From assembly GCA_965223075.1 (NCBI GenBank), contig OZ244986.1, positions 3,204,462 through 3,268,461 on the forward strand: DNA of 64,000 bases, written 5' to 3'. This stretch comes from Candidatus Marinacidobacterium sp. Its GTDB lineage: Bacteria > Acidobacteriota > Vicinamibacteria > Marinacidobacterales > Marinacidobacteraceae. Within the stretch, counting starts at the first letter, position 1. The number at the start of each line of letters is the position of its first letter. The notes beneath the pieces were generated by a model. It had not been told where the DNA came from. It made no database searches and was given only the letters and a program-made list of their open reading frames with translations. Below, one piece after another: positions 1-64,000 of the stretch. The translations under genes and the position numbers were made by a program.

Positions 1-66
1 GTTGAGGAAGTCATCGACCATGCTTGGTTCCGGCCTGATCTTCCAGTGTATGAGCACGACAACCAT
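1..66 (-). CDS. Partial CDS, 5' end only (continues beyond the window start); N-terminus MVVVLIHWKIRPEPSMVDDFLN resembles an ABM-type small monooxygenase
   Basis: ATG on the minus strand at 64-66 is preceded by GGAGG 7 nt upstream; only 22 codons are visible; not in the ORF track because it is too short. Confidence 0.25.
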   Translation of the reverse strand, partial: MVVVLIHWKIRPEPSMVDDFLN

Positions 67-310
67 TTGATGACCTCCATAGGTTACGGCGTGTTGTTGC
101 CTGTCTAGTCTGACCTAACTGGACAGTTCGTGCGGGGCTACGGGAGGGGCGCCGGCGGGCCGGGTCGGCGAACTTCTTCACAAGGAGGGCAAGATCGTTG
201 GCGCCGCGGAAACCAGATGTCCGATGCCGGTCGTGCCGTAGGATGTGGCGACAGTCACGACTGCACACACAAAGCCGGACGAAGAGCGGTGCCGAGTCAC
301 TAGTTTTGGT

Positions 311-437
311 TTCGCGCTCCTGCGCGATGCCGACCGGAGGTCGGCGTTCCAAGCCGTCCCCGCGCTTCTTCGCGGTTGGCGATGCACGATCTCGCTGCGC
401 ATCGCGCAGCGGTGCCGGTCTGAAGACCGGCGTTCCC
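311..437. repeat. REP-like intergenic repeat unit with hairpins GCCGACCGGAGGTCGGC and GCCGGTCTGAAGACCGGC
   Basis: Same ~70-120 bp motif (AAGCGCGGGGACGGCTTGGAACGCCGACCTCCGGTCGGC...) recurs at more than 10 intergenic loci in both orientations. Confidence 0.8.
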
Positions 438-502
438 TTCTGGGCGGCTCCATTCGGGTGGCTGGCATCGCCGAAGGGCCGCGCCTATGCGGAATGTCCC
501 CG

Positions 503-1795
503 CTACCCGTCGCGGGCGATCCGGATCCCCGTCGCCTGCCAGCGGGCGTCGGGTCGGAGGACGTGACGGTAGGTAGCGCGCATGTGGGAAGCCGGCGTGA
601 AGCAGGACCCGCCGCGGAGCACCATCCGGCCGGACATGGACCTGCCGCTGGATTGGCCGAAGACCCCGGACGGGCGGAACCCCGGGTAGGGGAGATAGGC
701 GCTCGCCGTCCACTCCCAGGCGTCCCCGAAGAGCTGGGTCGGGCCGGATCCCCCGGGATGTGTCTCTTTCGGCGCGGGTGACGGCCACAGGCCGCCGTCT
801 TCGAGGAAATTCCCCTTGACCGGCCGGTCCACCGCCGCCGACTCCCACTCGAACTCGGTGGGCAGCCGGGCTTCCCGCCAGCGCGCGAAGGCGTCGGCTT
901 CGAAGTAGCTGATGTGGATGACCGGGGCGTCGGGCGCCAGCGGCGCCAGCCCGCCCAGGGAAAACTCGGCAAGACCGTTGCCCTGCCGGACCCAGTGGAG
1001 CGGCGCTTCCCAGCCTCCGGCGACCCTGGCGTCCCACCCGTCCGAAAGCCACAGCGAGGACTCGCGGTATCCGCCCTCCTCGATGAACTCGAGGTACTCG
1101 CCGTTCGTGATCAACCGCGAGGCGAGCTGGAACGGCTCGACGAGCCGCTCATGACGGGGCCTCTCGTCGTCGAAGGCGAACCCCGCTCCCCGGTGGCCGA
1201 AGGGCAGCGTTCCTCCGGCGAAGGCGACGAAGCGGAGCGGCGGGGGAACTCCTCCCCCCGCCCCGGTGGGGGCGTCGCGGTAGGCGGGATAGAGCGGGTT
1301 CCTCGAGAACATGTGTTTCAGGTCGGCGAGCAGCCGCTCCTGGTGCTGCTGCTCGTGGTGCAGCCCGAGCACCACCACTTCCCGGACGTCCTCGGGAAGC
1401 TCCCCGACAAGGCGTTCCTCCATCGCCTCATCCACCCGGCGCCGGTAGTCGAAGACCTCGGCCACTGTCGGCCGCGACAAGACGCCCCGGTCGCGGCTGA
1501 CCTCGACGCCGGCGGCGGAGACGCCAAAGATCTCCTGATACTCGGGGCGGGCCGGGGAATGCCCGAGCCCGTCCCGTTCCAGCACGCCCTCCCGGGTGAG
1601 CACGCCCTCCCGCGCGAGCACGAAGGTCTCGAAGAACCACGAAGTGTGGCCAAGGTGCCACTTCGCCGGACGCGCGTCCGGCATGGACTGCACCACGTAG
1701 TCCTCGATGGCGAGTGGCGCCACGAGTTCCGTGGTCTGCCGCCGGACCCGACGGAACGCGTCCCCCAAGGCGGAAGGAGCCTCGGCTGCGGTCAT
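503..1795 (-). CDS. egtB: EgtB-like sulfoxide synthase (DinB_2 N-domain plus FGE-sulfatase/SUMF1 C-domain)
   Basis: HLGHTSWFFE DinB-type metal-binding motif near the N-terminus; C-terminal FGE-like RGGSCFT...R motif; ATG at 1793-1795; only 20 bp downstream of the HlyD gene stop. Confidence 0.75.
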   Translation of the reverse strand: MTAAEAPSALGDAFRRVRRQTTELVAPLAIEDYVVQSMPDARPAKWHLGHTSWFFETFVLAREGVLTREGVLERDGLGHSPARPEYQEIFGVSAAGVEVSRDRGVLSRPTVAEVFDYRRRVDEAMEERLVGELPEDVREVVVLGLHHEQQHQERLLADLKHMFSRNPLYPAYRDAPTGAGGGVPPPLRFVAFAGGTLPFGHRGAGFAFDDERPRHERLVEPFQLASRLITNGEYLEFIEEGGYRESSLWLSDGWDARVAGGWEAPLHWVRQGNGLAEFSLGGLAPLAPDAPVIHISYFEADAFARWREARLPTEFEWESAAVDRPVKGNFLEDGGLWPSPAPKETHPGGSGPTQLFGDAWEWTASAYLPYPGFRPSGVFGQSSGRSMSGRMVLRGGSCFTPASHMRATYRHVLRPDARWQATGIRIARDG

Positions 1796-1814
1796 GCCGC
1801 CTGCGGCACTCGCA

Positions 1815-3044
1815 TCAGCCGGACGCCGCGCTCGCCGCCGCCGGCGCCACCCGGACCCCGTCGTCCACGCTGTCCCCGGGGTACACGATCACCTGCTCGC
1901 CGACCTCCAGCCCACCGAGCACCTGCGCCTCCTGCCGGTTGCGCTCCCCGATCTCCACCGCCCGCTCGCTGGCCATTTCGTCTTGCACGACGAAGACGGC
2001 CCAGTTCTCCCCCCGGCGGAAGAGCGCCCCGACGGGCACCTTGACCTGCTCCTCCTGCTCCCAGACCACCACCCGGGTCTCGACCCGGTAGGCGTCGCCC
2101 AGGCTGGCCCGCGCCTGGTAAGGCTCTTCGAGCTCCATGACCACGTTGACGCGCTGCTCCTCGACCCCGAGAGCCGAGATCTTGGTGAACCCGGAAGGCT
2201 CCACCCGCAGGACGCGGCCTCGCAAGGGCCGGTCGCCGCCCCAGCGGTCGATGAGTGCGGACTGTCCGGCGCGCATCCGCACCGCGTCGTTCGAGAGGTA
2301 GTCGGTCACGACTTCGAGTTCGCGCGGGTCCCCGACTTCGAGCAGCGGCTCGCCGGCGGGCACTACCGCCTCGCTTTCCCGGAGCCGCCGCAGCACCACG
2401 CCGTCCACCGGCGAGAAGATCTGGATCGCTTCCGGATTTCCCGTGCCGGCGTCACCGGGGCGGAAACGGAAGCGCTGCACCCGGGCCCGGGCGACAGCGA
2501 GGTTGCCGCGCGCATCGCGGACCGCGAATTCGGCCGCCTCCAGCGCCTCCTGGCGGGTGTCGAGCTCGAGTTGGGCGATCTCGAGCTGTTCTTCCGAGGT
2601 GACGCCCTCTTCCTGGAGGCGGCGCAGGCGGTTCAGCGTGGATTCAGCGAACGCGCGCTCCTGCACGGCCTGCTCATGGAGCGCCTCGGCTTGGCCAACC
2701 ATGGCTTCCGCGGCTTCGACCGCGGCCTGGGCTTCCGCCCGCTGGCGGGGGTCGAGAGGCACCGGGGACGCCGGCAGGAACGAGGCGAGCACGCTCTCGG
2801 CGGCCAGCACCGGATCGCCGGGTTCGAGCTCGATGCGGAGAACCCGCCCGGCCACCGGCGCCGAAATCTCGAACCGGTCCCGGACCCGGGTTTCGCCCTC
2901 TTCGTCGAGCGTCACCGAAAGCGTCCCGCGCACCACCGAGGCCATGTCCACCGGCACCGGGCGGGGGCGGGAGGCGAGGGCGATCAGCGCCGCCACCGCC
3001 ACCAGGGCGATGCCCCAGAGGATGAGCCGGCGTCTCTTCTTCAT
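1815..3044 (-). CDS. HlyD/MacA-family periplasmic adaptor subunit of an ABC-type efflux pump
   Basis: N-terminal TM anchor, biotin-lipoyl-like and coiled-coil segments (ELDTRQEALEAAEFAVRDARGNLAVARARV); ATG at 3042-3044; directly downstream of the permease gene. Confidence 0.85.
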   Translation of the reverse strand: MKKRRRLILWGIALVAVAALIALASRPRPVPVDMASVVRGTLSVTLDEEGETRVRDRFEISAPVAGRVLRIELEPGDPVLAAESVLASFLPASPVPLDPRQRAEAQAAVEAAEAMVGQAEALHEQAVQERAFAESTLNRLRRLQEEGVTSEEQLEIAQLELDTRQEALEAAEFAVRDARGNLAVARARVQRFRFRPGDAGTGNPEAIQIFSPVDGVVLRRLRESEAVVPAGEPLLEVGDPRELEVVTDYLSNDAVRMRAGQSALIDRWGGDRPLRGRVLRVEPSGFTKISALGVEEQRVNVVMELEEPYQARASLGDAYRVETRVVVWEQEEQVKVPVGALFRRGENWAVFVVQDEMASERAVEIGERNRQEAQVLGGLEVGEQVIVYPGDSVDDGVRVAPAAASAASG

Positions 3045-3048
3045 GCGT

Positions 3049-5415
3049 TTACTCCCGGGTCTTCAGTACTTCCACCAGATCGAGGCGGTTCAATTTATGG
3101 CGAACCACGAGCGCGGAGAGCCCCATGGCGACGACCACCGCGCCGGACGCCAGCGCGAAGGTGCTCGCCTCGGCGACCATCGGGAGCCGGAACAGTTCCG
3201 TTTCGAAGGAGGCCAGCATCCCGGCGAGCATCGAGTAGCCGAGCCCCAACCCGACCGGGATCGCCACCAGCGTCAGGATCCCCAGTTCCCCGAACAGCAC
3301 GACGCCGATCTCCGCGCGGGTGAAACCCATCACCCGCATGCTGGCGAGTTCGCGGCTGCTCTCCGACAAGGAGATGCGCGCGGTGTTGTAGATCACGCCG
3401 AACGCGATGATGAGTGCGAACACGAGGTTGACCGCCATCGTGGAGTTCATGTTTTCGGCCACGAAGGTGTTGAAGCTCTCGAGCATCGCGTGCCGGAGCG
3501 CCACCCCGGCCACCACCGGCATCCCCTTGAGCGTCTCGTAAACCGACTCGCGTTCCAGCGGATCGATGCCGAGCGCGGCCCCGCCCAGATTCGCCGAGTC
3601 GCCGAGGAAGCGCTGGAGCGCCTCGGGCTCGAGGTAGGCGGACACGCCCATCAGGTCGTCCACCAACCCGCTCACCACCATGTCCCGCTCGGGGCGCGTT
3701 CCCTGGAGGGCTTCCACCCGGATCGTCTCTCCGGGGTCTACGTCGAGGGCCTTGGCGAGCACCCGCGACAGGATGAGTCCGGCCCGGTCGAGCTGCAGGG
3801 GTTGGTAGTCGGTGCCCACCACCCGCTGGAGACGGGCGTCGGCCTGCAACGCCTGGATCGAAACCTGGCGGTGCCGGGCCCCGTTTCGCAGGCGGACCGC
3901 CGCTCCGCGCATCGGTTCGACTTCGAGGACACCGGGAACCGCGGCGAGTTCGTAGAACGCGGCGCGTCCCTCCGGTTCGACGAAGGTCACCGTGACGTCC
4001 TGACGCTGGACGACGTTGAACTGGAGATCCATGAGCTCGGCGAACGAGTCCATGGAGGCGCTCGCCATCACCATGATGGCGGCCGAAAACGCGATCCCCA
4101 CGATCGACATCGCCGCCCGGAACGGCCGGCGCGACAGGTTACGCAGGACCATGCGGAGCGGTTGGGAGAGGAAGCGCCGGAGTCCCAGGCGCTCGAGCAG
4201 GGATACCCGGAACTTTTCGGGTGCGGCGGGACGCATCGCCTCCGCGGGCGGCAGGCGCACCACGCTCCGCACCGCCGAAGCCGCGCCTAGCACGGCTGCC
4301 GCCCCACAGGCGAAGAGCGCCGCCAGGATGTTCGACCAGTTCCAATGGGCCACGAGCGCCGGAAAGGTGTAGTACTCGAGATAGAGCGTCAGCATCGCGT
4401 CGCTCATGAGCGCCCCCAGCCCGATCCCGAGCGCTCCTCCGATGACCGACACAAGCACCGCCCACTGGACGAAGTGCAGCCCGAGGCGCAGGTTGGAGTA
4501 GCCGAGGGCCTTGAGCACGGCGATCTGTTCCCGCTGGACCGCGATCATCCGCCGGAGCACCACGTTCAGCAGGAAGGCGGCGATTCCCAGGAAGATCATG
4601 GGCAGCAGCAGCGCCATGCCGCGGAGTCCCATCATCTCGTTCTGGAGGTACCAGTGGGAGGTCTGCAGGGCGCGGGGGATCGCTCCCAGGCCGCCGTAGG
4701 TCTCGAGAAGGCGGTCCAGTTCGGCGATCGCGGGTTCGGCGGGCGCGCCCTCCGCGAGGGAAAGCGAGATGTCGTTGAAACCACCTTCCATGTCGAAGGC
4801 GGTGGCGAGGTGACGCCGCGTCAGCCAGAACAGCCCGAAGCGCTTCGGGTCCGGCAACAGGTCGCCGCCCGAAATGGCGTAGACGTACTCCGGCGACAAA
4901 ACGGTGCCCACGATCTCCAGCGTTTGACGGCGCCCGTTGATGACCGCGGCGACCTCGTCACCGAGTTGGAGGCCGTGCGCCCTGGCGAACCGCTCGTTCA
5001 CGAGCGCTTCCTCGGCGCGCCCCGGATCGGGCCAGCGGCCGCTCCGCACGACCACATCGTTCAGCACCGGGCGGCCGGTGTCCGGCACCGAGATCAGGCG
5101 GCCGTTCACCGGCTCGGTCATCCCCGGCACATCGAGCGTGACGCCTACCACCACGCGAATGGACACCTTCTCCACGCCCGGCAGCTCTTCGAAGCTCTCG
5201 GCGAGCCACCGGGGAGCCCGCTTGGTGCCCGCGAACACGTCGGCGAACTCCGTCTGGGCGTAATAGCGGTCGCGGGTGGATTCCAGCGAATCGAAGCAGG
5301 TGAGCGACGCCACCAGGAGCGCGATGCCCGCCGCCACGACGACCGAGATGGCGAGCGCCATCGAACGGACCCGCCACAGGTCGCGCAGCAGCTTGCGGTC
5401 GAGCGCGCGGATCAT
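3049..5415 (-). CDS. ABC transporter permease, FtsX/MacB-like with duplicated FtsX domains
   Basis: 788 aa; N-terminal [15 protein letters not shown]... is typical of MacB/DevC permeases; large periplasmic domains flank 4+4 TM helices; ATG at 5413-5415. Confidence 0.85.
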
Positions 5416-5436
5416 CGGATGTCCTTCAAATCGGCC

Positions 5437-6123
<687 letters not shown>

Positions 6124-6254
6124 GGAGACGGCCAGGGAGCCGTTCGACGCGGCGGCGGTTCCGTTGCTGCTTCCGTTCAATTCGGTGTCCCGTTCGTTCG
6201 CCTACCTATACGGCGCGCAGCCTACCCTGTTCCGACACTTCGGTACCAGGGACG

Positions 6255-6455
6255 GAACGCCGACCTACAAAAAGCGCGGGAACGGCTTGGAACGCCGACC
6301 GGGAAGAAGCGCGGGGACGGCTTGGAACGCCGACCTCCGGTCGGCACCGCGGCCGAAGGCCGCGAACGGCGTGCGGCCGATCGACAAGCACCGCGGGGAC
6401 GGCTTGGAACGGCGACTTCAGATCGGCACCGCGGCCGAAGGCCGGGCACGGCGCA
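6255..6455. repeat. Cluster of 3 REP-like repeat units
   Basis: Three tandem copies of ...AAGCGCGGGGACGGCTTGGAACGCCGACC(TCCGGTCGGC)ACCGCGGCCGAAGGCC... Confidence 0.8.
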
Positions 6456-6500
6456 CTGCCGGCCCGGCTGAAACGCGCGCCGGGTCTCGCTCGCGCTGAC

Positions 6501-6833
6501 TCAGGCGGAGACTTGAGCCTGTTCTCCGTCGGTGCCGTCGGGGCGGTCCACCAATTCGATCCGGAGATCCTTGTCGAGGACCGCCGCCGCGCGGCTCATG
6601 GAGAGGAGGGTGACCGAGCGGTTCTTCGGATTGAGGAGGCGGTCGAGGGCCGCCCGGCTGGTCCTCATTCGGGCTGCCATTTCGGAGTTGGTGAATCCCT
6701 TCTGCTCAATGGCCCGCCTCATCTGAAACGCCAGGACCCGCTTGACTGCGGTGGCCCGGGCTTCCGCGAGCGTGTCGTCTTCTTCGAGGAGCCCATCGAG
6801 TGAAGAGCCGATGTGGGGGTTGTTCTTGGACAT
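6501..6833 (-). CDS. XRE-family HTH antitoxin (HigA-like)
   Basis: 110 aa; HTH segment FTNSEMAARMRTSRAALDRLL; sits immediately downstream of the Gp49-like toxin gene; ATG at 6831-6833. Confidence 0.7.
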   Translation of the reverse strand: MSKNNPHIGSSLDGLLEEDDTLAEARATAVKRVLAFQMRRAIEQKGFTNSEMAARMRTSRAALDRLLNPKNRSVTLLSMSRAAAVLDKDLRIELVDRPDGTDGEQAQVSA

Positions 6834-6878
6834 TTGTAGAGGAGTATTAGGTTCAGTATCTTGAGAGCTGAGTAAACG

Positions 6879-7253
6879 TTACGCCATGTCAGCCCTCCGA
6901 GTCCGAGCGAGATCGAGATCGCGCTTGGGTATTTGATCGGCTTTCTTGAAGAAGCCATGCAGAAGGATCATTTGGGTCTCGTGAACGCAGAACAGGACTC
7001 GGGCGATCCGGTTTCGCAGGCTGCTTCGCGTTTCGAAGAGCCCGTCGCCGAGCGGTCTGCAGACGGGCATTCCGATTGGCCAGCCGTACTCCACGGTCTT
7101 GATGTCGGTGCCGATGACCACGCGATCGTGCTTGTCCAGCCCTCGCAGCCATTCCCGAACCGGTTCGATCCCGTTTGGGGACCGGTAGAACCGTGCCGGG
7201 ACTCGTTTCGAGGGACCATCGACCAACGACCGTATCATAAATGATACACTCAT
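6879..7253 (-). CDS. Gp49-like/RelE-ParE superfamily toxin (HigB-like; DUF891/PF05973-type)
   Basis: 124 aa; paired head-to-tail with the XRE antitoxin; HGFFKK motif typical of Gp49-like toxins; ATG at 7251-7253. Confidence 0.65.
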   Translation of the reverse strand: MSVSFMIRSLVDGPSKRVPARFYRSPNGIEPVREWLRGLDKHDRVVIGTDIKTVEYGWPIGMPVCRPLGDGLFETRSSLRNRIARVLFCVHETQMILLHGFFKKADQIPKRDLDLARTRRADMA

Positions 7254-7785
7254 CGCCCGCCGGCGGTGGGCGACACCGCGTGCGGCTGCTTGCTGGGATG
7301 GTGCGCCGGCACGGTACCGCCGACCTCCGGGTCAACGTCGGGCGGCTTGCGCGCGGCCTCTGCCTCGGTGTGGGCAGCGTGCGGCATGGGGAACTCCTCC
7401 GTGGAGATGTGGTCAGCGGAAGACCCGATGTCTTCCCCTATCCCCATAGACGAAATTCCGGCTCGTTTCTTCTCACCTGTCACGCGTGATGTGGAAAACT
7501 CGGCGTGAGACCGCCGCACGCCGGCGGGCGAGACGCACGGGCTCCATGCATCGAATAGCGCCCCGTCGGCACGGAGCGCCGGACCTAGGGTCGCCAGTCC
7601 GCGTCGGGAATAAACCGGGTCATGAAGTCCTCGAAGAGCGGGACGGTGAAGGCGGTGTCTCCGTGGCTGGGACTCCAGACCATTCCCTGCGCGATCAGCT
7701 TGCTTCGGGTCGGACCGAGGGCGGTGACCGGCCTGTCGAGGACTTGGGATGTCACCCGGCCGATGCGGCCGGGCGCCGAACTCAG

Positions 7786-7856
7786 TTATAACGATCTTAG
7801 AAGTTTTGTCAGATTTCGATAACCTCCAAATATCGCTATAAACCTCCACCGGGGTG
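7786..7856 (+). promoter_or_regulatory. AT-rich (~35% GC) segment about 210 bp upstream of the defence operon; putative promoter region
   Basis: The only strongly AT-rich stretch in the 7.2-8.1 kb non-coding gap: agttataacgatcttagaagttttgtcagatttcgataacctccaaatatcgctataaacc. Confidence 0.3.
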
Positions 7857-8064
7857 CGGCGCTGGCGCTTGTCGGAGTGGCCCGGCACCTCGGGCCGGAG
7901 GCAGGGAGTGACGGCATGCACACCGGCCTCGTAACGTGCGACCTGAGATGGCAAGGGACGCACGAGTAGCGGGTACCTAACCGTCGCAGATTGCCCGGCG
8001 CAAGCGACCGTGACCCCTTCGCGGTCCACTACGATCCCGTCCGCCTCGCGAGGCACTCATTCCA

Positions 8065-11000
8065 TTGAAATTCGAAGACCTTCACCTCGGCACGCGTTTG
8101 CGCGGAGTCACCCCCGGCGTGGTAACGGTCGTCCAGGCCGAGCTGCGTGGGGACACCGCTCTCAGCCTCACCTATAAGGACGAAGCCGGCGCCCTCCACG
8201 AGGTCCTGCTCTTCCGGGACGACGAATCACGCCTCGAACTCGCCGGTCCCTGCCCGATCCGTTCCTTCGCCGCCGACCCGAAACAGTTCCTCCTCGCGGC
8301 GGAGGCCGAGCGGATTCGCCTTGCCCATCTCTTCGATCCGTACCTCGCCGTCCACACCTCGAAGATCGAACCCCTGCCCCATCAGATCACTGCCGTCTAT
8401 GGCGCGATGCTCGACCGTCACCCTCTGCGCTTCCTCCTCGCTGACGACCCCGGCGCAGGAAAGACGATCATGGCCGGGCTTCTCATCAAGGAACTCGTGC
8501 TGCGGGGCGATCTGGAGCGCTGCCTGGTCGTCGCGCCGGGTTCGCTCGTCGAACAGTGGCAGGACGAACTCGGCGAGAAGTTCGATCTCGACTTTGCGAT
8601 CCTCAGTCGGGATCTGCTCGCCGCGTCTCGGAGCGGCGACCCCTTCTCCGAGCATCCCCGACTGATTGCCCGGCTCGACATGCTGAGCCGCGGCGAGGAT
8701 CTGCAGGACCTGATCCGAAGCGCCGAGGAATGGGACCTCGTGGTCTGCGACGAGGCGCACCGGATGTCGGCAAGTTTCTTCGGCGCCGAGGCGAAGTACA
8801 CGAAGCGGTACCAGCTCGGGCGTCTGCTCCGGGACCGGGCGCGCCACTTCCTGTTGATGACCGCAACGCCGCACAACGGCAAGGAAGAGGACTTCCAGCT
8901 TTTCCTCGCTCTCCTCGATCCGGATCGCTTCGAGGGCCGTTTCCGTCCCGGCGTGCACTCGAAGGATGCAAGCGACACGCTGCGTCGGCTGACCAAGGAA
9001 GAGCTCCGCCGCTTCGACGGGACCGCGCTCTTCCCCGAGCGCCGCGCCTACACCGCCCAGTACGAATTGAGTGAGCCGGAGACCACGCTCTACGAGGCGG
9101 TCACGCAGTACGTCCGTGAGGAGATGAACCGCGCCGAGCGGTTCGCCGCGACCGACGACCGCCGCCGGGTGAACGTGGGCTTCGCCCTGACGGTGCTGCA
9201 ACGCCGGCTCGCGTCTTCGCCGGCCGCGATCCACGAGAGCCTGAAGCGGCGGCTCGCGCGCATGGAGGATCGGTTGACGGCGATGCGGGAAGGTGTTCCG
9301 GCGCCGGCCCCCGCTCCCACTCTCGATCCGGATGACCTTGAGGAGGCGACAGAAGAGGAGATCGAGACAACCGAGGAGCGCGTGCTCGACCAGGCGACCG
9401 CCGCGGCCACCATGGAGGAGCTGGAGACGGAGATCGAGACGCTCCGGCGCCTGGAGAAACAGGCGCGGGCTCTGCGCCTCCGCAACACGGACACCAAGTG
9501 GCGCGAGTTGAACACCGTCCTCGACCACCCGCTGATGACCGCCGGGAACGGCCACCGGCGCAAGCTCATTGTCTTCACCGAACCCCGGGACACTCTCGAA
9601 TACCTCGCCGACCGGATTCGCACCCGGCTCGGAAGGCAGGATGCGGTGGTGGTGATCCACGGCGGCGTGTCGCGCGAGGCCCGGCGCGACGCGGTGGAAG
9701 CGTTCATGAACGACCCCGAGGTGGTCGTCATGGTGGCGAACGACGCGGCGGGCGAGGGCGTGAACCTGCAGCGCGCTCATCTGATGGTGAACTACGACTT
9801 GCCCTGGAACCCGAATCGGCTGGAACAGCGTTTCGGGCGCATCCACCGGATCGGCCAGACCGAGGTCTGTCACCTCTGGAATCTGGTGGCGAAGGACACT
9901 CGTGAAGGCGAGGTCTATGGGCGTCTGCTGGAGAAGCTCGATGTGGCGCGAAAGGCGCTCGGCGGCCGGGTGTATGACGTTCTCGGCCGCCTGTTCGAGG
10001 GCAAGGCCATGCGGGACCTGCTCCTCGACGCGATCCGCTACGGGGAGAGTCCGGAAGCCCGGAACCGTCTCTTCGAGAAGGTGGATCAGGCCGCCGCCAC
10101 GGAGCGGATCGGAGAGTTGCTCGCCGAACGCGCGCTGGTCCGCGAGCACCTGAGCCCGGCGACCGTCGCCGAGATCCGTGACCAGATGGCTCGGGCGAGT
10201 GCCCGGCGGCTGCAGCCGCACTTCATCCGCCGGTTCTTCCTGGAAGCCTTCCGGGCGCTTGGCGGCAGCGTCCATAGGCGCGAGAGCGGGCGGTTCGAGA
10301 TCGCGCGCGTCCCGACCGACATCCGCGACCGGCTGCCCAGGAACCTTCGTCCGGCGGTGCAGCCTCGTTACGAGCGGATCTGCTTCGAGCGGAAAGACGC
10401 GGCCGGTCCGCCGTTCGCGGCCTTCGTGTGCCCCGGCCATCCGCTGCTCGACCGGACGCTCGGTGCGATCCTCGACCGATCGAGGTCGGCCCTCGCCGAG
10501 GGCGCGGTGCTGGTGAACGAAACGGACGACCGTCCGGAGATACGCGCCGAATTTGCGGTGCGAACCGCCGTCACGGATGGCCGAAAGACGCGCTCGGGCT
10601 CGCGGCGCACCATCTCCGAGCGGCTCGCCTTCGTCGAACTGGACGCGAGTGGCCGGGTGGGGAACGGCGGCCCGGCGCCGCACCTCGATTGCCGGCCGAT
10701 CCGGGACGAGGAGCGGGCTCTCCTCGGAGACCGGTTGAGCGCGGAGTGGCTGGGCGGCGACGACGCGATCATGGACCATGCGGTCGGTGCGCTCGTGCCG
10801 GAACACCTCGGCGAAGTCCGGATGCGCCGGGTCGCCGAGATCGAAAAGACGCAACAACAGGTGTTCGAGCGTCTCTCCCGGGAACGGACCCACTGGGACA
10901 ACCGCGCCAACCAGCTCCGGGCGCGGGAGCGCGCGGGGAAGCAGGGCCGCATCGCAGCAGCGCAAGCAGCTCGACGCGCCGAGGAGCTCGACGCCCGCCT

Positions 11001-11532
11001 GGAGCGGAGGATGGCGGAACTGGACCGGGAGGGAGACATTGCAGCCGCGCCCCCGCAGGTCATCGGAGCCTCGCTCGTCGTCCCGGGTGGTCTGCTCCGC
11101 CGGCTCTCGGGTCCCGCGCCCTCCGAGGTCGCGAGCCCCGAGGGTCGGGCCGCCGTGGAGCAGATCGGGATGGCGGCTGTCATGGAGGCGGAACGCGGGC
11201 TCCGGCGGGAGCCGCGTGACGTGAGCGCCGAGAACCGGGGCTACGACATCGAGAGCCGCGACCCGGCGACCGGGCGGCTGCGCTTCATCGAGGTCAAGGG
11301 GAGGCGCGCCGACGCGACCACGGTCACGGTGACCCGCAACGAGACCGCTGTCGCCCTGAACTCACTCGACCAGTCCCACGACTACATCCTCGCCATTGTG
11401 CTCGTCGAGCAGGGGTACGCCCGGCGCACCGCCTACGTAACCGACCCGTTCCGCGCCGGCGTGGACGACACCACCGAAGCAGTCACCCACAACCTGAAGA
11501 GGCTGTTGGCGCGTTCGCAGCAACCGACCTGA
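8065..11532 (+). CDS. SNF2-family helicase with C-terminal DUF3883 (restriction-endonuclease-like) domain
   Basis: ATP-binding DDPGAGKT, DEAH box VVCDEAHRM, helicase-C motif RFGRIHRIGQ, C-terminal GYDIESRD...RFIEVKGR...HDYILAIVLV (DUF3883 pattern); TTG start at 8065 with no in-frame ATG upstream. Confidence 0.9.
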   Translation: MKFEDLHLGTRLRGVTPGVVTVVQAELRGDTALSLTYKDEAGALHEVLLFRDDESRLELAGPCPIRSFAADPKQFLLAAEAERIRLAHLFDPYLAVHTSKIEPLPHQITAVYGAMLDRHPLRFLLADDPGAGKTIMAGLLIKELVLRGDLERCLVVAPGSLVEQWQDELGEKFDLDFAILSRDLLAASRSGDPFSEHPRLIARLDMLSRGEDLQDLIRSAEEWDLVVCDEAHRMSASFFGAEAKYTKRYQLGRLLRDRARHFLLMTATPHNGKEEDFQLFLALLDPDRFEGRFRPGVHSKDASDTLRRLTKEELRRFDGTALFPERRAYTAQYELSEPETTLYEAVTQYVREEMNRAERFAATDDRRRVNVGFALTVLQRRLASSPAAIHESLKRRLARMEDRLTAMREGVPAPAPAPTLDPDDLEEATEEEIETTEERVLDQATAAATMEELETEIETLRRLEKQARALRLRNTDTKWRELNTVLDHPLMTAGNGHRRKLIVFTEPRDTLEYLADRIRTRLGRQDAVVVIHGGVSREARRDAVEAFMNDPEVVVMVANDAAGEGVNLQRAHLMVNYDLPWNPNRLEQRFGRIHRIGQTEVCHLWNLVAKDTREGEVYGRLLEKLDVARKALGGRVYDVLGRLFEGKAMRDLLLDAIRYGESPEARNRLFEKVDQAAATERIGELLAERALVREHLSPATVAEIRDQMARASARRLQPHFIRRFFLEAFRALGGSVHRRESGRFEIARVPTDIRDRLPRNLRPAVQPRYERICFERKDAAGPPFAAFVCPGHPLLDRTLGAILDRSRSALAEGAVLVNETDDRPEIRAEFAVRTAVTDGRKTRSGSRRTISERLAFVELDASGRVGNGGPAPHLDCRPIRDEERALLGDRLSAEWLGGDDAIMDHAVGALVPEHLGEVRMRRVAEIEKTQQQVFERLSRERTHWDNRANQLRARERAGKQGRIAAAQAARRAEELDARLERRMAELDREGDIAAAPPQVIGASLVVPGGLLRRLSGPAPSEVASPEGRAAVEQIGMAAVMEAERGLRREPRDVSAENRGYDIESRDPATGRLRFIEVKGRRADATTVTVTRNETAVALNSLDQSHDYILAIVLVEQGYARRTAYVTDPFRAGVDDTTEAVTHNLKRLLARSQQPT

Positions 11533-11666
11533 GTGACAGGCATCGAACGCCCGAACCTCCCAATCCACGCCCGAAAACCGCCCGGGAGCGCCTTTTGCCG
11601 GAGATATACTGCCGATCCGATGAGGACTTGGCCCTCCTGAGTTCAGCCCTGACGGAAGGGAGATCC

Positions 11667-12314
11667 ATGACGCGCGCCGAAATCGTCCTGGCGGCTATGG
11701 CTGCGGGGGGACGGGGCGTGTCCTATGACGGTCTCCGCATTCAGAAACTCCTGTTCCTGATTGATGTCGAGATATCGGACTTGTTGGAAGGACCGTATTT
11801 CGACTTCGCAGCCTACAACTATGGTCCGTTCGACAAGAGCCTCTACGAAGTACTTGGGGACCTGGAGCGTCGCGGAAACGTTGCGCAGGGACACGAGAAC
11901 GGTTATGCGGACTATTCCCTGACCTCGGAGGGCAGCGTGGAGGGCGGGCGCGTCCTGGGGACGCTTTCCCCAGAGGCGCGTCAGTTCATGGAGAGCGCGG
12001 CGAAGTGGCTCCGGCTGAGCACATTTCGTCGTATCCTGACCGTGATTTATCTCAAGTACCCCGAGATGGCCCGAAACAGCGTCGTGCCTGAACTCAAGGC
12101 TCCTTCGTTCCGGGCGGCGCACCGTTTCGTCCTCCCGTCATTCCTTTCAGGCGTCTCGCGCATCTTCGATTTCACCGGCAGCCTCGATCCACCCATCTAC
12201 CAGGAGCCGCCTGAGCAGGCGGATGCGATGGCCATTCGTCAGGATTGGGAGGCGGTCGGGGACGATCTCGAGCACGCGCTCGCGGCCTTCGGTCCGCCAG
12301 AGCCTGCACGGTGA
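11667..12314 (+). CDS. Panacea (DUF4065)-domain protein, putative antitoxin-type partner
   Basis: LRIQKLLFLIDVE...YNYGPFDKSLYEVL matches the Panacea KLQKLLYxAQ...YGPVxxxVY pattern; ATG at 11667 with AAGGGAG SD; GC ~58%, lower than flanks. Confidence 0.6.
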   Translation: MTRAEIVLAAMAAGGRGVSYDGLRIQKLLFLIDVEISDLLEGPYFDFAAYNYGPFDKSLYEVLGDLERRGNVAQGHENGYADYSLTSEGSVEGGRVLGTLSPEARQFMESAAKWLRLSTFRRILTVIYLKYPEMARNSVVPELKAPSFRAAHRFVLPSFLSGVSRIFDFTGSLDPPIYQEPPEQADAMAIRQDWEAVGDDLEHALAAFGPPEPAR

Positions 12315-12423
12315 CGAAGCGCCGGAACTCGCGCGCGAAGTCGCCTCCCGTCCGGAGATCGGTGGCGGCTGTTGTGGACCTGCCGCGTCCATCCAGCCAT
12401 CGGGCGAATGGAGAGATCGGAGC

Positions 12424-13272
12424 ATGAAGGCAAGTAACGGAATTGCCCGAAGTGCCCGAGCAGTATTCGTGGTTCACGGGCGCAATACCGAGGTGCGCGA
12501 CGCGATGTTCGAGTTTCTTCGCGCCGTTGATTTGCGTCCGATTGAGTGGTCAGAGGCGATCACGGGTACTGGCAGGCCGACCCCATCAATCCCTGAGATT
12601 CTGAGAGCCGCGTTTGCTCGGGCACGAGCCGTGGTCGTCCTGTTGACACCAGACGACAAGGCGGTGCTGAGAGAGCGATACTGGAAGGAAGGTGACCCGG
12701 ACGGCGAGCGCCGACCGTCAGGGCAAGCACGACCCAATGTGCTGTTCGAAGCCGGGATGGCCATGGCCTTCAAGCCAGAACGCACGATTCTCGTGCAGTT
12801 TGGAAGTTTGAGACCCTTTAGCGATATTGGCGGACTTCATGTCGTTCGCTTTCGTAATGACAGCCAGACGCGCCAGAACATCGCATCGAGGCTGGAGACG
12901 GCAGGTTGCCCGGTGAATCTGGCTGGTACGGATTGGCACACCGCGGGTGACTTCAATGATGCCGTGATGGACGACGACGAGGAGTCGTTCGACGAACAAG
13001 CGCCACAAGCCACTGGATGGCGGGAAGTTTCTGACTTCTCGGAACTCTCTGAGAACGCCAGGAGTGCGCTGCAGACAATGGCTGGTACGGATGCACCCTT
13101 AGTCAAATTCGCAAGTCTTGCTGATACTCGATTCCTCGTTGGCAGACGGTCCTTCTCCCCTCGAGTGTTTGAAGAGATGCTGGAAGCAAACTTGATTCGC
13201 GATGAGTCCGGAGAGGGAAAACGGTTCATATTGACCCACGCTGGATATCAGGCTGCCGATGGCCTCCAATAG
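12424..13272 (+). CDS. TIR-like domain protein (PF10137 'predicted nucleotide-binding protein containing TIR-like domain') with ~130-aa C-terminal extension
   Basis: AVFVVHGRN...AVVVLLTPDD...ARPNVLFEAGMAMA...RTILVQFG matches the PF10137 motif order (VFIVHGhD / LLTPDD / RPNVxFExGyf); ATG at 12424 with GGAGAG SD; GC ~55%. Confidence 0.6.
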   Translation: MKASNGIARSARAVFVVHGRNTEVRDAMFEFLRAVDLRPIEWSEAITGTGRPTPSIPEILRAAFARARAVVVLLTPDDKAVLRERYWKEGDPDGERRPSGQARPNVLFEAGMAMAFKPERTILVQFGSLRPFSDIGGLHVVRFRNDSQTRQNIASRLETAGCPVNLAGTDWHTAGDFNDAVMDDDEESFDEQAPQATGWREVSDFSELSENARSALQTMAGTDAPLVKFASLADTRFLVGRRSFSPRVFEEMLEANLIRDESGEGKRFILTHAGYQAADGLQ

Positions 13273-13292
13273 CTGTCAGGTGTGACGCGCTG

Positions 13293-16169
13293 GTGACAAC
13301 AGCCGAGCTCCGGACCGTCCCGAAGCTCATCGAGGTGGCGCTGCCGCTTGATGACATCAACCGGGCGGCGGCGCGGGAGAAGTCCATCCGACACGGCCAC
13401 CCGAGTACGCTGCATCTCTGGTGGGCGCGGCGTCCCCTGGCGGCGGCGCGAGCGGTGCTGTTCGCGCAACTGGTGGACGATCCGTCGGGGCGGCCGGAAC
13501 TCTTCCCGACCGAGGCGGAGCAGGACCGCGAGCGCGAGCGGCTATTCGGGATCCTGCGGAAGCTGGTGCTCTGGGAGAACACCACGAACGAGGAGGTCCT
13601 CGAAGCGGCGCGGGCGGAGATCCGGGAGTCGTGGCGCCGGACGTGCGCCGACAACGCGGACCACCCGCGGGCGGTGGAGCTCTTCGACCCGGAGAAGCTG
13701 CCGGCGTTCCATGACCCGTTTGCCGGGGGCGGCGCCATCCCGCTCGAGGCGCAGCGGCTCGGGCTGGAGGCGCACGCGAGCGACCTGAACCCGGTCGCGG
13801 TGCTCATCAACAAGGCGATGATCGAAATTCCGCCCCGGTTCGCGGGAAGGCCGCCGGTGAACCCGGAGGCGCGGGCGCGGAAGTCGGTGGCCGGACGGGA
13901 GTGGCGCGGGGCGGCGGGGCTCGCCGAGGACGTGCGCTACTACGGGAAGTGGATGCGGGACGAGGCGGAACGGCGGATCGGGCATCTCTACCCGAAGGCG
14001 CGCATCACGCCGGAGATGGTGGCGGACCGGCCGGACCTGGAGCGCTACAAGGGTCGGGACCTGACCGTGATCGCGTGGCTCTGGGCGCGGACGGTGCCGA
14101 GCCCCAACCCGGCGTTTTCGCACGTCCAGGTTCCGCTGGTTTCGACGTTCATGCTCTCGACGAAGAAGGGGAAGGAGGCGTACGTGGAGCCGGTGGTGGA
14201 GGGCGACTCTTTCCGGTTCGAGGTCCGGGTGGGAACGCCGCCGGATTTCGGAGCCTCGGAAAGAGGTACGAGCGCTGGAAAACGCAGTGGATTCCGATGT
14301 CTGATGTCCGGCTCGCCGATTACCTTCAATCACGTTCGCGTTGAGGGACGGGAGGGGCGGATCGGACAGCGACTCATGGCAGTCGTCGCGGCAGGCGATC
14401 GAAGTCGAATCTATCTGCCCCCCGCGGTGGTGCAACAAACGACGGTCAGCGAAACACCTTGGAATCCCGACGTTCGCTTGGAAGGCAAGTGTCGAGTCAA
14501 CGTCTCGAACTATGGCTTCGACGTTTACAGAGACCTCTTTACGTCGCGGCAGCTCGTCGCTCTGACGAATTTGTCTGACCTTGTCAGTGAGGCGGTGAAG
14601 CGAGCGCGTGCGGACGCGGCACAATCTTATCTGCCCGCCGACGACCGACCACTGGCCGAAGGCGGCACCGGCCCCTGCGCCTATGCCGAGGCGGTTGGGG
14701 TGTATCTCGGTTTGTCTGTCAGCCGGACGACCAACACCATCAATGCCCATACAGTTTGGTCTAAGGGTAGAGGACAGACCGTGAATCTGTTCAGCCGGCA
14801 GGCTATACCAATGACTTGGGATTTCCCCGAGGCGAGTCCCTTCTCGCGAGCGGCGGGTGACTTCGCCATGACTACGGATTCGGTAAGTAAAGTGCTCACT
14901 TACGTCTCAAGAGGCTTTGGAACTGCGGCGCAAGAAGACGCGCAGACACAAGTCAGATCGGTCTTGCGGATCGTCTCAACGGACCCGCCGTACTACGACA
15001 ACGTTGCCTATGCGGACCTGTCAGATTTCTTCTATGTGTGGCAACGGAGGACTCTTCGTCAGACTTACCCTGACATATTCGCCACGGTGTCAGTGCCCAA
15101 AGCCGACGAGCTAGTGGCGACCCCGTACCGTCACGCCAGCAAGCAAGCTGCAGAGACATTCTTCCTTAGGGGAATGACTCGGGCACTCCGGCGACTCTCA
15201 GAACAACCTCATGGTGCATTTCCGATCACCGTCTACTACGCGTTCAAACAGTCAGAAACGAAAACCGGAACCAGAACGGTGAGCACGGGTTGGGAGACGT
15301 TCTTGGACGCCGTTATCCGATCCGGATTCGCGATCTCCGGAACATGGCCAATGCGTACTGAAAGGCCGACGGGCGTAAAGGTTGCTTTCAACGCACTCGC
15401 GTCAAGCATCGTTCTCGCGTGTCGAAGACGACTCCCCAATGCGCCCTCGACTACCCGGCGCAGTTTCCTGGCTGCTCTCCACACGGAACTTCCAGAAGCC
15501 ATCACTCGCCTCCAGGACGAAAACATCGCGCCGGTAGATCTCGCGCAGGCCGCCATCGGCCCCGGCATGGCGATCTTCACCCGCTACTCGCGCGTCCTCG
15601 AAGCCGACGACTCCCCGATGACCGTTCGCATGGCCCTCGCCCTCATCAATGCGGAACTCGACCAGATCCTCTCCGCTCAGGACGCCGACTACGATCCCTG
15701 GACCCGCTTCGCGGTCACCTGGTTCGAGACGAAGGGCATGGACCCCGGCCCCTACGGTGACGCTGAGACCCTCGCCACCGCCCGCGGCGTGGCGGTCGAA
15801 GGCGTCGTCCACGCTGGCATCCTGAAGGCGACCGCCGGCCAGGCCCGCCTACTCCGCCGGGACGAACTCGATCCCGGCTGGTCCCCCGAAACCGACGACC
15901 GCCTCACTGTCTGGGAGTGCGCACAGCACGTCGCCCGCCGCCACGAAGACGGCGGCGAGATGTCCGCCGCCGCGCTGGTCGCCCGCCTCGGCGACCGCGC
16001 CGCCGCCGCCCACGCCCTCGCCTATCGCCTCTACGGCATCTGCGACCGGAAGAAACTCGCCGAAGAAGCCCTCGTCTGGAACGAACTCGTCCAACTCTGG
16101 CCCCGCCTCACTGAACTAGCCCCTACCGCCACCGCCCCGCGCCCCCAAGACCTTCTCAGCAGTAAATGA
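13293..16169 (+). CDS. DUF1156 (COG1743) Zn-ribbon-type adenine-specific DNA methyltransferase
   Basis: N-terminal LIEVALPLDDINRAAAREKSIRHGHPSTLHLWWARRP is the DUF1156 signature; DPPY catalytic motif (STDPPYYDNVAY); GTG start; the central ~1.2 kb has distinctly lower GC. Confidence 0.85.
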   Translation: MTTAELRTVPKLIEVALPLDDINRAAAREKSIRHGHPSTLHLWWARRPLAAARAVLFAQLVDDPSGRPELFPTEAEQDRERERLFGILRKLVLWENTTNEEVLEAARAEIRESWRRTCADNADHPRAVELFDPEKLPAFHDPFAGGGAIPLEAQRLGLEAHASDLNPVAVLINKAMIEIPPRFAGRPPVNPEARARKSVAGREWRGAAGLAEDVRYYGKWMRDEAERRIGHLYPKARITPEMVADRPDLERYKGRDLTVIAWLWARTVPSPNPAFSHVQVPLVSTFMLSTKKGKEAYVEPVVEGDSFRFEVRVGTPPDFGASERGTSAGKRSGFRCLMSGSPITFNHVRVEGREGRIGQRLMAVVAAGDRSRIYLPPAVVQQTTVSETPWNPDVRLEGKCRVNVSNYGFDVYRDLFTSRQLVALTNLSDLVSEAVKRARADAAQSYLPADDRPLAEGGTGPCAYAEAVGVYLGLSVSRTTNTINAHTVWSKGRGQTVNLFSRQAIPMTWDFPEASPFSRAAGDFAMTTDSVSKVLTYVSRGFGTAAQEDAQTQVRSVLRIVSTDPPYYDNVAYADLSDFFYVWQRRTLRQTYPDIFATVSVPKADELVATPYRHASKQAAETFFLRGMTRALRRLSEQPHGAFPITVYYAFKQSETKTGTRTVSTGWETFLDAVIRSGFAISGTWPMRTERPTGVKVAFNALASSIVLACRRRLPNAPSTTRRSFLAALHTELPEAITRLQDENIAPVDLAQAAIGPGMAIFTRYSRVLEADDSPMTVRMALALINAELDQILSAQDADYDPWTRFAVTWFETKGMDPGPYGDAETLATARGVAVEGVVHAGILKATAGQARLLRRDELDPGWSPETDDRLTVWECAQHVARRHEDGGEMSAAALVARLGDRAAAAHALAYRLYGICDRKKLAEEALVWNELVQLWPRLTELAPTATAPRPQDLLSSK

Positions 16170-16350
16170 GGATCCGGTTCTTGAACCCACCACCCGCTGA
16201 TCCGGCATTCTGGTGGGCCTCCGGACGCCGCGGCGCGGCGGAGTCCGTCCGGCCGAAGGGCGACTTGAGATCGCTTTTTTCGTCCATGGCTGCTGCGAGC
16301 GGTCGTTGAACGCCACGTCCTTAAATCATCAGACCATGGCCTAATGATCA

Positions 16351-17577
16351 ATGAGGGTCTCTCACGCAGTGAACACGACAGAAAAACGAGACGGTTTCTT
16401 CGCTCGCAGAGTCGCAGCGCTCTGTCAGGAAATAGAGAAGTGGGCACGCGCAAATGACCTATGGCATGACTGTGGGTTCTTCGACTATCTGGAGCGAGTA
16501 GATCCACTTCGGTGGGACGACACCGCGTACGCGGTGGTTTTGGCTGCAGAAGGCGACTTTGCCCGAGTGATCTTTGCCCGTGATTACTGGGCCGCAGATG
16601 GAGAGCGTGACTTACCGGAAGAGTTTGACCAAATCTTGCAAAGACACGGCTTTTGGTATGAACAATACGATCACACAGAAATGTGGATCTACCCTAACGG
16701 AAACTCGCTAGAGGCGGAATTCAGAGAGCACTTACGTTGGAAGTGGATATGCAATCTGATAAAACCCGACTTCGACTTGCTGAATGAGGAGCTATACGAT
16801 CACTTCGGAAAGACGCCTGATCGGCTACAGGCGTTGGACTGGCGAGACTTCGAGAAACTCGTTGCTGCCTTGTTGGAGTCTCAAGGGTACGAAGTGGAAC
16901 TTGGCCCAGGGAGCAACGATGGGGGCGTAGACATAAGGCTTCTTCAGAGGGATCCAGTTGGGGATATTCTGACTTTGGTTCAGGTCAAGCGGTACAGAAC
17001 TGATCGGCGAATACGGCTTGATGCTGTGCAGGCCCTACACGGAGCTATGACGGCGGAAGGTGCCCCCCGGAGCATGTTCGTTACAACATCCGAATATGCG
17101 GTGAGTGCACGAAAATTCGCGAATCGACACAATGTACCGATGACGTTCCATACGTCGGATGATGTTCAGCAGTGGTGCAGGGATGCCCATAACGGCATCG
17201 TGGAGGACAAGAGGACCCTCGTGTCCGAAAAAAATATCGCCAAGATTATCGAGAAAGCGCAGACAGACCACCGGCAAGTGCTTCACAGTCAAGGTGGCTA
17301 CAGTATGACAATGAACACGTTTGCCGTAGTACTAAAGGCGACGCGTACCTCCGCGCTGCTGTTGGAACTTCCGACACGGACGACCGAACATGACGGGTAC
17401 GGACAGCGAGGCCGCGAAGTGCCTGACTTGGGTCCAGCGCTGCCGCTTTCGCACCTTCGTGGAAACGAGATACGGAGGGCAAGAAGGACACCAGGCAGTG
17501 CTGGGACGTTCTGGGATGGTCATAGACGGTATGCGCCTTGGGGTGGCAAGCCCGTCCATTTCGACTACATGGATTGA
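16351..17577 (+). CDS. Mrr-like restriction endonuclease (Mrr_cat PD-(D/E)xK domain) with ~150-aa unknown N-domain
   Basis: FEKLVAALLESQGYEVELGPGSNDGGVDIRLL...LVQVKRY matches the Mrr catalytic core; GC ~52% versus ~70% flanks; AT-rich upstream (ttaaatcatcagacc); the 3' ~280 nt return to high GC and low-complexity translation, so the true stop is uncertain. Confidence 0.6.
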   Translation: MRVSHAVNTTEKRDGFFARRVAALCQEIEKWARANDLWHDCGFFDYLERVDPLRWDDTAYAVVLAAEGDFARVIFARDYWAADGERDLPEEFDQILQRHGFWYEQYDHTEMWIYPNGNSLEAEFREHLRWKWICNLIKPDFDLLNEELYDHFGKTPDRLQALDWRDFEKLVAALLESQGYEVELGPGSNDGGVDIRLLQRDPVGDILTLVQVKRYRTDRRIRLDAVQALHGAMTAEGAPRSMFVTTSEYAVSARKFANRHNVPMTFHTSDDVQQWCRDAHNGIVEDKRTLVSEKNIAKIIEKAQTDHRQVLHSQGGYSMTMNTFAVVLKATRTSALLLELPTRTTEHDGYGQRGREVPDLGPALPLSHLRGNEIRRARRTPGSAGTFWDGHRRYAPWGGKPVHFDYMD

Positions 17578-17750
17578 CTTGCGGATTCAGCGTCCGGACC
17601 TGGGCGCGGTTTTCGCCCTTTGCGATGCTGGCGATGCCGAGCTGGAGGTCGGCGGTCTCTTGGCTGTCCCGTCACCCTCGTTGACCGGCGTTCCCCCCTC
17701 GAGCATGCCCGGCTTGGCCGGGGTACCGGGAGCGGGTACGCTGGCGTGAA

Positions 17751-21032
<3,282 letters not shown>

Positions 21033-21045
21033 GGGAGGAAAACCG

Positions 21046-21321
21046 ATGCGCGGTGTGCTGATCGAGATTGGCCAGAGGGCCGCCGATTTCGTCCGGATGG
21101 CGCTGCGCCAGGTCCTCCTTCGGCGGCGGGAGCCGTCCGCGGTGCGGCTCCCGAATGCGGAAACCATTGCGGCGTTGAACGAGCCTACGCACAGCCTGAA
21201 GCGGTTCGATTCGGTGGAGGATCTGTTCGCGGACATCAAGGCCGGTACGTCCGGTTCGCGGGCCGGAGCGGGGAGAACTGCGCGAAACCCCCACGGGAAA
21301 AACATCTGTGGTGGGTGCTGA
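21046..21321 (+). CDS. DinJ/RelB-like antitoxin-fold small protein
   Basis: ADFVRMALRQVLL...PNAETIAALNE...DSVEDLFADI parallels E. coli DinJ (SDLVRITLTKV...PNQLTIQSIKN...DADDLFDKL); GGGAGG SD 8 nt upstream of the ATG; begins 14 nt after the DUF499 stop. Confidence 0.5.
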   Translation: MRGVLIEIGQRAADFVRMALRQVLLRRREPSAVRLPNAETIAALNEPTHSLKRFDSVEDLFADIKAGTSGSRAGAGRTARNPHGKNICGGC

Positions 21322-21787
21322 ACGGGCCAGCCTGATTCTGGTGGGATGCGTCAAACGCAAGCGCAGTCAGTCATGTGCCGCCCGGGACCTTTACGATGAG
21401 TCGCCGCTCTGGCGCGGCCGACGGGCATACGCCGAACGCTCCGGCGCGCCCTGGTACATCCTGAGCGCCAAACACGGTCTGTTGGCCCCGAACGCCTGGA
21501 TCGGACCGTATGACCTGGCGCTGAAGCACCTCAAGCGGGAAGAACGCCGAGACTGGTCGCGGAACGTGCTCGACGAACTCCGCGCCCGGTTCCCGACGCT
21601 CACTGGCAAGATGGTGGAGTGCCACGCAGGCAAGGACTATTTGGAAAACGGGCTGGAGGAGGGGCTGCGGAAAGCGGGCGCCGTCGTCCGCCGACCCCTG
21701 GCAGGTGTGGGAATCGGCGTCCAACTCCGTTGGTACCGCGTGCAGTCAGACGCATCCGGCGCCGGAGGGAGAAAGAGAGATGGCTGA
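21308..21787 (+). CDS. Small conserved protein, DUF6884-like (tentative)
   Basis: LILVGCVKRKR...ARDLY...WYILSAKHGLL...PYDL resembles the SCSxxK / ILSAKYGL pattern of DUF6884-type proteins; GTG start overlapping the DinJ-like stop by 14 nt. Confidence 0.45.
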   Translation: MVGAERASLILVGCVKRKRSQSCAARDLYDESPLWRGRRAYAERSGAPWYILSAKHGLLAPNAWIGPYDLALKHLKREERRDWSRNVLDELRARFPTLTGKMVECHAGKDYLENGLEEGLRKAGAVVRRPLAGVGIGVQLRWYRVQSDASGAGGRKRDG

Positions 21788-22682
21788 TGCGGCCCGGCTG
21801 GCGGAGTTGATCAGCGAGGACTTCTACGGAGGTAACCTGGACTTCAACACGAGGAAGCCCGGGAGCGATGACTGGTCGAACCTGCCGGAAGTCGAGGCGA
21901 CGGACAGGATGCCGCCGACGGACGCGGCAGTCGCCACCGATGGGCTCCGCGATGACCATGTGACCGGACGGACAGTGCGTTTGTTCCTGACCTTTGTCGC
22001 GGCGGTGGACAAGATGCGGGATGCGACGCAACTGTGGCGCGCGGCGGGCAATCTGTTCCGGACGAACCCGGAAGTCTTCGACCCTGCGGTCGTGTCCTCC
22101 ATGTCGTTGGAGACGCTGCGGAAACTGCTCTCCAACAGCCGCGTGACCCGGTACCCCGATCGGCAAGCCCGGGCTTGGCGGACGATTGCCGCGAGTCTCT
22201 CCGCACGGAACGGTCCGGTGTGCCGGGTGGTGGATTCGGGCTATGGAGATGCCGCGGAATTGCTCAAGGACGTCCGGAGCCGCGACCGACACGGCCAGAC
22301 GCGATTCCCGGAGCTTCGCGGCGACAAGATCAGACTGATGTGGATTCGGATGATGGCGGAGCCGGGCAAAGCGCGCATTCGCCGTCTGGACACCGTTCCG
22401 GTCGCGGTGGATGTGCAGGTTCGCCGCGTGACCGAGAACTTGGGCGTGACCGATACCCGCGGCCCGGCACTCAACAACAGGATCAAGAAGGAGATTCAGA
22501 ACGCTTGGTCTGCCGCCGTCGCCAATGCCCGGATCGGCGGTCCAGAACGCATCGCCGGGACCTGCTCGGCGCTCGATCCGGCGCTCTGGTTCTACGGCAA
22601 ACACGGCTGCAGCCACTGCGAAAGCGCGAAACGACAGGTCCGCTTTGGCCGGGCCTGCGACTCTTGCCGGTTTCAGATTTAG
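21780..22682 (+). CDS. HhH-GPD (endonuclease III-like) DNA glycosylase-like protein with C-terminal Cys4 cluster
   Basis: VAVDVQVRRVTENLG parallels EndoIII VDTHVFRV around the catalytic Asp; C-terminal C-x2-C-x12-C-x2-C; ATG at 21780 overlapping the upstream stop by 8 nt, with SD GGAGGGAG. Confidence 0.45.
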   Translation: MADAARLAELISEDFYGGNLDFNTRKPGSDDWSNLPEVEATDRMPPTDAAVATDGLRDDHVTGRTVRLFLTFVAAVDKMRDATQLWRAAGNLFRTNPEVFDPAVVSSMSLETLRKLLSNSRVTRYPDRQARAWRTIAASLSARNGPVCRVVDSGYGDAAELLKDVRSRDRHGQTRFPELRGDKIRLMWIRMMAEPGKARIRRLDTVPVAVDVQVRRVTENLGVTDTRGPALNNRIKKEIQNAWSAAVANARIGGPERIAGTCSALDPALWFYGKHGCSHCESAKRQVRFGRACDSCRFQI

Positions 22683-22740
22683 GTGCCATCGGGGTGGGCG
22701 CGATACGCCCCGATCCCGGCTGATGCGCCATCCATTCCAG

Positions 22741-22887
22741 TAGCGATTCGCGGTTTCGCCCGCCTTCGGCGCGCGATGCCGGCCGGAGGCCGGCGTTCCA
22801 AGCCGTCCCCGCGCTTCTTCACAATCGGGGGGACGCGGTTTCGCGGCCCTCCGGGCCGCGGTGCCGGTGTGAACACCGGCGTTCCCT
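22741..22887. repeat. REP-like repeat units in minus orientation
   Basis: GCCGGCCGGAGGCCGGCGTTCCAAGCCGTCCCCGCGCTTCTTC and GCCGGTGTGAACACCGGCGTTCCC hairpins. Confidence 0.8.
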
Positions 22888-22925
22888 GAACGGCGGCGCT
22901 GCCTTGCTGGGTCTCTTTCCCGGGG

Positions 22926-25900
22926 TCAGGGGACCGTCACTAGTTCGGTCGTGGGTGGCGCGGGCGCCGCCTCACCGCTCAGGCGCCAGACCCGGCGCGC
23001 CCGCACGGCGAGGTCGTCCAGCAGCGTGTAGAAGAAGGGGAGGATGACCAGGGTGAGGACGGTGGAGGCGGCGAGTCCGCCGATCACCGCCCGCGCCAGC
23101 GGGAAGTAGTAGAGGCCGTCGAGCCCGGTCCGCCCGATCGCCATCGGGAGGAGGGCGAGCATGGTGGCGCCCGCGGTCATCAGGATCGGCCGCAGCCGGT
23201 CGCGCCCGCCGACAAGCAGCGCCTCGGAGCGGTCCATCCCGCCCCGGCGCAATTTGTTCACGTGGTCGATCAGCACGATCCCGTTCTTGACCACGATCCC
23301 CATCAGGATGAGCATCCCGATCTGGGCCATCAGGTTGAAGGGGCTGTCCGTGAAGAGCAGCGTCCAGCTCGCACCCCAGAGCGCGTAGGGGATCGAGATC
23401 AGGATCGCGAGGGGGTGGATCAGCGATTCGAACTGGGCGGCCATCACGATGTAGATGAGGAGCAGCGCGAGCAGGTAGTTCACGGCCATGTTCTGGAGGT
23501 CGGTGTCCTGCCGGCTGATCCGGTCGCCGAACGACCACGAATAGCCCGCGGGGAGGGCCATGGCGTCGAGCTCCTCCTCGATCGCGGTGCGGGCGTCGTC
23601 CCACGCCTCGCCCTCGTAGGCGGCGCGAAGCGTCGCCACCGCCTTCCGGTCCACCCGCCGGATTGCTCGGCTCCTTTCGACGATCTCGAAGTCGGCGAGA
23701 TCGCCCAGCAGGATCGGGACGCCGCCGTCGGACATCAGGGTGAAGTTCTCGAGGTCTTCCACCCGGGAAACGTCCTTTTGGGACATGGTGAGGAGCACCT
23801 CGGCCTCGCGGTCCTCGGTCTGGAAGCGCCGGAGCGGGCGCCCCCCGAGCGTGAAGCCGAAGATCTCGGCGAGGTCCTGCGGGCTGATGCCGAGCCGGGC
23901 GGCCTCCTCGACCCGCGGCCGCACCACGACTTCCTTCCGCAGGGTGTCCTCGGTGCTCCGGATGTCCGCGACGCCCCCGACGCCCGCTATCCGCGTCTCG
24001 GCGCTCTTCGCGAACTCCGCGAGCCTTTCGGAGTCCTCCCCGTAGAACCGGACCCGGAAGAACATGCTGTCCCCGCCGGTTGCCTGATCGTCGTCGCCGA
24101 ACACGATCCGGGTGCCGGGAAGGATCGGGAGGGCCTCCTTGACCCGTTCCTTCATTTTCTTCCCTTCGGCGTCCGAGATGTGCTCCTTCCCGAACGAGAT
24201 CACGGTCTGCGCCTCGTTCTCCGCGAAGAAGCTGTACACCGATTCGATCCCGAGCTCCTCCCGGAGTCCGGCGAGTTCGCGTTCGACGGCCAGCACCGCG
24301 ATCCGGGCGTCCTCCTTGTAGTGGAAGTCCGAGAACTCGTAGGCGAGCCAGATCCGGTTGCGGTTGAGCCCGGAGAACATCGCGGTGGAGAGTCCGAGGA
24401 AGAACGGCAGGATCGCGGTGACCAGGAAGGCGGCCGCGATTCCCGCGGTGACCCAGCGGCGGCGCAGGGTGAACCGCAGGACGCCCTGGTAGAGATCGCC
24501 GAGGCGTTCCGTCCACTGCGGCGCCACCGACGGCTTTCTGGCGAGCAGTCGCGAGCTCACCAGCGGAATCAGGGTCAGCGAGATGAACAGCGAGCAGAAG
24601 ATGGTCAGCGAGATGGCGAGGCCGATCTCCCCGAGCCAGATGGACATCTCGTTCTTCGATCCCAGGACAGCCGGCAGGAACACCACCGCGGTGGTGACCG
24701 TGGAGGCGATCACGGCGCCGGAGACCGCCTGGGCGCCGGAGATGGCGGCAACCTTCGCCGGGATGCCGCGGCCGTGCTCCCGGACCACGGACTCGAGGAC
24801 CACGATGGCATCGTCCACGAGGAGCCCGATCCCGAGCATCATCCCCATCATCGAGAGCACGTTCAGCGACCGGCCGGCGAAGTAGAGGACGATCGCGGTT
24901 GCGATGATGGACATCGGGATCGTCAGGCTGACGATCGAGGTGGTGTCCACCCGCCGGAGGAACAAGAACAGGACCAAAACCGCGAGGAGCGCGCCCAGCA
25001 GTCCCTCGGTGCGGATGCCCGAGAGCCCCGAGGTGATCTCCTCCGCCTGGTCCTCCCAGACGAAGAGGTTGATGCCGCTGAGCGCCGGATCGGCGGCGAT
25101 CTCCGCCTCGATCAGCTCGGTGACCGCGGTGGCCACCTCGACCGTGTTGGCTTCCGCGCTCTTGTAGACGGTCAACCCGATGGCCGTTTCGTCGTCCAGA
25201 TGCCGTCCGAACGGAATCGGGGGCTCCTGGTAGGTCACCTCGGCGATGTCCGCGACAGTGAGCCCCCGGTCGTTCAGGGGAAGGCTGCCGATCTCGTCGA
25301 TCGCGGACAGCGCACCGAACCCGCGCACCGGCGTTACCACGCCATCCGTCCGGATGCGTCCGAGCGACACGTTGCGGTTCATGCCCGAAACACGCTCCGT
25401 GACCTCGCCGAGGTCCACCCGGTGGGCCGCGAGCCGGTCGAGGCGCAGGTTGATCCGCACCTCGCGCGGCTCGACGCCGTCGAGGTCCACGCGGGCGACC
25501 CCCGGAACCCGGCGGATCGGGTCGGCGATCCGCCGCTCCAAACGGTCGTAGTTCGCGGACAGATCCATCCCGGGGGCGGAAATCCGCGCCTCGACGATGG
25601 GGATCTGCGTCGTCGAGAAGGTGTTGACGTAGATCTCCTTCACGTCGGAAGGAAGATCCCGGCGGGCGTCCTCGACGGCCTCGAACACCTTCGCCCGCGC
25701 GACGTCCACCGTTTCGCCCCAGGTGAACTCGAGCTGGAGCTCGGCGCTGTCGGCGTTCGCGGTGGAGTGGATCCGGCGAGCGCCGGGAATGGTGGCGAGC
25801 GCCTCTTCGAGCGGTTGGACGATCTCCCGCTCGATCTGCCGGGGGCTCGCGTTCGGATAGGGAACGTTGACGAAGACTCCCGGGAAGTCCACGTCCGGCA

Positions 25901-26009
25901 GGTAGGCGAGGGGGATCCGGGTGAACGAGATGCCGCCGAGCACCAGCAGGCTCAGCAGCACCATCGCGGTGGTGACCGGCCTGTTTACCGCAAGGCGAGG
26001 AAGACTCAT
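22926..26009 (-). CDS. RND efflux permease (AcrB/CzcA/MdtC-like), second of a tandem pair
   Basis: About 1027 aa with 12 TM helices and two large periplasmic loops; start trimmed to ATG 26007-26009 (MSLPRLAVNRP...) because the 5' extension in the track overlaps a REP hairpin. Confidence 0.9.
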   Translation of the reverse strand: MSLPRLAVNRPVTTAMVLLSLLVLGGISFTRIPLAYLPDVDFPGVFVNVPYPNASPRQIEREIVQPLEEALATIPGARRIHSTANADSAELQLEFTWGETVDVARAKVFEAVEDARRDLPSDVKEIYVNTFSTTQIPIVEARISAPGMDLSANYDRLERRIADPIRRVPGVARVDLDGVEPREVRINLRLDRLAAHRVDLGEVTERVSGMNRNVSLGRIRTDGVVTPVRGFGALSAIDEIGSLPLNDRGLTVADIAEVTYQEPPIPFGRHLDDETAIGLTVYKSAEANTVEVATAVTELIEAEIAADPALSGINLFVWEDQAEEITSGLSGIRTEGLLGALLAVLVLFLFLRRVDTTSIVSLTIPMSIIATAIVLYFAGRSLNVLSMMGMMLGIGLLVDDAIVVLESVVREHGRGIPAKVAAISGAQAVSGAVIASTVTTAVVFLPAVLGSKNEMSIWLGEIGLAISLTIFCSLFISLTLIPLVSSRLLARKPSVAPQWTERLGDLYQGVLRFTLRRRWVTAGIAAAFLVTAILPFFLGLSTAMFSGLNRNRIWLAYEFSDFHYKEDARIAVLAVERELAGLREELGIESVYSFFAENEAQTVISFGKEHISDAEGKKMKERVKEALPILPGTRIVFGDDDQATGGDSMFFRVRFYGEDSERLAEFAKSAETRIAGVGGVADIRSTEDTLRKEVVVRPRVEEAARLGISPQDLAEIFGFTLGGRPLRRFQTEDREAEVLLTMSQKDVSRVEDLENFTLMSDGGVPILLGDLADFEIVERSRAIRRVDRKAVATLRAAYEGEAWDDARTAIEEELDAMALPAGYSWSFGDRISRQDTDLQNMAVNYLLALLLIYIVMAAQFESLIHPLAILISIPYALWGASWTLLFTDSPFNLMAQIGMLILMGIVVKNGIVLIDHVNKLRRGGMDRSEALLVGGRDRLRPILMTAGATMLALLPMAIGRTGLDGLYYFPLARAVIGGLAASTVLTLVILPFFYTLLDDLAVRARRVWRLSGEAAPAPPTTELVTVP

Positions 26010-26029
26010 GCTGCGCTCAAAGGAGCGCC

Positions 26030-26075
26030 GGTCTCCAGACCGGCATCGCCCGCCGGAGGCGGGTGAAACTCCCCG
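26030..26075. repeat. Type-B REP-like element (GGAGCGCCGGTCTCCAGACCGGCATCGCCCGCCGGAGGCGGGTGAAACTC)
   Basis: Near-identical copies lie directly after stop codons at 36365 and 41296, and partially at 61548. Confidence 0.7.
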
Positions 26076-26127
26076 ACCCCCGAAAGCTGCATGACCCATA
26101 TCACCCCGTGGTTCCTCCCTTCCCGCC

Positions 26128-29100
26128 TCACGCCGCAAACCTCTTTCGATCGAACACCGCGTACGCCGTCGGGATGACCACCAGCGTCAGCAGGGTCGAG
26201 ACCGCCAGTCCCCCGATGACCGTGATCGCCATCGGGCCCCGGATCTCGGCCCCCTCGCCGAGGCCGAGCGCCATCGGGGTCAGAGCGAGGATGGTCGTCA
26301 GGGTGGTCATCAGGATCGGCCGCAGCCGGATCTGCCCGGCGGCGACGATCGCCTCCGCCTTCGCCATGCCGTCGCGGCGCAGCCGGTTGATGCAGTCCAC
26401 CAGCACGATGGCGTTCTTGACCACGATCCCGGCCAGCATGACCACCCCGATGAGCACGATCACGCTGATCGTGGATCCCGAGAGCAGCAGCGCCCACACC
26501 ACCCCGATGGCCCCGAGCGGGATCGTGAACAGGATCAGGAAGGGGTGGAGCAGCGACTCGAACTGGCTCGCCATCACGAAATAGACGAGGAAGATGGCGA
26601 GGCCGATGGCGAGCGCCAGGCTCGCGAAGGAACGCTCCATCTCCTCGCGCTGTCCCCCGAAGCGGGTGGAGACGCCCGGCGCGAGTCCGAGCCCGGCGAT
26701 GCGGGTCCCGATGGCCTCGGTGGCTCCGGCCAGATCCACGCCGTCGAGGTTGCCCGAGACCACCACCGCCGGACGCTGGCCCACCCGGCGGAGTTCGGCC
26801 GGTCCCTCGCTGACCTCGGCGTTCCCGAGCGCCCGGAGCGGCACGGCGCGCGCCTCCTCGGAGTGCACGATCAGTTCCGGCACCGCGGCGGTGCGGGAGC
26901 GGAGGTTCTCGCTGCCCCGCACCACGATGTCGATCCGCCGGTCGCCCTCGTCGAGCCGGGTGGCGACCTCGCCGCGGAGCTTGGAGCGAAGCCCTTCGGA
27001 CGCCTGGTCCACGGTGAGGCCGAGGCTCGCCAGCCGGTCGGCGGCGAATCGGACCCGGATCTCCGGACTCCCCGCTTCGGCGGTCGAACGCACGTCGGCC
27101 AGCCCGGGAACCTCGGCGACGGCCGCCTGCACCCGGCGGGCGCTCGGCACCAGCAGCGAGCGGTCCTCGGAAAAGACCTCGACCTCGACGGGCTGGCGCA
27201 CGCTGAAGTAGGACGGCCGGCCGAACTCGTAGCGGATCCCCGGCCGCTCCGCGAGGCCGGCCCGGACCCTCTCGATCGCGGCCACCTCGGCCTCCTTGTC
27301 TCCGCGATCGGCCATCACCACCTGGACCCGGCCCTGGTGCTCGGCGCGGCCCGAGCCGCCCGCGAAGCCTCCCCCCGCGGCGGTGCCCGCTTCGGTGGTC
27401 ACCCGGAGCACCGCCGGATCGTCGAGCGCGGCAGTGCCCACACCGTCCACCACCGTGTCGGTCGCCGTCACCGCGGACCCCTCCGGGAGGTGGACGTCGA
27501 AGTGGAACTCGCCCTGGGAGAGCGCCGGGATGAGTTCGACGCCGATGGCGGCTCTGCCGACAGCAAGCGATCCGGCGAAGAGCCCGGCCGCCAGCGCGAA
27601 GACGATCACCGGGTGGCCGAGAGCGGCGCGCAGCACCGGCGGGTAGGCGTCCGCCACCGCGGTCTCGGCCGCGCGGAAAGCCCAGAACACCGGCCGCAGC
27701 GGAAAGATGAGCACGCGCCCGACCTTGCGCAAACCCGTGCGGACCGCACGGAGCACCCGGACCGTGATCGTCGGCTTCGCCTCCCCGGTGGAACCGGAAA
27801 CGGCCCCGCCCCGGCTGGCGAGAACCGGGATCAGCGCCAGCGAAAAGCCCAGCGAGGCAAGGATGGAGATGGAGACCGTGAGCGCCTGGTCGCGGAAGAG
27901 CTGTCCGGCGACTCCCTCCACGAAGACGATGGGCAGGAACACGGCGACGGTGGTCAGGGTCGAGGCGATCACCGGACCCGCGACCTCCACCGTTCCGGCG
28001 ACCGCCGCATCCCGCGCGGGCTCGCCCCCGTGGCGCCGGCGGTGGATCGCCTCCAGCACCACGATGGAGTCGTCGAGCAGCATGCCGACCCCGAGCGCGA
28101 GCCCGCCGATCGACATGATGTTCAAGGAAAGCCCCATCTGCTGCATCACGAAGAAGGTGGCGATCACCGAGACGGGAATGGCCATCGCGACCACCGCCGT
28201 CGCCCGCCGGTCGCGGAGAAACAGCGCGATCACCAGGATGGCGAGCAGGCCCCCCTCCCAGGCGTTCCGCACGACCTCCGAGATCGCGCCTTCGATGAAC
28301 TGCGACTGATCGAAGAGGACGGCCAGCGACACCCCGGCGGGAACCGAGTCCTCCACCGCTTCGAGCTGCGCCCGGATGCCTTCGGCCACCCGCACCGTGT
28401 TCGCGTCTCCCTCCTTGAAGATCCTCACCTCGACGCCCTCGGCGCCGCCCTGCCGCAGGATCACTTCCTGATCCTTGAACCCGGAGCGGACTTCCGCCAC
28501 GTCGCCGAGCCTCACGAGCCGCCCGCTGGCCTCCTTCACGATCACCGCACCGATGCGGTCCAGCGTGTCCAGCTCGTTCAGCGTCCGGACCAGATAGCGG
28601 GCCTCGTCCTCGTACACGCTGCCGCCGGCGAGGTTCACGTTGTTCTCCGCCAGCGCCGTCCGGACCTCCGCGACGGTGATGCCGTAGGCGGCCAGCCGCC
28701 CCTCGTCCACATCCACCTGGATCTCGCGGACCAGTCCGCCCTCGATCCGGACCGCGGCGACCCCGTCCACCGCGTCGAGGTCCTTCTTGAGGTCCTCTTC
28801 GGTCCATTGCCGGACGCCGGAGAGCGGGAGTTCCCCGGAGACGCCGATTCGGAAGATGGCGTCCGAAGCCGGGTCGAAGCGCAATAGCCGGGGCCGCTCC
28901 GCGTCTTCCGGAAGGAGGACGCCGTCGAGCTTTTCCCGTACGTCGAGCCCGGCGAAGTCCATGTTCGTGTCCCAGACAAACTCCAGGGTGACTTCGGACA
29001 CCCCGGCGCGGGAGCGGGAAGTGACCCGGCGGAGCCCGGGGACGACCGAGGCCGCCTCCTCGATGGGGCGGGTGACCAGCGTTTCGACCTCGATGGGCGC

Positions 29101-29265
29101 AGCGCCCGTCATCCGGGTCTCGACCGTCAGGGTGGGATAGGAGATCTCCGGCAGCAGATTGACCGGCAGCCGGCCGAGGGCCACGAATCCGAAGACGCAG
29201 GCGGCCACGGTGAACATGGCGACGCTCACCGGCCGCCGAATGCAGGCGGCGATCAGGGACTTCAC
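26128..29265 (-). CDS. RND efflux permease (AcrB/MdtB-like), first of a tandem pair
   Basis: 1045 aa; MKSLIAACIRRPVSVAMFTVAACVFG... is a typical RND TM1; conserved AcrB-family architecture. Confidence 0.9.
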   Translation of the reverse strand: MKSLIAACIRRPVSVAMFTVAACVFGFVALGRLPVNLLPEISYPTLTVETRMTGAAPIEVETLVTRPIEEAASVVPGLRRVTSRSRAGVSEVTLEFVWDTNMDFAGLDVREKLDGVLLPEDAERPRLLRFDPASDAIFRIGVSGELPLSGVRQWTEEDLKKDLDAVDGVAAVRIEGGLVREIQVDVDEGRLAAYGITVAEVRTALAENNVNLAGGSVYEDEARYLVRTLNELDTLDRIGAVIVKEASGRLVRLGDVAEVRSGFKDQEVILRQGGAEGVEVRIFKEGDANTVRVAEGIRAQLEAVEDSVPAGVSLAVLFDQSQFIEGAISEVVRNAWEGGLLAILVIALFLRDRRATAVVAMAIPVSVIATFFVMQQMGLSLNIMSIGGLALGVGMLLDDSIVVLEAIHRRRHGGEPARDAAVAGTVEVAGPVIASTLTTVAVFLPIVFVEGVAGQLFRDQALTVSISILASLGFSLALIPVLASRGGAVSGSTGEAKPTITVRVLRAVRTGLRKVGRVLIFPLRPVFWAFRAAETAVADAYPPVLRAALGHPVIVFALAAGLFAGSLAVGRAAIGVELIPALSQGEFHFDVHLPEGSAVTATDTVVDGVGTAALDDPAVLRVTTEAGTAAGGGFAGGSGRAEHQGRVQVVMADRGDKEAEVAAIERVRAGLAERPGIRYEFGRPSYFSVRQPVEVEVFSEDRSLLVPSARRVQAAVAEVPGLADVRSTAEAGSPEIRVRFAADRLASLGLTVDQASEGLRSKLRGEVATRLDEGDRRIDIVVRGSENLRSRTAAVPELIVHSEEARAVPLRALGNAEVSEGPAELRRVGQRPAVVVSGNLDGVDLAGATEAIGTRIAGLGLAPGVSTRFGGQREEMERSFASLALAIGLAIFLVYFVMASQFESLLHPFLILFTIPLGAIGVVWALLLSGSTISVIVLIGVVMLAGIVVKNAIVLVDCINRLRRDGMAKAEAIVAAGQIRLRPILMTTLTTILALTPMALGLGEGAEIRGPMAITVIGGLAVSTLLTLVVIPTAYAVFDRKRFAA

Positions 29266-29296
29266 GGGGCGGTTCGCAGTCCGGAATCCGGGTGGA

Positions 29297-30391
29297 TCAG
29301 TTGCCGTTCAGGATCTCGACCGGGTCGCCCGGGGTGAGCGCGCCGTGGCCGGCAACCACCACTCGCGCTCCCGGCTCGAGCCCGTCCGGCAGTTCGATGA
29401 GCGCCCCCTCGGGGCTCTCCATCTCCACCCCGACCGTCACCTCCCGACGTACCGCCTTGCCTTCCTCGACCACGAAGACGTGGGCGCCTCCGTCGCTCTG
29501 GATGATCGCCCGCTTCGGGACCAGCACCGCGTTCTCACGCCGGCCGGTCTCGATGACCACGCGGGCGAAGGAGCCGGGACGGACGACCGCCCCCGCCGGG
29601 CGCGGAAGCGCGACGGTCACCTTCACGGTGCCCGTCGTGCGATCCACCACCGGACTGACCTCCCGGATGCGTCCGGTGATTCCGCTCCCGCTCGCATCCG
29701 ACTCCGGGCGGACCACCGCCGGCAGACCCGGTGTGAGGCCGATCACGTCCCGCTCCGGGACATAGAGCCGCGCCACCAGCGTGTCGAAATCGGCGAGGGT
29801 AAGCAGGTGCTGCGCGGGCTCCAGCCGGCCGCCCTGGACCAGCATGACCTCGGTGACCTTGCCCGCGAAGGGAGCCCGGATCTCGGTCCGCTCCAGCTCC
29901 AGCCGGGCCGTTTCGAGTTCGGAGGCGGCGAGGTCCCGATCGAAGCGGGCTTTCTCGTAGTCCCACTCGGAAACCAGGTCTTGTTCGAACGCTCGCTGCT
30001 GCCGGGAGAGCTCCGCATCGGCCCGTGACAGCCGGAGTTCGGCCTGCTGGAAGGAAAGCCGGCGCTCGCGGGCGTCCACCCGGGCCAGCACGTCCCCGGC
30101 GGCGACGGAATGGCCCTCCCGGACCCGGATCTCGGTGAGGACGCCCGACGTTTCGGACAACACCTGCGCCGTGCGCTCGGCCTCCACCGCGGAGGTGGTG
30201 GTGAGGTGAAGAGCGACCGGCCCGAGCCGCGCTTCGGTGACGCTCACCGGCGTCGGGGCCGCTTCTTCAGCGCCCGCGTCGATCTCGCTCGCCTCACTCG
30301 TTTCGGTCCCGGACAGCAGTAGCGGGACGACGACGGCCGCGCTGCCCAGTACCGCGGCTGCCGCCAGCACGACAAATAGTGTTCGCTTCAT
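29297..30391 (-). CDS. RND efflux periplasmic adaptor (membrane fusion protein)
   Basis: Signal/anchor MKRTLFVVLAAAAVLG; biotin-lipoyl and coiled-coil segments (RAPFAGKVTEV). Confidence 0.85.
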   Translation of the reverse strand: MKRTLFVVLAAAAVLGSAAVVVPLLLSGTETSEASEIDAGAEEAAPTPVSVTEARLGPVALHLTTTSAVEAERTAQVLSETSGVLTEIRVREGHSVAAGDVLARVDARERRLSFQQAELRLSRADAELSRQQRAFEQDLVSEWDYEKARFDRDLAASELETARLELERTEIRAPFAGKVTEVMLVQGGRLEPAQHLLTLADFDTLVARLYVPERDVIGLTPGLPAVVRPESDASGSGITGRIREVSPVVDRTTGTVKVTVALPRPAGAVVRPGSFARVVIETGRRENAVLVPKRAIIQSDGGAHVFVVEEGKAVRREVTVGVEMESPEGALIELPDGLEPGARVVVAGHGALTPGDPVEILNGN

Positions 30392-30553
30392 GGCTTCTCC
30401 TAACGGATCACCCGGGCCTGTGGTTCCGGACTTCGGGCTCTCACAAGGGAATTACGCAGCCGCGCCCCAAACTCTTCATCGCCGAACCTGCCCGGAACCG
30501 GGGCCCGACCCGCATGGACCTCCATCCCCATTGCTGCGACAATGGGTCCGAAT

Positions 30554-30625
30554 GCGCGGTTAGCTCAGTGGGAGAGCGCCTGCCTTACACGCAGGTGGTC
30601 GCAGGTTCAAATCCTGCACCGCGCA
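30554..30625 (+). tRNA. tRNA-Val(UAC): tRNA-Val (anticodon TAC)
   Basis: Folded manually: acceptor stem GCGCGGT/ACCGCGC, D-stem GCTC/GAGC, anticodon stem CCTGC/GCAGG with loop CTTACAC, T-arm GCAGG-TTCAAAT-CCTGC, discriminator A; CCA not encoded. Confidence 0.85.
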
Positions 30626-30630
30626 CTGAG

Positions 30631-30710
30631 CGGTCCGGAAAGGGGGCGCGCAGATCGGGCCGGGTGGCGGGGTTACTACAGGCTCGATCGGAGCGCCCCC
30701 TTTCCGGACC
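30631..30710. other. Long hairpin directly after the tRNA (19-bp arms CGGTCCGGAAAGGGGGCGC / GCGCCCCCTTTCCGGACCG, 42-nt loop)
   Basis: Perfect inverted repeat read directly from the sequence. Confidence 0.6.
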
Positions 30711-30797
30711 GCCCGGCGCTTCGCGCCGGGCATCGAAACTCCCTTGCGCGCCGGAGGCGCGCTACGGCGAGTTCCGATGCATCAGTGCCTTCTTTTT

Positions 30798-30840
30798 GTG
30801 AAAGGGGGGGCTCGCCCCGGGGCGAGCCCCCCCTTTCACA
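30798..30840. other. Perfect 43-nt palindrome TGTGAAAGGGGGGGCTCGCCCCGGGGCGAGCCCCCCCTTTCACA, preceded by a T-run
   Basis: About 20-bp stem with no mismatches; could be a terminator or insulator but no U-tract follows on either strand. Confidence 0.5.
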
Positions 30841-30924
30841 CTTTCCCCCCGGTCAGGCGGGCGCCGAACCTCCGGTTCGCCGCCATTTGTTTTCTCGCGC
30901 TCGGCGGTACGCAGGCGGGCCTAA

Positions 30925-31165
30925 CGCACATCGCCGACCGAGAAGAAGCGCGGGAACGGCTTGGAACGCCGACTTCCGGTCGGCACCGCGGCCCGCAGGG
31001 CCGCGAACCGCACATCGCCGACCGAGAAAAAGCGCGGCCGGGCCAGGGAACGCCGACCTCCGGTCGGCACGCGCGCTGCCGATGGAGAAGGAGCGCGGCC
31101 GGGCACGGGAACGCCGGTCTTCAGACCGGCACCGCGGCCCGCAGGGCCGCGAACGGCGCGCTGCT
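30925..31165. repeat. Cluster of 3 REP-like units in plus orientation
   Basis: Three tandem copies of CATCGCCGACCGAGAAGAAGCGCGG...GGAACGCCGAC(C/T)TCCGGTCGGCAC... Confidence 0.8.
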
Positions 31166-31308
31166 GAACATCCTTCAAGGCGCGCAACACCGAAAAACCG
31201 GGCTGTCCAAACCCCATCCGCACCCCCGGAATGCGTTGGGAATGAGCGGAACCCTCCCGGTACACTGACCGTTGGTCTTCCTTTCTGAACACTAGGCCGC
31301 CGAGCGCC

Positions 31309-33729
31309 TTGCCTCGTCATCCCCTGACATCCCGCAAAGCGTTCCGGATGATCGCCCTGGTGGGGTTTGCCGTGCTGGTCGGTGTTTCCCTGGCCTCTGG
31401 CAGTCAGCCCCCCATCCACGACGGACCGGCCCCTCCTCTCGCGGATAGCCGGGCGCAGGACGATTCCGACGACCTCGGACTCGCGGACCGCGGGGCCGGC
31501 AGGCTCGCCGACAGCCAGCAAGACCTCAGTTCGGACATAAGGGGCCGGATCCTCGGGCCGCCCGCCCCCGCGGCCGGGGAGGCCGTCCGCCGCGACGCCG
31601 ACGGCCGGGTAACGCTCCGCGCCTTCCGGCTCGCCGAACCGATCACCGTGGACGGGGTTCTCGACGACCCGGTCTACGAACAGGTGCCGGCGGCCGAGGG
31701 GTTTGTCCAGCAGGAGCCCAGCGAAGGCGCGCCCGCCTCGGAGGGCACCCGTGTCTGGGTGCTCTACGACGCGGACAGCCTCTACATCAGCGCGGAACTC
31801 GAAGAAGAGCACCCGGAGCGCCTGATGGCCAACGAGATGCGCCGCGACCAGCGGAACATCGACTGGGGCGACAGCTTCTCGGTCATCATCGACACCTTCT
31901 ACGACCGCCGGAACGGCTTCTTGTTCCACACGAACGCGCTGGGCGCCCTGTTCGACGCGCAGGTGACCGACGAACGGAACACGAACAGCGACTGGAACAC
32001 GGTCTGGTGGGTGAAGAGCCATCTGCTCGAAGACAGGTACACCGTGGAGATCCGGATCCCGTTCCGCTCGCTCCGTTACACCGCCGGCGGACCCCAGATC
32101 TGGGGGATCAACTTCCGCCGCCGCATCAAACACCGAAACGAACAGGTGTTCTTCACCCCGACGCCCCAGTCGTACAGCCGCGACGGATTGACCCGTCTCT
32201 CCAACGCGGCGACGCTCGTCGGCGTCGAGGCGCCCCCCGGCTCGAGACGAATGGAACTGAAGCCCTACGCGATCGGTTCCCAGAGCCACGTTCCCCTGCG
32301 GGACATCAACAACGAGTGGGCCGGCGACGTGGGCGCGGACTTCAAGTTCGGCGTCACCGACGGGCTCACCGCCGACGTGACCTGGAACACCGATTTCGCG
32401 CAGGTGGAAGACGACGAGACCCAGGTCAACCTGAGCCGCTTCAGCCTGTTCTACCCGGAAAAGCGCGAGTTTTTCCTCGAGGGACAGGGGGTCTTCGACT
32501 TCGGCGGCCGGCAAACCCGCGTCCGCCCGTTCGGAGGCGACTCTTCCGACGCTCCGATCCCGTTCTTCAGCCGGTCCATCGGCATTGCGGGCGGCAGCGT
32601 GGTACCGATCCTGGGTGGTGCGCGGCTCCACGGCCGCGCCGGCGCCTACCAGATGGGCCTCATGAACATCCAGACCGGCGCGGTGGGGGGGCTCGACGTG
32701 GAGAGCACGAACTTCAGCGCTTTCCGGATCAAGCGCGACATCTTTTCCCGGTCGAATATCGGAGTCATCGTCACCCATCGGAATGTGAGCGCCGACGGCT
32801 CCGGGGCGAATTCGCTCTACGGAATGGACGGGAACTTCGCCCCGACCGACAACGTCCGCATCAACACCTTCTACATGGCAACGAGCGAGCCCGGAGTCGA
32901 GACCGGGCACCAGGCCGCCACTTACATGGGCCAGTTCCGCTACGAGACCGACCTGATCGATGTCACCGCCGAGCGGCTCTATCTCGGTGAGGACTTCAAC
33001 CCCGGGATGGGTTTCGTCCGCCGCCGGGATTTCACCAAGAACGGCGGAAGCCTCCAGTTCTCGCCGCGCCCCCGCGGCATCAAAGCGATCCGCCAGTTCG
33101 AGTTCAAGGTGGACGCGAACAACTACGACCGTCCCGACGGCGAGATGGAGACCCGGGAATACAAGTTCGAGGCGCGGGCCATCCTGGAGAGCAGCGACCG
33201 CATCTTCCTCGATCACACCGTGACCGAGGAGCGTCTGCTCGAGGGGTTCGACCTTTCAGGCGAGGTCGGGGTGCCCGCCGGCAACTACCGTTTTGCCCGC
33301 ACCGGGGTGCGGTTGCGGATGGGATCCCACCGCCGGCTCTCGGGCTTCCTGCGCTACGAGTTCGGCGATTTCTTCGAGGGCACCCGGCAGGAAGTGAGTT
33401 ACATGGGACGCGCCGAGGTCAGCCAGCGCTTTTCCCTCGAGCCGAACATCAGCTTCAACTGGATCGAGGTGCCGGAGGGCGAGGTACGGGCGCAGGTCAG
33501 CCGGCTCCGCGCCACCTACACCGTCTCGCCCCGCAGCTTCCTGGGCGCGCTCGTCCAGTACAACTCGGCGGCGCAACTGATGTCCGCGAACATTCGCTTC
33601 CGCTGGGAGTACTCGCCGGGCAGCGACCTGTTCGTGGTCTTCAGCACGAACCGCGACGGGGACGACGGGCTCTCCGGGCTCAGCGACCGGACACTCGTCA
33701 TCAAGTTCACCCGCCTGTTCCGGTTCTAG
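31309..33729 (+). CDS. CBM9-like/DUF5916 family outer-membrane beta-barrel protein, paralogue 1 (subfamily A)
   Basis: Signal peptide; ~800 aa; C-terminal ...VKFTRLFRF with terminal Phe (OMP beta-signal); TTG start as in the paralogues; ECF-type promoter GGAAC-N17-CGTT about 35 nt upstream. Confidence 0.8.
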   Translation: MPRHPLTSRKAFRMIALVGFAVLVGVSLASGSQPPIHDGPAPPLADSRAQDDSDDLGLADRGAGRLADSQQDLSSDIRGRILGPPAPAAGEAVRRDADGRVTLRAFRLAEPITVDGVLDDPVYEQVPAAEGFVQQEPSEGAPASEGTRVWVLYDADSLYISAELEEEHPERLMANEMRRDQRNIDWGDSFSVIIDTFYDRRNGFLFHTNALGALFDAQVTDERNTNSDWNTVWWVKSHLLEDRYTVEIRIPFRSLRYTAGGPQIWGINFRRRIKHRNEQVFFTPTPQSYSRDGLTRLSNAATLVGVEAPPGSRRMELKPYAIGSQSHVPLRDINNEWAGDVGADFKFGVTDGLTADVTWNTDFAQVEDDETQVNLSRFSLFYPEKREFFLEGQGVFDFGGRQTRVRPFGGDSSDAPIPFFSRSIGIAGGSVVPILGGARLHGRAGAYQMGLMNIQTGAVGGLDVESTNFSAFRIKRDIFSRSNIGVIVTHRNVSADGSGANSLYGMDGNFAPTDNVRINTFYMATSEPGVETGHQAATYMGQFRYETDLIDVTAERLYLGEDFNPGMGFVRRRDFTKNGGSLQFSPRPRGIKAIRQFEFKVDANNYDRPDGEMETREYKFEARAILESSDRIFLDHTVTEERLLEGFDLSGEVGVPAGNYRFARTGVRLRMGSHRRLSGFLRYEFGDFFEGTRQEVSYMGRAEVSQRFSLEPNISFNWIEVPEGEVRAQVSRLRATYTVSPRSFLGALVQYNSAAQLMSANIRFRWEYSPGSDLFVVFSTNRDGDDGLSGLSDRTLVIKFTRLFRF

Positions 33730-33933
33730 CAGCCCTCCGACGAGCTCCCGGATTCCGCCGACCCCGCGTCTCTCGCCGGGTTCCGCGGCGCGCTTCGTTC
33801 ATGCGAAGGACCCGTTTTGCGGCAACCGCGAGACCTCCGCCCAGCCCCCGGAAGACGCTCGAAAGGGACGGAACCTTTCCGGTAATCTGTTCGTTGGTTT
33901 TTTGAATTCCCATCGGTCTGATCGCCGGCTCCC

Positions 33934-36363
33934 GTGATTCGCTTTTCCCCGAGTTCCCGCAGGGCGTGGCGAGGTTCCGCCGCAGGGTTTTTCTTCCTGC
34001 TGGCCGGCGGTTCGCTCGTTGCCGCGGCCGCTGAACGCATACCGGCGGAACCCGCCCCGCCCTCCTCGGACCGGCGGGTTCAGGACACTCAGGACGATCA
34101 GGATGACCTCGCCCTAACGTCCCGCGGCGCGGGCCGGCTAGCCGTTGACCAGCAAGCGCCGGTCAACTCGGGGATGGCCGGCCGCATCCTCGGGCCGCCT
34201 GCGCCCGCGGCTGGGGAAGCCGTCAGCCGCGACGCCGAAGGCGGGGTGACCCTCCGCGCCTTCCGGCTGGCCGAACCGCTCACTGTGGACGGCGTGCTCG
34301 ATGACCCGGTCTACGACCAGGTGCCGGCGGCGGAAGGATTCCTGCAGCAGGAGCCCGACGAGGGCGCCCCGGTGTCGGAGTCCACGCGCGTCTGGGTGCT
34401 CTACGACGCGGACAGCCTCTACGTCGCCGCCGAGCTGGAAGAGGACCACCCGGAGCGGCTGACGGCCGGCGAGATGCGCCGGGACCACCGGAACGTCGGC
34501 TGGAACGACAGCTTCTCGGTCATCCTCGACACCTTCTACGACCGCCGGAACGGCTTCTTGTTCCACACGAACTCCCTCGGCGCCCTGTTCGACGGCCAGG
34601 TGACCGACGAGCGGAACACGAACAGCGACTGGAACACCGTGTGGTGGGTGAAGACTCGTCAACTGGAGGATGGGTGGACGGTGGAGATCCGGATCCCGTT
34701 CCGCTCGCTCCGCTACGCGGCCGGCGGACCCCAGCTCTGGGGGATCAACTTCCGCCGCCTCATCAAGCACAAGAACGAACGGGTGTTCTTCAGCCCGACG
34801 CCCCAGTCTTACAGCCATAACGGGCTGCTGCGGCTCTCCAACGCCGCGACGCTCGTCGGTCTCGAGGCGCCCGCCGGATCGAGGCGGATGGAACTGAAGC
34901 CGTACGCGATCGGCTCGCAGAGCCACGTCCCCCTGAACGACATCCACAACGAGTGGTCGGGCGACGTCGGCGGCGACTTCAAGTTCGGCGTCACCGACGG
35001 GCTCACCGCGGACGTGACCTGGAACACCGACTTCGCGCAGGTCGAAGACGACGAGACCCAGGTCAACCTGAGCCGCTTCAGCCTGTTCTACCCGGAAAAG
35101 CGCGAGTTCTTCCTCGAGGGGCAGGGAGTTTTCGACTTCGGTGGCCGGCAGACCCGCGCCTTCGGAGGAGGCGGCTCCTCCGACGCTCCCATCCCGTTCT
35201 TCAGCCGGTCCATCGGCATTGCGGGACGCAGCGCGGTGCCGATCCTGGGTGGGGCGCGTCTCCACGGCCGCGCTGGCGCTTACACGATGGGGCTCATGAA
35301 CATCCAGACCGGCGAGGTGGCGGGCCTCGACGTGGACAGCACGAACTTCAGCGCCTTCCGGATGAAGCGCGACATCTTCGCGCGCTCCAACATCGGGGTC
35401 ATCGCCACCCACCGGAATCTGAGCGCCGACGGCTCCGGGGCGAATTCGCTCTACGGCGTGGACGGGAACTTCGCCCCGACCGACAACATCCGCATCAACA
35501 CGTTCTACATGGCGACGGCCGAGCCCGGAGTCGAGAGCGGGCACCAGGCCGCCACCTACATGGGCCAGTTCCGCTACAACACCGATCTGATCGATGTCAC
35601 CGCCGAACGCCTCTATCTCGGCGAGGACTTCAACCCGGGGATGGGCTTCGTCCGCCGCCGGGATTTCACCAAGAACGCCGGAAGCCTCCAGTTCTCGCCG
35701 CGCCCCCGCGGCATCGAGGCGATCCGCCAGTTCGAGTTCAAGGTGCAAGCGAAGAACTACGACCGTCCCGACGGCGAGATGGAGACCCGCGAATACCAGT
35801 TCGACGCGCGAGCCATCTTCGAGAGCAGCGATCGCCTCATGTTCGATCACAGCGTGACCGAAGAGCGTCTCCTCGAGGGTTTCAACCTCTCGAGTGATGT
35901 CGGGATCCCCGCCGGCAACTATCGGTTCTCCCGGACCGGGGTAAGGGTGCGGATGGGATCCCATCGCTCCTTCTCGGGCATGTTCCGCTACGAGTTCGGT
36001 GACTTCTTCGGGGGCACCCGGCAACAGGTCAGTTATTGGGGACGCGCCGAGATGAACCAGCGCTTTTCCATCGAGCCGAACATCAGCCTCAACTGGATCG
36101 AGGTGCCCGAGGGTGAGGTGCGGGCGCAGGTCAGCCGGCTGCGCGCCACCTACACCGTCTCCCCGCGGAGCTTTCTTGGCGCGCTCGTCCAGTACAACTC
36201 GGCGGCGCAACTGTTTTCCGCGAACGTGCGTTTCCGCTGGGAGTACTCACCGGGCAGCGATCTCTTCGTCGTCTTCAGCACGAACCGCGACGGGGATGAC
36301 GGGCTCTCCGGGCTCAGCGACCGGGCGCTCGTCGTCAAGTTCACGCGCCTGTTCCGGTTCTAA
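33934..36363 (+). CDS. DUF5916 family OM protein, paralogue 2 (subfamily A)
   Basis: Near-identical to paralogue 1 over long stretches (RILGPPAPAAGEAV..RDA.G.VTLRAFRLAEP); GTG start; GGAAC-N17-CGTT upstream. Confidence 0.8.
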   Translation: MIRFSPSSRRAWRGSAAGFFFLLAGGSLVAAAAERIPAEPAPPSSDRRVQDTQDDQDDLALTSRGAGRLAVDQQAPVNSGMAGRILGPPAPAAGEAVSRDAEGGVTLRAFRLAEPLTVDGVLDDPVYDQVPAAEGFLQQEPDEGAPVSESTRVWVLYDADSLYVAAELEEDHPERLTAGEMRRDHRNVGWNDSFSVILDTFYDRRNGFLFHTNSLGALFDGQVTDERNTNSDWNTVWWVKTRQLEDGWTVEIRIPFRSLRYAAGGPQLWGINFRRLIKHKNERVFFSPTPQSYSHNGLLRLSNAATLVGLEAPAGSRRMELKPYAIGSQSHVPLNDIHNEWSGDVGGDFKFGVTDGLTADVTWNTDFAQVEDDETQVNLSRFSLFYPEKREFFLEGQGVFDFGGRQTRAFGGGGSSDAPIPFFSRSIGIAGRSAVPILGGARLHGRAGAYTMGLMNIQTGEVAGLDVDSTNFSAFRMKRDIFARSNIGVIATHRNLSADGSGANSLYGVDGNFAPTDNIRINTFYMATAEPGVESGHQAATYMGQFRYNTDLIDVTAERLYLGEDFNPGMGFVRRRDFTKNAGSLQFSPRPRGIEAIRQFEFKVQAKNYDRPDGEMETREYQFDARAIFESSDRLMFDHSVTEERLLEGFNLSSDVGIPAGNYRFSRTGVRVRMGSHRSFSGMFRYEFGDFFGGTRQQVSYWGRAEMNQRFSIEPNISLNWIEVPEGEVRAQVSRLRATYTVSPRSFLGALVQYNSAAQLFSANVRFRWEYSPGSDLFVVFSTNRDGDDGLSGLSDRALVVKFTRLFRF

Positions 36364-36364
36364 C

Positions 36365-36415
36365 GGGAGCGCCGGACTTCAGGCCGGCATCGACCGCCGG
36401 AGGCGGGCGAAACTC
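36365..36415. repeat. Type-B REP-like element
   Basis: GGGAGCGCCGGACTTCAGGCCGGCATCGACCGCCGGAGGCGGGCGAAACTC directly after the stop codon. Confidence 0.7.
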
Positions 36416-36569
36416 ACGCCGCTATCCAGCCCTGAAAGCGGAACGAGGCAGTTTCGGACCCCCGGCGTCCGCCGTTCCGGCGCCCCCCGAAACGCGTTGG
36501 GAAGGGGGGCAAAATTCCGGTAAACTGGCCGTTGGTCTTCGAGTCTCCTCGCGCCGAGCGCCGGCTGCC

Positions 36570-38981
36570 GTGTATCGCCTTTTCCCGACTTCCCGCAGCG
36601 TTTGGGGAGTTTCCGCCCTCGGGTTTTCCATCCTGCTGGCCGGCGCCGCTCCCGGCGCCACGGGGCCGCCCGGCCTCGACGGACCCGGCCCCCCGCCGCC
36701 CGACCGGCGAGTCCAGGACGATCAGGACGGCTTCGCGATACCGGGCCGGGGCGCGGGCCGGCTTGCCGCCGGCCAGCAGGCGTCCGTCAGCTCGGCGATG
36801 GCCAGCCGCATCCTCGGCCCGCCGGCCCCGGAGGCCGGGGAAGCTGTCAGCCGCGACGCTGACGGCCGGGTAACGCTTCGGGCCTTCCGGCTCTCGGAAC
36901 CCATCACCGTGGACGGAGTGCTCGACGACCCGGTGTACGAACAGGTGCCGGCGGCGGACGGGTTCCTCCAGCAGGAGCCCGACGAGGGCGCTCCGGCCTC
37001 GGAGTCAACCCGCGTCTGGGTGTTTTACGACGCGGACAGCCTCTACATCGCCGCCGACCTGGAAGAAGAGCACCCGGAGCGGCTGATGGCCAGCGAGATG
37101 CGCCGCGACCACCGGAGCATCGGCTGGAACGACAGCTTCCAGTTCGTCCTCGACACCTTCTACGACCGCCGGAACGGCTTCTTGTTCCACACGAATGCGC
37201 TGGGCGCCCTCTTCGACGCCCAGGTGACCGACGAGCGCAACACGAACAGCGACTGGAACACCGTCTGGTGGGTGAAGACCCGAATTGTGGAAGACGGGTG
37301 GACGATGGAGATCCGGATTCCGTTCCGCTCCCTGCGTTACGCGGCCGGCGGAGCTCAGCTCTGGGGAATCAACTTCCAGCGCAACATCAAACACAAGAAC
37401 GAGAAAGTGTTCTTCACCGCCACGCCCCAGGCGTACAACCGGGAGGCGCTCATCCGCTTGTCCAACGCGGCGACGCTCGTGGGTCTCGAAGCGCCACCCG
37501 GGTCGCGGCGGATGGAGTTGAAGCCGTATGCGATCGGCTCGCAGTACCACGCTCCTCTACGCGACACCCTGAACGAATGGTCCGGCGACGTCGGGGCTGA
37601 CTTCAAGTTCGGCGTCACCGACGGGCTCACCGCCGACGTCACCTGGAACACCGACTTCGCACAGGTGGAAGACGACGAGACCCAGATCAACCTGAGCCGC
37701 TTCAGCCTCTTCTTCCCGGAAAAGCGCGAGTTCTTCCTCGAAGGGCAGGGGGTCTTCGACTTCGGCGGCCGCCAGACCCACCTGTTTCGGGGTCCGACCG
37801 ATGTTCCCATCCCGTTCTTCAGCCGGTCCATCGGCATCTCCGGCGGCAGCGCGGTACCGATCCTCGGGGGCGCCCGCCTCCACGGGCGAAGCGGCGCTTA
37901 CACGATGGGGCTCATGAACATCCAGACCGGGGACGTGCCGGGCATCGACGCGCAGAGCACGAATTTCAGCGCCTTCCGGCTGAAGCGCGACATCTTCTCG
38001 CGGTCCAACATCGGGGTCATCGCCACCCACCGGAACCTGAACGCCGACGGCTCCGGGGCCAACTCCCTCTACGGCGTGGACGGGAACTTCAACCCGACGG
38101 AACACCTCCGCATCAACACCTTCTACATGGCTACGACCGAGCCTGGGGTTGACACCGGACACCAGGCCGCCAGCTACATGGGCCAGTTCCGCTACGACAC
38201 CGACCTGTTCGACGTCTCCGCCGAGCGCCTCTATCTGGGCGAGGATTTCAACCCGGGGATGGGATTCGTCCGCCGCCGGGATTTCACGAAGGACGGTGCC
38301 TCCGTCCAGTTCTCACCACGCCCTCGCGGCATCAAGGCGATCCGGCAGTTCGAGTTCAAGGCGCAGGTGGACAACTACGATCGTCTCGACGGAGAGATGG
38401 AGACTCGCGAGTACCGGTTCGAAGGCAGGGCCATCCTCGAGAGCAGCGACCGTCTGGTCATGGACTACTCCAGGACCGAGGAGCGCCTGCTCGACGGGTT
38501 CAACCTCTCCAGCGAGGTCACGGTTCCGGCTGGCGATTACCGCTTCTCCCGTACCGGCGTCCGTTTCTGGCTGGGAACCCACCGCGCGGTTTCGGGATAT
38601 TTGCGCTACGAGTTCGGCGACTTCTTCGGAGGCAGCCGGCGGGAAGTGAGTTACTGGGGCCGCGCCGAGGTCAACCAGCGTTTCTCCATGGAGCCGAACA
38701 TCAGCCTCAACTGGATCACGGTTCCCCAGGGCGAGGTGCGGGCGCAGGTCAGCCGCCTGCGGGCGACCTACACCGTCTCCCCGCGCAGCTTCGTGGGCGC
38801 CCTCGTCCAGTACAACTCGGCGGCGCAGCTCGTTTCCGCGAACGTGCGGTTCCGCTGGGAATATTCGCCGGGCAGCGACGTGTTCGTCGTCTTCAGCACG
38901 AACCGTGACGGGGACGACGGGCTCAGCGGGCTGACCGATCGGGCGCTGGTCGTCAAGTTCACCCGCCTGTTCCGATTCTGA
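36570..38981 (+). CDS. DUF5916 family OM protein, paralogue 3 (subfamily A)
   Basis: GTG start; same domain order and C-terminal FRF; upstream CGTT -10 element conserved but -35 degenerate. Confidence 0.8.
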   Translation: MYRLFPTSRSVWGVSALGFSILLAGAAPGATGPPGLDGPGPPPPDRRVQDDQDGFAIPGRGAGRLAAGQQASVSSAMASRILGPPAPEAGEAVSRDADGRVTLRAFRLSEPITVDGVLDDPVYEQVPAADGFLQQEPDEGAPASESTRVWVFYDADSLYIAADLEEEHPERLMASEMRRDHRSIGWNDSFQFVLDTFYDRRNGFLFHTNALGALFDAQVTDERNTNSDWNTVWWVKTRIVEDGWTMEIRIPFRSLRYAAGGAQLWGINFQRNIKHKNEKVFFTATPQAYNREALIRLSNAATLVGLEAPPGSRRMELKPYAIGSQYHAPLRDTLNEWSGDVGADFKFGVTDGLTADVTWNTDFAQVEDDETQINLSRFSLFFPEKREFFLEGQGVFDFGGRQTHLFRGPTDVPIPFFSRSIGISGGSAVPILGGARLHGRSGAYTMGLMNIQTGDVPGIDAQSTNFSAFRLKRDIFSRSNIGVIATHRNLNADGSGANSLYGVDGNFNPTEHLRINTFYMATTEPGVDTGHQAASYMGQFRYDTDLFDVSAERLYLGEDFNPGMGFVRRRDFTKDGASVQFSPRPRGIKAIRQFEFKAQVDNYDRLDGEMETREYRFEGRAILESSDRLVMDYSRTEERLLDGFNLSSEVTVPAGDYRFSRTGVRFWLGTHRAVSGYLRYEFGDFFGGSRREVSYWGRAEVNQRFSMEPNISLNWITVPQGEVRAQVSRLRATYTVSPRSFVGALVQYNSAAQLVSANVRFRWEYSPGSDVFVVFSTNRDGDDGLSGLTDRALVVKFTRLFRF

Positions 38982-39058
38982 CGCGGAGCTCCGCACCGCC
39001 GTACGGGTGGTGTTTCGGCGCGCTCGCCGCCTGTCTGATCTGGGTCCCGGCCGCCGCT

Positions 39059-41287
39059 ATGCCGGCGCCGGGGCAGCCCCCGCCGGCCCCCGTGATCCAC
39101 GGTCCCGCGCCGCCGGATCCCCCGGCGATGATCCGGCGGGACGACCAGGGTGGCGCCACCATTCGGGCCGTCCGCCTCCAAGAGCCGCTCGACTTCGACG
39201 GCCGCCTCGATGAAGCCATCTACGAGCAGGTTCCCGGAATCAGCGATTTCATCCAGACCGAGCCGCTCGAAGGAGCACCGGCCACCGAAAAGACCGAGGT
39301 CTGGGTCTTTTTCGACGACGAGGCGATCTACATCGCCGGACGCTGCTGGGACACCCAGCCCCACCGGATCGTGGCCACCGAACTCCGGCGCGACCACGGG
39401 AGCATCTGGCTCAACCAGCACCTGGCCGTCACCTTCGACACCTTCTACGACCGCCGGAACGCCTTCATCTTTTACCTGAACCCCCTGGGCGGGTTCTTCG
39501 ACGGCCTCATCACGGACGAACGGAACTTCAACCGCGACTGGACCGCGGTATGGGATTCCCGGACCGCGCGTTTCGAGGGCGGCTGGACGACCGAACTGCG
39601 GTTTCCGTTCAAGACCCTCCGCTACCCCGCCGCGGGCCCACAGGTCTGGGGCATCAACTTCCGCCGGGTCGTCCGCTGGAAGAACGAAATCTCCTACCTG
39701 ACCCGGCTCCCGGCCGCCCTCGGGATCTGGTCGATCACCAAGGTGAGTTCCTATGCGACCCTGGTCGGCCTCGAGGCGCCGCCCAGCTCCCGGACCATAG
39801 AGGTGAAGCCGTACCTCACGGGTGACGCCGCCGGGGCCCAGGTCGAGAGCGGCGCCCTCGACCGGGACTTCGGGGGCGATTTCGGGGTGGACGCCAAGGT
39901 CGGGATCACCAGTGGGCTGACTGCCGATCTGACCTGGAACACCGACTTCGCGCAGGTCGAGGCGGACGCCCAACAGATCAACCTGACCCGTTTCAGCCTG
40001 TTCTTCCCCGAAAAGCGCGAGTTCTTTCTCGAAGGGCAGGGGCTCTTCGCCTTCGGGACCTCGGAGCGCACCCCGCGCGCCTCGAGCCGCAGGTTCGGGG
40101 CGCCGAGCAGCGTCCCGCTCCTCTTCTTCAGCCGCCGGATCGGAATCGCCGGAAACCAGGTGGCGCCGATCCGTGGCGGCGCCCGGGTGACGGGAAAACT
40201 CGGCGACTTCGGCGTCGGTGCGCTCGCGGTCCGTAGCGGCGAGAGCGTCGCCGCGGGCGCCCCGGAAACCGACTTCTCGGTATTCCGGCTGAAGCGGGAC
40301 ATCCTGGGCCGCAGCACCGTCGGGGTGATGGGCACCTACCGCTCGGGCACCGGAGACGGCCGGGGGAGCAACGCCGCCTACGGGATGGACGCGCGTTTCG
40401 GGTTCTACGAGAACCTCGACATCCGCAGCTACGCGGCCTGGACGCAGAACGAACACGACGACCGGACCGGCATGAGCTACCGGGGCCAGCTCGACTACCA
40501 GGCCGACCGTTACGGACTCCAATTCGAGCGGCTGGTGGTCGGCGAGGGCTTCGATCCCGGGCTCGGCTTCCTGCGCCGCCGGGACTTCCAGCGCAACTAC
40601 GCGGAGGCGCGCTTCAGTCCCCGGCCGCGCTCGATCTCCTGGCTGCGGAAGATCGGTGGGACCGGCAGTCTCGACTACACCACGGACAACGACGGGAATC
40701 TGGAAACCCGGATCTTCGCGCTCCGGTCCGACGTCGAGTTGGAGAACGGGGACAGCGCCCAGTTCCAGTTGGCCCGGAACCGGGAGGTGCTTCACGAGGA
40801 ATTCGGGCTGGCCGGCGACCTTGCGGTGGCCGCCGGCGCCCACGACTTCGACTACGCCCGCCTCAGCTACCGGGCCGGGCCCCAGCGGCCGATCTCGGGG
40901 ACCTTCGCCTATCAGCAGGGCGGGTTCTTCTCGGGGACCCGGCGCGAACTCGCCTGGCGCGGCCGGCTCGAGGTCGTTCCCCACCTCATCGTCGAGCCCA
41001 TCATCTCTCTGAACTGGATCGCCCTTCCGGACGGCGAGTACGACACCCGGCTGGTCGCTTCGAGAATCAACTACAACCTGTCTCCCCGCAGCTTTCTTGC
41101 CGCGTTCCTCCAGTACAACAGCGCCGCGAACAGCCTTTCGACGAATATCAGGTTCCGCTGGGAGTATCAGCCGGGCAGCGACATCTATCTCGTCTACAAC
41201 TCGGTCCGCGACACCCTGATGCCCGGCTATCCCGAACTCGACACGCAGGCGTTCATCGTCAAGTTCACGCGTCTCTTCCGCTTCTGA
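39059..41287 (+). CDS. DUF5916 family OM protein, paralogue 4 (divergent subfamily B); 5' end uncertain, possible start-codon loss
   Basis: The in-frame upstream codons encode a signal-like segment (WCFGALAACLIWVPAAA) but contain no ATG/GTG/TTG; the position equivalent to the TTG start of paralogues 5-7 reads TTC; the first ATG (39059) lies after the signal region. Confidence 0.6.
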   Translation: MPAPGQPPPAPVIHGPAPPDPPAMIRRDDQGGATIRAVRLQEPLDFDGRLDEAIYEQVPGISDFIQTEPLEGAPATEKTEVWVFFDDEAIYIAGRCWDTQPHRIVATELRRDHGSIWLNQHLAVTFDTFYDRRNAFIFYLNPLGGFFDGLITDERNFNRDWTAVWDSRTARFEGGWTTELRFPFKTLRYPAAGPQVWGINFRRVVRWKNEISYLTRLPAALGIWSITKVSSYATLVGLEAPPSSRTIEVKPYLTGDAAGAQVESGALDRDFGGDFGVDAKVGITSGLTADLTWNTDFAQVEADAQQINLTRFSLFFPEKREFFLEGQGLFAFGTSERTPRASSRRFGAPSSVPLLFFSRRIGIAGNQVAPIRGGARVTGKLGDFGVGALAVRSGESVAAGAPETDFSVFRLKRDILGRSTVGVMGTYRSGTGDGRGSNAAYGMDARFGFYENLDIRSYAAWTQNEHDDRTGMSYRGQLDYQADRYGLQFERLVVGEGFDPGLGFLRRRDFQRNYAEARFSPRPRSISWLRKIGGTGSLDYTTDNDGNLETRIFALRSDVELENGDSAQFQLARNREVLHEEFGLAGDLAVAAGAHDFDYARLSYRAGPQRPISGTFAYQQGGFFSGTRRELAWRGRLEVVPHLIVEPIISLNWIALPDGEYDTRLVASRINYNLSPRSFLAAFLQYNSAANSLSTNIRFRWEYQPGSDIYLVYNSVRDTLMPGYPELDTQAFIVKFTRLFRF

Positions 41288-41295
41288 CCCGCTTG

Positions 41296-41420
41296 GGAGC
41301 GCCGGCCAGTCCTCCTGATGGGAACCTCAGGCCGCGAAACCCGCGCGTAGCCGATCTGCGTAGAGCGCGCGGATGCCCGGGAACGCCGGTGTTTACACCG
41401 GCACGCGGCCCGCAGGGCCG
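41296..41420. repeat. REP-like elements (type B start plus GCCGGTGTTTACACCGGC hairpin)
   Basis: GGGAGCGCCGGCC... and GGGAACGCCGGTGTTTACACCGGCACGCGGCCCGCAGGGCCGC. Confidence 0.7.
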
Positions 41421-41745
41421 CAGAGCGCGTAGACCTGCCCAGCCGCTTGGCGTGGATGCCGGGAACGTCGCACTGACCTGCCAAGGACGGAGCCCGATCC
41501 GCGATGGCTTCGTCACGTTCGGTTCGCGGCGGTGGCGCGTCCGGCTGGCTGGACCAAAGCGATGCAAGTTGCGAAACTTGACTGGTCGGCGTTGCGCCGG
41601 AGGAGGAAGACGAGGACTTCGACTTCAAGCAGACAATGCGGGCCATCCACTCGGAGCTCGACGAACTCAACGCCGAGTCCGTCCGGCTCGCGGCGACCAT
41701 CAAGCGGAACTTCGAGGCTCTGGAACTGTGACTGAACGAAAGTCC

Positions 41746-42825
41746 ATGGGACGCCGCCGCGCGGACGCTTCGATCCCTACGCCGCCGGGCAGGGGATCCT
41801 TGCCTGCGGACTACGCCGCCCTGCTCGGTGAACTCAAGGAGCGCATCCGCGCGGAACGTGTGCGCGTCGTGCTGGCCGCCAACGAGGCGATGGTGCTGCT
41901 CTACTGGGATATCGGCAGGGCGATCCTCGCGCGCCAGAAGCGGGAAGGCTGGGGCGCCGGGATCATCGACCGCCTTTCGCACGATCTCCGCGAGGAGTTT
42001 CCGGACATGCTGGGATTCTCGCCCCGTAACCTGAGGTACATGCGCGCCTTCGCCGCTGCCTGGCCCGAACGTGAAATCGTGCAACGCACCGTTGCACAAA
42101 TCCCCTGGCGCAGCAATCTGGCGCTGCTGCACAAACTGGACGCCCCGGAGACGCGCATCTGGTACGCGCGCAAGGCCATTGAGCAGGGCTGGAGCCGGGA
42201 GCTACTCGAGTTGCAGATCGGCGCGCAACTGCACGAGCGTCAGGGCAGCGCCGTCACCAACTTCCCCCGGACGCTGCCGCCTGACGAGTCCGATCTGGCC
42301 ACGCAGGCGTTCAAGGACCCGTACCTGTTCGACTTCCTCGGAACCGCGAAGCCGCGCACGGAACGGGAGCTCGAGCAGGGTCTCGTGGACCATATCCAGC
42401 GCTTCCTGCTGGAAATGGGGGCCGGATTCGCCTTTGTGGGCCGTCAGGTGCTTCTGGAGGTCGGCGACAGCGACTTTCGCGTGGACCTGCTCTTCTACCA
42501 CCTGCAACTGCGCCGGTACGTCGTGATCGAGCTCAAGGCAGCCCCGTTCAGCCCCGCCTTCGTTGGCCAGATGAACCTGTACCTCTCCGCTGTCGACGAC
42601 CTGATGCGCCACCCGGACGACGCGCCCACCATTGGCCTGCTGCTCTGCAAGGGCAAGGACCGGTTGGTCGTGGAGTACGCCCTGCGCGATCTCGCCAAAC
42701 CTCTTGGCGTCGCGGATTGGGAGACCCGCCTGGTCAAGATCCTTCCGGACGATCTGAAGGGAAGTCTGCCGACCATTGATGAAATCGAGGCGGAACTCAA
42801 AGAGTCGGATGGAGAAGATCGATGA
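41746..42825 (+). CDS. DUF1016/YhcG-family PD-(D/E)xK nuclease
   Basis: YhcG N-domain (ERVRVVLAANEAMVLLYWDIGRAI...GFSPRNLRYMRAF...IPWRSNLALL) plus C-terminal PDDEXK core (DLLFYH...YVVIELK); start trimmed to ATG 41746 because the upstream track extension is Arg-rich and overlaps REP DNA. Confidence 0.8.
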   Translation: MGRRRADASIPTPPGRGSLPADYAALLGELKERIRAERVRVVLAANEAMVLLYWDIGRAILARQKREGWGAGIIDRLSHDLREEFPDMLGFSPRNLRYMRAFAAAWPEREIVQRTVAQIPWRSNLALLHKLDAPETRIWYARKAIEQGWSRELLELQIGAQLHERQGSAVTNFPRTLPPDESDLATQAFKDPYLFDFLGTAKPRTERELEQGLVDHIQRFLLEMGAGFAFVGRQVLLEVGDSDFRVDLLFYHLQLRRYVVIELKAAPFSPAFVGQMNLYLSAVDDLMRHPDDAPTIGLLLCKGKDRLVVEYALRDLAKPLGVADWETRLVKILPDDLKGSLPTIDEIEAELKESDGEDR

Positions 42826-42868
42826 GACCAATGTGGTCGAGCTAGTTCCGGCATCCCGGTTTCGCGCC

Positions 42869-45202
42869 TTGTCCCGCCCTGCGCATCGTGCCGTTTTCGC
42901 CGGCGCCGCCCTGATCGTTCCGGCCTTGCTGTGGGGGCAATCCGGAGACCCCGGGGAGCGCCAGGACGGGCAGGGCTCGGCGCCGGCGCCCACCTTCGCG
43001 GTGCGCGGACCCGCTCCCCCCGACCTCCCCGAGATGGTCCGCCGCGACGAGGCCGGCGGGGCCACCATGCGCGCCACCCGTCTCACCGAGCCGTTCGAAC
43101 TGGACGGCCGCCTTGACGACGCCATCTACGACCGGGTGCCCGGGGTGGGCGGTTTCATCCAGGCGCTGCCCCTCGAAGGCGAACCGGCCACCGAGCCGAC
43201 CGACGTCTGGGTCTTCTACGACGACGAAGCGGTGTACATCGCCGGCAGGTGCTGGGACAGCCAGCCCCACCGCATGGTGGCGAGCGAGATGCGGCGGGAC
43301 AACTTCGGCATCTTCAACAACGAGAACCTCGCGGTCATCCTGGACACCTTCTACGACCGCCGGAACGCCTTCTTCTTCTACATGAACCCGATCGGCGGGT
43401 TCTTCGACGGCCTCATCGCGGACGAGAACCCCCCCAACCGCGACTGGACCGCGGTCTGGGACTCCCGGGCGGCCCGGTTCGAAGACGGCTGGACCATGGA
43501 GATGCGGATCCCGTTCAAGACGCTGCGCTACGCGAGCGGAGGCCCCCAGGTCTGGGGGATCAACTTCCGCCGCATCGTGCGCTGGAAGAACGAGCTGTCC
43601 TTCCTCACCCGGGTCCCCGCGGCCCTCGGACCCCGCGCCATCACCAAGATCAGTTCGGCAGGAACGCTCGTGGGCCTGGAGGCGCCCACCAGTTCCCGGA
43701 CCGTCGAGGTGAAGCCCTACCTCATCGGGGACGCCGCCGGAATCCGCACGGGCGCCGGCGGGCTGGAACGGGACTACGGCGGCGACTTCGGGGTGGACGC
43801 CAAGGTCGGGATCACCAGCGGCCTCATCGCCGACCTCACCTGGAATACCGACTTCGCCCAGGTGGAGGCCGACGCCCAACAGATCAACCTCACCCGCTTC
43901 AGCCTCTTCTTTCCCGAGAAGCGGGAGTTCTTCCTCGAAGGGCAGGGGACCTTCAGCTTCGGCACTTCGAGCCGCAGCCCTCCGGCGGGATCGACGCGTA
44001 GCTTCGGCCCGCCCAGCAGCACCCCGGTGCTCTTCTTCAGCCGCCAGATCGGGATCGCCGACGGCCAGATCGTGCCGATCCTCGGCGGCGGACGGGTGAC
44101 CGGCAAGCTCGGCGACTTCGGGGTCGGGGCGCTTGCCATCCGCACCGGAGGGAACAACGCTGCGGGCGCCCCGGAGACCGACTTCTTGGTCCTGCGGCTG
44201 AAGCGGGACATCCTGAACCGCAGCACCGTGGGCGTCATGGGCACCTACCGCTCCCACACCGCCAGCGGGCGGGGACACAACTTCGCCTATGGGATGGACG
44301 CCCGCTTCGGGTTCTTCGAAAACCTCACCATCCAGTCCTACGCCGCCTGGACCCGGAACGAACTCGAGGACGGGACCGGGATGAGCTACCTGGGCCAGCT
44401 CGAATACAACGGCGACCGGTACGGGCTGAAGACGGAACGGCTCGTGGTCGGAGACGGCTTCGATCCCGGCATCGGGTTCCTGCGCCGCCGGGATTTCCAG
44501 CGCAACTACGCCGAGGCGCGCTTCAGCCCCCGGCCGCATTCGATCTCCTGGCTGCGCCAGATCGGCTGGACCGGCAGCATCGACCACACCACCGACAACG
44601 AGGCGGTCCTCGAGACCCGGATCCTCCAACTGCGGACGGAGGTCGAACTCGAAAACGGGGACCGGCTGAACGTGGACGCCGCCCGGAACCACGAGGTTCT
44701 CAGCGAAGAGTTCGTCCTGGACGCTGACGAAGGGATCGGCGTGGGGGTGGGTCCTTACGACTTCGACCACCTCAGGGTCGCCTACCAGGCGGGGCCGCAG
44801 CGTCCCATCTCGGGAAACTTCGCCTTCCAGCAGGGGGGCTTCTTCTCCGGGACGCGCCGCGAGGCAGTGTGGCGCGGACGGGTCGAGGTGACGACGCGCT
44901 TCTCCCTCGAGCCCACCCTCTCGATGAACTGGATCGACCTCCCGACCGGCGAGTACGACACCAACCTGATCGCGTCCCGGGTCAACTACACGCTCTCGCC
45001 GCGCAGCTTTCTCGCAGCGTTCCTCCAGTACAACACCTCCGCGAACAACCTCTCGACGAACGTCCGCTTCCGTTGGGAGTACGAACCGGGCAGCGACCTC
45101 TACGTCGTCTACAACTCGCTGCGGGACACCCTGGCGCCGGGCTACCCCGAACTGAACACCCAGTCGTTCATCGTCAAGTTCACGCGTCTCTTCCGGTTCT
45201 GA
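42869..45202 (+). CDS. DUF5916 family OM protein, paralogue 5 (subfamily B)
   Basis: Start reassigned to in-frame TTG 42869 (MSRPAHRAVFAGAALIVPALLWGQS), matching the TTG-MSRS... starts of paralogues 6 and 7 and removing the overlap with the YhcG gene; the track ORF begins at 42776. Confidence 0.75.
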   Translation: MSRPAHRAVFAGAALIVPALLWGQSGDPGERQDGQGSAPAPTFAVRGPAPPDLPEMVRRDEAGGATMRATRLTEPFELDGRLDDAIYDRVPGVGGFIQALPLEGEPATEPTDVWVFYDDEAVYIAGRCWDSQPHRMVASEMRRDNFGIFNNENLAVILDTFYDRRNAFFFYMNPIGGFFDGLIADENPPNRDWTAVWDSRAARFEDGWTMEMRIPFKTLRYASGGPQVWGINFRRIVRWKNELSFLTRVPAALGPRAITKISSAGTLVGLEAPTSSRTVEVKPYLIGDAAGIRTGAGGLERDYGGDFGVDAKVGITSGLIADLTWNTDFAQVEADAQQINLTRFSLFFPEKREFFLEGQGTFSFGTSSRSPPAGSTRSFGPPSSTPVLFFSRQIGIADGQIVPILGGGRVTGKLGDFGVGALAIRTGGNNAAGAPETDFLVLRLKRDILNRSTVGVMGTYRSHTASGRGHNFAYGMDARFGFFENLTIQSYAAWTRNELEDGTGMSYLGQLEYNGDRYGLKTERLVVGDGFDPGIGFLRRRDFQRNYAEARFSPRPHSISWLRQIGWTGSIDHTTDNEAVLETRILQLRTEVELENGDRLNVDAARNHEVLSEEFVLDADEGIGVGVGPYDFDHLRVAYQAGPQRPISGNFAFQQGGFFSGTRREAVWRGRVEVTTRFSLEPTLSMNWIDLPTGEYDTNLIASRVNYTLSPRSFLAAFLQYNTSANNLSTNVRFRWEYEPGSDLYVVYNSLRDTLAPGYPELNTQSFIVKFTRLFRF

Positions 45203-45214
45203 CGGCGCCGCGAA

Positions 45215-45300
45215 ACCGCGTATCGCCGACAGAGAAGAAGCGCGGGGACCGCCGGGAACGCCAGTCTTCAGACTGGCACAGCGGGCCGTAGGCCCGCGGC
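45215..45300. repeat. REP-like unit
   Basis: GAGAAGAAGCGCGGGGACCGCCGGGAACGCCAGTCTTCAGACTGGCAC... Confidence 0.75.
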
Positions 45301-45389
45301 GGCGAAGAAGCCAACCGTCGAAGTGGTTCTGAAGCCGCTTCTGACCCGGGCTCCGGCGTAGAGTTCCGGCGACCCCAGAGCCCTCTCCG

Positions 45390-47717
45390 TTGTCCCGTTC
45401 CGCGTTCCCGTTCGCACTCCTGGCGCTGATCGTTCCGGCCGCCGGGTGGGGTCAGCCCGGAGAGCTCGGCGAACGGCAGGACGGCCAGGGGGCGGCGCCC
45501 GAACCGGCATTCGTGGTGCGCGGCCCCGCGCCGCCCGAACTGCCCGAGATGGTGCGCCGGGACGATCTCGGCGGGGCCACGATGCGCGCCACCCGCATCG
45601 ACGAGCCGTTCGAACTCGACGGCCGTCTCGACGACGCGATCTACGACCGCGTGCCCGGGGTGGGCGGGTTCATCCAGGCGCTGCCGCTCGAGGGCGAACC
45701 CGCCACCGAGCCGACTGAGGTCTGGGTCTTCTACGACGACGACACCCTCTACGTCGCCGGCCGCTGCTGGGACAGCCAGCCCGACCGGATGCTGGCTACG
45801 GAAATGCGGCGCGACCACTTCGGCATCCACAACAACGAGAACCTGGCCGTCATCCTGGACACCTTCTACGACCGCCGAAACGCCTTCTTCTTCTACCTGA
45901 ACCCGATCGGCGGGTTCTTCGATGGCCTCATCGTGGACGAGCGGAACGTGAACCGCGACTGGACCGCGGTCTGGGACTCGCGGGCGGCCCGTTTCGAAAA
46001 CGGCTGGACCATGGAGATGGCGATCCCGTTCAAGACACTGCGCTACGCCGGCGGTGGTCCCCAGGTCTGGGGGATCAACTTCCGCCGCATCGTGCGCTGG
46101 AAGAACGAATATTCCTATCTGACCCGGCTTCCCGCCGCCCTGGGGCCGCGCGCGATCACCAAGATCAGCTCGGCGGGCACCCTGGTGGGCCTCGAGGCGC
46201 CGGCCAGCTCCCGCACCGTCGAGGTGAAGCCGTACCTCATCGGCGACGCCGCCGGGATCCGCTCGGCCGCCGGCACGCTGGAGCGGGACTACGGCAATGA
46301 TTTCGGGGTGGACGCCAAGGTCGGGATCACCAACGCACTCACCGCCGACCTCACCTGGAACACCGACTTCGCCCAGGTGGAGGCGGACGCCCAGCAGATC
46401 AACCTCACCCGGTTCAGCCTCTTCTTTCCCGAAAAGCGGGAGTTCTTTCTGGAAGGGCAGGGGATCTTCAGCTTCGGCACGGCGTCGCGGGCGCCTCCGT
46501 CCGGGTCCACGCGCAGCTTTGGCCAGCCGAGCAGCACTCCGGTGCTCTTCTTCAGCCGCCAGATCGGGATCGCCGGCGGTCAGGTTGTGCCGATCCTCGG
46601 CGGGGGACGGGTGACCGGGAAGCTCGGTGACTTTGGCGTCGGGGCGCTCGCGATCCGCAGCGGCGCGAACAGCGCCGCGGGCGCTCCGGAGACCGACTTC
46701 TCGGCCCTGCGGCTGAAGCGCGACATTCTGAACCGCAGCACGGTGGGCGCCATGGGCACCTATCGCTCCCACACCACTAGCGGGCTGGGGCGGAACTTTG
46801 CCTGGGGGATCGACGCCCGGTTCGGGTTTTTCGAGCATCTCGACATCCAGACCTACGCTGCCTGGACGCAGAACGAACTCGAAGACGAGACCGGAATGAG
46901 CTATCTGGGCCAGCTCGATTACAACGGCGACCGCTACGGGCTCAAGACCGAACGGCTGGTCGTCGGGGACGGATTCGATCCGGGAATCGGGTTCCTGCGC
47001 CGCCGGGACTTTCAGCGGAACTACGCCGAGGCGCGCTTCAGCCCCCGGCCGCACTCGATCTCCTGGCTCCGCAAGATCGGCTGGACCGGCAGTCTCGACT
47101 ACACCACCGATAACGAATCGGTCCTGGAAACCCGGATCTTCTCGCTGCGCACCGAGGTCGAACTCGAGAACGGGGACCGGCTGAACCTGAACGCCGCCCG
47201 GAACCACGAAGTACTGAGCGAAGCGTTCACGCTGGATGCGGACGAAGGAATCGGCGTGGGGGTGGGTCCGTACGACTTCGACCACGTCCGAGTCAGCTAC
47301 CAGGGCGGGCCGCAGCGTCCGGTCTCGGGTAACTTCGCCTACCAGCAGGGAGGATTCTTCTCCGGGACCCGTCGCGAGTTCGCTTGGCGCGGACGCGTGG
47401 AGATGACGACGCGTTTCTCCCTCGAGCCCATCCTCTCGCTGAACCGGATCGCGCTTCCGACGGGCGACTACGACACCAGCCTGCTCGCGTCCCGGATCAC
47501 CTACACGCTCTCGCCCCGCAGCTTCCTTGCAGCCTTTCTCCAGTACAACACCACCGCAAACAGCCTTTCGACGAACGTCCGTTTCCGCTGGGAGTACGAA
47601 CCGGGAAGCGATTTCTACATGGTCTACAACTCGCTGCGCGACACGTTGATGCCCGGCTATCCCGAGTTGAACACCCAATCCTTCATCGTCAAGTTCACTC
47701 GCCTCTTCCGCTTCTAA
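45390..47717 (+). CDS. DUF5916 family OM protein, paralogue 6 (subfamily B)
   Basis: TTG start; signal MSRSAFPFALLALIVPAAGWGQP; ends ...VKFTRLFRF; conserved upstream GGCGTAGAGTTCCGG motif. Confidence 0.8.
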   Translation: MSRSAFPFALLALIVPAAGWGQPGELGERQDGQGAAPEPAFVVRGPAPPELPEMVRRDDLGGATMRATRIDEPFELDGRLDDAIYDRVPGVGGFIQALPLEGEPATEPTEVWVFYDDDTLYVAGRCWDSQPDRMLATEMRRDHFGIHNNENLAVILDTFYDRRNAFFFYLNPIGGFFDGLIVDERNVNRDWTAVWDSRAARFENGWTMEMAIPFKTLRYAGGGPQVWGINFRRIVRWKNEYSYLTRLPAALGPRAITKISSAGTLVGLEAPASSRTVEVKPYLIGDAAGIRSAAGTLERDYGNDFGVDAKVGITNALTADLTWNTDFAQVEADAQQINLTRFSLFFPEKREFFLEGQGIFSFGTASRAPPSGSTRSFGQPSSTPVLFFSRQIGIAGGQVVPILGGGRVTGKLGDFGVGALAIRSGANSAAGAPETDFSALRLKRDILNRSTVGAMGTYRSHTTSGLGRNFAWGIDARFGFFEHLDIQTYAAWTQNELEDETGMSYLGQLDYNGDRYGLKTERLVVGDGFDPGIGFLRRRDFQRNYAEARFSPRPHSISWLRKIGWTGSLDYTTDNESVLETRIFSLRTEVELENGDRLNLNAARNHEVLSEAFTLDADEGIGVGVGPYDFDHVRVSYQGGPQRPVSGNFAYQQGGFFSGTRREFAWRGRVEMTTRFSLEPILSLNRIALPTGDYDTSLLASRITYTLSPRSFLAAFLQYNTTANSLSTNVRFRWEYEPGSDFYMVYNSLRDTLMPGYPELNTQSFIVKFTRLFRF

Positions 47718-47842
47718 CCCGCATTCTTCGGCCGGCCCGGTCGCGCGTCCGACAGCCATGGCCGACATCGTCCCCCGAGGGCGGACGATCCGGTTCGCCC
47801 ACTCCGCCCGTGCGTTGCGCATCCGGCGAATCGGGTCGCCAC

Positions 47843-47871
47843 TTGTCGCCTGACAGGCGACGGCCTACAAT
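47843..47871 (+). promoter_or_regulatory. Putative higBA promoter/operator: TTGTCG-N17-TACAAT with embedded perfect palindrome GTCGCCTG-A-CAGGCGAC
   Basis: Sigma70-like spacing; 8-bp inverted repeat overlapping the spacer, typical of autoregulated TA operators; immediately upstream of the higB start. Confidence 0.4.
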
Positions 47872-47877
47872 CAGCCG

Positions 47878-48156
47878 TTGATCGCATCGTTCCGCCACCG
47901 CGGCCTGCAGGCGCTCTACGAGGGCAGGACCGCGCGGCGGGTCGGACCGGAGCATGTGCGCAAACTACGGGACATCCTGGCGGCGCTCGATCGTAGTCGC
48001 GGGCTGGAGAGCATGAATCTGCCCGGGTTCCGGTTGCACGCGCTCAAGGGACCCCTGAAAGGACACCACGCGGTGTCGGTGTCCGGCAACTGGCGGGTGA
48101 CCTTCCGATTCGAGGACGGCGCGGCGGTCGATGTGGACTACGTGGACTATCACTGA
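47878..48156 (+). CDS. higB: HigB toxin (RelE/ParE superfamily, 'killer protein')
   Basis: MIASFRHRGLQALYEG...LHALKGPLKGHHAVSVSGNWRVTFRFEDGAAVDVDYVDYH aligns with the canonical HigB (MIKSFKHKGLE...LKGDRAGQHSIRIN.QWRICF...VDYH) pattern; TTG start. Confidence 0.8.
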   Translation: MIASFRHRGLQALYEGRTARRVGPEHVRKLRDILAALDRSRGLESMNLPGFRLHALKGPLKGHHAVSVSGNWRVTFRFEDGAAVDVDYVDYH

Positions 48157-48169
48157 GGAGAAGACGATC

Positions 48170-48457
48170 ATGGCCATGCACAATCCGCCGCATCCGGGCG
48201 GCATCGTGAAGAGGCAGTGTCTCGAACCCTTGGGTCTGACCGTGACCCGCGCCGCCGAGGGTCTGGGCGTCACCCGGCAGGCGCTCTCGGAGTTGCTGAA
48301 CGGGCGAACGGGAATCTCGGTGGAGATGGCGATCCGCCTTTCGAAAGCCTTTGGTTCGACACCCGAGACCTGGCTGGGGATGCAGATGGCCTACGATCTG
48401 TGGCAGGCCCGGGGCCGCGCCGGAGAGATCGCGGTCGAGCGCTTCGTGGCAGCCTGA
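48170..48457 (+). CDS. higA: HigA antitoxin (XRE-family HTH)
   Basis: MAMHNPPHPGGIVKRQCLEPLGLTVTRAAEGLGVTRQALSELLNGR; GAGGAG SD upstream of ATG 48170; follows higB directly. Confidence 0.8.
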   Translation: MAMHNPPHPGGIVKRQCLEPLGLTVTRAAEGLGVTRQALSELLNGRTGISVEMAIRLSKAFGSTPETWLGMQMAYDLWQARGRAGEIAVERFVAA

Positions 48458-48578
48458 TCCGACCGGCACGCGGCCCGCAGGACCGCTGCGGTGACATCGT
48501 AAGTCATTGAATGTTTTGATTGTTGTACGCGATCTACAACAGTGGACAGCACATGCCGAAGCGCGCGGAACGGCACAC

Positions 48579-48830
48579 CTAACGTCGCCAGCGCTTTAGG
48601 CGTTCCGGCTTCACCTCAACGTAGTCAGCCAGATTCTGACCGTCGTTGATCCCCCCGCTCCAGTTCTCGTTCCCCGCCTCCTTTGCGATCTGGGGTGGGG
48701 TGGTCCCGCTTTTTCGGATGTCCTCGACAAAAATGATCCCGAACAGGTGAGTCATAGCCGAAACGCGGTCGTCAGGCTCCCCCGCTCGCCTCATCTCCAG
48801 CAGTTTGTCAACAAGATGACGCTTCTCCAT
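48579..48830 (-). CDS. Small hypothetical protein (83 aa), possibly DNA-binding
   Basis: Perfect AGGAGG SD 6 nt upstream of ATG (plus-strand 48828-48830); locally lower GC; the track embeds it as the C-terminus of an implausible Gly/Arg-rich 313-aa ORF. Confidence 0.45.
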   Translation of the reverse strand: MEKRHLVDKLLEMRRAGEPDDRVSAMTHLFGIIFVEDIRKSGTTPPQIAKEAGNENWSGGINDGQNLADYVEVKPERLKRWRR

Positions 48831-49012
48831 GGCTGCTCCTCCTTTGCCTTGCTTCGCATGTTCCTCACTGTCACGATCCATCCTTGGCTTCACCAAGGCG
48901 ACGCGCAGAATATTCAGGTTCGACTCAAGCCATGCGGCTAGCGTTGTTCGCGAGGATTTGACATCGGCGGCCAGTGGCCGGCGAAACACACTTCGCAATC
49001 TCCTGCGTGCGC

Positions 49013-49783
49013 TCATTCCACCGCTCGGCGCGCCGGGTCCCACGCCGCGAATTCCACGGGTGCCGCCGCCTGTAGCCTTTCCAGCGCCCGCTTCCGCGCC
49101 TCCCAGAGCGTGTCCCGCTTCGCACGCGCCTCCCCAACCGTGTCCCGCTCCGCCCCCGTCGTCCTCAACGCTGCCCCAATCGCCACCCGCACCATTTCCC
49201 CGGCGGCCTCCAGCGCCGCGTCTAGCCCCTCCAGAGCTGCGAATTCCGCTGGAGCCGACGCGCGAAGTGCCTCCACAGTAGCGCGGAGTGCTGCTGCGCG
49301 CATCTCTGCATCGGCCGCTTGGAACGCCGCAAACTCGACGGGAGCCGACTCCTGGAGCCACTCCTCGGCCGCCTCCAACGCCGCATCCGTGATCTTGATT
49401 CGTTCGGCCGCTTTCTCCCACGCCCGGCGTCCCACCGCGTCCTCGGGGTCCGCCCATCCCGCGTCCGCCACCCCCAACTCCACGTTCGCCGAAACGGCCT
49501 CCCCTTCCGCCGCTCGCCACGCCGCGAACTCTGCCGGTACCGCGGCGCGAAGCCGGTCCCTCGCCGCCTTATGCGCCGCGATGGCCGCCTCCCACGCCTC
49601 GAATTCCTCGGGGGCCGCCGTCCGAATTCGATCTTCTGCAGTCGGTGCTGCCTCGAATCCCCTCGGGGCCTTCGTCGGATGCCCATCTTCCGCGGCTGGC
49701 GGGACACAAGAAACCAGCGAACCCGCCAGCAGGAGAACGAGCACCGCACCCAGAACTCCGGCCGGAAGTATGGGGCCGCTCAT
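49013..49783 (-). CDS. Repeat-containing lipoprotein (5 copies of an ~40-aa AP.EFAAW... repeat)
   Basis: Signal peptide plus lipobox LVSC; repeats APEEFEAWEAA / VPAEFAAWRAA / APVEFAAFQAA / APAEFAALEGL / APVEFAAWDPA; start taken at the internal Met (MSGPILPAG...). Confidence 0.5.
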   Translation of the reverse strand: MSGPILPAGVLGAVLVLLLAGSLVSCVPPAAEDGHPTKAPRGFEAAPTAEDRIRTAAPEEFEAWEAAIAAHKAARDRLRAAVPAEFAAWRAAEGEAVSANVELGVADAGWADPEDAVGRRAWEKAAERIKITDAALEAAEEWLQESAPVEFAAFQAADAEMRAAALRATVEALRASAPAEFAALEGLDAALEAAGEMVRVAIGAALRTTGAERDTVGEARAKRDTLWEARKRALERLQAAAPVEFAAWDPARRAVE

Positions 49784-50121
49784 TTGCCTTTCTGCGGGAG
49801 CAAGCGAAGGCAGGCCAAGAGTGAAGACAGTCCGTTTTCCGGTCATGGACAACTTCCCTCGGTGCGGGATAAATCGGTGACACGGAGCCTGCCACCAGCC
49901 GCCAACAACTCCAGAAGCCGGAGACGCGTGGCCGGAGATGGACTCTCTCGCTTCGGTGAGCGTATCAAGGTCCGCCCGCGCGAACGGCGTGCATGGTCTT
50001 CACGGAATATGGCGTGATCGACGGTGCGGTGCCCCAAAACCCCGTCCAGCAGCGAGCCCGAGGGCTCCCGGACCGGCCGCGGCTCTCGGCGTAGAGTTCC
50101 GCCGCCGCCCGAGTTCCGCTC

Positions 50122-52449
50122 TTGTCCCGCTCCGCGTATCGCTTCGTTCTCGTCGGCATTGCCCTGATCGTTCCGGGCTTGCTGTGGGGACAGTCCGCAG
50201 AACTCGCCGACCGGCAGGACGGCCAGGGCTCGGCGCCGGAGCCGGCATTCGTGGTGCGGGGTCCCGCGCCTCCCGAGCTGCCCGAGATGGTGCGCCGCGA
50301 TGATCTCGGCGGGGCCACCATGCGCGCCACCCGGCTCACCGAACCGATCGAACTCGACGGCCGACTCGACGACGGAATCTACGACCGCGTTCCGGGAGTC
50401 GGCGGCTTCATCCAGGCGCTCCCGCTGGAAGGAGAACCGGCCACCGAAGACACCGAGGTCTGGGTCTTCTTCGACGACGACGCGGTGTACATCGCCGGGA
50501 GGTCCTGGGACTCGCAGCCGGACCGGATCGTGGCCACCGAAATGCGGCGGGACCACTTCGGCATCTTCAACAACGCGAACCTCGCGGTCATCCTGGACAC
50601 CTTCTACGACCGGCGGAACGCCTTCTTCTTCTACCTGAACCCGATCGGCGGTTTCTTCGACGGGCTCATCGTGGACGAGCGGAGCGTGAACCGCGACTGG
50701 ACGGCGGTCTGGGATTCGCGGGCGGCGCGGTTCGAGAACGGTTGGACCATGGAGATGCGCATCCCGTTCAAGACCCTTCGCTACGACCGGGGAGGCCCGC
50801 AGGTCTGGGGCATCAACTTCCGACGGGTGGTTCGCTGGAAGAACGAGATGTCGTACCTGACGCAGGTGCCGGCGGCGCTCGGGCCGCGGGCGATCACCAA
50901 GATCAGCTCGGCGGGCACCCTGGTGGGACTCGAAGCGCCGGCGAGTTCCCGGACCGTCGAGGTGAAGCCGTACCTGATCGGGGACGCCGCCGGCGCCCGG
51001 ATCGAGAGCGGGTCGCTCGAGCGCGATTTCGGCGGGGACTTCGGGGTGGACGCCAAGGTAGGGATCACCAGCGGGCTCACCGCCGACCTCACCTACAACA
51101 CCGACTTCGCCCAGGTCGAGGCCGACGCGCAACAGGTCAACCTCACCAGGTTCAGCCTCTTCTTCCCGGAAAAGCGCGAGTTCTTCCTGGAGGGGCAGGG
51201 GATCTTCGACTTCGGCAGTTCGAGCCGCGGTGCGCCTCCGGGGTCCACGCGCAGCTTCGGCCCACCGAGCAGCACGCCGGTGCTCTTCTTCAGCCGCCGC
51301 GTTGGCATCGAAAACGGCAGCGCGGTCCCCATTCGGGGCGGCGCCCGGGTCACGGGGAGGCTCGGAGACTACAACGTGGGCGCGATCGCCATGCGCAGCG
51401 GGGAGAGCACGGCCGCCGGCTCCCCGGAGACGGACTTCTCGGTATTCCGGCTGAAGCGCGACATCCTGAACCGCAGCACCGTCGGGGTGATGGGGACGTA
51501 CCGCTCCCACACCGCAAACGGCCTGGGGCGGAACTTCGCCTACGGGATGGACGCCCGGTTCGGCTTCTTCGAAAACCTGGACATCCGCAGCTACGCGGCC
51601 TGGACCCAGAACGAACTCGAGGACGAGACCGGGCTGAGCTATCTCGGCCAGCTCGACTACAACGGCGACCGCTACGGGCTGCAGGCGGAACGGCTGGTGG
51701 TCGGGGACGAATTCGACCCGGGGATCGGGTTCCTGCACCGCCTGGACTTCCAGCGGAACTACGCGGAGGCCCGGTTCAGTCCCCGGCCGCATTCGATCTC
51801 CTGGCTTCGCAAGGTGGGCTGGACCGGCAGTGTGGACTACACGACGGACAACGAGGGGGAGCTCGAGACCCGCATCTTCGGTTTCCGCTACGACATGGAG
51901 TTCGAGAACGGGGATCAGTTCAACCTGAACGCGACCCGGAACCGCGAGGTGCTGGGCGAATCGTTTTCCCTGAGCGACGACCTCGGCGTGGAGCCCGGCA
52001 GCTACGACTTCGACTACGTGCGGTTCAGCTACCAGGCGGGTCCCCAGCGTCCGGTGTCGGGCGGCTTCGCCTACCAGCAGGGCGGATTCTTTTCCGGGAC
52101 TCGCCGGGAGGCTGCCTGGCGCGGCCGGGTCGAAGTCATGCCCCGCCTGACGTTCGAGCCCTTGGTTTCCCTGAACTGGATCTCACTTCCCGAGGGCGAC
52201 TACGACACCAACCTGCTCGCGTCCCGGATCAACTACACGCTCTCGCCCCGCAGCTTCCTCGCGGCGTTCCTCCAGTACAACACCGCCGCGAACAGCCTTT
52301 CGACGAACGTCCGCTTCCGCTGGGAGTACGAGCCGGGCAGCGACCTCTACATCGTCTACAACTCGCTCCGCGACACCCTGGTCCCCGACTATCCCGAACT
52401 GAACGCCCAGTCGTTCATCGTCAAGTTCACCCGGCTCTTCCGGTTCTGA
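50122..52449 (+). CDS. DUF5916 family OM protein, paralogue 7 (subfamily B)
   Basis: TTG start; MSRSAYRFVLVGIALIVPGLLWGQS; very close to paralogue 6; ends ...VKFTRLFRF. Confidence 0.8.
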   Translation: MSRSAYRFVLVGIALIVPGLLWGQSAELADRQDGQGSAPEPAFVVRGPAPPELPEMVRRDDLGGATMRATRLTEPIELDGRLDDGIYDRVPGVGGFIQALPLEGEPATEDTEVWVFFDDDAVYIAGRSWDSQPDRIVATEMRRDHFGIFNNANLAVILDTFYDRRNAFFFYLNPIGGFFDGLIVDERSVNRDWTAVWDSRAARFENGWTMEMRIPFKTLRYDRGGPQVWGINFRRVVRWKNEMSYLTQVPAALGPRAITKISSAGTLVGLEAPASSRTVEVKPYLIGDAAGARIESGSLERDFGGDFGVDAKVGITSGLTADLTYNTDFAQVEADAQQVNLTRFSLFFPEKREFFLEGQGIFDFGSSSRGAPPGSTRSFGPPSSTPVLFFSRRVGIENGSAVPIRGGARVTGRLGDYNVGAIAMRSGESTAAGSPETDFSVFRLKRDILNRSTVGVMGTYRSHTANGLGRNFAYGMDARFGFFENLDIRSYAAWTQNELEDETGLSYLGQLDYNGDRYGLQAERLVVGDEFDPGIGFLHRLDFQRNYAEARFSPRPHSISWLRKVGWTGSVDYTTDNEGELETRIFGFRYDMEFENGDQFNLNATRNREVLGESFSLSDDLGVEPGSYDFDYVRFSYQAGPQRPVSGGFAYQQGGFFSGTRREAAWRGRVEVMPRLTFEPLVSLNWISLPEGDYDTNLLASRINYTLSPRSFLAAFLQYNTAANSLSTNVRFRWEYEPGSDLYIVYNSLRDTLVPDYPELNAQSFIVKFTRLFRF

Positions 52450-52464
52450 CGCGGCCGGCGCGGA

Positions 52465-52525
52465 TCAGGCGCCCGCGAACGGATTGACCACCCGGACGCC
52501 CGACGCAGTCCTGATCCCGCGTTCT
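52465..52525 (-). pseudogene. Remnant of a vapC-like 3' end (encodes ...GVRVVNPFAGA*)
   Basis: About 55 bp that align (imperfectly) with the 3' end of the intact vapC at 56408-56470, in the same orientation. Confidence 0.4.
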
Positions 52526-52532
52526 CGGATCA

Positions 52533-55500
52533 TCACAGATCTTCGCCACAACGCTTGAGATACTCCCTCAGCTTCAGGAATTCCCGATCGTCGCCGAGAG
52601 CCGGTTCGGCGGTGCGAATGCCACGTAGGCACTCTCGAAGTTCGTCGGATGGCCAAGGGTCTTCTTCGCCGATAACGCGAACCAGGAGTTCTAGCGCTTC
52701 ACGCGGAAACTTCTTACACAGGCCAGCCTCATGGAGTGAATGCACGAGTCGATCAGCGTAACTTACCGGTTGTAGCCAGGGCCGGAGTGTTTTCAGTGCC
52801 TCCGGGAATGCGTCTCCCGCAGCGATGCAGACGCGGGCGAAGGACTCCGCGATCGACGAAGAGGCCTTATCCCGTGTTCTCGGCCAAATCTTGCGTACGT
52901 ACGGCTCAACCCTATTCGTCCAATAGGGGACGCGCTGATCGCCCGCGCCGTCGATGGCGCGGACCAATGCGTCTGCAGCTTCCTCAAGCCCGTCCTGTGG
53001 CAGTGCGCGAGTGGCTGCCGCCAACTCCGCGTTCGTAAAGACATCGCTAGGGTCAAGCGCAGCGAATGTCAGGAGTGAAGCATATTGGCCCTTGAACTGT
53101 CCGAGCGCTTCATAGTGAGACGCCGTATCCAGGAATTCCGGTTTGACCTCCTCAACCAGCGGTCGATACAACTGCGGCGACCACAGAAACCCTCCCCACA
53201 CGGAGCGTGCCTCGCACTCGGAGCGCGACCAGTCAAATAGCGGCAGAAGATGTTCAGCTGTCCATTTCCGGTCAACTCGGAACAACGCGATGACGTGAGC
53301 AGCGAGAAGCACGCGTCCGTGGCCAAAACTAGGGACCCCTGTCTTGCAGAGCAGGGAAAAGCGTTCCCGTAGCCCGTCATGCAACCCCTGTTCATCTTCC
53401 AAAGACCCGCGATACCAGTATTCAAGTAGTGCCTCGGTCACTTTGCCCACTGGATGATTGATTGCACGACCGACCACATCCTCCGCGTCGCCGCCGTCCT
53501 CGTAGTCCAGCGCCAGAACACGGTCACATAGCTCGAAAAATGTCGACTCGTGCCCCTCAAAGGTCTTAGCAGTCTTTTCTAGCCACCAACTAATGTCGTG
53601 CGCGAGGTTCTTGAGGGGCGTTTCCGGCGCACTCACCAAGACAGGCATCACAAGGCGCCAAGACGGCCGTATTAGTGTGTCCTCCGACCACACATGCAAC
53701 GCTTTACCCCATCGGCTGGTGGGCCATATGTTCTCCTTCGCCAGTGCAGATAATGCGGACGCGGCAACGGAAAGATCTTCTCGGCAACGAACAGCCCAGT
53801 CGTCCTCGTGCCAAGGATCAGTCCCTTGATTCTCCCTGAGCCAGTTCGTGAGTTCGGGAAGATCGCGTGGTGTCGTGACGGACTCTCGCCAGTCACCAGA
53901 ATCGCTCATCCAAGTGGAGAACTCGTCGCGTTCATTCTCGGCAGGTTTCCAGTCGGGGTGGTGGGCCGAAAGCTCCGTCAGTCTCTGCCGCGTGGTCTTG
54001 CTCAACTTCGCGCCGGACGAGACGACTTTGCTCAGGCGCAGCCAAATGTCTCTCTCCTGGATCCGAGTCCATCGTTCGGGCTCTATTTCGGGCCTGAACA
54101 TTTCACGGGGCGGTCCGGCCTCAATGGCCTGCTCGAGTTGAGCCAACTGTGTATCATCGAGCCGTGGCGCTAGGGAAACTAGTAGCCGTATGCTCTCGCG
54201 CGAGGTTTCCGAGGACCAAAGCCACCAACAGCCATCAGCAAGCAACCACTCAAGCCCGCGGTTAGGGGGAATGATCCCGCTCTGAGTGGCGGCGAACAAC
54301 GCCAAACGACGGAACAGGGGATAGGGAGTTTGCCACCAAATCTCCGCAACGATCCTTGCCCTGTCGGGCGAACTCATGCATGTGGCAAGCCACGCGTCGC
54401 GCGTCCATTCGATCAGCGCGGTCCAGTCATGAAAGCCTCTGTTTTGCGGGTGATCGCTGATGGATGGTTGATGTACGTAGGAAAGATCACTCTTATCGGT
54501 GGCGCCACCGAGCTCGCGCATTAGGTCGAGAGCGTCGTGTAGGAGTCCGTTGAAATCCTGCAACAGCTCTGGAAGCACTGCCGTCCAGCGATCGTCGGTT
54601 GTTAGCTTGCCCAGGCGTGCACGGACCATGTCCGTCGACAGCACAACCTTCCATTCGACCAAGTCTCGGATGCGGTCTGATTCTTCGCTCTCGCGCTCTT
54701 CGGAAGGCAACCGGAATGGCTCGCTCAATGACACGCGAGGAGTAAGCAGTTCGCGCAGTTCCAGACGTAGGCTGGCGGTTATACCATCGCGCTCAAATCG
54801 GTTCGTCCAGGCGTGCAGACGGCGGTCGGGATCCTCACCTCTCACACGGTCTGTCAGCAACAAACGCCAGAGCGTCCGCATTGACGCACGAGGAATTGCG
54901 TTTCGCGCGTTCGCTCGAATGCGGTCCAGTTCTGCACTGTTGCCATTGCGCTCCAGCGTTGTGATTTGGCGGATACGGTTCTCGATCATCCATGCCAGCT
55001 TTTCGTGCACTCGTCCACCGAGCTTGGTGAGCCGCAACAACAATGCGGGGTCGTCGAGATGACGAGTCAACCATCGCCCCAGCTGCCACATTACTTCGTC
55101 CCAGCGCGCGGCCCGCAGATCGGTGTCCGCAAGTGTCATCCACGGAGCGAGTGTGTACGGTGGCGGTCTGTACGTCAGACTGAATGCGAGGTCGGAATCT
55201 GGCGCTGCGTTGGGCGTCACGCTAAAACGGTCCAGGTCGCTATGCCCGAACCGCGCTTCGCTCAACGGCTCATACCAATCGAGAGGAGGTACCGGGTCGA
55301 GTTCTGCAAAGCGCTTCGCTGGCAATCCACTGGGATCTGACAATGCCCACAACATGCGAGTGGCGAAATCGTCCTGTTTCGTGCTCGTTGGCGGGTGCCC
55401 AATGGCACAGTCAACGACGATTCTCTCTTTTCCACGTGCCCCGTCGCGGTAGGTGTCGGCCCACACGCGAAACGTCTCATGCAAGTACGTGTGCTGTGGG

Positions 55501-56318
55501 TCTTCCGCATAGAGGATAGGTGTGACGTTCTTGGCCTTCCACTCTCCTTCTCGTTCGGCCTCCTTGCCCTTGGAGAATGCTCCGAAAACGAACATCTCTG
55601 GCGCCGACTCTCCGAACCGACGGTCTGCAGCGAGAGCATCGGCCATATAGCGCAGAACTGGGTCGGTGAGGCTATAGCCGACGAAGCACACGGTATAGGT
55701 GCGAAACAGCTCGCTAACAAATCGCGCTGCCCAGCGCTCCGTAAGATAGGCGAGGCCAAAGTCGCCGCTAGTCAGGACAAGTCGTTCGAGATCGTTTAGC
55801 GAGGGTTTTTCGGTCAGCAAGCCGTGGAGATAGACCAAGCCGTTCCAGCGACGCTTGGGAATCGGGAGGAGGGGGGCTCGGAAACAGTCCACTGAGGATC
55901 CCGTGCTAGCAATGACTTCATGAAAGAGTCGGTCGAAATTGGTGGTAATAAGTCGAGTGCGGCCATCGCGGGTCTCGCCTAATGTCAACAGGGCGTGATG
56001 GGTAGCCGTTGCACTTGGTGCCGTCAGGTCAGGAGTCAGGATGTTGACCAGTACGTCACCCACAGCCTGACGGCCACCGAGCAGTTTCTCCTCAAGCAGC
56101 CCGATTGCTGTGTCGTACCGGCCCTCCCCTATGGCGGCCGCCTGCTCAGGAGTTGGATCAGTATGCAGATCCTCGTAGAGTCTCTCTACAAGGCCTTTGA
56201 ATCCTGGCAAGCGCGCCGGGTAAGAAATACCCGCGCCGCAGAAGAACACAACGCGCCCGTCTTCGTGCGCCTGCAAGAGCCGTTCAGGGACGTCTGGACC
56301 GCCCGTGGTGAACTGCAT
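52533..56318 (-). CDS. Large SIR2-like (PF13289-type, DHS-like NAD-binding) domain protein, 1261 aa; defence-associated-sirtuin (DSR)-like candidate
   Basis: N-terminal VVFFCGAGISYPARLPGFKGL matches the SIR2_2 signature; long alpha-helical C-terminal region without NTPase motifs; GC ~56% versus ~70% genome; ATG at 56316-56318. Confidence 0.8.
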   Translation of the reverse strand: MQFTTGGPDVPERLLQAHEDGRVVFFCGAGISYPARLPGFKGLVERLYEDLHTDPTPEQAAAIGEGRYDTAIGLLEEKLLGGRQAVGDVLVNILTPDLTAPSATATHHALLTLGETRDGRTRLITTNFDRLFHEVIASTGSSVDCFRAPLLPIPKRRWNGLVYLHGLLTEKPSLNDLERLVLTSGDFGLAYLTERWAARFVSELFRTYTVCFVGYSLTDPVLRYMADALAADRRFGESAPEMFVFGAFSKGKEAEREGEWKAKNVTPILYAEDPQHTYLHETFRVWADTYRDGARGKERIVVDCAIGHPPTSTKQDDFATRMLWALSDPSGLPAKRFAELDPVPPLDWYEPLSEARFGHSDLDRFSVTPNAAPDSDLAFSLTYRPPPYTLAPWMTLADTDLRAARWDEVMWQLGRWLTRHLDDPALLLRLTKLGGRVHEKLAWMIENRIRQITTLERNGNSAELDRIRANARNAIPRASMRTLWRLLLTDRVRGEDPDRRLHAWTNRFERDGITASLRLELRELLTPRVSLSEPFRLPSEERESEESDRIRDLVEWKVVLSTDMVRARLGKLTTDDRWTAVLPELLQDFNGLLHDALDLMRELGGATDKSDLSYVHQPSISDHPQNRGFHDWTALIEWTRDAWLATCMSSPDRARIVAEIWWQTPYPLFRRLALFAATQSGIIPPNRGLEWLLADGCWWLWSSETSRESIRLLVSLAPRLDDTQLAQLEQAIEAGPPREMFRPEIEPERWTRIQERDIWLRLSKVVSSGAKLSKTTRQRLTELSAHHPDWKPAENERDEFSTWMSDSGDWRESVTTPRDLPELTNWLRENQGTDPWHEDDWAVRCREDLSVAASALSALAKENIWPTSRWGKALHVWSEDTLIRPSWRLVMPVLVSAPETPLKNLAHDISWWLEKTAKTFEGHESTFFELCDRVLALDYEDGGDAEDVVGRAINHPVGKVTEALLEYWYRGSLEDEQGLHDGLRERFSLLCKTGVPSFGHGRVLLAAHVIALFRVDRKWTAEHLLPLFDWSRSECEARSVWGGFLWSPQLYRPLVEEVKPEFLDTASHYEALGQFKGQYASLLTFAALDPSDVFTNAELAAATRALPQDGLEEAADALVRAIDGAGDQRVPYWTNRVEPYVRKIWPRTRDKASSSIAESFARVCIAAGDAFPEALKTLRPWLQPVSYADRLVHSLHEAGLCKKFPREALELLVRVIGEEDPWPSDELRECLRGIRTAEPALGDDREFLKLREYLKRCGEDL

Positions 56319-56406
56319 GTGACCTTACGCCCGGTGCACGGTGATCACCGGTTCTTTGACATCCGAATCGGGCTCAACCTGGTTTAAGGAGGCCCGCCTG
56401 GTTGCC

Positions 56407-56826
56407 TCAGACGGTGGCGCCCGCGAACGGGTTGACCACCCGGACGCCGTCGTAGTCCTGGTCGGGGTTCAGGTCCTCGGTGTAAACCGTCCGGCACCCG
56501 GCAGCGCGCGCCGCTGCGAGGATGGCGGCATCCCAGTAGGCAACGCGAAACCGTTCCGTGAGATCGAGGGCGTCATGGATCACTCCCAGGGTGAGCGGCT
56601 GCACCGGGAAACGTTCGAGGCTTCGGACGAAGGCCACGGCTTCCTGGTGGCTGAGGCTCCACGGCCTCGTCGGGCGCGTTGCCTGCCAGTAGAACTCCTG
56701 AAACACCTGGACCGACAAGGCGAGATCGGTTGCATCGAGAAGCTCCAGCGCGCGCCTTTTCTTTCCCGTTTCTTCAGCGACGGGGCTGATCGCGTAGAGC
56801 AGAACGTTCGTGTCAACGAAGCGCAT
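56407..56826 (-). CDS. vapC: VapC PIN-domain toxin
   Basis: MRFVDTNVLLYA...; PIN acidic residues (D5, E41-like, D-T region); overlaps vapB by 14 nt. Confidence 0.85.
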   Translation of the reverse strand: MRFVDTNVLLYAISPVAEETGKKRRALELLDATDLALSVQVFQEFYWQATRPTRPWSLSHQEAVAFVRSLERFPVQPLTLGVIHDALDLTERFRVAYWDAAILAAARAAGCRTVYTEDLNPDQDYDGVRVVNPFAGATV

Positions 56827-57115
56827 CGCGCCTCAGGTGTTCTTCGTGTTCCCGACGAAGGGCATCCCGGTCGTAGAGGGCTTCCCGAGGGAGCCTGTCG
56901 GCGGGCTTCAGCCCGCCACCGCGCGCGCGGATGGCCTCCAGCACTTCGTCCTGAAGCCGCCGCAAACGCTGGAAGCGCTCCTCGGAAGTCCGTGATTGGG
57001 CAATGATCTTCAAACACTCCCGCGTCAGAGCGGAGACCGAGGTTCCCGCCTCTGCCGCCAGGATGCGCGCCGCGCGGTGCGTCTCTTCGTCCACGGATAC
57101 GGTGATGTTCCTCAT
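56813..57115 (-). CDS. vapB: VapB-type (ribbon-helix-helix) antitoxin
   Basis: MRNITVSVDEETHRAARILAAEAGTSVSAL is an RHH fold signature; start taken at ATG 57113-57115. Confidence 0.7.
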   Translation of the reverse strand: MRNITVSVDEETHRAARILAAEAGTSVSALTRECLKIIAQSRTSEERFQRLRRLQDEVLEAIRARGGGLKPADRLPREALYDRDALRREHEEHLRRDALR

Positions 57116-57120
57116 GGACA

Positions 57121-57152
57121 CAGTCTAACAGTCTCACAGTTTCACAGTCTCC
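57121..57152. promoter_or_regulatory. 4 tandem 8-bp repeats CAGTCTNA upstream of vapB; putative antitoxin operator
   Basis: cagtctaa cagtctca cagtttca cagtctcc immediately 5' of the vapB start on the minus strand. Confidence 0.35.
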
Positions 57153-57194
57153 ATCAGGACACTGTGCGGGAGGGCACGCGGCCGCGGCGGTGGT

Positions 57195-57758
57195 TTACCA
57201 GACGGTGACGTCCACCCTGGAGTTGCCGTCCCGGACTTCGATTTCGGTACCGCGCAGCACCGGGATAAGCGAGCGCGCCATCCGGCCGGGGCTGCAACGG
57301 AACGAGGTCTCCCGTTCCTCGCAGGCGTCCTGAACCGCCTCGGAAAGCGCGCGGAGCGGCGTCCTGACGAAGACGCGGGCGCCCTCGGTCCCTGCTTCCC
57401 GCACCCGGATCACGAGGTCTCCGCCCTCCTTGGCGATGATCACCTCGTTGTCCGGCTCGGTGACTCTCACGAGTACGGCGTCTTCGGCTTCCTCCAGGGC
57501 TCCAAGGAACCCACCGAGACCCACGAGCGCCGGACCGCCGAACTCGTCCATTTCTTCGTGCATCGCATCGTCCATCAGGTGGTCGGGAACGAAATGGAGC
57601 GCGGCGAGAGGGAGCATCAGTGGTATCGGGGCCACGAAGTTCGGTCCTTCCTCGGCGACCACCGAGACCACGGCGACGCCGCAGGCCGAGACGCAGGCCC
57701 CGAAGAGGAGCGCGGAGATGAGCGCCGCCGCCAGCAGGATTCCAAGCAGTCGGAACAT
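57195..57758 (-). CDS. Hypothetical secreted/membrane-anchored protein
   Basis: N-terminal hydrophobic MFRLLGILLAAALISALLFGACVSAC; no recognisable domain. Confidence 0.4.
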   Translation of the reverse strand: MFRLLGILLAAALISALLFGACVSACGVAVVSVVAEEGPNFVAPIPLMLPLAALHFVPDHLMDDAMHEEMDEFGGPALVGLGGFLGALEEAEDAVLVRVTEPDNEVIIAKEGGDLVIRVREAGTEGARVFVRTPLRALSEAVQDACEERETSFRCSPGRMARSLIPVLRGTEIEVRDGNSRVDVTVW

Positions 57759-57764
57759 GGCCGA

Positions 57765-58337
57765 TTACCGGGGTTCGATCCAGACGCGGACGCGGCCGTC
57801 GTTCCCGTCCAGCGAGATCAGAACGTCTTCGTGATTCGCGAGGCTCCGGATCGCCGCCCCGAGATCGGGGTCTTCGCCGGCCTCACCGAAGAGCGCATCT
57901 CCGAAAGCCACCGGGAAACGGATGTTCAGGGAGCCGTCGTCGCCGCCTCCCTCGATCCGGATCTCGTCGCCGTCCATCCGCGCACGGAGGTTGCCTCCGT
58001 CCTCTTCGTCAATCTGGACCCACGCGCCCGGGTTCTCCCGGAGCGCACGCCACAAGGCGCGCAGGTCTTCAGAGTCCATGTCGACGTCGGAGTCGTGTTC
58101 CCACTCTTCGGCCATCTCGTTGAAGATGTGTTCCCCGAGCGATCCGCCGAGAGCCTCCACGGCCGCGAGCGGCAGGTTCATCTCGACCTTGGTGTTGTCG
58201 TCGTCGCCCTGGACCTCGAGGTGGAGCCAGGGTTTTTGCTGCGTGAATGCCGGCGTCGCGGCAAACGCGAAGATCAGCGCCAGCGGGATCACCGCGGTAA
58301 CACGGGACAGGAAGGGAATGTGTGAAAGCCTCATCAT
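57765..58337 (-). CDS. Hypothetical secreted acidic protein
   Basis: Signal-like MMRLSHIPFLSRVTAVIPLALIFAFAATPAFTQQ; start trimmed to ATG 58335-58337 because the 5' extension is REP-derived. Confidence 0.4.
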   Translation of the reverse strand: MMRLSHIPFLSRVTAVIPLALIFAFAATPAFTQQKPWLHLEVQGDDDNTKVEMNLPLAAVEALGGSLGEHIFNEMAEEWEHDSDVDMDSEDLRALWRALRENPGAWVQIDEEDGGNLRARMDGDEIRIEGGGDDGSLNIRFPVAFGDALFGEAGEDPDLGAAIRSLANHEDVLISLDGNDGRVRVWIEPR

Positions 58338-58382
58338 GTCCACCCAAACGAAAGGGGCGTCCCCACGGTTCCCGCTCAGGAG

Positions 58383-58500
58383 CTCCGGTCGGCACCCGCG
58401 GCCTGCAGGGCCGCGGAACCGCGCCTCGCTGACCGAGCAGAAGCGCGGGGACGGCTTGGAACGCCGACCTCCGGTCGGCACAGCCCGCCGCAGGCGGGCG
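58383..58500. repeat. REP-like units
   Basis: ...AAGCGCGGGGACGGCTTGGAACGCCGACCTCCGGTCGGCAC... Confidence 0.8.
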
Positions 58501-58681
58501 GACGGTGTAACGCTCGTCATTGGAATGGCTCCGCCGGGAAGGGAACGCCGCCAGTGCTCCCGGTGGGGCCTGGCAGCGCGGCGCGACAGCGCACCGACCC
58601 CCCCCTCGCCACTCCCTGCATGACCCGGAAGGGGGAAGCAACCCGGCCACCCACCACGTCAGGAATGGAATACTCGACCGC

Positions 58682-59515
58682 GTGAACCCCCGGCCCCGGC
58701 GCCCCCGCCGCTCGCTCCTCTACGTCCCCGCATCCAGCGAGCGGATGGTCGCCAAAGCCGCCACCCGCGGCGCCGACGTCCTGATTCTGGACCTCGAAGA
58801 CGGCGTTCACCCCTCCCAAAAGGACGCGGCCCGCGAGCGGCTCCGGAAATCCCGGGCCGCGGCGGCCGCCGCCCGGGCGCTGGTCGCTCTACGGATCAAC
58901 CCCCCAGCCGGCGCCATCGGACGCGCTGATCTCGAAGCCGCCGCGGACGCCGGCTTCGACGCCGTGCTCCTCCCCAAAGCGGAGACGGCGGAAGCCGCCT
59001 CCGAAGCGCGCCGAGCCCTCGGAGAAGCAACGCCGCTCTGGTTGATGATCGAGACCGCGCGCGGCGCGGCGAACGGCTTCGAACTCGCCCGTCAGCCGGG
59101 CGTGGAGGGATTGGTCTTCGGATCCGCCGACTACCGGCTCAGCATGGGCGCCCGGATGCGGCAGGACGAGTCCGAACTCGATTTCGCACGCCAGCGGATC
59201 CTGCTTGCCGCCCGCGCCGCCGGAATCCACTGTTGGGATGCGCCGTGGTTCGCCTTCCGGGACCTCGACGGTTTGTACCGGAGCTCCCGGCGCGCTGCCC
59301 AATCGGGTTTCGACGGCAAATCCGCCGTCCACCCGCTCCAGATCCCCGTCATCCACCAAGCCTTCGAGCCCACCCCGGCGGAGCGCGCTTGGGCGGAAAA
59401 GGTGGTTCACGCGATGGAGGACGCCGAAACCCGCGGCGTCGCGGTCGTCGAACTCGATGGCGAACTCCTCGAGGAACTCCACCTCCGCCAGGCGAGGCGG
59501 TTGCTCGCCAGGTAG
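58682..59515 (+). CDS. HpcH/HpaI aldolase/citrate lyase beta-subunit (CitE)-like protein
   Basis: RRSLLYVPASSERMVAKAATRGADVLILDLEDGV is the CitE N-terminal signature; start uncertain (GTG 58682 proposed; the track ORF starts at 58520 within REP-derived sequence). Confidence 0.7.
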   Translation: MNPRPRRPRRSLLYVPASSERMVAKAATRGADVLILDLEDGVHPSQKDAARERLRKSRAAAAAARALVALRINPPAGAIGRADLEAAADAGFDAVLLPKAETAEAASEARRALGEATPLWLMIETARGAANGFELARQPGVEGLVFGSADYRLSMGARMRQDESELDFARQRILLAARAAGIHCWDAPWFAFRDLDGLYRSSRRAAQSGFDGKSAVHPLQIPVIHQAFEPTPAERAWAEKVVHAMEDAETRGVAVVELDGELLEELHLRQARRLLAR

Positions 59516-59654
59516 CGCAGGCTGCCTGGGCCAAGTGACGTGAGCGCCGAGGCACCCACCGGGAGGAACCCTCGCGATCGGGTCCTCTTGCGCAGCTTCA
59601 CCCGTCGCGAAAGGAATGGCGCTGCACGCACGTTGGCGTAGCGCAGCGTCATCG

Positions 59655-60050
59655 GCGCTGGTTTCGCGCTCCCGCGCGATGCCGGTCTGAAGGCCCCCAC
59701 CGGGAGAAACCTTCATGATCGGTCCGCCTGCACACCCCGCCGGGCATGAAAAGGCGCGGACGCGGAACGCCGAAGGTGCAAGGTGGTGACGGCCGCACGG
59801 GAACGCCGGCCTCCGGCCGGCACAGCCCGCCGAAGGCGGGCGGCGGGAAGGATCCCCAGTTCCGAGGTGGTCCCTTCTCGGCGGGAATCCCAGCGTTCGG
59901 CGTAATCCGTACATGGGAGGGGCAGACACCGTTCGCAGCGCTGCGGGTCCCATGTCTGCGCCCCGTCAAGGCGGACGGCCAGGAACCGCCCGCGGCCCTG
60001 CGGGCCGCTGTGCCGGCCGGAGGCCGGCGTTCCAAGCCGTCCCCGCCAAT
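59655..60050. repeat. Cluster of REP-like units in both orientations
   Basis: GGGAACGCCGGCCTCCGGCCGGCAC... and the reverse-orientation GCCGGCCGGAGGCCGGCGTTCCAAGCCGTCCCCGCC... Confidence 0.75.
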
Positions 60051-60191
60051 TGCGCCGTCGGCTATTCGCGCTCTCAGGCCCATCCGCACTGTCGGCTTCC
60101 GGTCGCGGCTGCATTTTCACAGCAACTGGCGGCGTTCCCTGACCCGGCCGCCCTTCACGCACGACGGATGAACACGATTTCGCCCACTTGG

Positions 60192-61442
60192 TCAGCCCGT
60201 CGCCGCCGGCGTTCCGGAGCCGGATGACTGCGGCATCGGTTTCCGAGTCGCAAACGTGCTCCCTTCCCACCGCGCCACGACGGCCGGCGCGGCGCAGTGG
60301 CTCGCGACGTTCACGCTCGTCCGGATCGGATCAATCAGCGCGTCGATGCCGAGCAGGATGCCGAGTCCCTCCATTGGCAGGCCATGCCCCTGGAAGATGG
60401 CCGCGAGGATCACGAAGTTGGCGCGCGGAACGCCGGCCACACCCTTGCTCGTCACCTTCAGCGTCAGCAGGATGACCGCCTGCTGCTCCCACGAGAGCTC
60501 GATCCCGGCCGCCTGCGCGATGAACAGAGTCGCCATCCCCAGGTGAATCGTGCTGCCGTTCAGATTCAGGCTCAGGCTCAGCGGCGTAACCACTCCGAGG
60601 ATGCGTCGCGGCACCCCGAATCGCTGCAGGTTCTCGAGGGTCTGGGGTAAGGCGGCGGCGCTCGATGTGGTCGCGAAGCCCACAAGGAACGGCTCGCGCG
60701 CGAAATGCGCGAACCGCCGCAGCGGAATGCCGCACAAGAACAGCCCTCCCGCCAGCACTGCCCCGAGGAAGAGCCCCTGCGCAAGCCAGGCGACGGCCGC
60801 GAACTCGGCCAGGCCCTCCAGGCCGGCGGAACCGCCTCCCGCGACCGCATTGGCGGCCGCTGCAAACACTGCCAGGGGCGCCAGGTACATGACGTAGTCG
60901 GTGTAGCGGAACGCGACTTCCGCGAGCGCATCGGCGAAATCCACCACCGGCCGGGCTCTGCTGCCCACCGAGAGGCAGGCAATCCCGAACACGAAACAGA
61001 ACACGACGATCTGCAGCACGTCGCCCCTTGCCAGGGCGTCCACGATGCTCGTCGGAACGGCGTTTTGGAGGGCTTCGATGAAACCGGCCGCTTCCGGGAG
61101 TTCCATGCCGGGGGCCGCATCCAGCGACAGGCCGTCGCCCGGCCTGGTCAGCATCACGCTGAACCAGCCGAGCAGCAGAGCGATCGTCGTGGCGATTTCG
61201 AAGCAGACCACCGACTTCCAGCCCAACCGCCCCAGCGCGCCCATGGACCCGGCGCCGGCGATCGCCCGGATCAACACGCCCACCAGCACCGGGGCGATGA
61301 TCGACCGGATCAGCCGCAGGAACAGGTCGCTCAGGAACTCGATCCGCTCCGCCAAGTGCGGCGCCCAGAGGCCGAGGCACACGCCCGCGGCCATCCCGAT
61401 GAGGATCCACCAGGCAAGCGAGACTCTGGGGAGGCGGGGCAC
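60192..61442 (-). CDS. Dicarboxylate/amino-acid:cation symporter (DAACS, GltP/DctA-like)
   Basis: 416 aa polytopic; typical DAACS TM1 (VSLAWWILIGMAAGVCLG) and conserved C-terminal half; GTG start. Confidence 0.8.
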   Translation of the reverse strand: MPRLPRVSLAWWILIGMAAGVCLGLWAPHLAERIEFLSDLFLRLIRSIIAPVLVGVLIRAIAGAGSMGALGRLGWKSVVCFEIATTIALLLGWFSVMLTRPGDGLSLDAAPGMELPEAAGFIEALQNAVPTSIVDALARGDVLQIVVFCFVFGIACLSVGSRARPVVDFADALAEVAFRYTDYVMYLAPLAVFAAAANAVAGGGSAGLEGLAEFAAVAWLAQGLFLGAVLAGGLFLCGIPLRRFAHFAREPFLVGFATTSSAAALPQTLENLQRFGVPRRILGVVTPLSLSLNLNGSTIHLGMATLFIAQAAGIELSWEQQAVILLTLKVTSKGVAGVPRANFVILAAIFQGHGLPMEGLGILLGIDALIDPIRTSVNVASHCAAPAVVARWEGSTFATRKPMPQSSGSGTPAATG

Positions 61443-61549
61443 CGGGCGGGTCCGGCGCCCCAGCGTACCAGCGGTGACTCCCCGCCGACCCGCTCCCTGG
61501 GGCTCCGAGCATCGCGTAGCGGAAAGCTGTTGGGTTCGATGGCGCTGCC

Positions 61550-61695
61550 GGGAAGGGAGCGCCGGTCTTCAGACCGGCATAGCCCCGCATAGCGGGGCGG
61601 ATCACGTACCGCCGACCGCGAAAAAGCGCGGGGACGGCTTGGAACGCCGACCTCCGGTCGGCACCGCGGCCCGACAGGGCCGCGACGGGCGCCTT
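61550..61695. repeat. REP-like units (type B start plus type A unit)
   Basis: GGGAGCGCCGGTCTTCAGACCGGCAT... then AAAAAGCGCGGGGACGGCTTGGAACGCCGACCTCCGGTCGGCACCGCGGCC. Confidence 0.8.
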
Positions 61696-61838
61696 GTGCG
61701 CTGCAAGGATGGCGCTACCCCTTTGCGCCGCTCATCGTTGCGGTTCGGTCGAAATACACCGGGTATTCCTCCCTCGCGCGTCTTGTCAGCCGGGCGCCTC
61801 TCCGCTCTCGGCGCGCACGCCACTTTATCCACCGGCTG

Positions 61839-63044
61839 CTAGCGAAGCGCTGCCACCACCTGTCCGAGCGCCGTCAACGACAGCTCCGAGAGGTTCAACC
61901 CGTCACCCCCCACGTTCCGTAGCAGGACCACCGCGGCGTCGGTCTCCGGTTCGATCCAGGCGGCGGCCCGGTAGCCGGCCACGCTTCCCCCGTGGCCATA
62001 GGCGGTGAACGAATTGCCGTCCGCGTCGTCAAGGCGACGGGCCATGAACCCGAAGCCGTAACCGCTTGCCAGATCCCCGGTGGCGAACGCCTTCGTCAGG
62101 TTTTCCTGACGGACGGACGACGGAATCACGTCGTCGAACGGTTCCCCCTCGACCCCGGTCAGAAACCGCAGGAACACTCCCAGGTCTTCGACCGTCGAGT
62201 AGAGCGCGCCGTTCGGCACCTTGTAGCCGCGCCCCGCGTGTTCCCGCGCCGGCGTTTCCGCATCGAGGCTGCCGTCGTCTTCCACCGTGAGTCCTTCCGC
62301 GATGCGGTCCTCAAGCTCCGGCGTCGGGAAGAAGGCGCTCGAGTCCATCCCGAGCGGGGCGAGGAGGTTCTCCGCGACGTGCGCCATGAAGGGCTCACCG
62401 GCAGCCCGCTCCACGGCGGCCCCGAGCATTGCGTAGCCGATGTTCGAGTACTGGTAGCGGGTTCCGGGTTCGTACTCGAACGAGGTTGCTTCGAGAGCAC
62501 GGAGCGCCGTGTCGAGCCAGTCCTCCGGAGCCCCCACCAGGTAGCGCGGGAGGTCCTCCGGTTCGCGGGCGAGCCCGGCGGTCATGGTCGCGAGTTGGAA
62601 GATGCTCGGGCCGGGGGTCCAGGAAAAGGGATTCTGGACCTGCTCCAGCTCCGGCACGAACGTGGTCACCGGATCCCCGAACCGGGCCTTCCCGAGGTGG
62701 ACGAGCTGCAGCATCGCCATGGCGGTCACCGGTTTCGTGATCGACCCGATCCGGAACAGATGATCGGCCCGGGCGGGGACCTGACCCTCGGTGTCCGCGA
62801 ACCCGAACCCCTCCGCCACCAGCACGTCTCCGCCCACCACGATCCCGAACGCCGCCCCGCCGCGTCCGTCCTCCTCGATGATCCGGCGAACCTCTTCGGC
62901 GGCTGCAGCCGCCGCCTCCGGCGCGGAAGGCGGTTGCTCCGGCGCGGACTCGGGTCCGCAGGCTGCGATCGCCGCCCCGAACAGCACGAGAACCACCGCC
63001 CGCCGGCGGCTGGCCCGAAAGACGAAACGCGAGAGGAAGGACAT
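61839..63044 (-). CDS. Beta-lactamase-family serine hydrolase (class C/PBP-like) lipoprotein
   Basis: SxxK motif SITK, YSN motif, lipoprotein signal ...AAIAACG; start trimmed to ATG 63042-63044. Confidence 0.8.
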   Translation of the reverse strand: MSFLSRFVFRASRRRAVVLVLFGAAIAACGPESAPEQPPSAPEAAAAAAEEVRRIIEEDGRGGAAFGIVVGGDVLVAEGFGFADTEGQVPARADHLFRIGSITKPVTAMAMLQLVHLGKARFGDPVTTFVPELEQVQNPFSWTPGPSIFQLATMTAGLAREPEDLPRYLVGAPEDWLDTALRALEATSFEYEPGTRYQYSNIGYAMLGAAVERAAGEPFMAHVAENLLAPLGMDSSAFFPTPELEDRIAEGLTVEDDGSLDAETPAREHAGRGYKVPNGALYSTVEDLGVFLRFLTGVEGEPFDDVIPSSVRQENLTKAFATGDLASGYGFGFMARRLDDADGNSFTAYGHGGSVAGYRAAAWIEPETDAAVVLLRNVGGDGLNLSELSLTALGQVVAALR

Positions 63045-63082
63045 GCCGCTGGGAACGATACCCGGGGAGGTCGCGCCGCCTG

Positions 63083-63320
63083 TCAGTAATTCCAGTTTTC
63101 GTGGGCCAGCGGGGCGCGGTCGAGTTCCGCTCGCCGGATGCGCCACTGTGGCAGGTGGCGGTCCATCAGGGCGTGAAACCGCTCGTTGTGGTGGCTCTCG
63201 ACAAGATGCGCCATCTCGTGCACGAGGATGTATTCCAGGCAGGACGGCGGTTTCTTCGCCAGTTCGAGGTTCAGCCAGATCCGGCGCGCCCTCGGATTGC
63301 ACGAGCCCCAGCAGGTCTTC
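63083..63320 (-). pseudogene. C-terminal fragment of a YgjP/DUF45 (SprT-like, HExxH) metallo-hydrolase
   Basis: ...WGSCNPRARRIWLNLELAKKPPSCLEYILVHEMAHLVESHHNERFHALMDRHLPQWR parallels the YgjP C-terminus including HEMAH; no matching N-terminal half in frame. Confidence 0.5.
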
Positions 63321-63543
63321 ATCCGCCCTGATTCGCACCTCGGCGACCTTCGCTCAGAGCCTTGGCGAAGACCGCACTGTCGTTCTCCCGGCGTTCCAGC
63401 CAGCCGCGGAGCAGGTCCGCTCCGACATTCCGGTTGTTCGGGCGGCTGGTCCAGTCGCCGAGGTAGCGGTACCCGAGCGCGTCCCGGAAGAACGCGATGA
63501 CCCGCTCCTGGGTCCGCTTCTCCCGCTCGCCGACGGCGCTCAC
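63319..63543 (-). pseudogene. N-terminal fragment resembling a type I restriction enzyme HsdR N-terminus, fused or abutting the ygjP fragment
   Basis: EREKRTQERVIAFFRDALGYRYLGDW...NNRNVGADLLRGWL resembles the HsdR_N pattern (SE..E..I..L..LGY.Y...); ORF is only 74 aa and terminates where the ygjP fragment begins. Confidence 0.35.
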
Positions 63544-63962
63544 GCGGGCATCGCGGCGGGCTCGCCCCCATCCGGTGGCCGATACTCCACGAGCGCCGAC
63601 CGGCCCTGGATGTCGACGATGCGGATCACCCGTTCTTGCCCCTCCGCGTCCGTCAAGCGCAATTCGTCACCCGGATTGAATGGGACCGGTTGAGGCTTCC
63701 CACCGTCCACGGCGATGTTGAAGGTGTACAGATACGTGCGGTCCAGCGGGTCCCGGATGGGATTGATCCACCCGGTAAGCCCCGGAACGGGGCCCGTAGC
63801 GTCGAAGAAAATCACCGATCCCCCGCCGGGGAGGGCTTCCAACGCCAAATAGAGGGATCCGTCGTCGGGAATCCAGCCCTCCTGCATGCAGGCGCGGAAC
63901 CCGTCCCGCGCCGCGAACACCGTCATGGGAAGGTGTGTCGAGTGCAGTTCGATGCTCGCCAT
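63540..63962 (-). CDS. Hypothetical protein (140 aa)
   Basis: Clean ORF without recognisable motifs; stop overlaps the hsdR-like fragment start. Confidence 0.35.
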   Translation of the reverse strand: MASIELHSTHLPMTVFAARDGFRACMQEGWIPDDGSLYLALEALPGGGSVIFFDATGPVPGLTGWINPIRDPLDRTYLYTFNIAVDGGKPQPVPFNPGDELRLTDAEGQERVIRIVDIQGRSALVEYRPPDGGEPAAMPA

Positions 63963-64000
63963 GCCGTCTTCATCCGTGATCGCGCGCTTCCAGGTTTTGT

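What the first reader, a model, noticed from the sequence alone, without database searches (positions are those of the whole stretch)
14250..15430. Lower-GC central segment inside the DUF1156 methyltransferase gene, a possible target-recognition-domain swap
The N-terminal DUF1156 signature region and the C-terminal third of the gene are ~70% GC. Roughly 1.2 kb in the middle is ~53-58% GC although the reading frame stays open. Mosaic composition within a single methylase ORF is the footprint expected from recombinational exchange of a specificity (TRD) module. This segment follows on from the low-GC Panacea/TIR-like block (it is not adjacent to the Mrr gene, which lies ~900 bp downstream behind 68-70% GC sequence).
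Basis: seen in the sequence. Interest (0 to 1): 0.55.

Follow-up and report, generated by a model that had tools for sequence, protein, structure and literature searches.

The report
Swappable recognition cassette in HmaB methylase
The low-GC middle of this defence-system DNA methylase gene is a real recombination cassette, most likely the part that chooses which DNA sequence is marked, that has been exchanged among otherwise near-identical genes; this is a familiar way for restriction-like systems to change target, here documented for the Hma (Type-1 BREX-related) family.

Summary
Nt 14250-15430 is 57.6% GC, against 70.5% and 68.5% for the rest of one open 958-codon ORF (13293-16169). Third-codon-position GC (GC3) is 0.62 versus 0.88 (p=6e-22).

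The ORF is HmaB, the DUF1156 N6-adenine methylase of an Hma / Type-1 BREX-related defence operon: hmaA helicase-nuclease, hmaB, HEPN-DUF499 hmaC.

The swap reading is supported by evidence that does not depend on GC.
- Relatives 88-97% identical in aa 1-300 and 746-958 are only 35-70% identical (nt) in aa ~305-735.
- Synonymous sites in that centre are saturated.
- Breakpoints (nt ~14190-14250 and ~15455-15575) coincide with the GC dip.
- One backbone clade of 25 proteins carries about 20 central alleles.
- Two loci with 96-97% identical hmaA and hmaC differ completely in the cassette.
- One relative is a chimera with a crossover at aa ~402-431 (p=1.6e-63).

Caveats:
- The tract covers the variable distal part of the nested target-recognition insert plus the catalytic half of the methylase (DPPY).
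- This allele is shared with three relatives, so the exchange is not recent here.
- The GC3 dip is family-wide (74 of 80 distant genes), so it does not prove a swap by itself.
- A change of specificity is inferred from a TRD-swap experiment in the homologous MANTIS system.

A known kind of phenomenon, newly documented in this family; moderate interest.

The parts
13293..16169 (+). hmaB: DUF1156 N6-adenine DNA methyltransferase (958 aa) of an Hma / Type-1 BR defence system
   Evidence: One open ORF. Pfam DUF1156 at 107.5 bits. PADLOC HmaB at 1402 bits, aa 4-948 against profile 3-958. More than 8000 full-length homologues.
13293..14207 (+). Conserved high-GC 5' backbone (aa 1-305): DUF1156 helical domain, motif I F143-A-G-G-G147 (nt 13719-13733), and the proximal conserved part of the insert
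   Evidence: GC3 0.91. 88-97% nt identity to L001/L002/L003 with synonymous third-position identity 0.7-0.9. Diversity in the backbone clade is 0.114.
14148..14192 (+). Left recombination anchor: nearly invariant motif aa 286-300 (FMLSTKKGKEAYVEP), immediately 5' of the left breakpoint
   Evidence: Invariant or near-invariant columns F286-P300. Identity to P0004/8/10/12/13/18 collapses between aa 300 and 320.
14205..14531 (+). Cassette sub-block A (aa ~305-413): second half of the beta-rich subdomain of the insert, with hypervariable patches at aa 341-350 and 381-410
   Evidence: 37-49% aa identity to L002/L003/L084/L085 but 87% to L001. L084 follows L085 here: 115 informative sites against 18. 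Diversity 0.57-0.71. Model 2 has pLDDT about 66-92 in this stretch.
14532..14582 (+). Internal anchor (aa 414-430, DLFTSRQLVALTxxSDL), where the L084 crossover maps
   Evidence: F416, Q420 and D429 are invariant; R419 and L421-T425 are at least 90% conserved. The switch of L084 from L085-like to window-like falls within aa 402-431.
14583..14972 (+). Cassette sub-block B (aa ~431-560): helical hairpin plus the most variable stretch of the family (aa 481-500 and 511-560)
   Evidence: 36-46% aa identity to L002/L003/L085 but 91% to L001 and L084. The family-wide conservation minimum of 0.29 is at aa 511-540. It assorts independently of sub-block A.
14973..15497 (+). Catalytic half of the methylase carried along in the exchanged tract (aa 561-735; motif IV D564-P-P-Y567 at nt 14982-14993)
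   Evidence: The protein is conserved (66-74% to other alleles), but synonymous third-position identity is only 0.24-0.52 and GC3 is about 0.59. That pattern points to hitch-hiking with the cassette rather than local fast evolution.
15525..15572 (+). Right recombination anchor: invariant motif aa 745-760 (IAPVDLAQAAIGPGMA)
   Evidence: Invariant columns A746-A760. Identity to L002/L003 recovers to 0.88-0.93 nt from aa ~742.
15498..16169 (+). Conserved high-GC 3' backbone (aa 736-958; predicted helical C-terminal domains)
   Evidence: GC3 0.84-0.87. 83-94% nt identity to L001/L002/L003. Model 1 has pLDDT 80-92 here. Diversity in the backbone clade is 0.088.
8065..11532 (+). hmaA: SNF2 helicase with C-terminal NOV_C (PD-(D/E)XK) nuclease, the presumed restriction effector
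   Evidence: PADLOC HmaA at 1462 bits. Pfam SNF2-rel_dom, Helicase_C and NOV_C. No cassette-like mosaic block or GC3 dip.
17751..21032 (+). hmaC: HEPN_Swt1-fused DUF499 AAA+ ATPase
   Evidence: PADLOC HmaC at 1010 bits. Pfam HEPN_Swt1 and DUF499. 82-100% aa identity to L001/L002 in 40-aa windows except aa 961-1040. GC3 0.80-0.95.
11595..13272 (+). Low-GC cargo between hmaA and hmaB: a 239-aa ORF (11595-12314) and a CAP12/Pycsar-type TIR protein (12223-13272)
   Evidence: Pfam CAP12-PCTIR_TIR at 92 bits; PADLOC PDC-S35. Different genes occupy this slot in L001, L002, L084 and L085.
16351..17577 (+). Low-GC cargo between hmaB and hmaC: Mrr-family restriction endonuclease (408 aa)
   Evidence: Pfam Mrr_cat at 101.9 bits. 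Shared with L001 (86-93% nt). Replaced by a 1225-aa SIR2_2 protein in L002.

Best explanation
The ORF is HmaB, the alpha-class N6-adenine DNA methyltransferase of an Hma (Type-1 DUF499-centred BREX-related) defence operon. Its AdoMet-binding half (motif I, aa 143-147) and catalytic half (motif IV DPPY, aa 564-567) are separated by an insert of about 380 aa that acts as a nested target-recognition domain.

The low-GC stretch (aa ~305-735, nt ~14205-15497) is an allelic cassette. It comprises the variable distal part of that insert plus the adjoining catalytic half. The cassette is exchanged between genomes by homologous recombination, with crossovers in nearly invariant anchor motifs: aa 286-300, 414-430, around 464, around 700, and 745-760. 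Many very old, mutually divergent alleles (35-70% nt identity) circulate on one conserved backbone, and sub-blocks A (aa ~305-413) and B (aa ~431-560) can be exchanged separately.

Inferred function: the cassette sets the short DNA motif that HmaB methylates. The partners HmaA (helicase-nuclease) and HmaC (ATPase) carry no co-varying block, so restriction is probably directed through HmaB as well, and a cassette swap would retarget the whole system without self-restriction. Phage pressure would then maintain many alleles.

The low GC3 marks the exchanged tract as compositionally unequilibrated with the GC-rich host backbone. It has the same composition as the accessory cargo genes (TIR, Mrr) embedded in the operon.

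Shown: the mosaic, the breakpoints, the synonymous saturation, the discordant phylogeny, the chimera, and the absence of co-variation in hmaA and hmaC. Inferred: that the cassette determines specificity, that restriction is HmaB-directed, and why GC3 is low.
For: Identity of the system.

Protein mosaic: P0004-P0031 are 82-95% identical in aa 1-318 and 71-94% in aa 713-958, but 48-55% in aa 319-712. Identity steps down sharply at aa ~300-320 and back up at ~705-745.

DNA level against L002/L003: flanks are 0.83-0.97 nt identical with synonymous third-position identity of about 0.56-0.92. The centre is 0.35-0.77 nt identical with synonymous third-position identity 0.24-0.71, mostly 0.3-0.5.

Discordance:
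- L001 vs L002: hmaA 96.4% nt, hmaC 97.1%, hmaB N-flank 94.7%, centre 56.6%.
- Window vs L001: hmaA 84.4%, centre 92.1%.

Chimera L084: informative sites are 115:18 (L085-like) in aa 305-416 against 24:302 (window-like) in aa 417-735, Fisher p = 1.6e-63.

Allele richness:
- About 20 central alleles below 80% identity among 25 proteins whose flanks are at least 85% identical.
- 258 of 297 close-flank pairs have a centre below 65% identity.
- Sub-blocks A and B cluster differently.
- Central diversity within the clade (0.503) equals that of the whole sampled family (0.464), while flank diversity is 0.09-0.11.

No co-varying block or GC3 dip in HmaA or HmaC.

The same allele with the same junctions appears in independent assemblies: L001, and P0121 in both an NCBI and an ENA record. 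This argues against a misassembly.

Structure: insert aa 185-544 is predicted as a confident separate alpha+beta module, pLDDT mostly 80-95.

Literature:
- BR-type methylases carry a nested TRD insert after core strand 2 (PMC12839542).
- In the homologous Type-2 BR (MANTIS) methylase MtsC, natural variants differ most in aa 444-527. Swapping that region switched the methylated motif from CAACAC to CAACAG without toxicity.
Against: - No methylome or biochemical data exist for any HmaB allele, so a change of specificity is inferred. The one experimental test of an HmaB (Halomonas; PMC11232893) found that HmaB over-expression did not change T4 infectivity.
- Alleles still share about 35-50% aa identity across the variable part, and the exchanged tract includes conserved catalytic motifs. 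It is therefore not a clean TRD-only module.
- No donor was found. Outside its own small clade the best match to this central allele is 61%.
- The GC3 dip is family-wide (74 of 80 genes) and does not reverse in low-GC hosts (n = 5). It may therefore have a cause other than import from a lower-GC donor.
- Polarised substitutions show no amelioration toward high GC: 35 GC>AT against 20 AT>GC in the centre.
- The methylase core was poorly modelled in both structure predictions, so the position of the hypervariable patches relative to DNA is unknown.
- HmaC (aa 961-1040) and HmaA (aa 754-868) have moderately variable patches of their own, which could also contribute to recognition.
Confidence: 0.78

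Rival explanations
1. Intrinsic composition: the central domain of every HmaB simply has a lower GC (amino-acid content, codon usage, or reduced GC-biased gene conversion in a region too divergent to form heteroduplex). On this view the dip says nothing about exchange in this genome.
For: GC3 of the variable part is below the flanks in 74 of 80 distant HmaB genes (mean -0.139, Wilcoxon p = 2.6e-14). The gap scales with host GC (slope -0.34, r = -0.53). GC1 also drops, both in the window (0.73 to 0.59) and family-wide (0.670 to 0.613). Relatives with different alleles (L002, L003) also dip. There is no excess of AT>GC changes that would signal amelioration.
Against: It explains the composition but not the sequence data: saturated synonymous sites bounded by sharp breakpoints, discordant phylogenies and a chimera. 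The conserved catalytic part (aa 571-720) is also GC3-depleted (72 of 80 genes, mean -0.098), so the dip follows the exchanged tract rather than protein hypervariability. This rival is best seen as a complementary account of why the cassette stays AT-shifted, not an alternative to exchange.
Confidence: 0.35
2. Divergence in place: strong diversifying selection on the recognition domain made the centre diverge rapidly within each lineage, without any recombination.
For: The centre is the least conserved part of the family. It contains localised hypervariable patches and small indels, as expected for a region under an arms race.
Against: Synonymous third positions of identical codons are saturated (0.25-0.55) in the centre, while the flanks of the same gene are 0.7-0.9. 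L001 and L002 differ by 3-4% in hmaA and hmaC but by 43% in the centre. The window-L001 centre is more similar than their backbones. L084 is a clean chimera of two alleles.
Confidence: 0.03
3. Assembly artefact: the mosaic gene is a chimeric contig joining reads of two different organisms in a metagenome assembly.
For: Most relatives come from metagenome assemblies. Conserved anchors inside hmaB could in principle mislead an assembler.
Against: The same allele with the same junctions and a collinear open frame occurs in a 3.7-Mb contig (L001) and in two independent records of P0121 (NCBI GCA_028874805.1 and ENA ERZ23495471). All alleles keep the frame and a length of 953-975 aa. GC3 changes gradually over about 100 bp at conserved anchors.
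Confidence: 0.02
4. In-genome shufflon: the cassette is switched by site-specific or homologous recombination with silent hmaB cassettes in the same genome, as in phase-variable Type I hsdS loci.
For: Sub-blocks A and B assort independently, which resembles hsdS TRD shuffling.
Against: tblastn and blastn of hmaB against the whole 64-kb window find no second copy, silent cassette or flanking repeat. The best off-target hit has E = 0.11. No recombinase gene was noticed among the operon genes annotated here or in the called genes of the syntenic loci L001/L002.
Confidence: 0.03

Closest known systems
Hma system (PADLOC, Payne et al. 2021, PMC8565338) = Type-1 DUF499-centred BREX-related (BR) system (PMC12839542); HmaA tested in Halomonas meridiana (PMC11232893)
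   Same: The same three core genes in the same order, with full-length profile matches: HmaA 1462 bits, HmaB 1402 bits, HmaC 1010 bits. HmaC has the HEPN fusion and HmaA the C-terminal nuclease. Other defence genes are inserted between the core genes; the Halomonas paper reports such insertions in 66.5% of loci.
   Different: Nothing structural; this is a member. Among the papers the two library searches returned, none describes allelic exchange of the HmaB central cassette, its sub-modular assortment or its family-wide GC3 depression.
MANTIS / Gao_RL (Type-2 BR) methylase MtsC (bioRxiv 10.64898/2026.09.23.753747)
   Same: An alpha-class methylase with a central TRD between motif I (FAGGG) and motif IV (DPPY), and a DUF499 ATPase partner. 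Natural variants differ mainly inside the TRD. An engineered TRD swap (aa 445-527) changed the hemimethylated 6-bp motif and was not toxic, so the methylase directs both modification and restriction.
   Different: The window's proteins score far below the NCBIfam equivalog cut-offs for that system: DUF1156_antiphage 95 against 1000, DUF499_antiphage 162 against 1200. The effector here is an SNF2-REase rather than a PLD-helicase, and there is no MtsB-like gene. The natural tract here is about 430 aa and includes the catalytic half. The correspondence of MtsC 445-527 to HmaB ~350-470 is only an estimate from motif spacing.
Type-3 BREX BrxXI methylase (PMC12839542)
   Same: A nested alpha+beta TRD insert in the Rossmann core and a C-terminal helical (HTH-like) triad. 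Paired with a BrxC-like ATPase and a BrxHII-like SNF2 helicase.
   Different: HmaB has the DUF1156 helical N-terminus. The four-cysteine Zn finger described at the apex of the BrxXI insert is absent here: C336 is the only invariant cysteine in the insert. There is no PglZ.
Specificity-module exchange in classical R-M and BREX: Type I hsdS TRD1/TRD2 shuffling, Type III mod TRD alleles, MmeI-family/Type IIL and BREX PglX TRD variation (established knowledge)
   Same: Conserved flanks with many divergent central alleles. Crossovers in conserved spacers, combinatorial assortment of two sub-blocks, and a single polypeptide that would set the target for both methylation and restriction.
   Different: The exchanged unit lies inside an alpha-class methylase fold and drags motifs IV-VIII along. 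Alleles remain alignable (35-50% aa) rather than unrelated. No local silent cassettes or invertase were found.

Membership tests
Hma / Type-1 BR defence system | SNF2-family helicase with a C-terminal PD-(D/E)XK (NOV_C) nuclease (HmaA) | tested here: met
   8065-11532: PADLOC HmaA at 1462 bits over the full length. Pfam SNF2-rel_dom, Helicase_C, and NOV_C at aa 1031-1115.
Hma / Type-1 BR defence system | [quoted passage not shown] | tested here: met
   Pfam DUF1156 at 107.5 bits. PADLOC HmaB at 1402 bits. F143AGGG147 and D564PPY567 are invariant in 119 homologues.
Hma / Type-1 BR defence system | DUF499 AAA+ ATPase (HmaC), often with an N-terminal HEPN | tested here: met
   17751-21032: PADLOC HmaC at 1010 bits. 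Pfam HEPN_Swt1 at 116.5 bits and DUF499 at 77.4 bits.
Hma / Type-1 BR defence system | Anti-phage activity and self-protective adenine methylation | not testable with these tools
   Only HmaA activity against T4 has been shown, in Halomonas (PMC11232893). No methylation motif has been reported for any HmaB.
Alpha-class DNA methyltransferase with a nested TRD | Linear order: AdoMet-binding motifs (X, I, II), then a large insert, then catalytic motifs IV-VIII | tested here: met
   Motif I at aa 143-147 and motif IV at aa 564-567, about 415 aa apart. There is a weak D12-class Pfam match at aa 133-178.
Alpha-class DNA methyltransferase with a nested TRD | The insert folds as a separate alpha+beta module | tested here: met
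   AlphaFold model 2: aa 185-544 mostly at pLDDT 80-95, with a beta-rich subdomain (aa 259-375) and a helical hairpin (aa 418-482). This is a prediction only; the Rossmann halves were poorly modelled.
Alpha-class DNA methyltransferase with a nested TRD | The insert contacts DNA and determines the recognised sequence | not testable with these tools
Type-3 BREX BrxXI-type TRD | [quoted passage not shown] | tested here: not met
   C336 is the only invariant cysteine in the insert among 119 homologues. No CxxC pairs are present in this protein.
MANTIS / Gao_RL (Type-2 BR) | Equivalog-level match of the methylase and ATPase, a PLD-helicase effector and an MtsB co-regulator | tested here: not met
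   NCBIfam DUF1156_antiphage 95 bits (cut-off 1000). DUF499_antiphage 162 bits (cut-off 1200). phospholipD_antiphage matches HmaA only through the helicase region, at 184 bits (cut-off 1100).
Recombinationally exchanged specificity cassette (as in hsdS, mod, pglX) | Close relatives share the flanks but carry divergent central alleles with sharp breakpoints | tested here: met
   About 20 alleles in a 25-member backbone clade. Breakpoints at nt ~14190-14250 and ~15455-15575.
Recombinationally exchanged specificity cassette (as in hsdS, mod, pglX) | Deep synonymous divergence and phylogenetic discordance between cassette and backbone; chimeric alleles | tested here: met
   Synonymous third-position identity 0.41 against 0.88-0.94 (L001 vs L002). 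L084 chimera, p = 1.6e-63.
Recombinationally exchanged specificity cassette (as in hsdS, mod, pglX) | Different alleles confer different recognition sequences | not testable with these tools
   Needs methylomes or biochemistry.
Phase-variable shufflon (in-genome cassette switching) | Silent cassettes or inverted repeats and a recombinase nearby | tested here: not met
   No second hmaB-like sequence or repeat anywhere in the 64-kb window.

The most novel reading that the evidence does not exclude
The HmaB cassette may be a two-part combinatorial specificity generator. Sub-blocks A (aa ~305-413) and B (aa ~431-560) would each read part of an asymmetric target and be reassorted independently at the invariant aa 414-430 anchor. 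That would give a single-polypeptide alpha-class methylase the kind of TRD1 x TRD2 combinatorics known for Type I HsdS, and would retarget an entire BREX-related system in one crossover. In addition, the family-wide GC3 depression of the cassette (74 of 80 genes, scaling with host GC) would be a general compositional signature of long-lived, balanced, inter-genomically exchanged specificity modules. One possible cause is that alleles too divergent to form heteroduplex escape GC-biased gene conversion. If so, the signature could be used to find such modules from sequence alone.
Probability: 0.2. Interest if true: 0.6.

Novelty: new member of a known kind. Interest (0 to 1): 0.4.

Why it matters
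Hma / Type-1 BR systems are reported in 2446 prokaryotic taxa, including 203 archaeal taxa (PMC12839542), yet no recognition motif or specificity determinant has been defined for them.

The natural mosaics found here delimit, to within a few codons, what evolution treats as the exchangeable unit: aa ~305-735, with sub-blocks A and B and their anchor motifs. They also show that neither the helicase-nuclease nor the ATPase has to change when the cassette does. Together these give a concrete, testable prediction that HmaB alone directs both methylation and restriction, as shown for MANTIS. They also give ready-made chimera junctions for engineering or motif mapping.

The result also shows that a within-gene GC3 dip can flag such cassettes in GC-rich genomes, with a caution: the dip is a property of the family, not a time-stamp of a recent event.

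Tried and rejected
1. Finding the donor of this allele. A search with the central 430 aa alone found only same-clade carriers (P0121, 91%); the next best match was 61%. No donor was identified.

2. Genome-contig scan. It returned only distant relatives (at most 64% identity), so it gave no species-level comparison. The loci were used for the family-wide GC3 and conservation tests instead.

3. Polarised substitution spectrum, to test amelioration of an imported low-GC tract. GC>AT changes dominate in both centre and flanks. Inconclusive.

4. Structure.
- The full-length AlphaFold model was poor (pLDDT 63.6).
- The second model (aa 125-745) gave a confident insert but an unreliable Rossmann core. 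The hypervariable patches could therefore not be placed relative to the active site or DNA.
- Sequence and profile searches of PDB found nothing.

5. Residue-level mapping of the MANTIS specificity region onto HmaB. No MtsC sequence could be obtained. A Klebsiella plasmid DUF1156 protein (L086) turned out to be a different, Zn-finger-rich BR subtype. Only a motif-spacing estimate (HmaB ~350-470) is offered.

6. Co-variation of HmaA or HmaC with the HmaB allele. Rejected. Their variable patches (HmaA 754-868, HmaC 961-1040) group the loci differently from the cassette.

7. Local silent cassettes or repeats (shufflon). None found.

8. Relatedness of the window's distant SIR2_2 gene (52533-56318) to the SIR2_2 cargo of L002. 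Not related beyond the domain.

Full report
**1. Observation**

- In 300-bp windows, GC is 0.70-0.73 at 13400-14150, 0.55-0.62 at 14300-15500, and 0.68-0.71 at 15500-16250.
- The interval 14250-15430 is 57.6% GC, against 70.5% and 68.5% for the two remaining parts of the same gene. Only 1.3% of equally long windows in the 64-kb sequence are as low.
- The frame stays open throughout: ORF 13293..16169, 958 codons.
- The drop is mainly at third codon positions: GC3 0.621 against 0.884, Fisher p = 5.9e-22. There is a smaller GC1 component, 0.73 to 0.59.

**2. What the gene and locus are**

The ORF has a Pfam DUF1156 domain (aa 16-87) and matches the PADLOC HmaB profile end to end at 1402 bits.

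Its neighbours are:
- HmaA, an SNF2 helicase with a NOV_C nuclease, at 8065-11532 (1462 bits).
- HmaC, a HEPN_Swt1-DUF499 ATPase, at 17751-21032 (1010 bits).

This is the Hma system of PADLOC. A 2026 NAR paper re-describes it as the 'Type-1 DUF499-centred BREX-related (BR)' system (PMC12839542).

Three low-GC cargo genes sit between the core genes:
- a 239-aa ORF,
- a CAP12/Pycsar-type TIR protein,
- an Mrr-family endonuclease.

Such insertions are already described for hma operons (PMC11232893).

According to PMC12839542, BR methylases consist of the DUF1156 helical N-terminus, an N6-adenine methylase core with a large TRD insert nested after core strand 2, and C-terminal HTH-like domains. 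In this protein motif I is F143AGGG147 and motif IV is D564PPY567. Both are invariant in 119 homologues.

**3. The centre is a mosaic block**

More than 8000 full-length homologues exist. Against the closest ones the protein is strikingly mosaic.
- P0004-P0031 are 82-95% identical in aa 1-318 and 71-94% in aa 713-958, but only 48-55% in aa 319-712.
- In 30-aa windows, identity falls from about 0.9-1.0 to 0.3-0.6 between aa 300 and 320. It returns to 0.9-1.0 by aa ~740.

I fetched the DNA of five relatives: L001, L002, L003, L084 and L085. L001 and L002 are syntenic with the window, with an ABC/MacB transporter upstream and an RND transporter downstream.

In codon alignments against L002 and L003:
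- The flanks are 0.83-0.97 identical at the nucleotide level. Synonymous third-position identity (at codons encoding the same amino acid) is about 0.56-0.92.
- In aa ~321-721, nucleotide identity is 0.35-0.77. Synonymous third-position identity is 0.24-0.71, mostly 0.3-0.5, which is saturated.
- The breakpoints are at nt ~14190-14250 and ~15455-15575, the edges of the GC dip.

Saturated synonymous sites bounded by sharp breakpoints exclude faster protein evolution in place.

**4. Direct evidence of exchange**

(a) L001 and L002 have nearly identical partners: hmaA 96.4% nt, hmaC 97.1% nt, hmaB N-flank 94.7% nt. Their hmaB centre is 56.6% identical, with synonymous third-position identity 0.41. 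Conversely, the window and L001 have an 84.4% identical hmaA but a 92.1% identical centre. The cassette tree therefore conflicts with the backbone tree.

(b) L084 is a chimera. In aa 305-416 it agrees with L085 against the window at 115 informative sites, and with the window against L085 at 18. In aa 417-735 the counts are 24 and 302 (Fisher p = 1.6e-63). The crossover maps to aa ~402-431, on the nearly invariant motif DLFTSRQLVALT..SDL.

(c) Allele richness in one backbone clade.
- Among 25 proteins whose flanks are at least 85% identical there are about 20 central alleles below 80% identity.
- 258 of 297 close-flank pairs have a centre below 65% identity.
- Sub-blocks A (aa 321-450) and B (aa 466-560) cluster the proteins differently.
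- Central diversity within this one clade (0.503) equals that of the whole sampled family (0.464). Flank diversity is 0.09-0.11.

(d) The outer breakpoints abut invariant motifs: aa 286-300 (FMLSTKKGKEAYVEP) and aa 745-760 (IAPVDLAQAAIGPGMA). These are plausible homology anchors for crossovers.

(e) The window's allele, with the same junctions, occurs in independent assemblies: L001, and P0121 in one NCBI and one ENA record. The mosaic is therefore not a misassembly.

(f) There is no second hmaB-like sequence or repeat in the window. Exchange is between genomes, not by a local shufflon.

**5. What the block corresponds to**

A second AlphaFold model, built on aa 125-745 with a more diverse alignment, predicts aa 185-544 as a confident separate module with pLDDT mostly 80-95. 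Its elements are:
- a long helix, aa 208-232,
- a beta-rich subdomain, aa 259-375,
- a helical hairpin, aa 418-482,
- a strand (aa 510-514) and a helix (aa 524-535).

The mosaic block starts inside the insert at aa ~305. It covers the hypervariable patches at aa 341-350, 381-410, 431-460, 481-500 and 511-560. It then continues through the conserved catalytic half, aa 561-735, which includes DPPY. The proximal insert (aa 185-300) belongs to the conserved backbone. The exchanged unit is therefore 'distal TRD plus catalytic half', not a clean TRD.

**6. Function (inferred)**

No HmaB motif is known. The only test of an HmaB, over-expression in Halomonas, showed no effect on T4.

The closest experimentally studied relative is MtsC of MANTIS (Type-2 BR; bioRxiv 10.64898/2026.09.23.753747).
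- It is an alpha-class methylase with a central TRD between FAGGG (aa 241-245) and DPPY (aa 621-624).
- It hemimethylates asymmetric 6-bp sites.
- Natural variants differ mostly in aa 444-527.
- Swapping aa 445-527 changed the motif from CAACAC to CAACAG without toxicity. The methylase TRD alone therefore sets the specificity of both modification and restriction.

By motif spacing, that region corresponds roughly to HmaB aa 350-470. This is my estimate, not an alignment.

In line with the MANTIS logic, HmaA and HmaC show no cassette-like block and no GC3 dip. Their moderately variable patches (HmaA aa 754-868, HmaC aa 961-1040) do not track the HmaB allele. I therefore infer that HmaB's cassette is the system's sequence reader, and that cassette exchange retargets the whole system.

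**7. The GC signal itself**

The dip is not specific to this genome.
- In 80 distant HmaB genes from many phyla and at least one archaeon, GC3 of the variable part is below that of the flanks in 74 (mean -0.139, p = 2.6e-14).
- GC3 of the conserved catalytic part is below the flanks in 72 (mean -0.098).
- The deficit grows with host GC (slope -0.34, r = -0.53) and vanishes in the few low-GC hosts.
- Relatives carrying other alleles (L002, L003) also dip.

The dip follows the exchanged tract, conserved catalytic part included, rather than protein hypervariability. Its composition matches that of the embedded cargo genes. Both points fit DNA that circulates horizontally and is not equilibrated with the host. 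An alternative or additional cause is reduced GC-biased gene conversion in alleles too divergent to pair. That cannot be excluded. The polarised substitution test was uninformative.

**8. Comparison with what is known, and novelty**

Specificity-module exchange is classical for Type I hsdS, Type III mod and Type IIL/BREX PglX (established knowledge). The nested TRD of BR methylases and the gene-insertion hotspot of hma operons are published (PMC12839542, PMC11232893).

Among the papers returned by the two library searches (terms DUF1156/DUF499 and HmaB/HmaC/'Hma system'), none describes any of the following:
- the population-level demonstration that HmaB carries such a cassette,
- its exact limits and anchors,
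- its sub-modular assortment,
- its independence from HmaA and HmaC,
- the family-wide GC3 signature.

The library covers only part of the literature, so this is absence from those searches, not proof of absence. On that basis I rate the finding a new member of a known kind, of moderate interest.

**9. Verdict**

- Confidence that the block is a recombinationally exchanged cassette is about 0.95.
- Confidence that it sets target specificity for the whole system is about 0.7.

Noticed in passing
window 11533-13292 and 16170-17750; L001, L002, L084, L085: The two intergenic slots of the hma operon hold different cargo in each otherwise syntenic relative. Window: 239-aa ORF + TIR, then Mrr. L001: four small ORFs, then Mrr. 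L002: PIN + AAA_15 + YafQ/RelB, then a 1225-aa SIR2_2 protein + a 131-aa ORF. L084 and L085: other small ORFs, DUF2335, a shorter Mrr. All cargo is low-GC (0.49-0.58), like the hmaB cassette. The hotspot is known for Hma (PMC11232893).
   Followed up: partly
It overlaps the listed start of the TIR ORF by 92 nt, so one of the two start codons is probably wrong. Window 11533-12334 aligns at about 85% with L003, where two short ORFs are called instead. One version may be disrupted.
   Followed up: partly
window 20631-20870 (HmaC aa 961-1040) and 10324-10668 (HmaA aa 754-868): HmaC and HmaA each have one moderately variable patch: 0.57-0.72 aa identity in HmaC aa 961-1040 and 0.53-0.78 in HmaA aa 754-868, against about 0.9 elsewhere, versus L001/L002. 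The groupings (window with L084 for HmaA; window nearest L085 for HmaC) differ from the HmaB cassette grouping. The HmaC patch lies in the C-terminal region where PMC12839542 describes a hypervariable RRM-fold domain; I did not map the domain here.
   Followed up: partly
window 6501-7253 (-): A Gp49 (HigB-like) + HTH_37 toxin-antitoxin-like pair in a low-GC block just upstream of hmaA. Window ~6180-8060 has no counterpart in the syntenic loci L001/L002.
   Followed up: partly
window 21032-22756: About 1.7 kb downstream of hmaC is absent from L001/L002. It encodes a DUF6884 protein (21308-21787, 145 bits) and overlapping long ORFs without Pfam hits.
   Followed up: partly
window 52533-56318 (-): A 1261-aa SIR2_2-domain protein fills a second low-GC island (52.5-56.4 kb). 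It is probably another defence gene. It is not related, beyond the SIR2 domain, to the SIR2_2 cargo inside the L002 hma operon.
   Followed up: partly
window 48501-49000: A short low-GC stretch (below 0.60 in 500-bp windows). Not examined.
   Followed up: no
L004-L083 (genome contigs): HmaB is unusually well conserved for a defence protein: 54-64% identity over the full length across Acidobacteriota, Chloroflexota, Spirochaetia, Planctomycetota, Pseudomonadota, Bacteroidota and the archaeon Methanococcoides. At least one genome (OZ251573.1) carries two copies (L023, L056). 186 plasmids carry DUF1156 methylases.
   Followed up: partly
L086 (Klebsiella michiganensis plasmid pK518_KPC, 45946-58509): A clinical KPC plasmid carries a different BR-like operon: DUF499 - hypothetical - SIR2 - ATPase - DUF1156 methylase (1071 aa, with four CxxC pairs in its insert and DPPF instead of DPPY) - hypothetical - SNF2. 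The 26%-identity rows listed include other Klebsiella plasmids and one Raoultella plasmid; 28 of the 186 matching records are Klebsiella.
   Followed up: partly
P0121 / L087 (GCA_028874805.1): The only named carrier of the window's cassette allele is a Chloroflexota MAG. The window (66.5% GC) probably comes from a related Chloroflexota lineage. This was not verified with marker genes.
   Followed up: no

What the first reader, a model, noticed from the sequence alone, without database searches (positions are those of the whole stretch)
16170..17750. Mrr-like restriction endonuclease cassette (GC ~52%) with its own AT-rich upstream region, inserted between methylase and HEPN-DUF499 ATPase
There is a sharp compositional discontinuity. 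The protein has a clear Mrr catalytic core preceded by an unassigned ~150-aa N-domain. The 3' ~280 nt reverts to host-like GC with implausible low-complexity translation, suggesting the cassette replaced or fused with resident sequence. A modification-dependent nuclease inside a methylation-based system is an unusual combination.
Basis: partly seen in the sequence, partly recalled or inferred. Interest (0 to 1): 0.6.

Follow-up and report, generated by a model that had tools for sequence, protein, structure and literature searches.

The report
Nuclease gene parked inside Hma defence operon
A complete, horizontally acquired nuclease gene of unknown trigger sits in a known cargo slot between two genes of an Hma (BREX-related) anti-phage system; such embedding has already been described, so this is an ordinary new example, not a new kind of system.

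Summary
The core observation holds. Window 16351-17577 (+) is an intact 408-aa gene with an Mrr-type PD-(D/E)xK nuclease core (aa 159-276). It is the lowest-GC 1.2 kb of the 64-kb window (53.7% against 66.5%, z = -3.7). It lies between hmaB (DUF1156 methylase) and hmaC (HEPN-DUF499 ATPase) of an Hma / "Type-1 BREX-related" system.

The gene stops at 17577, and its last 130 residues are a domain conserved to the final Asp in about 100 full-length homologues. Bases 17578-17750 are non-coding.

The "insert" reading is supported:
- The same cassette, still low-GC and under purifying selection (dN/dS 0.16), is in the closest relative only.
- The next three relatives (HmaB 75-86% identical) and 80 distant Hma loci carry other cargo or none in that slot.
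- The slot's right border is a conserved 40-nt hmaC leader.

The family also occurs alone on plasmids, ICEs and integrase islands, and inside type I R-M operons. It has no conserved partner gene.

Embedding in Hma is published: 62.7% and about 66.5% of loci carry embedded genes, including type IV GmrSD. The combination is therefore not unusual. Modification dependence is untested. The flanking N and C domains match no Pfam family, and the C domain matches no solved fold. This is a new member of a known kind.

The parts
16351..17577 (+). Intact 408-aa gene of an uncharacterised three-domain nuclease family. A possible alternative start is GTG 16366, preceded by GAGGG.
   Evidence: ORF list. 204 homologues, most about 400 aa with 94-100% coverage. 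Alignments A1 and A2 are conserved from end to end. dN/dS against L001 is 0.158 with dS 0.40, the same as hmaC.
16351..16824 (+). N-terminal domain (aa 1-158), alpha/beta, unknown family. W31, W38, W130, W132 and C134 are invariant.
   Evidence: No Pfam hit at E <= 10 and none consistent among 102 members. pLDDT is mostly 80-98. A profile search of 1.84 billion proteins finds 210 clusters. These are the same architecture plus free-standing proteins of about 105-112 aa.
16825..17178 (+). Mrr_cat PD-(D/E)xK nuclease core (aa 159-276). The catalytic-type residues E168, D194 and Q211-x-K213 are conserved.
17179..17574 (+). C-terminal beta-rich domain (aa 277-408) with the motif HDGYGQRGxEVP and an invariant C-terminal Asp. 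Fold unassigned.
16170..16350 (+). Upstream spacer of the cassette. The distal 85 nt are GC-rich. The proximal 96 nt (16255-16350) have 52% GC and are nearly identical in L001, so they are a candidate regulatory region.
   Evidence: No sigma-70 consensus. No RNA structure stronger than in shuffled sequence.
17578..17710 (.). Lineage-specific non-coding spacer downstream of the nuclease gene. It is shared only with L001.
   Evidence: About 25% divergent from L001 with no codon-position bias. No homology to L180, L181 or L182. Fold z-scores are near 0.
17711..17750 (+). Conserved hmaC leader. This is the right-hand border of the cargo slot.
   Evidence: Near-identical in the window, L001, L181 and L182, and its first ~20 nt in L180 (the stretch I gave for L180 stopped there), although four different cargos precede it. 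blastn homology to L180-L182 resumes at 17707-17713.
13293..16169 (+). hmaB, the DUF1156 N6-adenine methyltransferase. Its last ~20-40 nt form the left-hand border of the slot. The central part is compositionally foreign.
   Evidence: PADLOC HmaB E = 0; Pfam DUF1156. Homology to L180-L182 ends at 16129-16153. GC3 mosaic.
17751..21032 (+). hmaC, a HEPN_Swt1-fused DUF499 AAA+ ATPase.
   Evidence: A HEPN match lies directly upstream of the DUF499 core in almost all surveyed loci that contain an HmaC match.
8065..11532 (+). hmaA, an SNF2 helicase with a C-terminal NOV_C (PD-(D/E)xK) nuclease. It is the primary effector of the host system and is present and intact.
   Evidence: PADLOC HmaA E = 0; Pfam SNF2-rel_dom, Helicase_C and NOV_C. 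Antiphage role of HmaA: PMC11232893.
11595..13272 (+). Cargo in the other slot (hmaA-hmaB): a 239-aa ORF plus a 349-aa TIR protein. Also low-GC.
   Evidence: Pfam CAP12-PCTIR_TIR E = 3.6e-26; PADLOC PDC-S35. GC 0.59-0.61. Replaced by unrelated genes in L001.
21033..22755 (+). Third cargo segment, after hmaC: a DUF6884 protein (21308-21787) plus a 325-aa ORF. Absent from L001 and present in L181.
   Evidence: Pfam DUF6884 E = 1.7e-42; PADLOC PDC-M57A. blastn comparisons. L181 gene list.

Best explanation
The feature is a self-contained, single-gene nuclease defence cassette. It was acquired horizontally and now occupies the hmaB-hmaC cargo slot of an Hma ('Type-1 BREX-related') anti-phage operon.

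Shown:
- The gene is complete, under purifying selection and compositionally foreign.
- It has been co-inherited with hmaB and hmaC since the split from the nearest sampled relative.
- The slot lies between the 3' end of hmaB and a conserved 40-nt hmaC leader. It holds different genes in related loci, and the locus as a whole is a recombination mosaic.

Inferred, on how it got there: cassettes are exchanged by homologous recombination between Hma loci, with the conserved core genes acting as homology arms. No integrase, transposase or flanking repeats are present.

Inferred, on how it works:
- The protein is an active Mg2+-dependent PD-(D/E)xK DNA endonuclease.
- Its uncharacterised N- and C-terminal domains decide when or what it cuts.
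- It needs no partner gene and acts as an extra defence layer next to Hma. It is probably co-transcribed with the operon.

Leading sub-hypothesis (about 40% of the weight, unproven): it is type IV-like. It would cut DNA carrying a modification or feature that the host lacks, and so catch phages that escape the methylation-based Hma system, as BrxU/GmrSD does in BREX.
For: Integrity and selection:
- Full-length homologues exist, and conservation runs to the last residue.
- dN/dS is 0.158 overall: N domain 0.10, core 0.27, C domain 0.16. dS is 0.40, against 0.37 for hmaC.

Foreign origin:
- GC z = -3.7.
- GC3 is 0.58 against 0.85-0.88 for the core genes.
- In 11 of 15 loci, family members are at least 5.5 GC points below their surroundings.

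Variable slot:
- L001 has the same cassette inside one collinear 7.7-kb block of 89.5% identity.
- L180, L181 and L182 (HmaB 86, 84 and 75% identical) have unrelated cargo there.
- Homology breaks at 16129-16153 and resumes at 17707-17713.
- The hmaB-hmaC gap is occupied in 31 of 64 surveyed Hma loci and the hmaA-hmaB gap in 50 of 59. None has this family in the gap.
- Cargo elsewhere includes AAA_21+DUF4276, Schlafen/AlbA_2, GmrSD and DUF4143 ATPases.
- Ancestry is mosaic: HmaA is 93% identical to L182 but 84.6% to L001.
- No flanking repeats.

Autonomy:
- The family sits inside a type I R-M operon (L005) and next to one (L006).
- It also sits beside methyltransferases (L009), in an IS-rich island (L004), on an integrase island (L090-L093) and on ICEs (L094, L095).
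- It is on conjugative plasmids, including C. sphaeroides 2.4.1 pDE, and on 3 viral contigs.
- A Pfam tally of 99 neighbouring ORFs shows no recurrent partner; the most frequent family occurs 3 times.

Active nuclease:
- Catalytic-type residues are conserved.

Published precedent:
- 62.7% of Hma systems carry embedded genes. Seven of nine tested embedded candidates defend against phage, and 96.7% of embedded genes are co-oriented with the host system (10.1101/2024.01.29.577857).
- About 66.5% of hma systems have insertions (PMC11232893).
- PD-(D/E)xK REases are the most prevalent auxiliary effectors in BREX and BR loci (PMC12839542).
Against: - No experiment exists on any member of this family. 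Defence, nuclease activity and trigger are all inferred.
- The N and C domains match no Pfam family, and neither was matched to a known reader or sensor fold. The N domain was never searched as a separate model. The type IV-like sub-hypothesis therefore rests on analogy.
- A broad m6A-dependent enzyme like E. coli Mrr would be self-toxic next to an N6-adenine methylase. Stable co-inheritance means that any modification it targets must differ from HmaB's.
- No promoter or terminator was detected on either side. Independent expression is therefore unproven, and functional coupling to Hma cannot be excluded.
- The recombination route is inferred from mosaicism and was not observed directly.
Confidence: 0.72

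Rival explanations
1. It is a sensor-activated (abortive-infection or Shedu-like) nuclease, not a modification-dependent one. The N and/or C domain keeps the nuclease off until a phage protein, a DNA end or a replication intermediate is sensed. It then degrades DNA indiscriminately.
For: - It is a single gene with no immunity or methylase partner.
- Two conserved non-catalytic domains of unknown fold flank the nuclease.
- The C-terminal Asp is invariant and the tail is highly conserved, which would fit an autoinhibitory plug (inference).
- The wider family is mostly not next to methyltransferases.
Against: - It has no similarity to Shedu DUF4263 or to CARF/SAVED sensor domains.
- The closest nuclease-domain matches are restriction-type enzymes: AF1548, AspBHI, MspJI and FokI.
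- Nothing in the data identifies a trigger.
Confidence: 0.3
2. It is a functionally integrated auxiliary or 'backup' effector of this particular Hma system. It would be recruited or licensed by HmaC or HmaA, for example to extend damage after HmaA nicking, as in the model proposed for BREX and BR loci.
For: - It is on the same strand as the hma genes, with no detectable terminator between hmaB, the gene and hmaC.
- It has been co-inherited with hmaB and hmaC at the same synonymous divergence.
- The general model comes from PMC12839542.
Against: - It is absent from 80 surveyed Hma loci and from the three next-closest loci.
- The family occurs in many contexts with no Hma genes.
- HmaA here keeps its own NOV_C nuclease, so there is nothing to compensate for.
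Confidence: 0.12
3. It is a decaying or chimeric remnant. The cassette is 3'-truncated or fused to resident sequence and is no longer functional.
For: GC rises after 17577, and an out-of-frame ORF (17390-17749) gives a low-complexity translation.
Against: - The ORF has the same length as its homologues and ends on the family's invariant terminal Asp.
- The C domain has dN/dS 0.16.
- The overlapping ORF shows no coding signature.
- The AF2 C-domain model is confident, with pLDDT 87.6.
Confidence: 0.02
4. It has a non-defence role on mobile elements, such as an entry-exclusion, addiction or DNA-processing nuclease of plasmids and ICEs. It would sit in the Hma slot only as a hitch-hiker.
For: It is often found on conjugative plasmids and ICEs, near relaxase and T4SS genes. 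It has no conserved defence partner.
Against: It is embedded in Hma and in type I R-M operons, and it lies next to other defence genes such as AAA_13, TIR, GmrSD and toxin-antitoxin modules. Published tests show that most Hma-embedded genes are defences (10.1101/2024.01.29.577857).
Confidence: 0.08

Closest known systems
Hma-embedded defence cassettes ('guilt by embedding', HEC/PDC candidates; bioRxiv 10.1101/2024.01.29.577857; also PMC11232893)
   Same: A gene nested between hma core genes on the same strand. The cargo varies between related loci, and homologues also occur outside Hma. My own survey agrees on the frequency: 50/59 and 31/64 gaps occupied.
   Different: This three-domain protein family was not mentioned in the passages I searched: a term search for 'Mrr' and 'PDC-S02' found nothing in that paper. 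It was not among the cargo clusters of 80 other Hma loci. No member has been tested.
BrxU / GmrSD-like type IV enzymes embedded in BREX, Hma and type I R-M loci
   Same: A single-protein nuclease embedded in a methylation-based system, proposed to catch phages with modified DNA. I saw GmrSD genes in the Hma gaps here as well.
   Different: The fold and domains differ. GmrSD has DUF262 and an HNH-type DUF1524, whereas this protein has an Mrr_cat PD-(D/E)xK core. It has no NTPase domain, and modification dependence is unproven.
E. coli Mrr (type IV restriction endonuclease)
   Same: Mrr_cat catalytic domain (PF04471, E = 3e-29). A solitary nuclease with no cognate methylase. From my own knowledge, mrr sits beside hsdRMS in E. 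coli K-12.
   Different: It lacks the Mrr_N winged-helix domain. It has an unrelated 158-aa N domain and an extra 130-aa C domain. It coexists stably with an N6-adenine methylase.
MspJI / AspBHI family (modification-dependent, SRA-like reader plus Mrr-like nuclease)
PADLOC candidate PDC-S02 and mREase_IV models
   Same: These are the best PADLOC hits (E = 5.7e-15 and 1.6e-9).
   Different: The alignments cover only the ~100-residue nuclease core (protein 158-262 against profile 192-293 of 334). The N and C domains are not covered, so it is not the same family.

Membership tests
Hma / Type-1 BREX-related system (the host locus) | SNF2 helicase with a C-terminal PD-(D/E)xK (NOV_C) nuclease, a DUF1156 N6-MTase and a DUF499 AAA+ ATPase (often HEPN-fused), co-oriented | tested here: met
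   PADLOC HmaA, HmaB and HmaC with E = 0, 0 and 2.7e-304. Pfam SNF2-rel_dom+NOV_C, DUF1156 and HEPN_Swt1+DUF499.
Hma / Type-1 BR core component (the 408-aa gene itself) | Present at the same position across Hma loci | tested here: not met
   Present only in the window and L001. Absent from the gap in 80 genome loci and in L180, L181 and L182.
Hma-embedded defence cassette | Lies between hma core genes on the same strand, in a slot whose content varies among related loci | tested here: met
Hma-embedded defence cassette | Homologues also occur independently of Hma, in defence or mobile-element contexts | tested here: met
Hma-embedded defence cassette | Confers anti-phage protection | not testable with these tools
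   Needs cloning and phage challenge.
Mrr-type type IV restriction endonuclease | Mrr_cat PD-(D/E)xK domain with catalytic residues | tested here: met
Mrr-type type IV restriction endonuclease | N-terminal Mrr_N winged-helix DNA-binding domain | tested here: not met
   No Pfam hit in aa 1-158 at E <= 10. None in 102 family members at E <= 1.
Mrr-type type IV restriction endonuclease | Cleavage depends on methylated or otherwise modified DNA | not testable with these tools
   A biochemical property. Only indirect arguments are available.
MspJI/AspBHI-like type IV enzymes | SRA-like modified-base-flipping reader domain | tested here: inconclusive
PADLOC PDC-S02 | Full-length match to the family profile | tested here: not met
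   Only the nuclease core aligns (protein 158-261, profile 192-293 of 334).
Shedu (SduA, DUF4263) | DUF4263 nuclease domain with the Shedu-type N-terminal sensor | tested here: not met

The most novel reading that the evidence does not exclude
The 408-aa protein is the founding, untested member of a new single-gene anti-phage nuclease family. In this family an Mrr-type core is gated by two previously undescribed domains. One is an N-terminal alpha/beta module that also exists as free-standing ~110-aa proteins. The other is a C-terminal beta-rich module with an HDGYGQRGxEVP motif and an invariant terminal Asp. Its trigger, whether a new DNA-modification reader or a new infection sensor, would differ from all characterised type IV, Shedu or CBASS-type nucleases.
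Probability: 0.3. Interest if true: 0.5.

Novelty: new member of a known kind. Interest (0 to 1): 0.25.

Why it matters
For the scan, this shows that a striking GC break inside a defence operon is explained by a documented process: cargo exchange in Hma gaps. The 3' 'anomaly' came from reading past the true stop codon.

For biology, the modest value is threefold:
- It gives a clean, sequence-resolved example of the slot borders (the hmaB 3' end and a conserved 40-nt hmaC leader). It also shows segment-wise mosaicism, which points to homologous recombination between Hma loci as the exchange mechanism.
- It flags a widespread nuclease family (more than 200 sequence clusters). The family is generically annotated as 'restriction endonuclease', has two unassigned domains and no experimental data, and occurs in tractable hosts such as the Cereibacter sphaeroides 2.4.1 plasmid pDE. 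That makes it a reasonable candidate for defence testing.
- It shows one Hma locus carrying three separate cargo segments: TIR, this nuclease and DUF6884.

Tried and rejected
- Profile search of the family (A1) against all PDB sequences: 0 hits at E <= 1.
- Pfam on the isolated N and C domains at E <= 10: nothing. Pfam on 102 members at E <= 1: only Mrr-type families were consistent. A weak TPK_catalytic hit in 17 members was treated as noise.
- C-domain profile search for other architectures: 17 short hits. I read all of them as fragments or internal-Met gene calls of the same family (for example 147-aa proteins starting at the conserved M-x-LYVSDDV). I did not take them as evidence of a free-standing C domain. 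L163 holds a truncated remnant.
- Two giant NHL/Kelch/fn3 repeat proteins hit by the N-domain profile were dismissed as spurious repeat matches.
- Search for free-standing N-domain homologues on viral contigs, to test an anti-defence mimic idea: none.
- Promoter and terminator scan of 15900-18000: 0 promoters and 1 terminator-like site inside the ORF, which is fewer than expected by chance.
- RNA folding of both spacers in the window and L001: z-scores from -1.45 to +0.54, so no structured element.
- Repeat search for target-site duplications or terminal inverted repeats around the cassette: only short chance-level matches.
- The small ORF 17390/17516-17749, which is called as a gene on some public contigs, was rejected as coding.
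- Rfam scan of the window: only a tRNA at 30554-30625.
- The source organism could not be named. Cluster look-up gave no names.
Full report
**What is at the coordinates**

The window is high-GC (66.5%). A single long ORF lies between 16170 and 17750, at 16351-17577 on the + strand (408 aa).

- Pfam places an Mrr_cat PD-(D/E)xK nuclease domain at aa 159-276 (E = 3e-29). Weaker hits go to NA-iREase1 and Mrr_cat_2.
- PADLOC matches only this core, to PDC-S02 and mREase_IV models.
- The ORF has 53.7% GC and GC3 0.58. The neighbouring core genes have GC3 0.85-0.88.
- It is the lowest-GC 1.2-kb stretch of the whole window: z = -3.7 overall and -4.2 against sequence outside the island.
- The compositional break, the Mrr core and the unassigned N-terminal ~150 aa are therefore real.

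**The 3' end**

That is wrong.

- The protein search returned 204 homologues, most of them 390-420 aa with 94-100% coverage.
- In alignments of 23 and 102 sequences, conservation runs through the whole C-terminal third. It includes the motif HDGYGQRGxEVP, R376 and W397, and reaches the very last residue. D408 is invariant in A1 and at least 90% conserved in A2.
- Against the sister locus L001, the C domain has dN/dS 0.16 and the whole gene 0.158. hmaC has 0.141, with similar dS (0.40 and 0.37).
- The C domain has 56.6% GC, so it has not reverted to host GC.
- The low-complexity translation comes from an overlapping out-of-frame ORF (17390-17749). Its differences from L001 fall 17/17/13 over the three codon positions, so it is not coding.
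- Bases 17578-17750 form a GC-rich non-coding spacer.

**Anatomy of the protein**

An AlphaFold2 model built from 102 sequences has mean pLDDT 80, and the N and C domains are mostly above 90.

- The catalytic-type residues E168, D194 and Q211-x-K213 are invariant or nearly so. I therefore infer an active enzyme, not an inactive REase module.
- The N domain (aa 1-158) and the C domain (aa 277-408) have no Pfam match even at E <= 10.
- No consistent weak match appears among 102 members, and a family profile finds no PDB sequence match.
- An N-domain profile searched against 1.84 billion representatives finds 210 clusters. These are the same ~400-aa architecture, fragments of it, and a set of genuine free-standing ~105-112-aa proteins.

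**The surrounding system**

PADLOC and Pfam identify HmaA (8065-11532, an SNF2 helicase with a NOV_C nuclease), HmaB (13293-16169, a DUF1156 N6-MTase) and HmaC (17751-21032, HEPN_Swt1 + DUF499).

- This is the Hma system, recently renamed 'Type-1 BREX-related' (PMC12839542).
- HmaA has shown anti-T4 activity through its nuclease domain (PMC11232893).
- The HEPN-DUF499 fusion is the common form. PMC12839542 reports it in 1370 taxa, and I found a HEPN match directly upstream of the DUF499 core in almost all surveyed loci that contain an HmaC match.
- The window's locus carries three cargo segments:
  - a 239-aa ORF plus a TIR protein between hmaA and hmaB (11595-13272);
  - the nuclease between hmaB and hmaC;
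  - a DUF6884 protein plus a 325-aa ORF after hmaC (21033-22755).

**Insert or integral part?**

- The closest relative, L001 (nuclease 88% identical), has hmaB, the nuclease, the spacer and hmaC as one collinear 7.7-kb block of 89.5% nucleotide identity.
- L001 sits at the same chromosomal site, next to the same RND transporter. Its hmaA-hmaB cargo is completely different, and it lacks the post-hmaC segment.
- In L001 the nuclease gene is equally low in GC: 0.54 against 0.68 in the flanks.
- The next three relatives by HmaB identity carry unrelated genes in the hmaB-hmaC gap:
  - L180 (86%): 161-aa and 224-aa ORFs;
  - L181 (84%): a 286-aa ORF and a DUF1828 protein;
  - L182 (75%): a 2034-aa double-PIN-associated protein.
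- blastn shows homology to these three loci ending at 16129-16153 and resuming at 17707-17713.
- The resumption point is a ~40-nt leader, GGCTTGGCCGGGGTWCCGGGAGCGGGTACGCTGGCGTGAAATG. It is conserved in the window, L001, L181 and L182 despite different cargos. For L180 only its first ~20 nt fell inside the stretch I aligned.
- Among 80 further Hma loci from diverse phyla, the hmaA-hmaB gap is occupied (>300 nt) in 50 of 59 and the hmaB-hmaC gap in 31 of 64. None holds this nuclease family there.
- Recurrent cargo in those loci is AAA_21+DUF4276 pairs, Schlafen/AlbA_2-HATPase_c_4 proteins, GmrSD, AAA_14/DUF4143, AAA_15/DUF3696 and DUF488.
- The gene is therefore a lineage-specific occupant of a generic cargo slot.
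- I found no integrase, transposase or flanking repeat.
- The locus is mosaic instead: HmaA is 93% identical to L182 but 84.6% to L001, and hmaC plus DUF6884 is closest to L181. From this I infer exchange by homologous recombination between Hma loci, with the conserved core genes as arms.

**The family elsewhere**

- Homologues lie between hsdS and hsdR of a type I R-M operon (L005).
- They also lie downstream of another type I system beside an AAA_13 ATPase (L006), after two methyltransferases and a HATPase protein (L009), and in an IS-rich island (L004).
- Others sit at the end of an integrase island in Marinobacter-like contigs, on ICE-like regions and on three viral contigs.
- Fourteen plasmid records carry a full-length copy. 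These include C. sphaeroides 2.4.1 pDE and Phaeobacter inhibens pP88_b, where the gene is solitary and annotated only as 'restriction endonuclease'.
- A Pfam tally of 99 ORFs flanking 45 family members shows no recurrent partner. The most frequent families (AAA_21 and phage integrase) occur three times each.
- In 11 of 15 loci the gene is at least 5.5 GC points below its surroundings.
- This is the profile of an autonomous, frequently transferred single-gene module.

**Mechanism**

Shown:
- an intact, selected gene;
- a conserved nuclease active site;
- no partner gene;
- residence in a variable slot of a defence operon.

Inferred:
- It is a DNA endonuclease whose N and C domains control target choice or activation, and it adds a defence layer independent of Hma.
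- My leading sub-hypothesis is a type IV-like enzyme aimed at DNA features that the host lacks. Four points support it. It is a solitary nuclease with no methylase or immunity gene. Its nearest structural relatives include restriction-type and modification-dependent enzymes. Its closest clade sits in or beside methylation-based systems. The embedded GmrSD/BrxU case is a precedent (10.1101/2024.01.29.577857).
- Against this, no known reader domain is detectable. A broad m6A-dependent activity like that of E. coli Mrr would clash with HmaB.
- The main rival is a sensor-gated, Shedu-like or abortive-infection nuclease.
- A role as an integrated Hma backup effector is unlikely, given its absence from other Hma loci and its many Hma-free contexts. 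HmaA here also keeps its own nuclease.
- Expression is unresolved. The proximal 96 nt upstream (16255-16350, 52% GC) are almost identical in L001 and could be regulatory.
- No consensus promoter, terminator or stable RNA structure was found on either side. Co-transcription with the operon is therefore likely. Published data say that 96.7% of embedded genes are co-oriented with their host system.

**Comparison with what is known, and verdict**

- Embedding of defence genes in Hma is already described and quantified: 62.7% of 1,485 systems and 376 distinct cassettes, with seven of nine tested candidates active (10.1101/2024.01.29.577857).
- PMC11232893 reports insertions in about 66.5% of hma systems and names an 'insertion hotspot'.
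- PMC12839542 lists PD-(D/E)xK REases as the most prevalent auxiliary effectors in BREX and BR loci.
- The finding is thus a new instance of a known phenomenon.
- What remains open is the biology of this nuclease family, whose two flanking domains are unassigned and which nobody has tested.
- I rate it a new member of a known kind, with interest 0.25.

Noticed in passing
window 14190-15450 (inside hmaB 13293-16169): hmaB is compositionally mosaic. GC3 is 0.83-0.93 in codons 1-300 and 0.78-0.88 in codons 720-958, but 0.58-0.68 in codons 300-720. Homology to close relatives is lost inside this stretch (L180: 14246-14531; L182: 14247-14962). This looks like a swapped target-recognition module of the methylase.
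   Followed up: partly
window 8065-22755 compared with L001, L180, L181 and L182: The Hma locus is a recombination mosaic. hmaA is 93% identical (nt) to L182 but 84.6% to L001. The hmaB-nuclease-hmaC block is closest to L001 (89.5%). The block from hmaC through DUF6884 into the 325-aa ORF (17707-22233; L181's contig ends inside that ORF) is closest to L181 (87.6%).
   Followed up: partly
window 11595-13272: Cargo in the hmaA-hmaB gap: a 239-aa ORF (weak DarG / PDC-M19A hits) that overlaps a 349-aa TIR protein (PF10137 CAP12/PCTIR_TIR, PADLOC PDC-S35) by 92 nt. The 239-aa ORF is shared with L180 (~89% nt), but the TIR gene is not.
   Followed up: partly
window 21033-22755: A DUF6884 protein (21308-21787, PADLOC PDC-M57A) plus a 325-aa ORF with no family hit lie directly after hmaC. 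They are absent from L001. In L181, DUF6884 and the start of the following ORF are present (the contig ends there). This suggests a third, post-hmaC cargo position.
   Followed up: partly
window 17711-17753: A 40-nt leader, GGCTTGGCCGGGGTWCCGGGAGCGGGTACGCTGGCGTGAAATG, lies immediately upstream of the hmaC start. It is conserved in the window, L001, L181 and L182 (only its first ~20 nt were in the stretch aligned for L180), whatever the upstream cargo. It could be a translation or regulatory signal, or a recombination anchor.
   Followed up: partly
proteins P0345, P0355, P0356, P0363, P0366, P0376, P0381 and P0387 (not in the window): Free-standing ~105-112-aa proteins are homologous to the first ~105 residues of the nuclease's N domain. 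They have no Pfam family, and none was found on viral contigs. Their genomic context could not be examined.
   Followed up: partly
window 17560-17577 (C-terminus of the nuclease): The family nearly always ends ...F-(D/N)-x-x-D-stop (one subclade ...F-Y-x-D). The terminal Asp is invariant in 23 diverse sequences and at least 90% conserved in 102. An invariant C-terminal carboxylate might plug the active site or bind metal, but this is speculation.
   Followed up: no
window 16351-16368: The annotated ATG (16351) has no obvious Shine-Dalgarno sequence. An in-frame GTG at 16366 is preceded by GAGGG (16353-16357) and would bring the length closer to most homologues (~400 aa). In L001 the motif reads GAGAG.
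   Followed up: no
window 17390-17749 (+): A 119-aa ORF (called as 77 aa on some public contigs) overlaps the 3' end of the nuclease gene and ends 1 nt before the hmaC ATG. It is open in both the window and L001 but shows no coding substitution pattern, so it is spurious.
   Followed up: yes
L051 21276-21587 and L076 17427-17738: In two distant Hma loci, a different Mrr_cat-only protein (~36% identical over the core) lies downstream of hmaC. Mrr-type nucleases have therefore joined Hma loci more than once, at different positions.
   Followed up: no
window 30554-30625 (+): A single tRNA gene is the only Rfam match in the window. It is ~8 kb beyond the Hma island, and no link to the island was seen.
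   Followed up: no

What the first reader, a model, noticed from the sequence alone, without database searches (positions are those of the whole stretch)
21019..22682. Translationally coupled tail module: DinJ-like antitoxin fold + DUF6884-like protein + HhH-GPD glycosylase-like protein
The three ORFs overlap by 14 nt and 8 nt, and the first starts 14 nt after the DUF499 stop, so they are almost certainly co-expressed with the system. There is no cognate RelE/YafQ-type toxin for the DinJ-like protein. Instead it is followed by a small conserved protein and an endonuclease III-like protein (VAVDVQVRRV catalytic region, C-terminal Cys4). DNA glycosylases are emerging anti-phage effectors against modified bases. 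A glycosylase coupled to a methylation-based system and an antitoxin-fold regulator looks like an undescribed accessory module.
Basis: partly seen in the sequence, partly recalled or inferred. Interest (0 to 1): 0.8.

Follow-up and report, generated by a model that had tools for sequence, protein, structure and literature searches.

The report
Glycosylase gene pair beside antitoxin remnant
The "three-gene tail" of this anti-phage system is a decayed fragment of an antitoxin gene followed by a self-contained, widely shared gene pair (a DNA-binding DUF6884 protein and a previously unclassified DNA-glycosylase-like enzyme) that occurs mostly without the system, so it is an uncharacterised base-excision unit and not a dedicated accessory of the methylation system.

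Summary

The "module" reading does not hold.
- ORF1 is a scar. A syntenic relative has a full-length dinJ plus a yafQ toxin. The window keeps 188 bp of dinJ, lacks the DNA-binding strand and the toxin, and ORF1 evolves fast.
- ORF2 and ORF3 form an autonomous cassette. Homologues are often fused into one protein. Vicinamibacterales MAGs share only 21306-22696. The syntenic relative carries the pair at the same site without Hma. Only 2 of 80 genomic loci adjoin Hma, and 0 of 7 other Hma loci carry the pair.

Neighbourhoods are mixed. At least 25% lie beside restriction, defence or toxin-antitoxin genes, notably modification-dependent nucleases. One clade sits in a stable operon with endonuclease V.

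Most likely this is a two-component base-excision unit acting on a guanine-type non-canonical base. Defence against modified phage DNA is plausible but unproven. I rate it a new variant of a known kind, of moderate interest.

The parts
21046..21321 (+). ORF1 (91 aa): decayed remnant of a dinJ/relB-type antitoxin gene. It lacks the N-terminal ribbon-helix-helix strand and helix 1, and it has no toxin partner.
   Evidence: RelB Pfam hit of 14.5 bits (cut-off 22.4), model positions 19-79 only. TIGR02384 hit of 17.8 bits (cut-off 45.65), positions 21-85. phrog_2737 positions 22-84. L003 has a full-length DinJ (RelB 6e-13, model 2-80) plus YafQ at 1.5e-26. Against L004: 59% amino-acid identity, dN/dS 0.57.
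21055..21242 (+). The only stretch of ORF1 with homology to the intact dinJ of the syntenic relative (L003 4797-4984, 82% nt). The 5' 63 nt, the 3' 40 nt and yafQ are missing.
   Evidence: blastn and the three-way DNA alignment A2.
21308..21787 (+). ORF2 (159 aa): DUF6884 protein with a YaaA/DpdC-like 'cantaloupe' fold. It carries GC14VKRK18 (CxxxK) and L52SAKHG57 (LSAxxG).
21780..22682 (+). ORF3 (300 aa): member of an unnamed family of the HhH-GPD N-glycosylase superfamily, with no Pfam, NCBIfam, PADLOC or PHROG model. It is translationally coupled to ORF2 and fused to DUF6884 in many homologues.
22326..22328 (+). Codon of Lys183, the HhH-motif lysine (ELRGDK).
   Evidence: Invariant in 40 close homologues. 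Present in 31 of 38 divergent members.
22410..22412 (+). Codon of Asp211, the putative catalytic aspartate in PVAVDVQVRR.
   Evidence: Invariant in all 38 divergent members. Weak sequence alignments place it on the catalytic Asp of endonuclease III (VDTH motif).
22575..22589 (+). Asp266-x3-Trp270 (LDPALW) on the last helix. It has the same spacing as the guanine-recognising [D/Q]-x3-[W/F] pair of OGG1, OGG2, AGOG and Qng1.
   Evidence: D266 in 35 of 38 and W270 in 29 of 38. Helix 262-275 in the model. Literature motif from PMC3397491 and PMC9881137. The equivalence is inferred and was not superposed.
22608..22667 (+). C-terminal Cys4 knuckle: C277-x2-C280-x12-C293-x2-C296.
   Evidence: All four cysteines are invariant in 38 divergent members. 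The region has low model confidence (pLDDT 49-69). The spacing differs from the EndoIII/MutY C-x6-C-x2-C-x5-C cluster loop (own knowledge).
6235..21305 (.). Context: a variable island between conserved flanks. In relative L003 this 15-kb stretch is replaced by 5.3 kb holding dinJ-yafQ, a CopG-like gene, an AAA ATPase and others. The DUF6884/glycosylase pair starts exactly where right-hand synteny resumes.
   Evidence: blastn synteny: window 1978-6234 = L003 3-4244, and window 21306-30626 = L003 9527-18902. L003 genes. No flanking direct repeats of 11 nt or more.
8065..21032 (+). Context: the Hma / 'Type-1 BREX-related' system. HmaA is at 8065-11532, HmaB at 13293-16169 and HEPN-HmaC at 17751-21032. 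Inserted cargo genes are SocA/Panacea-like at 11595-12314, TIR at 12223-13272 and Mrr at 16351-17577.
   Evidence: PADLOC: HmaA E=0, HmaB E=0, HmaC 2.7e-304. Pfam hits also support the assignments. Description in PMC12839542.

Best explanation
The region is a composite of two unrelated things.

(1) 21046-21321 is a scar of a dinJ-yafQ toxin-antitoxin locus. Rearrangement at the edge of a variable defence island truncated it. It lacks the DNA-binding strand and the toxin, so it is unlikely to regulate anything.

(2) 21308-22682 is an autonomous, horizontally shared two-gene cassette that is often a single fused protein elsewhere.
- Shown: ORF3 has an HhH-GPD N-glycosylase fold with an invariant Asp211, a mostly conserved HhH lysine (Lys183) and an invariant Cys4 knuckle.
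- Shown: ORF2 is a DUF6884 protein with a YaaA/DpdC-like fold and intact CxxxK and LSAxxG motifs.
- Shown: the two genes are coupled or fused across many phyla.
- Inferred: ORF3 flips out and excises a non-canonical base from DNA. The base is probably guanine-derived, because the family keeps the K-x3-hydrophobic and D-x3-W pattern that recognises guanine in OGG2, AGOG and Qng1.
- Inferred: DUF6884 acts as the lesion- or abasic-site-binding partner that finds the substrate or handles the abasic product. A family member, B. subtilis YfjM, is pulled down on abasic-site DNA.

Biological role. I judge about 45% for a stand-alone, modification-directed anti-phage effector of the recently described 'Dag' type, here parked next to Hma and probably read through from it. 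I judge about 35% for a housekeeping or oxidative-damage base-excision-repair pair. In either case it is not a dedicated component of the Hma system.
For: Scar:
- L003 is syntenic on both flanks and carries an intact DinJ (RelB 6e-13, model 2-80) plus YafQ (1.5e-26). The window keeps only 188 bp of it.
- Against L004, ORF1 has 59% identity and dN/dS 0.57. HmaC has 93% and 0.10.
- The C-terminal frame and the ORF1/ORF2 junction differ in L004.

Cassette:
- L005-L007 share only 21306-22696 at 78% nt.
- 46 of 80 genomic loci have a DUF6884 match next to or fused with the glycosylase domain, some of them weak or fragmentary. The rest have the glycosylase alone.
- Fusions of 430-790 aa occur in both domain orders, with extra OGG-like, DUF7662, DUF7669 or STAND domains.
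- Only L004 and L050 adjoin Hma, and 0 of 7 metagenomic Hma loci carry the pair.

Enzyme:
- D211 invariant, K183 in 31 of 38, four Cys, W86, W133, W243 and R190 invariant, D266 and W270 conserved.

Context:
- At least 20 of 80 loci have restriction, defence or TA genes within 10 kb: GmrSD x6, Mrr x4, McrBC x3, HsdR x5, Hma x2.
- Integrases and transposases appear among the second-nearest genes.
- Several genomes hold two copies.
- PADLOC lists the DUF6884 partner as candidate PDC-M57A.
- HhH-fold 'Dag' glycosylases that defend against 7-deazaguanine phages are described in bioRxiv 10.1101/2025.10.29.685425.
Against: - No activity, substrate or phage phenotype is known for any member of the ORF3 family.
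- Twelve Thermodesulfobacteriota loci keep the gene in a stable housekeeping neighbourhood, directly upstream of endonuclease V. Another locus precedes LigD. Most nearest neighbours are metabolic genes. This fits repair.
- About 40% of loci lack DUF6884, so the partnership is not obligatory.
- The closest solved structure, Qng1, acts on a free nucleotide and not on DNA.
- The D266/W270 equivalence was not checked by superposition.
- The defence-context fraction is a lower bound from an ad hoc query set, with no matched control.
- ORF1 keeps a good Shine-Dalgarno and an open frame in two genomes, and dN/dS of 0.57 over 71 codons does not prove neutrality. A residual function is not excluded.
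- Two independent placements directly 3' of hmaC (the window/L004 lineage and L050) are more than simple chance would predict.
Confidence: 0.6

Rival explanations
1. One reading: ORF1-ORF2-ORF3 form a dedicated, translationally coupled accessory module of the Hma methylation-based system. A DinJ-fold regulator controls a glycosylase effector that complements the system.
For: The genes are co-directional and tightly packed, with no gap after hmaC. The same arrangement is present in L004. A second, divergent Hma system (L050) also has DUF6884 plus the glycosylase directly 3' of hmaC.
Against: ORF1 is a truncated dinJ whose intact form, with yafQ, lies in the syntenic relative. L003 keeps ORF2-ORF3 at the same site without Hma. 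78 of 80 loci lack Hma, and 0 of 7 other Hma loci have the pair. L050 has a 285-bp spacer and no DinJ. The published survey of these systems does not list such a component.
Confidence: 0.07
2. A housekeeping base-excision-repair pair. ORF3 removes an oxidised or deaminated purine (for example 8-oxoG, FapyG or xanthine) from the cell's own DNA, and DUF6884 assists at the lesion or abasic site. Its position next to Hma is coincidental.
For: A conserved operon with endonuclease V occurs in 12 Thermodesulfobacteriota loci, and another locus adjoins LigD. Most nearest neighbours are metabolic genes. The OGG/AGOG-like D-x3-W motif is present. YfjM (DUF6884) is enriched on abasic DNA, and YaaA is an oxidative-stress protein. 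No relatives were found in viral contigs.
Against: The distribution is patchy and points to horizontal transfer, with cassette-tight boundaries. Several genomes hold multiple copies. At least 25% of loci lie beside restriction, defence or TA genes, and others lie beside integrases or transposases. For comparison, about 3% of housekeeping glycosylases in Vibrio lie near defence or mobile-element genes. There are fusions to STAND NTPases.
Confidence: 0.35
3. A nucleotide or nucleoside N-glycosidase that acts on the free pool, not on DNA. This would resemble Qng1 releasing queuine from queuosine-5'-monophosphate, and could serve salvage or nucleotide-pool sanitation.
Against: The margin over the DNA glycosylases is small, and part of it comes from Qng1's larger size. 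The obligate-looking partner DUF6884 is a DNA-binding fold. Fusion partners include an OGG-like domain. Neighbours are DNA-acting enzymes, not salvage transporters or tRNA-guanine transglycosylases.
Confidence: 0.08

Closest known systems
Dag1/Dag2 and related 'Dag' HhH-superfamily DNA glycosylases that defend Vibrio and E. coli against 7-deazaguanine-modified phages (bioRxiv 10.1101/2025.10.29.685425)
   Same: Both have an HhH-superfamily fold with very divergent sequence and no family annotation, and both carry a Lys/Asp catalytic pair. Both show a patchy, mobile distribution with frequent defence or mobile-element neighbours. Both may have specificity for a guanine-type base.
   Different: Dags are single-gene systems, mostly in integron cassettes. 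This family is paired or fused with DUF6884 in more than half of its loci. It carries a C-terminal Cys4 knuckle and is found almost only in uncultured marine MAGs.
Qng1 / DUF2419 queuosine-5'-monophosphate N-glycosylase (PDB 7UGK, 7U07; PMC9881137)
   Different: Sequence identity is only 13-15%. Qng1 has no Cys4, has no DUF6884 partner, and is a monomeric nucleotide hydrolase of eukaryotes and some bacteria. The substrate of ORF3 is unknown.
Endonuclease III (Nth), MutY and AGOG base-excision-repair glycosylases
   Different: The Pfam HhH-GPD score is below the cut-off. The Cys spacing is CxxC-x12-CxxC, not the C-x6-C-x2-C-x5-C [4Fe-4S] loop. ORF3 has an extra N-terminal region of about 60 residues and an insertion before the HhH hairpin.
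DUF6884 (PF21818), YaaA (DUF328) and DpdC 'cantaloupe'-fold proteins; PADLOC candidate PDC-M57A
   Different: No DUF6884 function has been demonstrated. The conserved pairing or fusion with this glycosylase family is not described in the papers found here. ORF3 matches no PADLOC model, so its relation to PDC-M57's other component is unknown.
DinJ-YafQ type II toxin-antitoxin system
   Same: ORF1 retains helix 2 and the C-terminal toxin-wrapping segment (PNAETIAALNE...FDSVEDLFADI) of a DinJ. It is 82% nt identical to an intact dinJ in a relative.
   Different: There is no ribbon-helix-helix strand or helix 1, no yafQ, an unrelated low-complexity C-terminus, and relaxed constraint. It is a remnant and not a working antitoxin.

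Membership tests
HhH-GPD superfamily N-glycosylases | Two-lobe all-helical fold with a central helix-hairpin-helix | tested here: met
HhH-GPD superfamily N-glycosylases | Invariant catalytic aspartate after the HhH and loop | tested here: met
   D211 is invariant in 38 members down to 23% identity. It aligns with the VDTH aspartate of endonuclease III in weak HMMER and hhalign alignments.
HhH-GPD superfamily N-glycosylases | Score above Pfam PF00730 gathering threshold | tested here: not met
   15.9 bits against a cut-off of 26.2. Membership rests on structure and motif, not on the profile.
HhH-GPD superfamily N-glycosylases | N-glycosidic bond cleavage activity | not testable with these tools
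   Needs an enzyme assay.
Endonuclease III (Nth) family | C-terminal [4Fe-4S] cluster loop C-x6-C-x2-C-x5-C | tested here: not met
   The spacing is C277-x2-C280-x12-C293-x2-C296. The EndoIII spacing is from own knowledge.
Endonuclease III (Nth) family | Significant sequence similarity to Nth | tested here: not met
   The profile against PDB gives E about 0.8-1 for endonuclease III. NCBIfam gives no hit.
DUF6884 (PF21818) | Profile match above threshold, plus the CxxxK and LSAxxG motifs | tested here: met
   145.2 bits against 30. GC14VKRK18 and L52SAKHG57 are invariant in alignment A5. Motif definition from PMC11701544.
DUF6884 (PF21818) | YaaA-like alpha/beta 'cantaloupe' fold | tested here: met
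RelB/DinJ antitoxin | N-terminal ribbon-helix-helix DNA-binding strand and helix 1 | tested here: not met
   All three profiles align only from model positions 19-22 onward. Homology to the intact L003 gene starts 63 nt into that gene.
RelB/DinJ antitoxin | Adjacent cognate RelE/YafQ-type toxin gene | tested here: not met
   ORF1 is followed directly by DUF6884. YafQ is present in L003 and L043, next to full-length DinJ.
RelB/DinJ antitoxin | Profile score above the curated cut-off | tested here: not met
   Pfam 14.5 against 22.4. NCBIfam 17.8 against 45.65.
Hma / Type-1 BREX-related system (as an accessory component) | Recurrent co-occurrence with HmaA, HmaB and HmaC | tested here: not met
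   2 of 80 glycosylase loci adjoin Hma. 0 of 7 metagenomic Hma loci carry DUF6884 or ORF3. L003 has the pair without Hma. The core is defined as ATPase, methyltransferase and helicase (PMC12839542).
PADLOC candidate system PDC-M57 | Match to all component models | tested here: inconclusive
   ORF2 matches PDC-M57A at 6e-28. ORF3 and ten fused homologues match no other PDC-M57 model. The composition of PDC-M57 could not be looked up.
Dag anti-phage glycosylases | HhH fold, defence or mobile-element context, and protection against 7-deazaguanine phages | tested here: inconclusive
   The fold criterion is met. The context criterion is partly met: at least 20 of 80 loci have defence or TA genes, and others have integrases or transposases. 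Phenotype and sequence relation to Dag proteins were not testable.

The most novel reading that the evidence does not exclude
DUF6884 plus this Cys4 HhH-GPD enzyme is a previously undescribed two-component (or fused) anti-phage effector. It recognises and excises hypermodified guanines, such as 7-deazaguanine derivatives, from invading DNA. The DpdC/YaaA-like DUF6884 subunit would act as the modified-base sensor or as the abasic-site processing partner. It would behave like a glycosylase version of a type IV restriction enzyme, which would explain its recurrent placement beside GmrSD, Mrr, McrBC and Hma.
Probability: 0.2. Interest if true: 0.75.

Novelty: new variant of a known kind. Interest (0 to 1): 0.45.

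Why it matters
If the pair is active, it adds a two-subunit architecture to the newly recognised class of glycosylase-based immunity or to base-excision repair. It would also give the first functional handle on DUF6884, a widespread family with no demonstrated activity. The conserved K/D catalytic pair, the guanine-type D-x3-W motif and the Cys4 knuckle make specific mutational and substrate predictions.

For annotation, the case is a caution in two ways. Tight packing and overlapping stop and start codons at the end of a defence operon can arise from island rearrangement. An "orphan antitoxin" can simply be a gene fragment.

Tried and rejected
- Exact-sequence look-up of the window's ORF3 (P0001): not on record.
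- The afdb50 fold library was unavailable, so no named UniProt relatives were obtained.
- Profile against PDB sequences gave only non-significant hits. I use this only as weak support.
- A viral-contig scan with the family profile found no relatives, so a phage origin was dropped.
- The promoter and terminator scan found no promoter-like site and one terminator-like site, which is below expectation. Rfam found nothing in 20500-23200.
- No direct or inverted repeats of 11 nt or more link the two island borders, so a simple integrative-element model was not supported.
- A literature search for PDC-M57 returned nothing.
- I considered that ORF1 might belong to a genuine family of short DinJ-like proteins. 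I rejected this because the intact gene with its toxin exists in the syntenic relative, and because the two available copies diverge in sequence, carry an indel and differ in C-terminal frame.
- I considered that the 141-aa ORF upstream of the Thermodesulfobacteriota homologues is a cryptic DUF6884. Neither Pfam nor a custom DUF6884 HMM matched it.
Full report
**Observation.** The ORFs and their geometry are as described.
- hmaC ends at 21032.
- ORF1 can start at ATG 21046 behind GGGAGGA and ends at 21321.
- ORF2 runs from GTG 21308 to 21787, a 14-nt overlap with ORF1.
- ORF3 runs from ATG 21780 to 22682, an 8-nt overlap with ORF2.
- VAVDVQVRRV (residues 208-217) and four C-terminal cysteines (C277, C280, C293, C296) are present.

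**Upstream system.** PADLOC and Pfam identify an Hma system, also called a 'Type-1 BREX-related' system (PMC12839542).
- HmaA is an SNF2 helicase with a nuclease domain, at 8065-11532.
- HmaB is a DUF1156 methyltransferase, at 13293-16169.
- HmaC is a HEPN-DUF499 protein, at 17751-21032.
- Three cargo genes are inserted: SocA/Panacea-like, TIR and Mrr.

**ORF1 is a gene fragment.**
- Its only profile hits are below threshold and cover only the C-terminal two-thirds of RelB/DinJ models.
- The Acidobacteria MAG contig L003 is syntenic with the window on both sides. Window 1978-6234 matches L003 3-4244, and window 21306-30626 matches L003 9527-18902, at about 83% nt.
- Between these flanks L003 has no Hma. 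It has a full-length DinJ (RelB 6e-13 over model positions 2-80) overlapping a YafQ toxin (1.5e-26), together with a CopG-like gene, an AAA ATPase and other genes.
- The window retains only 188 bp of that dinJ (21055-21242, 82% nt). It has lost the ribbon-helix-helix strand, helix 1, the native 3' end and yafQ.
- The closer relative L004 (89% nt over 17713-30912) has the same hmaC-ORF1-ORF2-ORF3 arrangement. ORF1 there differs by an indel, many replacements and a different C-terminal frame.
- Between the window and L004, ORF1 shows 59% amino-acid identity and dN/dS 0.57. The values are 93% and 0.10 for HmaC, 76% and 0.23 for ORF2, and 86% and 0.35 for ORF3.

**ORF2 and ORF3 form an autonomous unit.**
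- ORF2 is a DUF6884 protein (1.7e-42) and matches PADLOC candidate PDC-M57A.
- Its CxxxK and LSAxxG motifs are intact (PMC11701544).
- The ORF3 family has no Pfam, NCBIfam, PADLOC or PHROG model. It has 540 word-search homologues and 401 clusters at 50% identity.
- Many homologues are single proteins that fuse DUF6884 with the ORF3 domain, in either order. Some carry an extra OGG-like domain, DUF7662, DUF7669 or a STAND NTPase.
- Three Vicinamibacterales MAGs share with the window only 21306-22696 at 78% nt. These are cassette-tight boundaries.
- Among 80 genomic loci, 46 have a DUF6884 match adjacent to or fused with the ORF3 domain, some of them weak or fragmentary. The remainder have the glycosylase alone.

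**Relation to Hma.**
- Only L004 (the same lineage as the window) and L050 adjoin an Hma system. L050 is from Ca. Palauibacter. Its Hma is divergent, and the pair follows hmaC after a 285-bp spacer with no DinJ.
- None of seven metagenomic Hma loci has the pair downstream. In three of them hmaB abuts hmaC directly.
- The published survey of these systems mentions no such component.
- Two independent placements 3' of hmaC exceed naive chance. I attribute this to clustering in defence islands and not to membership of the system.

**ORF3 fold and active site.**
- Across 38 members down to 23% identity, D211, W86, W133, R190, W243 and all four cysteines are invariant. K183 is present in 31 of 38.
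- Weak sequence alignments put D211 on the VDTH aspartate of endonuclease III.
- K183-x3-M187 and D266-x3-W270 have the same spacing as K199/I203 and D298/W302 of Qng1. The D-x3-W spacing also matches the [D/Q]-x3-[W/F] pair of OGG1, OGG2 and AGOG, which reads the Watson-Crick edge of guanine and stacks on it (PMC9881137; PMC3397491).
- This suggests a guanine-derived substrate. It is an inference, because no superposition was possible.
- The Cys spacing (CxxC-x12-CxxC) is unlike the EndoIII Fe-S loop (own knowledge) and looks like a zinc knuckle.

**Genomic context of the family.**
- The immediate neighbours are heterogeneous.
- Twelve Thermodesulfobacteriota loci place the gene directly upstream of endonuclease V in a stable housekeeping setting. 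One locus precedes LigD.
- A limited set of query proteins still finds restriction, defence or TA genes within 10 kb in 20 of 80 loci. These are GmrSD x6, Mrr x4, McrBC x3, HsdR x5, Hma x2 and DinJ-YafQ x2.
- Integrases and transposases occur among the second-nearest genes.
- Several genomes carry two copies.
- No relatives were found in viral contigs.
- For scale, the Dag study reports about 45% of defence glycosylases near defence or mobile-element genes, against 3.1% of housekeeping ones. The methods differ from mine.

**Interpretation.**
- The finding is a dinJ scar followed by an autonomous DUF6884/HhH-GPD base-excision cassette. The cassette sits at the right edge of a variable island and is probably read through from hmaC in this genome.
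- Mechanistically, I infer base flipping and excision by ORF3 (Asp211, Lys183), with DUF6884 binding the lesion or the abasic product. YfjM, a DUF6884 protein, is enriched on abasic DNA.
- The choice between modification-directed defence (Dag-like) and repair is open. I lean slightly to defence for this copy.
- The kind (HhH glycosylases in defence and repair; DUF6884) is known. The conserved pairing or fusion and the unnamed glycosylase family are, as far as the searched literature shows, undescribed.

Noticed in passing
window 11595-12314, 12223-13272, 16351-17577: The Hma operon carries three inserted cargo genes between its core genes. They are a SocA/Panacea-like protein with weak DarG similarity, a CAP12/Pycsar-type TIR protein, and an Mrr-family nuclease. 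Related Hma loci (L086, L088, L090) have hmaB directly abutting hmaC. L004 instead has a protein of at least 1571 aa with an HTH_upstream_double_PIN domain upstream of hmaC. GC content drops to 0.56-0.61 around the TIR and Mrr genes.
   Followed up: partly
window 47878-48457: A HigB-like toxin ORF (47878-48156) overlaps a HigA-like HTH antitoxin ORF (48131-48457). I identified these by reading the translations only. Part of this stretch (48114-48446) is 82% nt identical to a Longimicrobiales MAG locus (L043 6195-6529) that also carries the fused DUF6884-glycosylase gene. This suggests cross-phylum sharing of small mobile modules.
   Followed up: partly
L013-L016, L020, L021, L025, L027-L029, L040, L054 (about 10880-11590 in most); L083 8001-9592: In Thermodesulfobacteriota/Dadabacteria MAGs the ORF3 homologue sits about 20 nt upstream of, and co-directional with, endonuclease V (nfi). 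In L027 and L029 DUF6884 is upstream as well. This is a conserved putative repair operon.
   Followed up: partly
L043 10965-11580: A complete DinJ (RelB 1.8e-15) and YafQ (8.7e-26) pair lies immediately downstream of the fused DUF6884-glycosylase gene in a Longimicrobiales MAG. This is a second, independent case of dinJ-yafQ next to the cassette, in addition to L003 and the remnant in the window.
   Followed up: no
L032 and L047 (OZ242375.1, 13 kb apart); L009/L033; L011/L040; L053/L071; L003/L034: Several single genomes or MAGs carry two diverged copies of the ORF3-family gene. In some, one copy has DUF6884 and the other does not.
   Followed up: no
window 37626-37897, 43780-44143, 46299-46454, 51033-51191 (inside ORFs of about 800 aa between 31309 and 52449): Four segments of the window hit the same stretch of L039 (1387-1723) at 70-77% nt. 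They lie in a tandem series of ORFs of about 800 aa each, which suggests a paralogous gene array. I did not examine it further.
   Followed up: no
L003-L082 record titles: All 80 genome hits for the ORF3 family are uncultured MAGs. They include Acidobacteriota, Thermodesulfobacteriota/Dadabacteria, Chloroflexota, Gemmatimonadota (Palauibacter, Longimicrobiales), Latescibacterota and Rhodothermales. From my own knowledge, many isolate names are those of marine-sponge symbiont bins. Identities of about 50% across phyla suggest exchange within one habitat.
   Followed up: no
L050 2015-5579: The divergent Hma system next to the cassette in Ca. Palauibacter has hmaB split into a 203-aa DUF1156 ORF and a 716-aa ORF. 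This could be a frameshift or a genuine split. An AAA_21/AAA_15-type ATPase fragment is inserted upstream.
   Followed up: no
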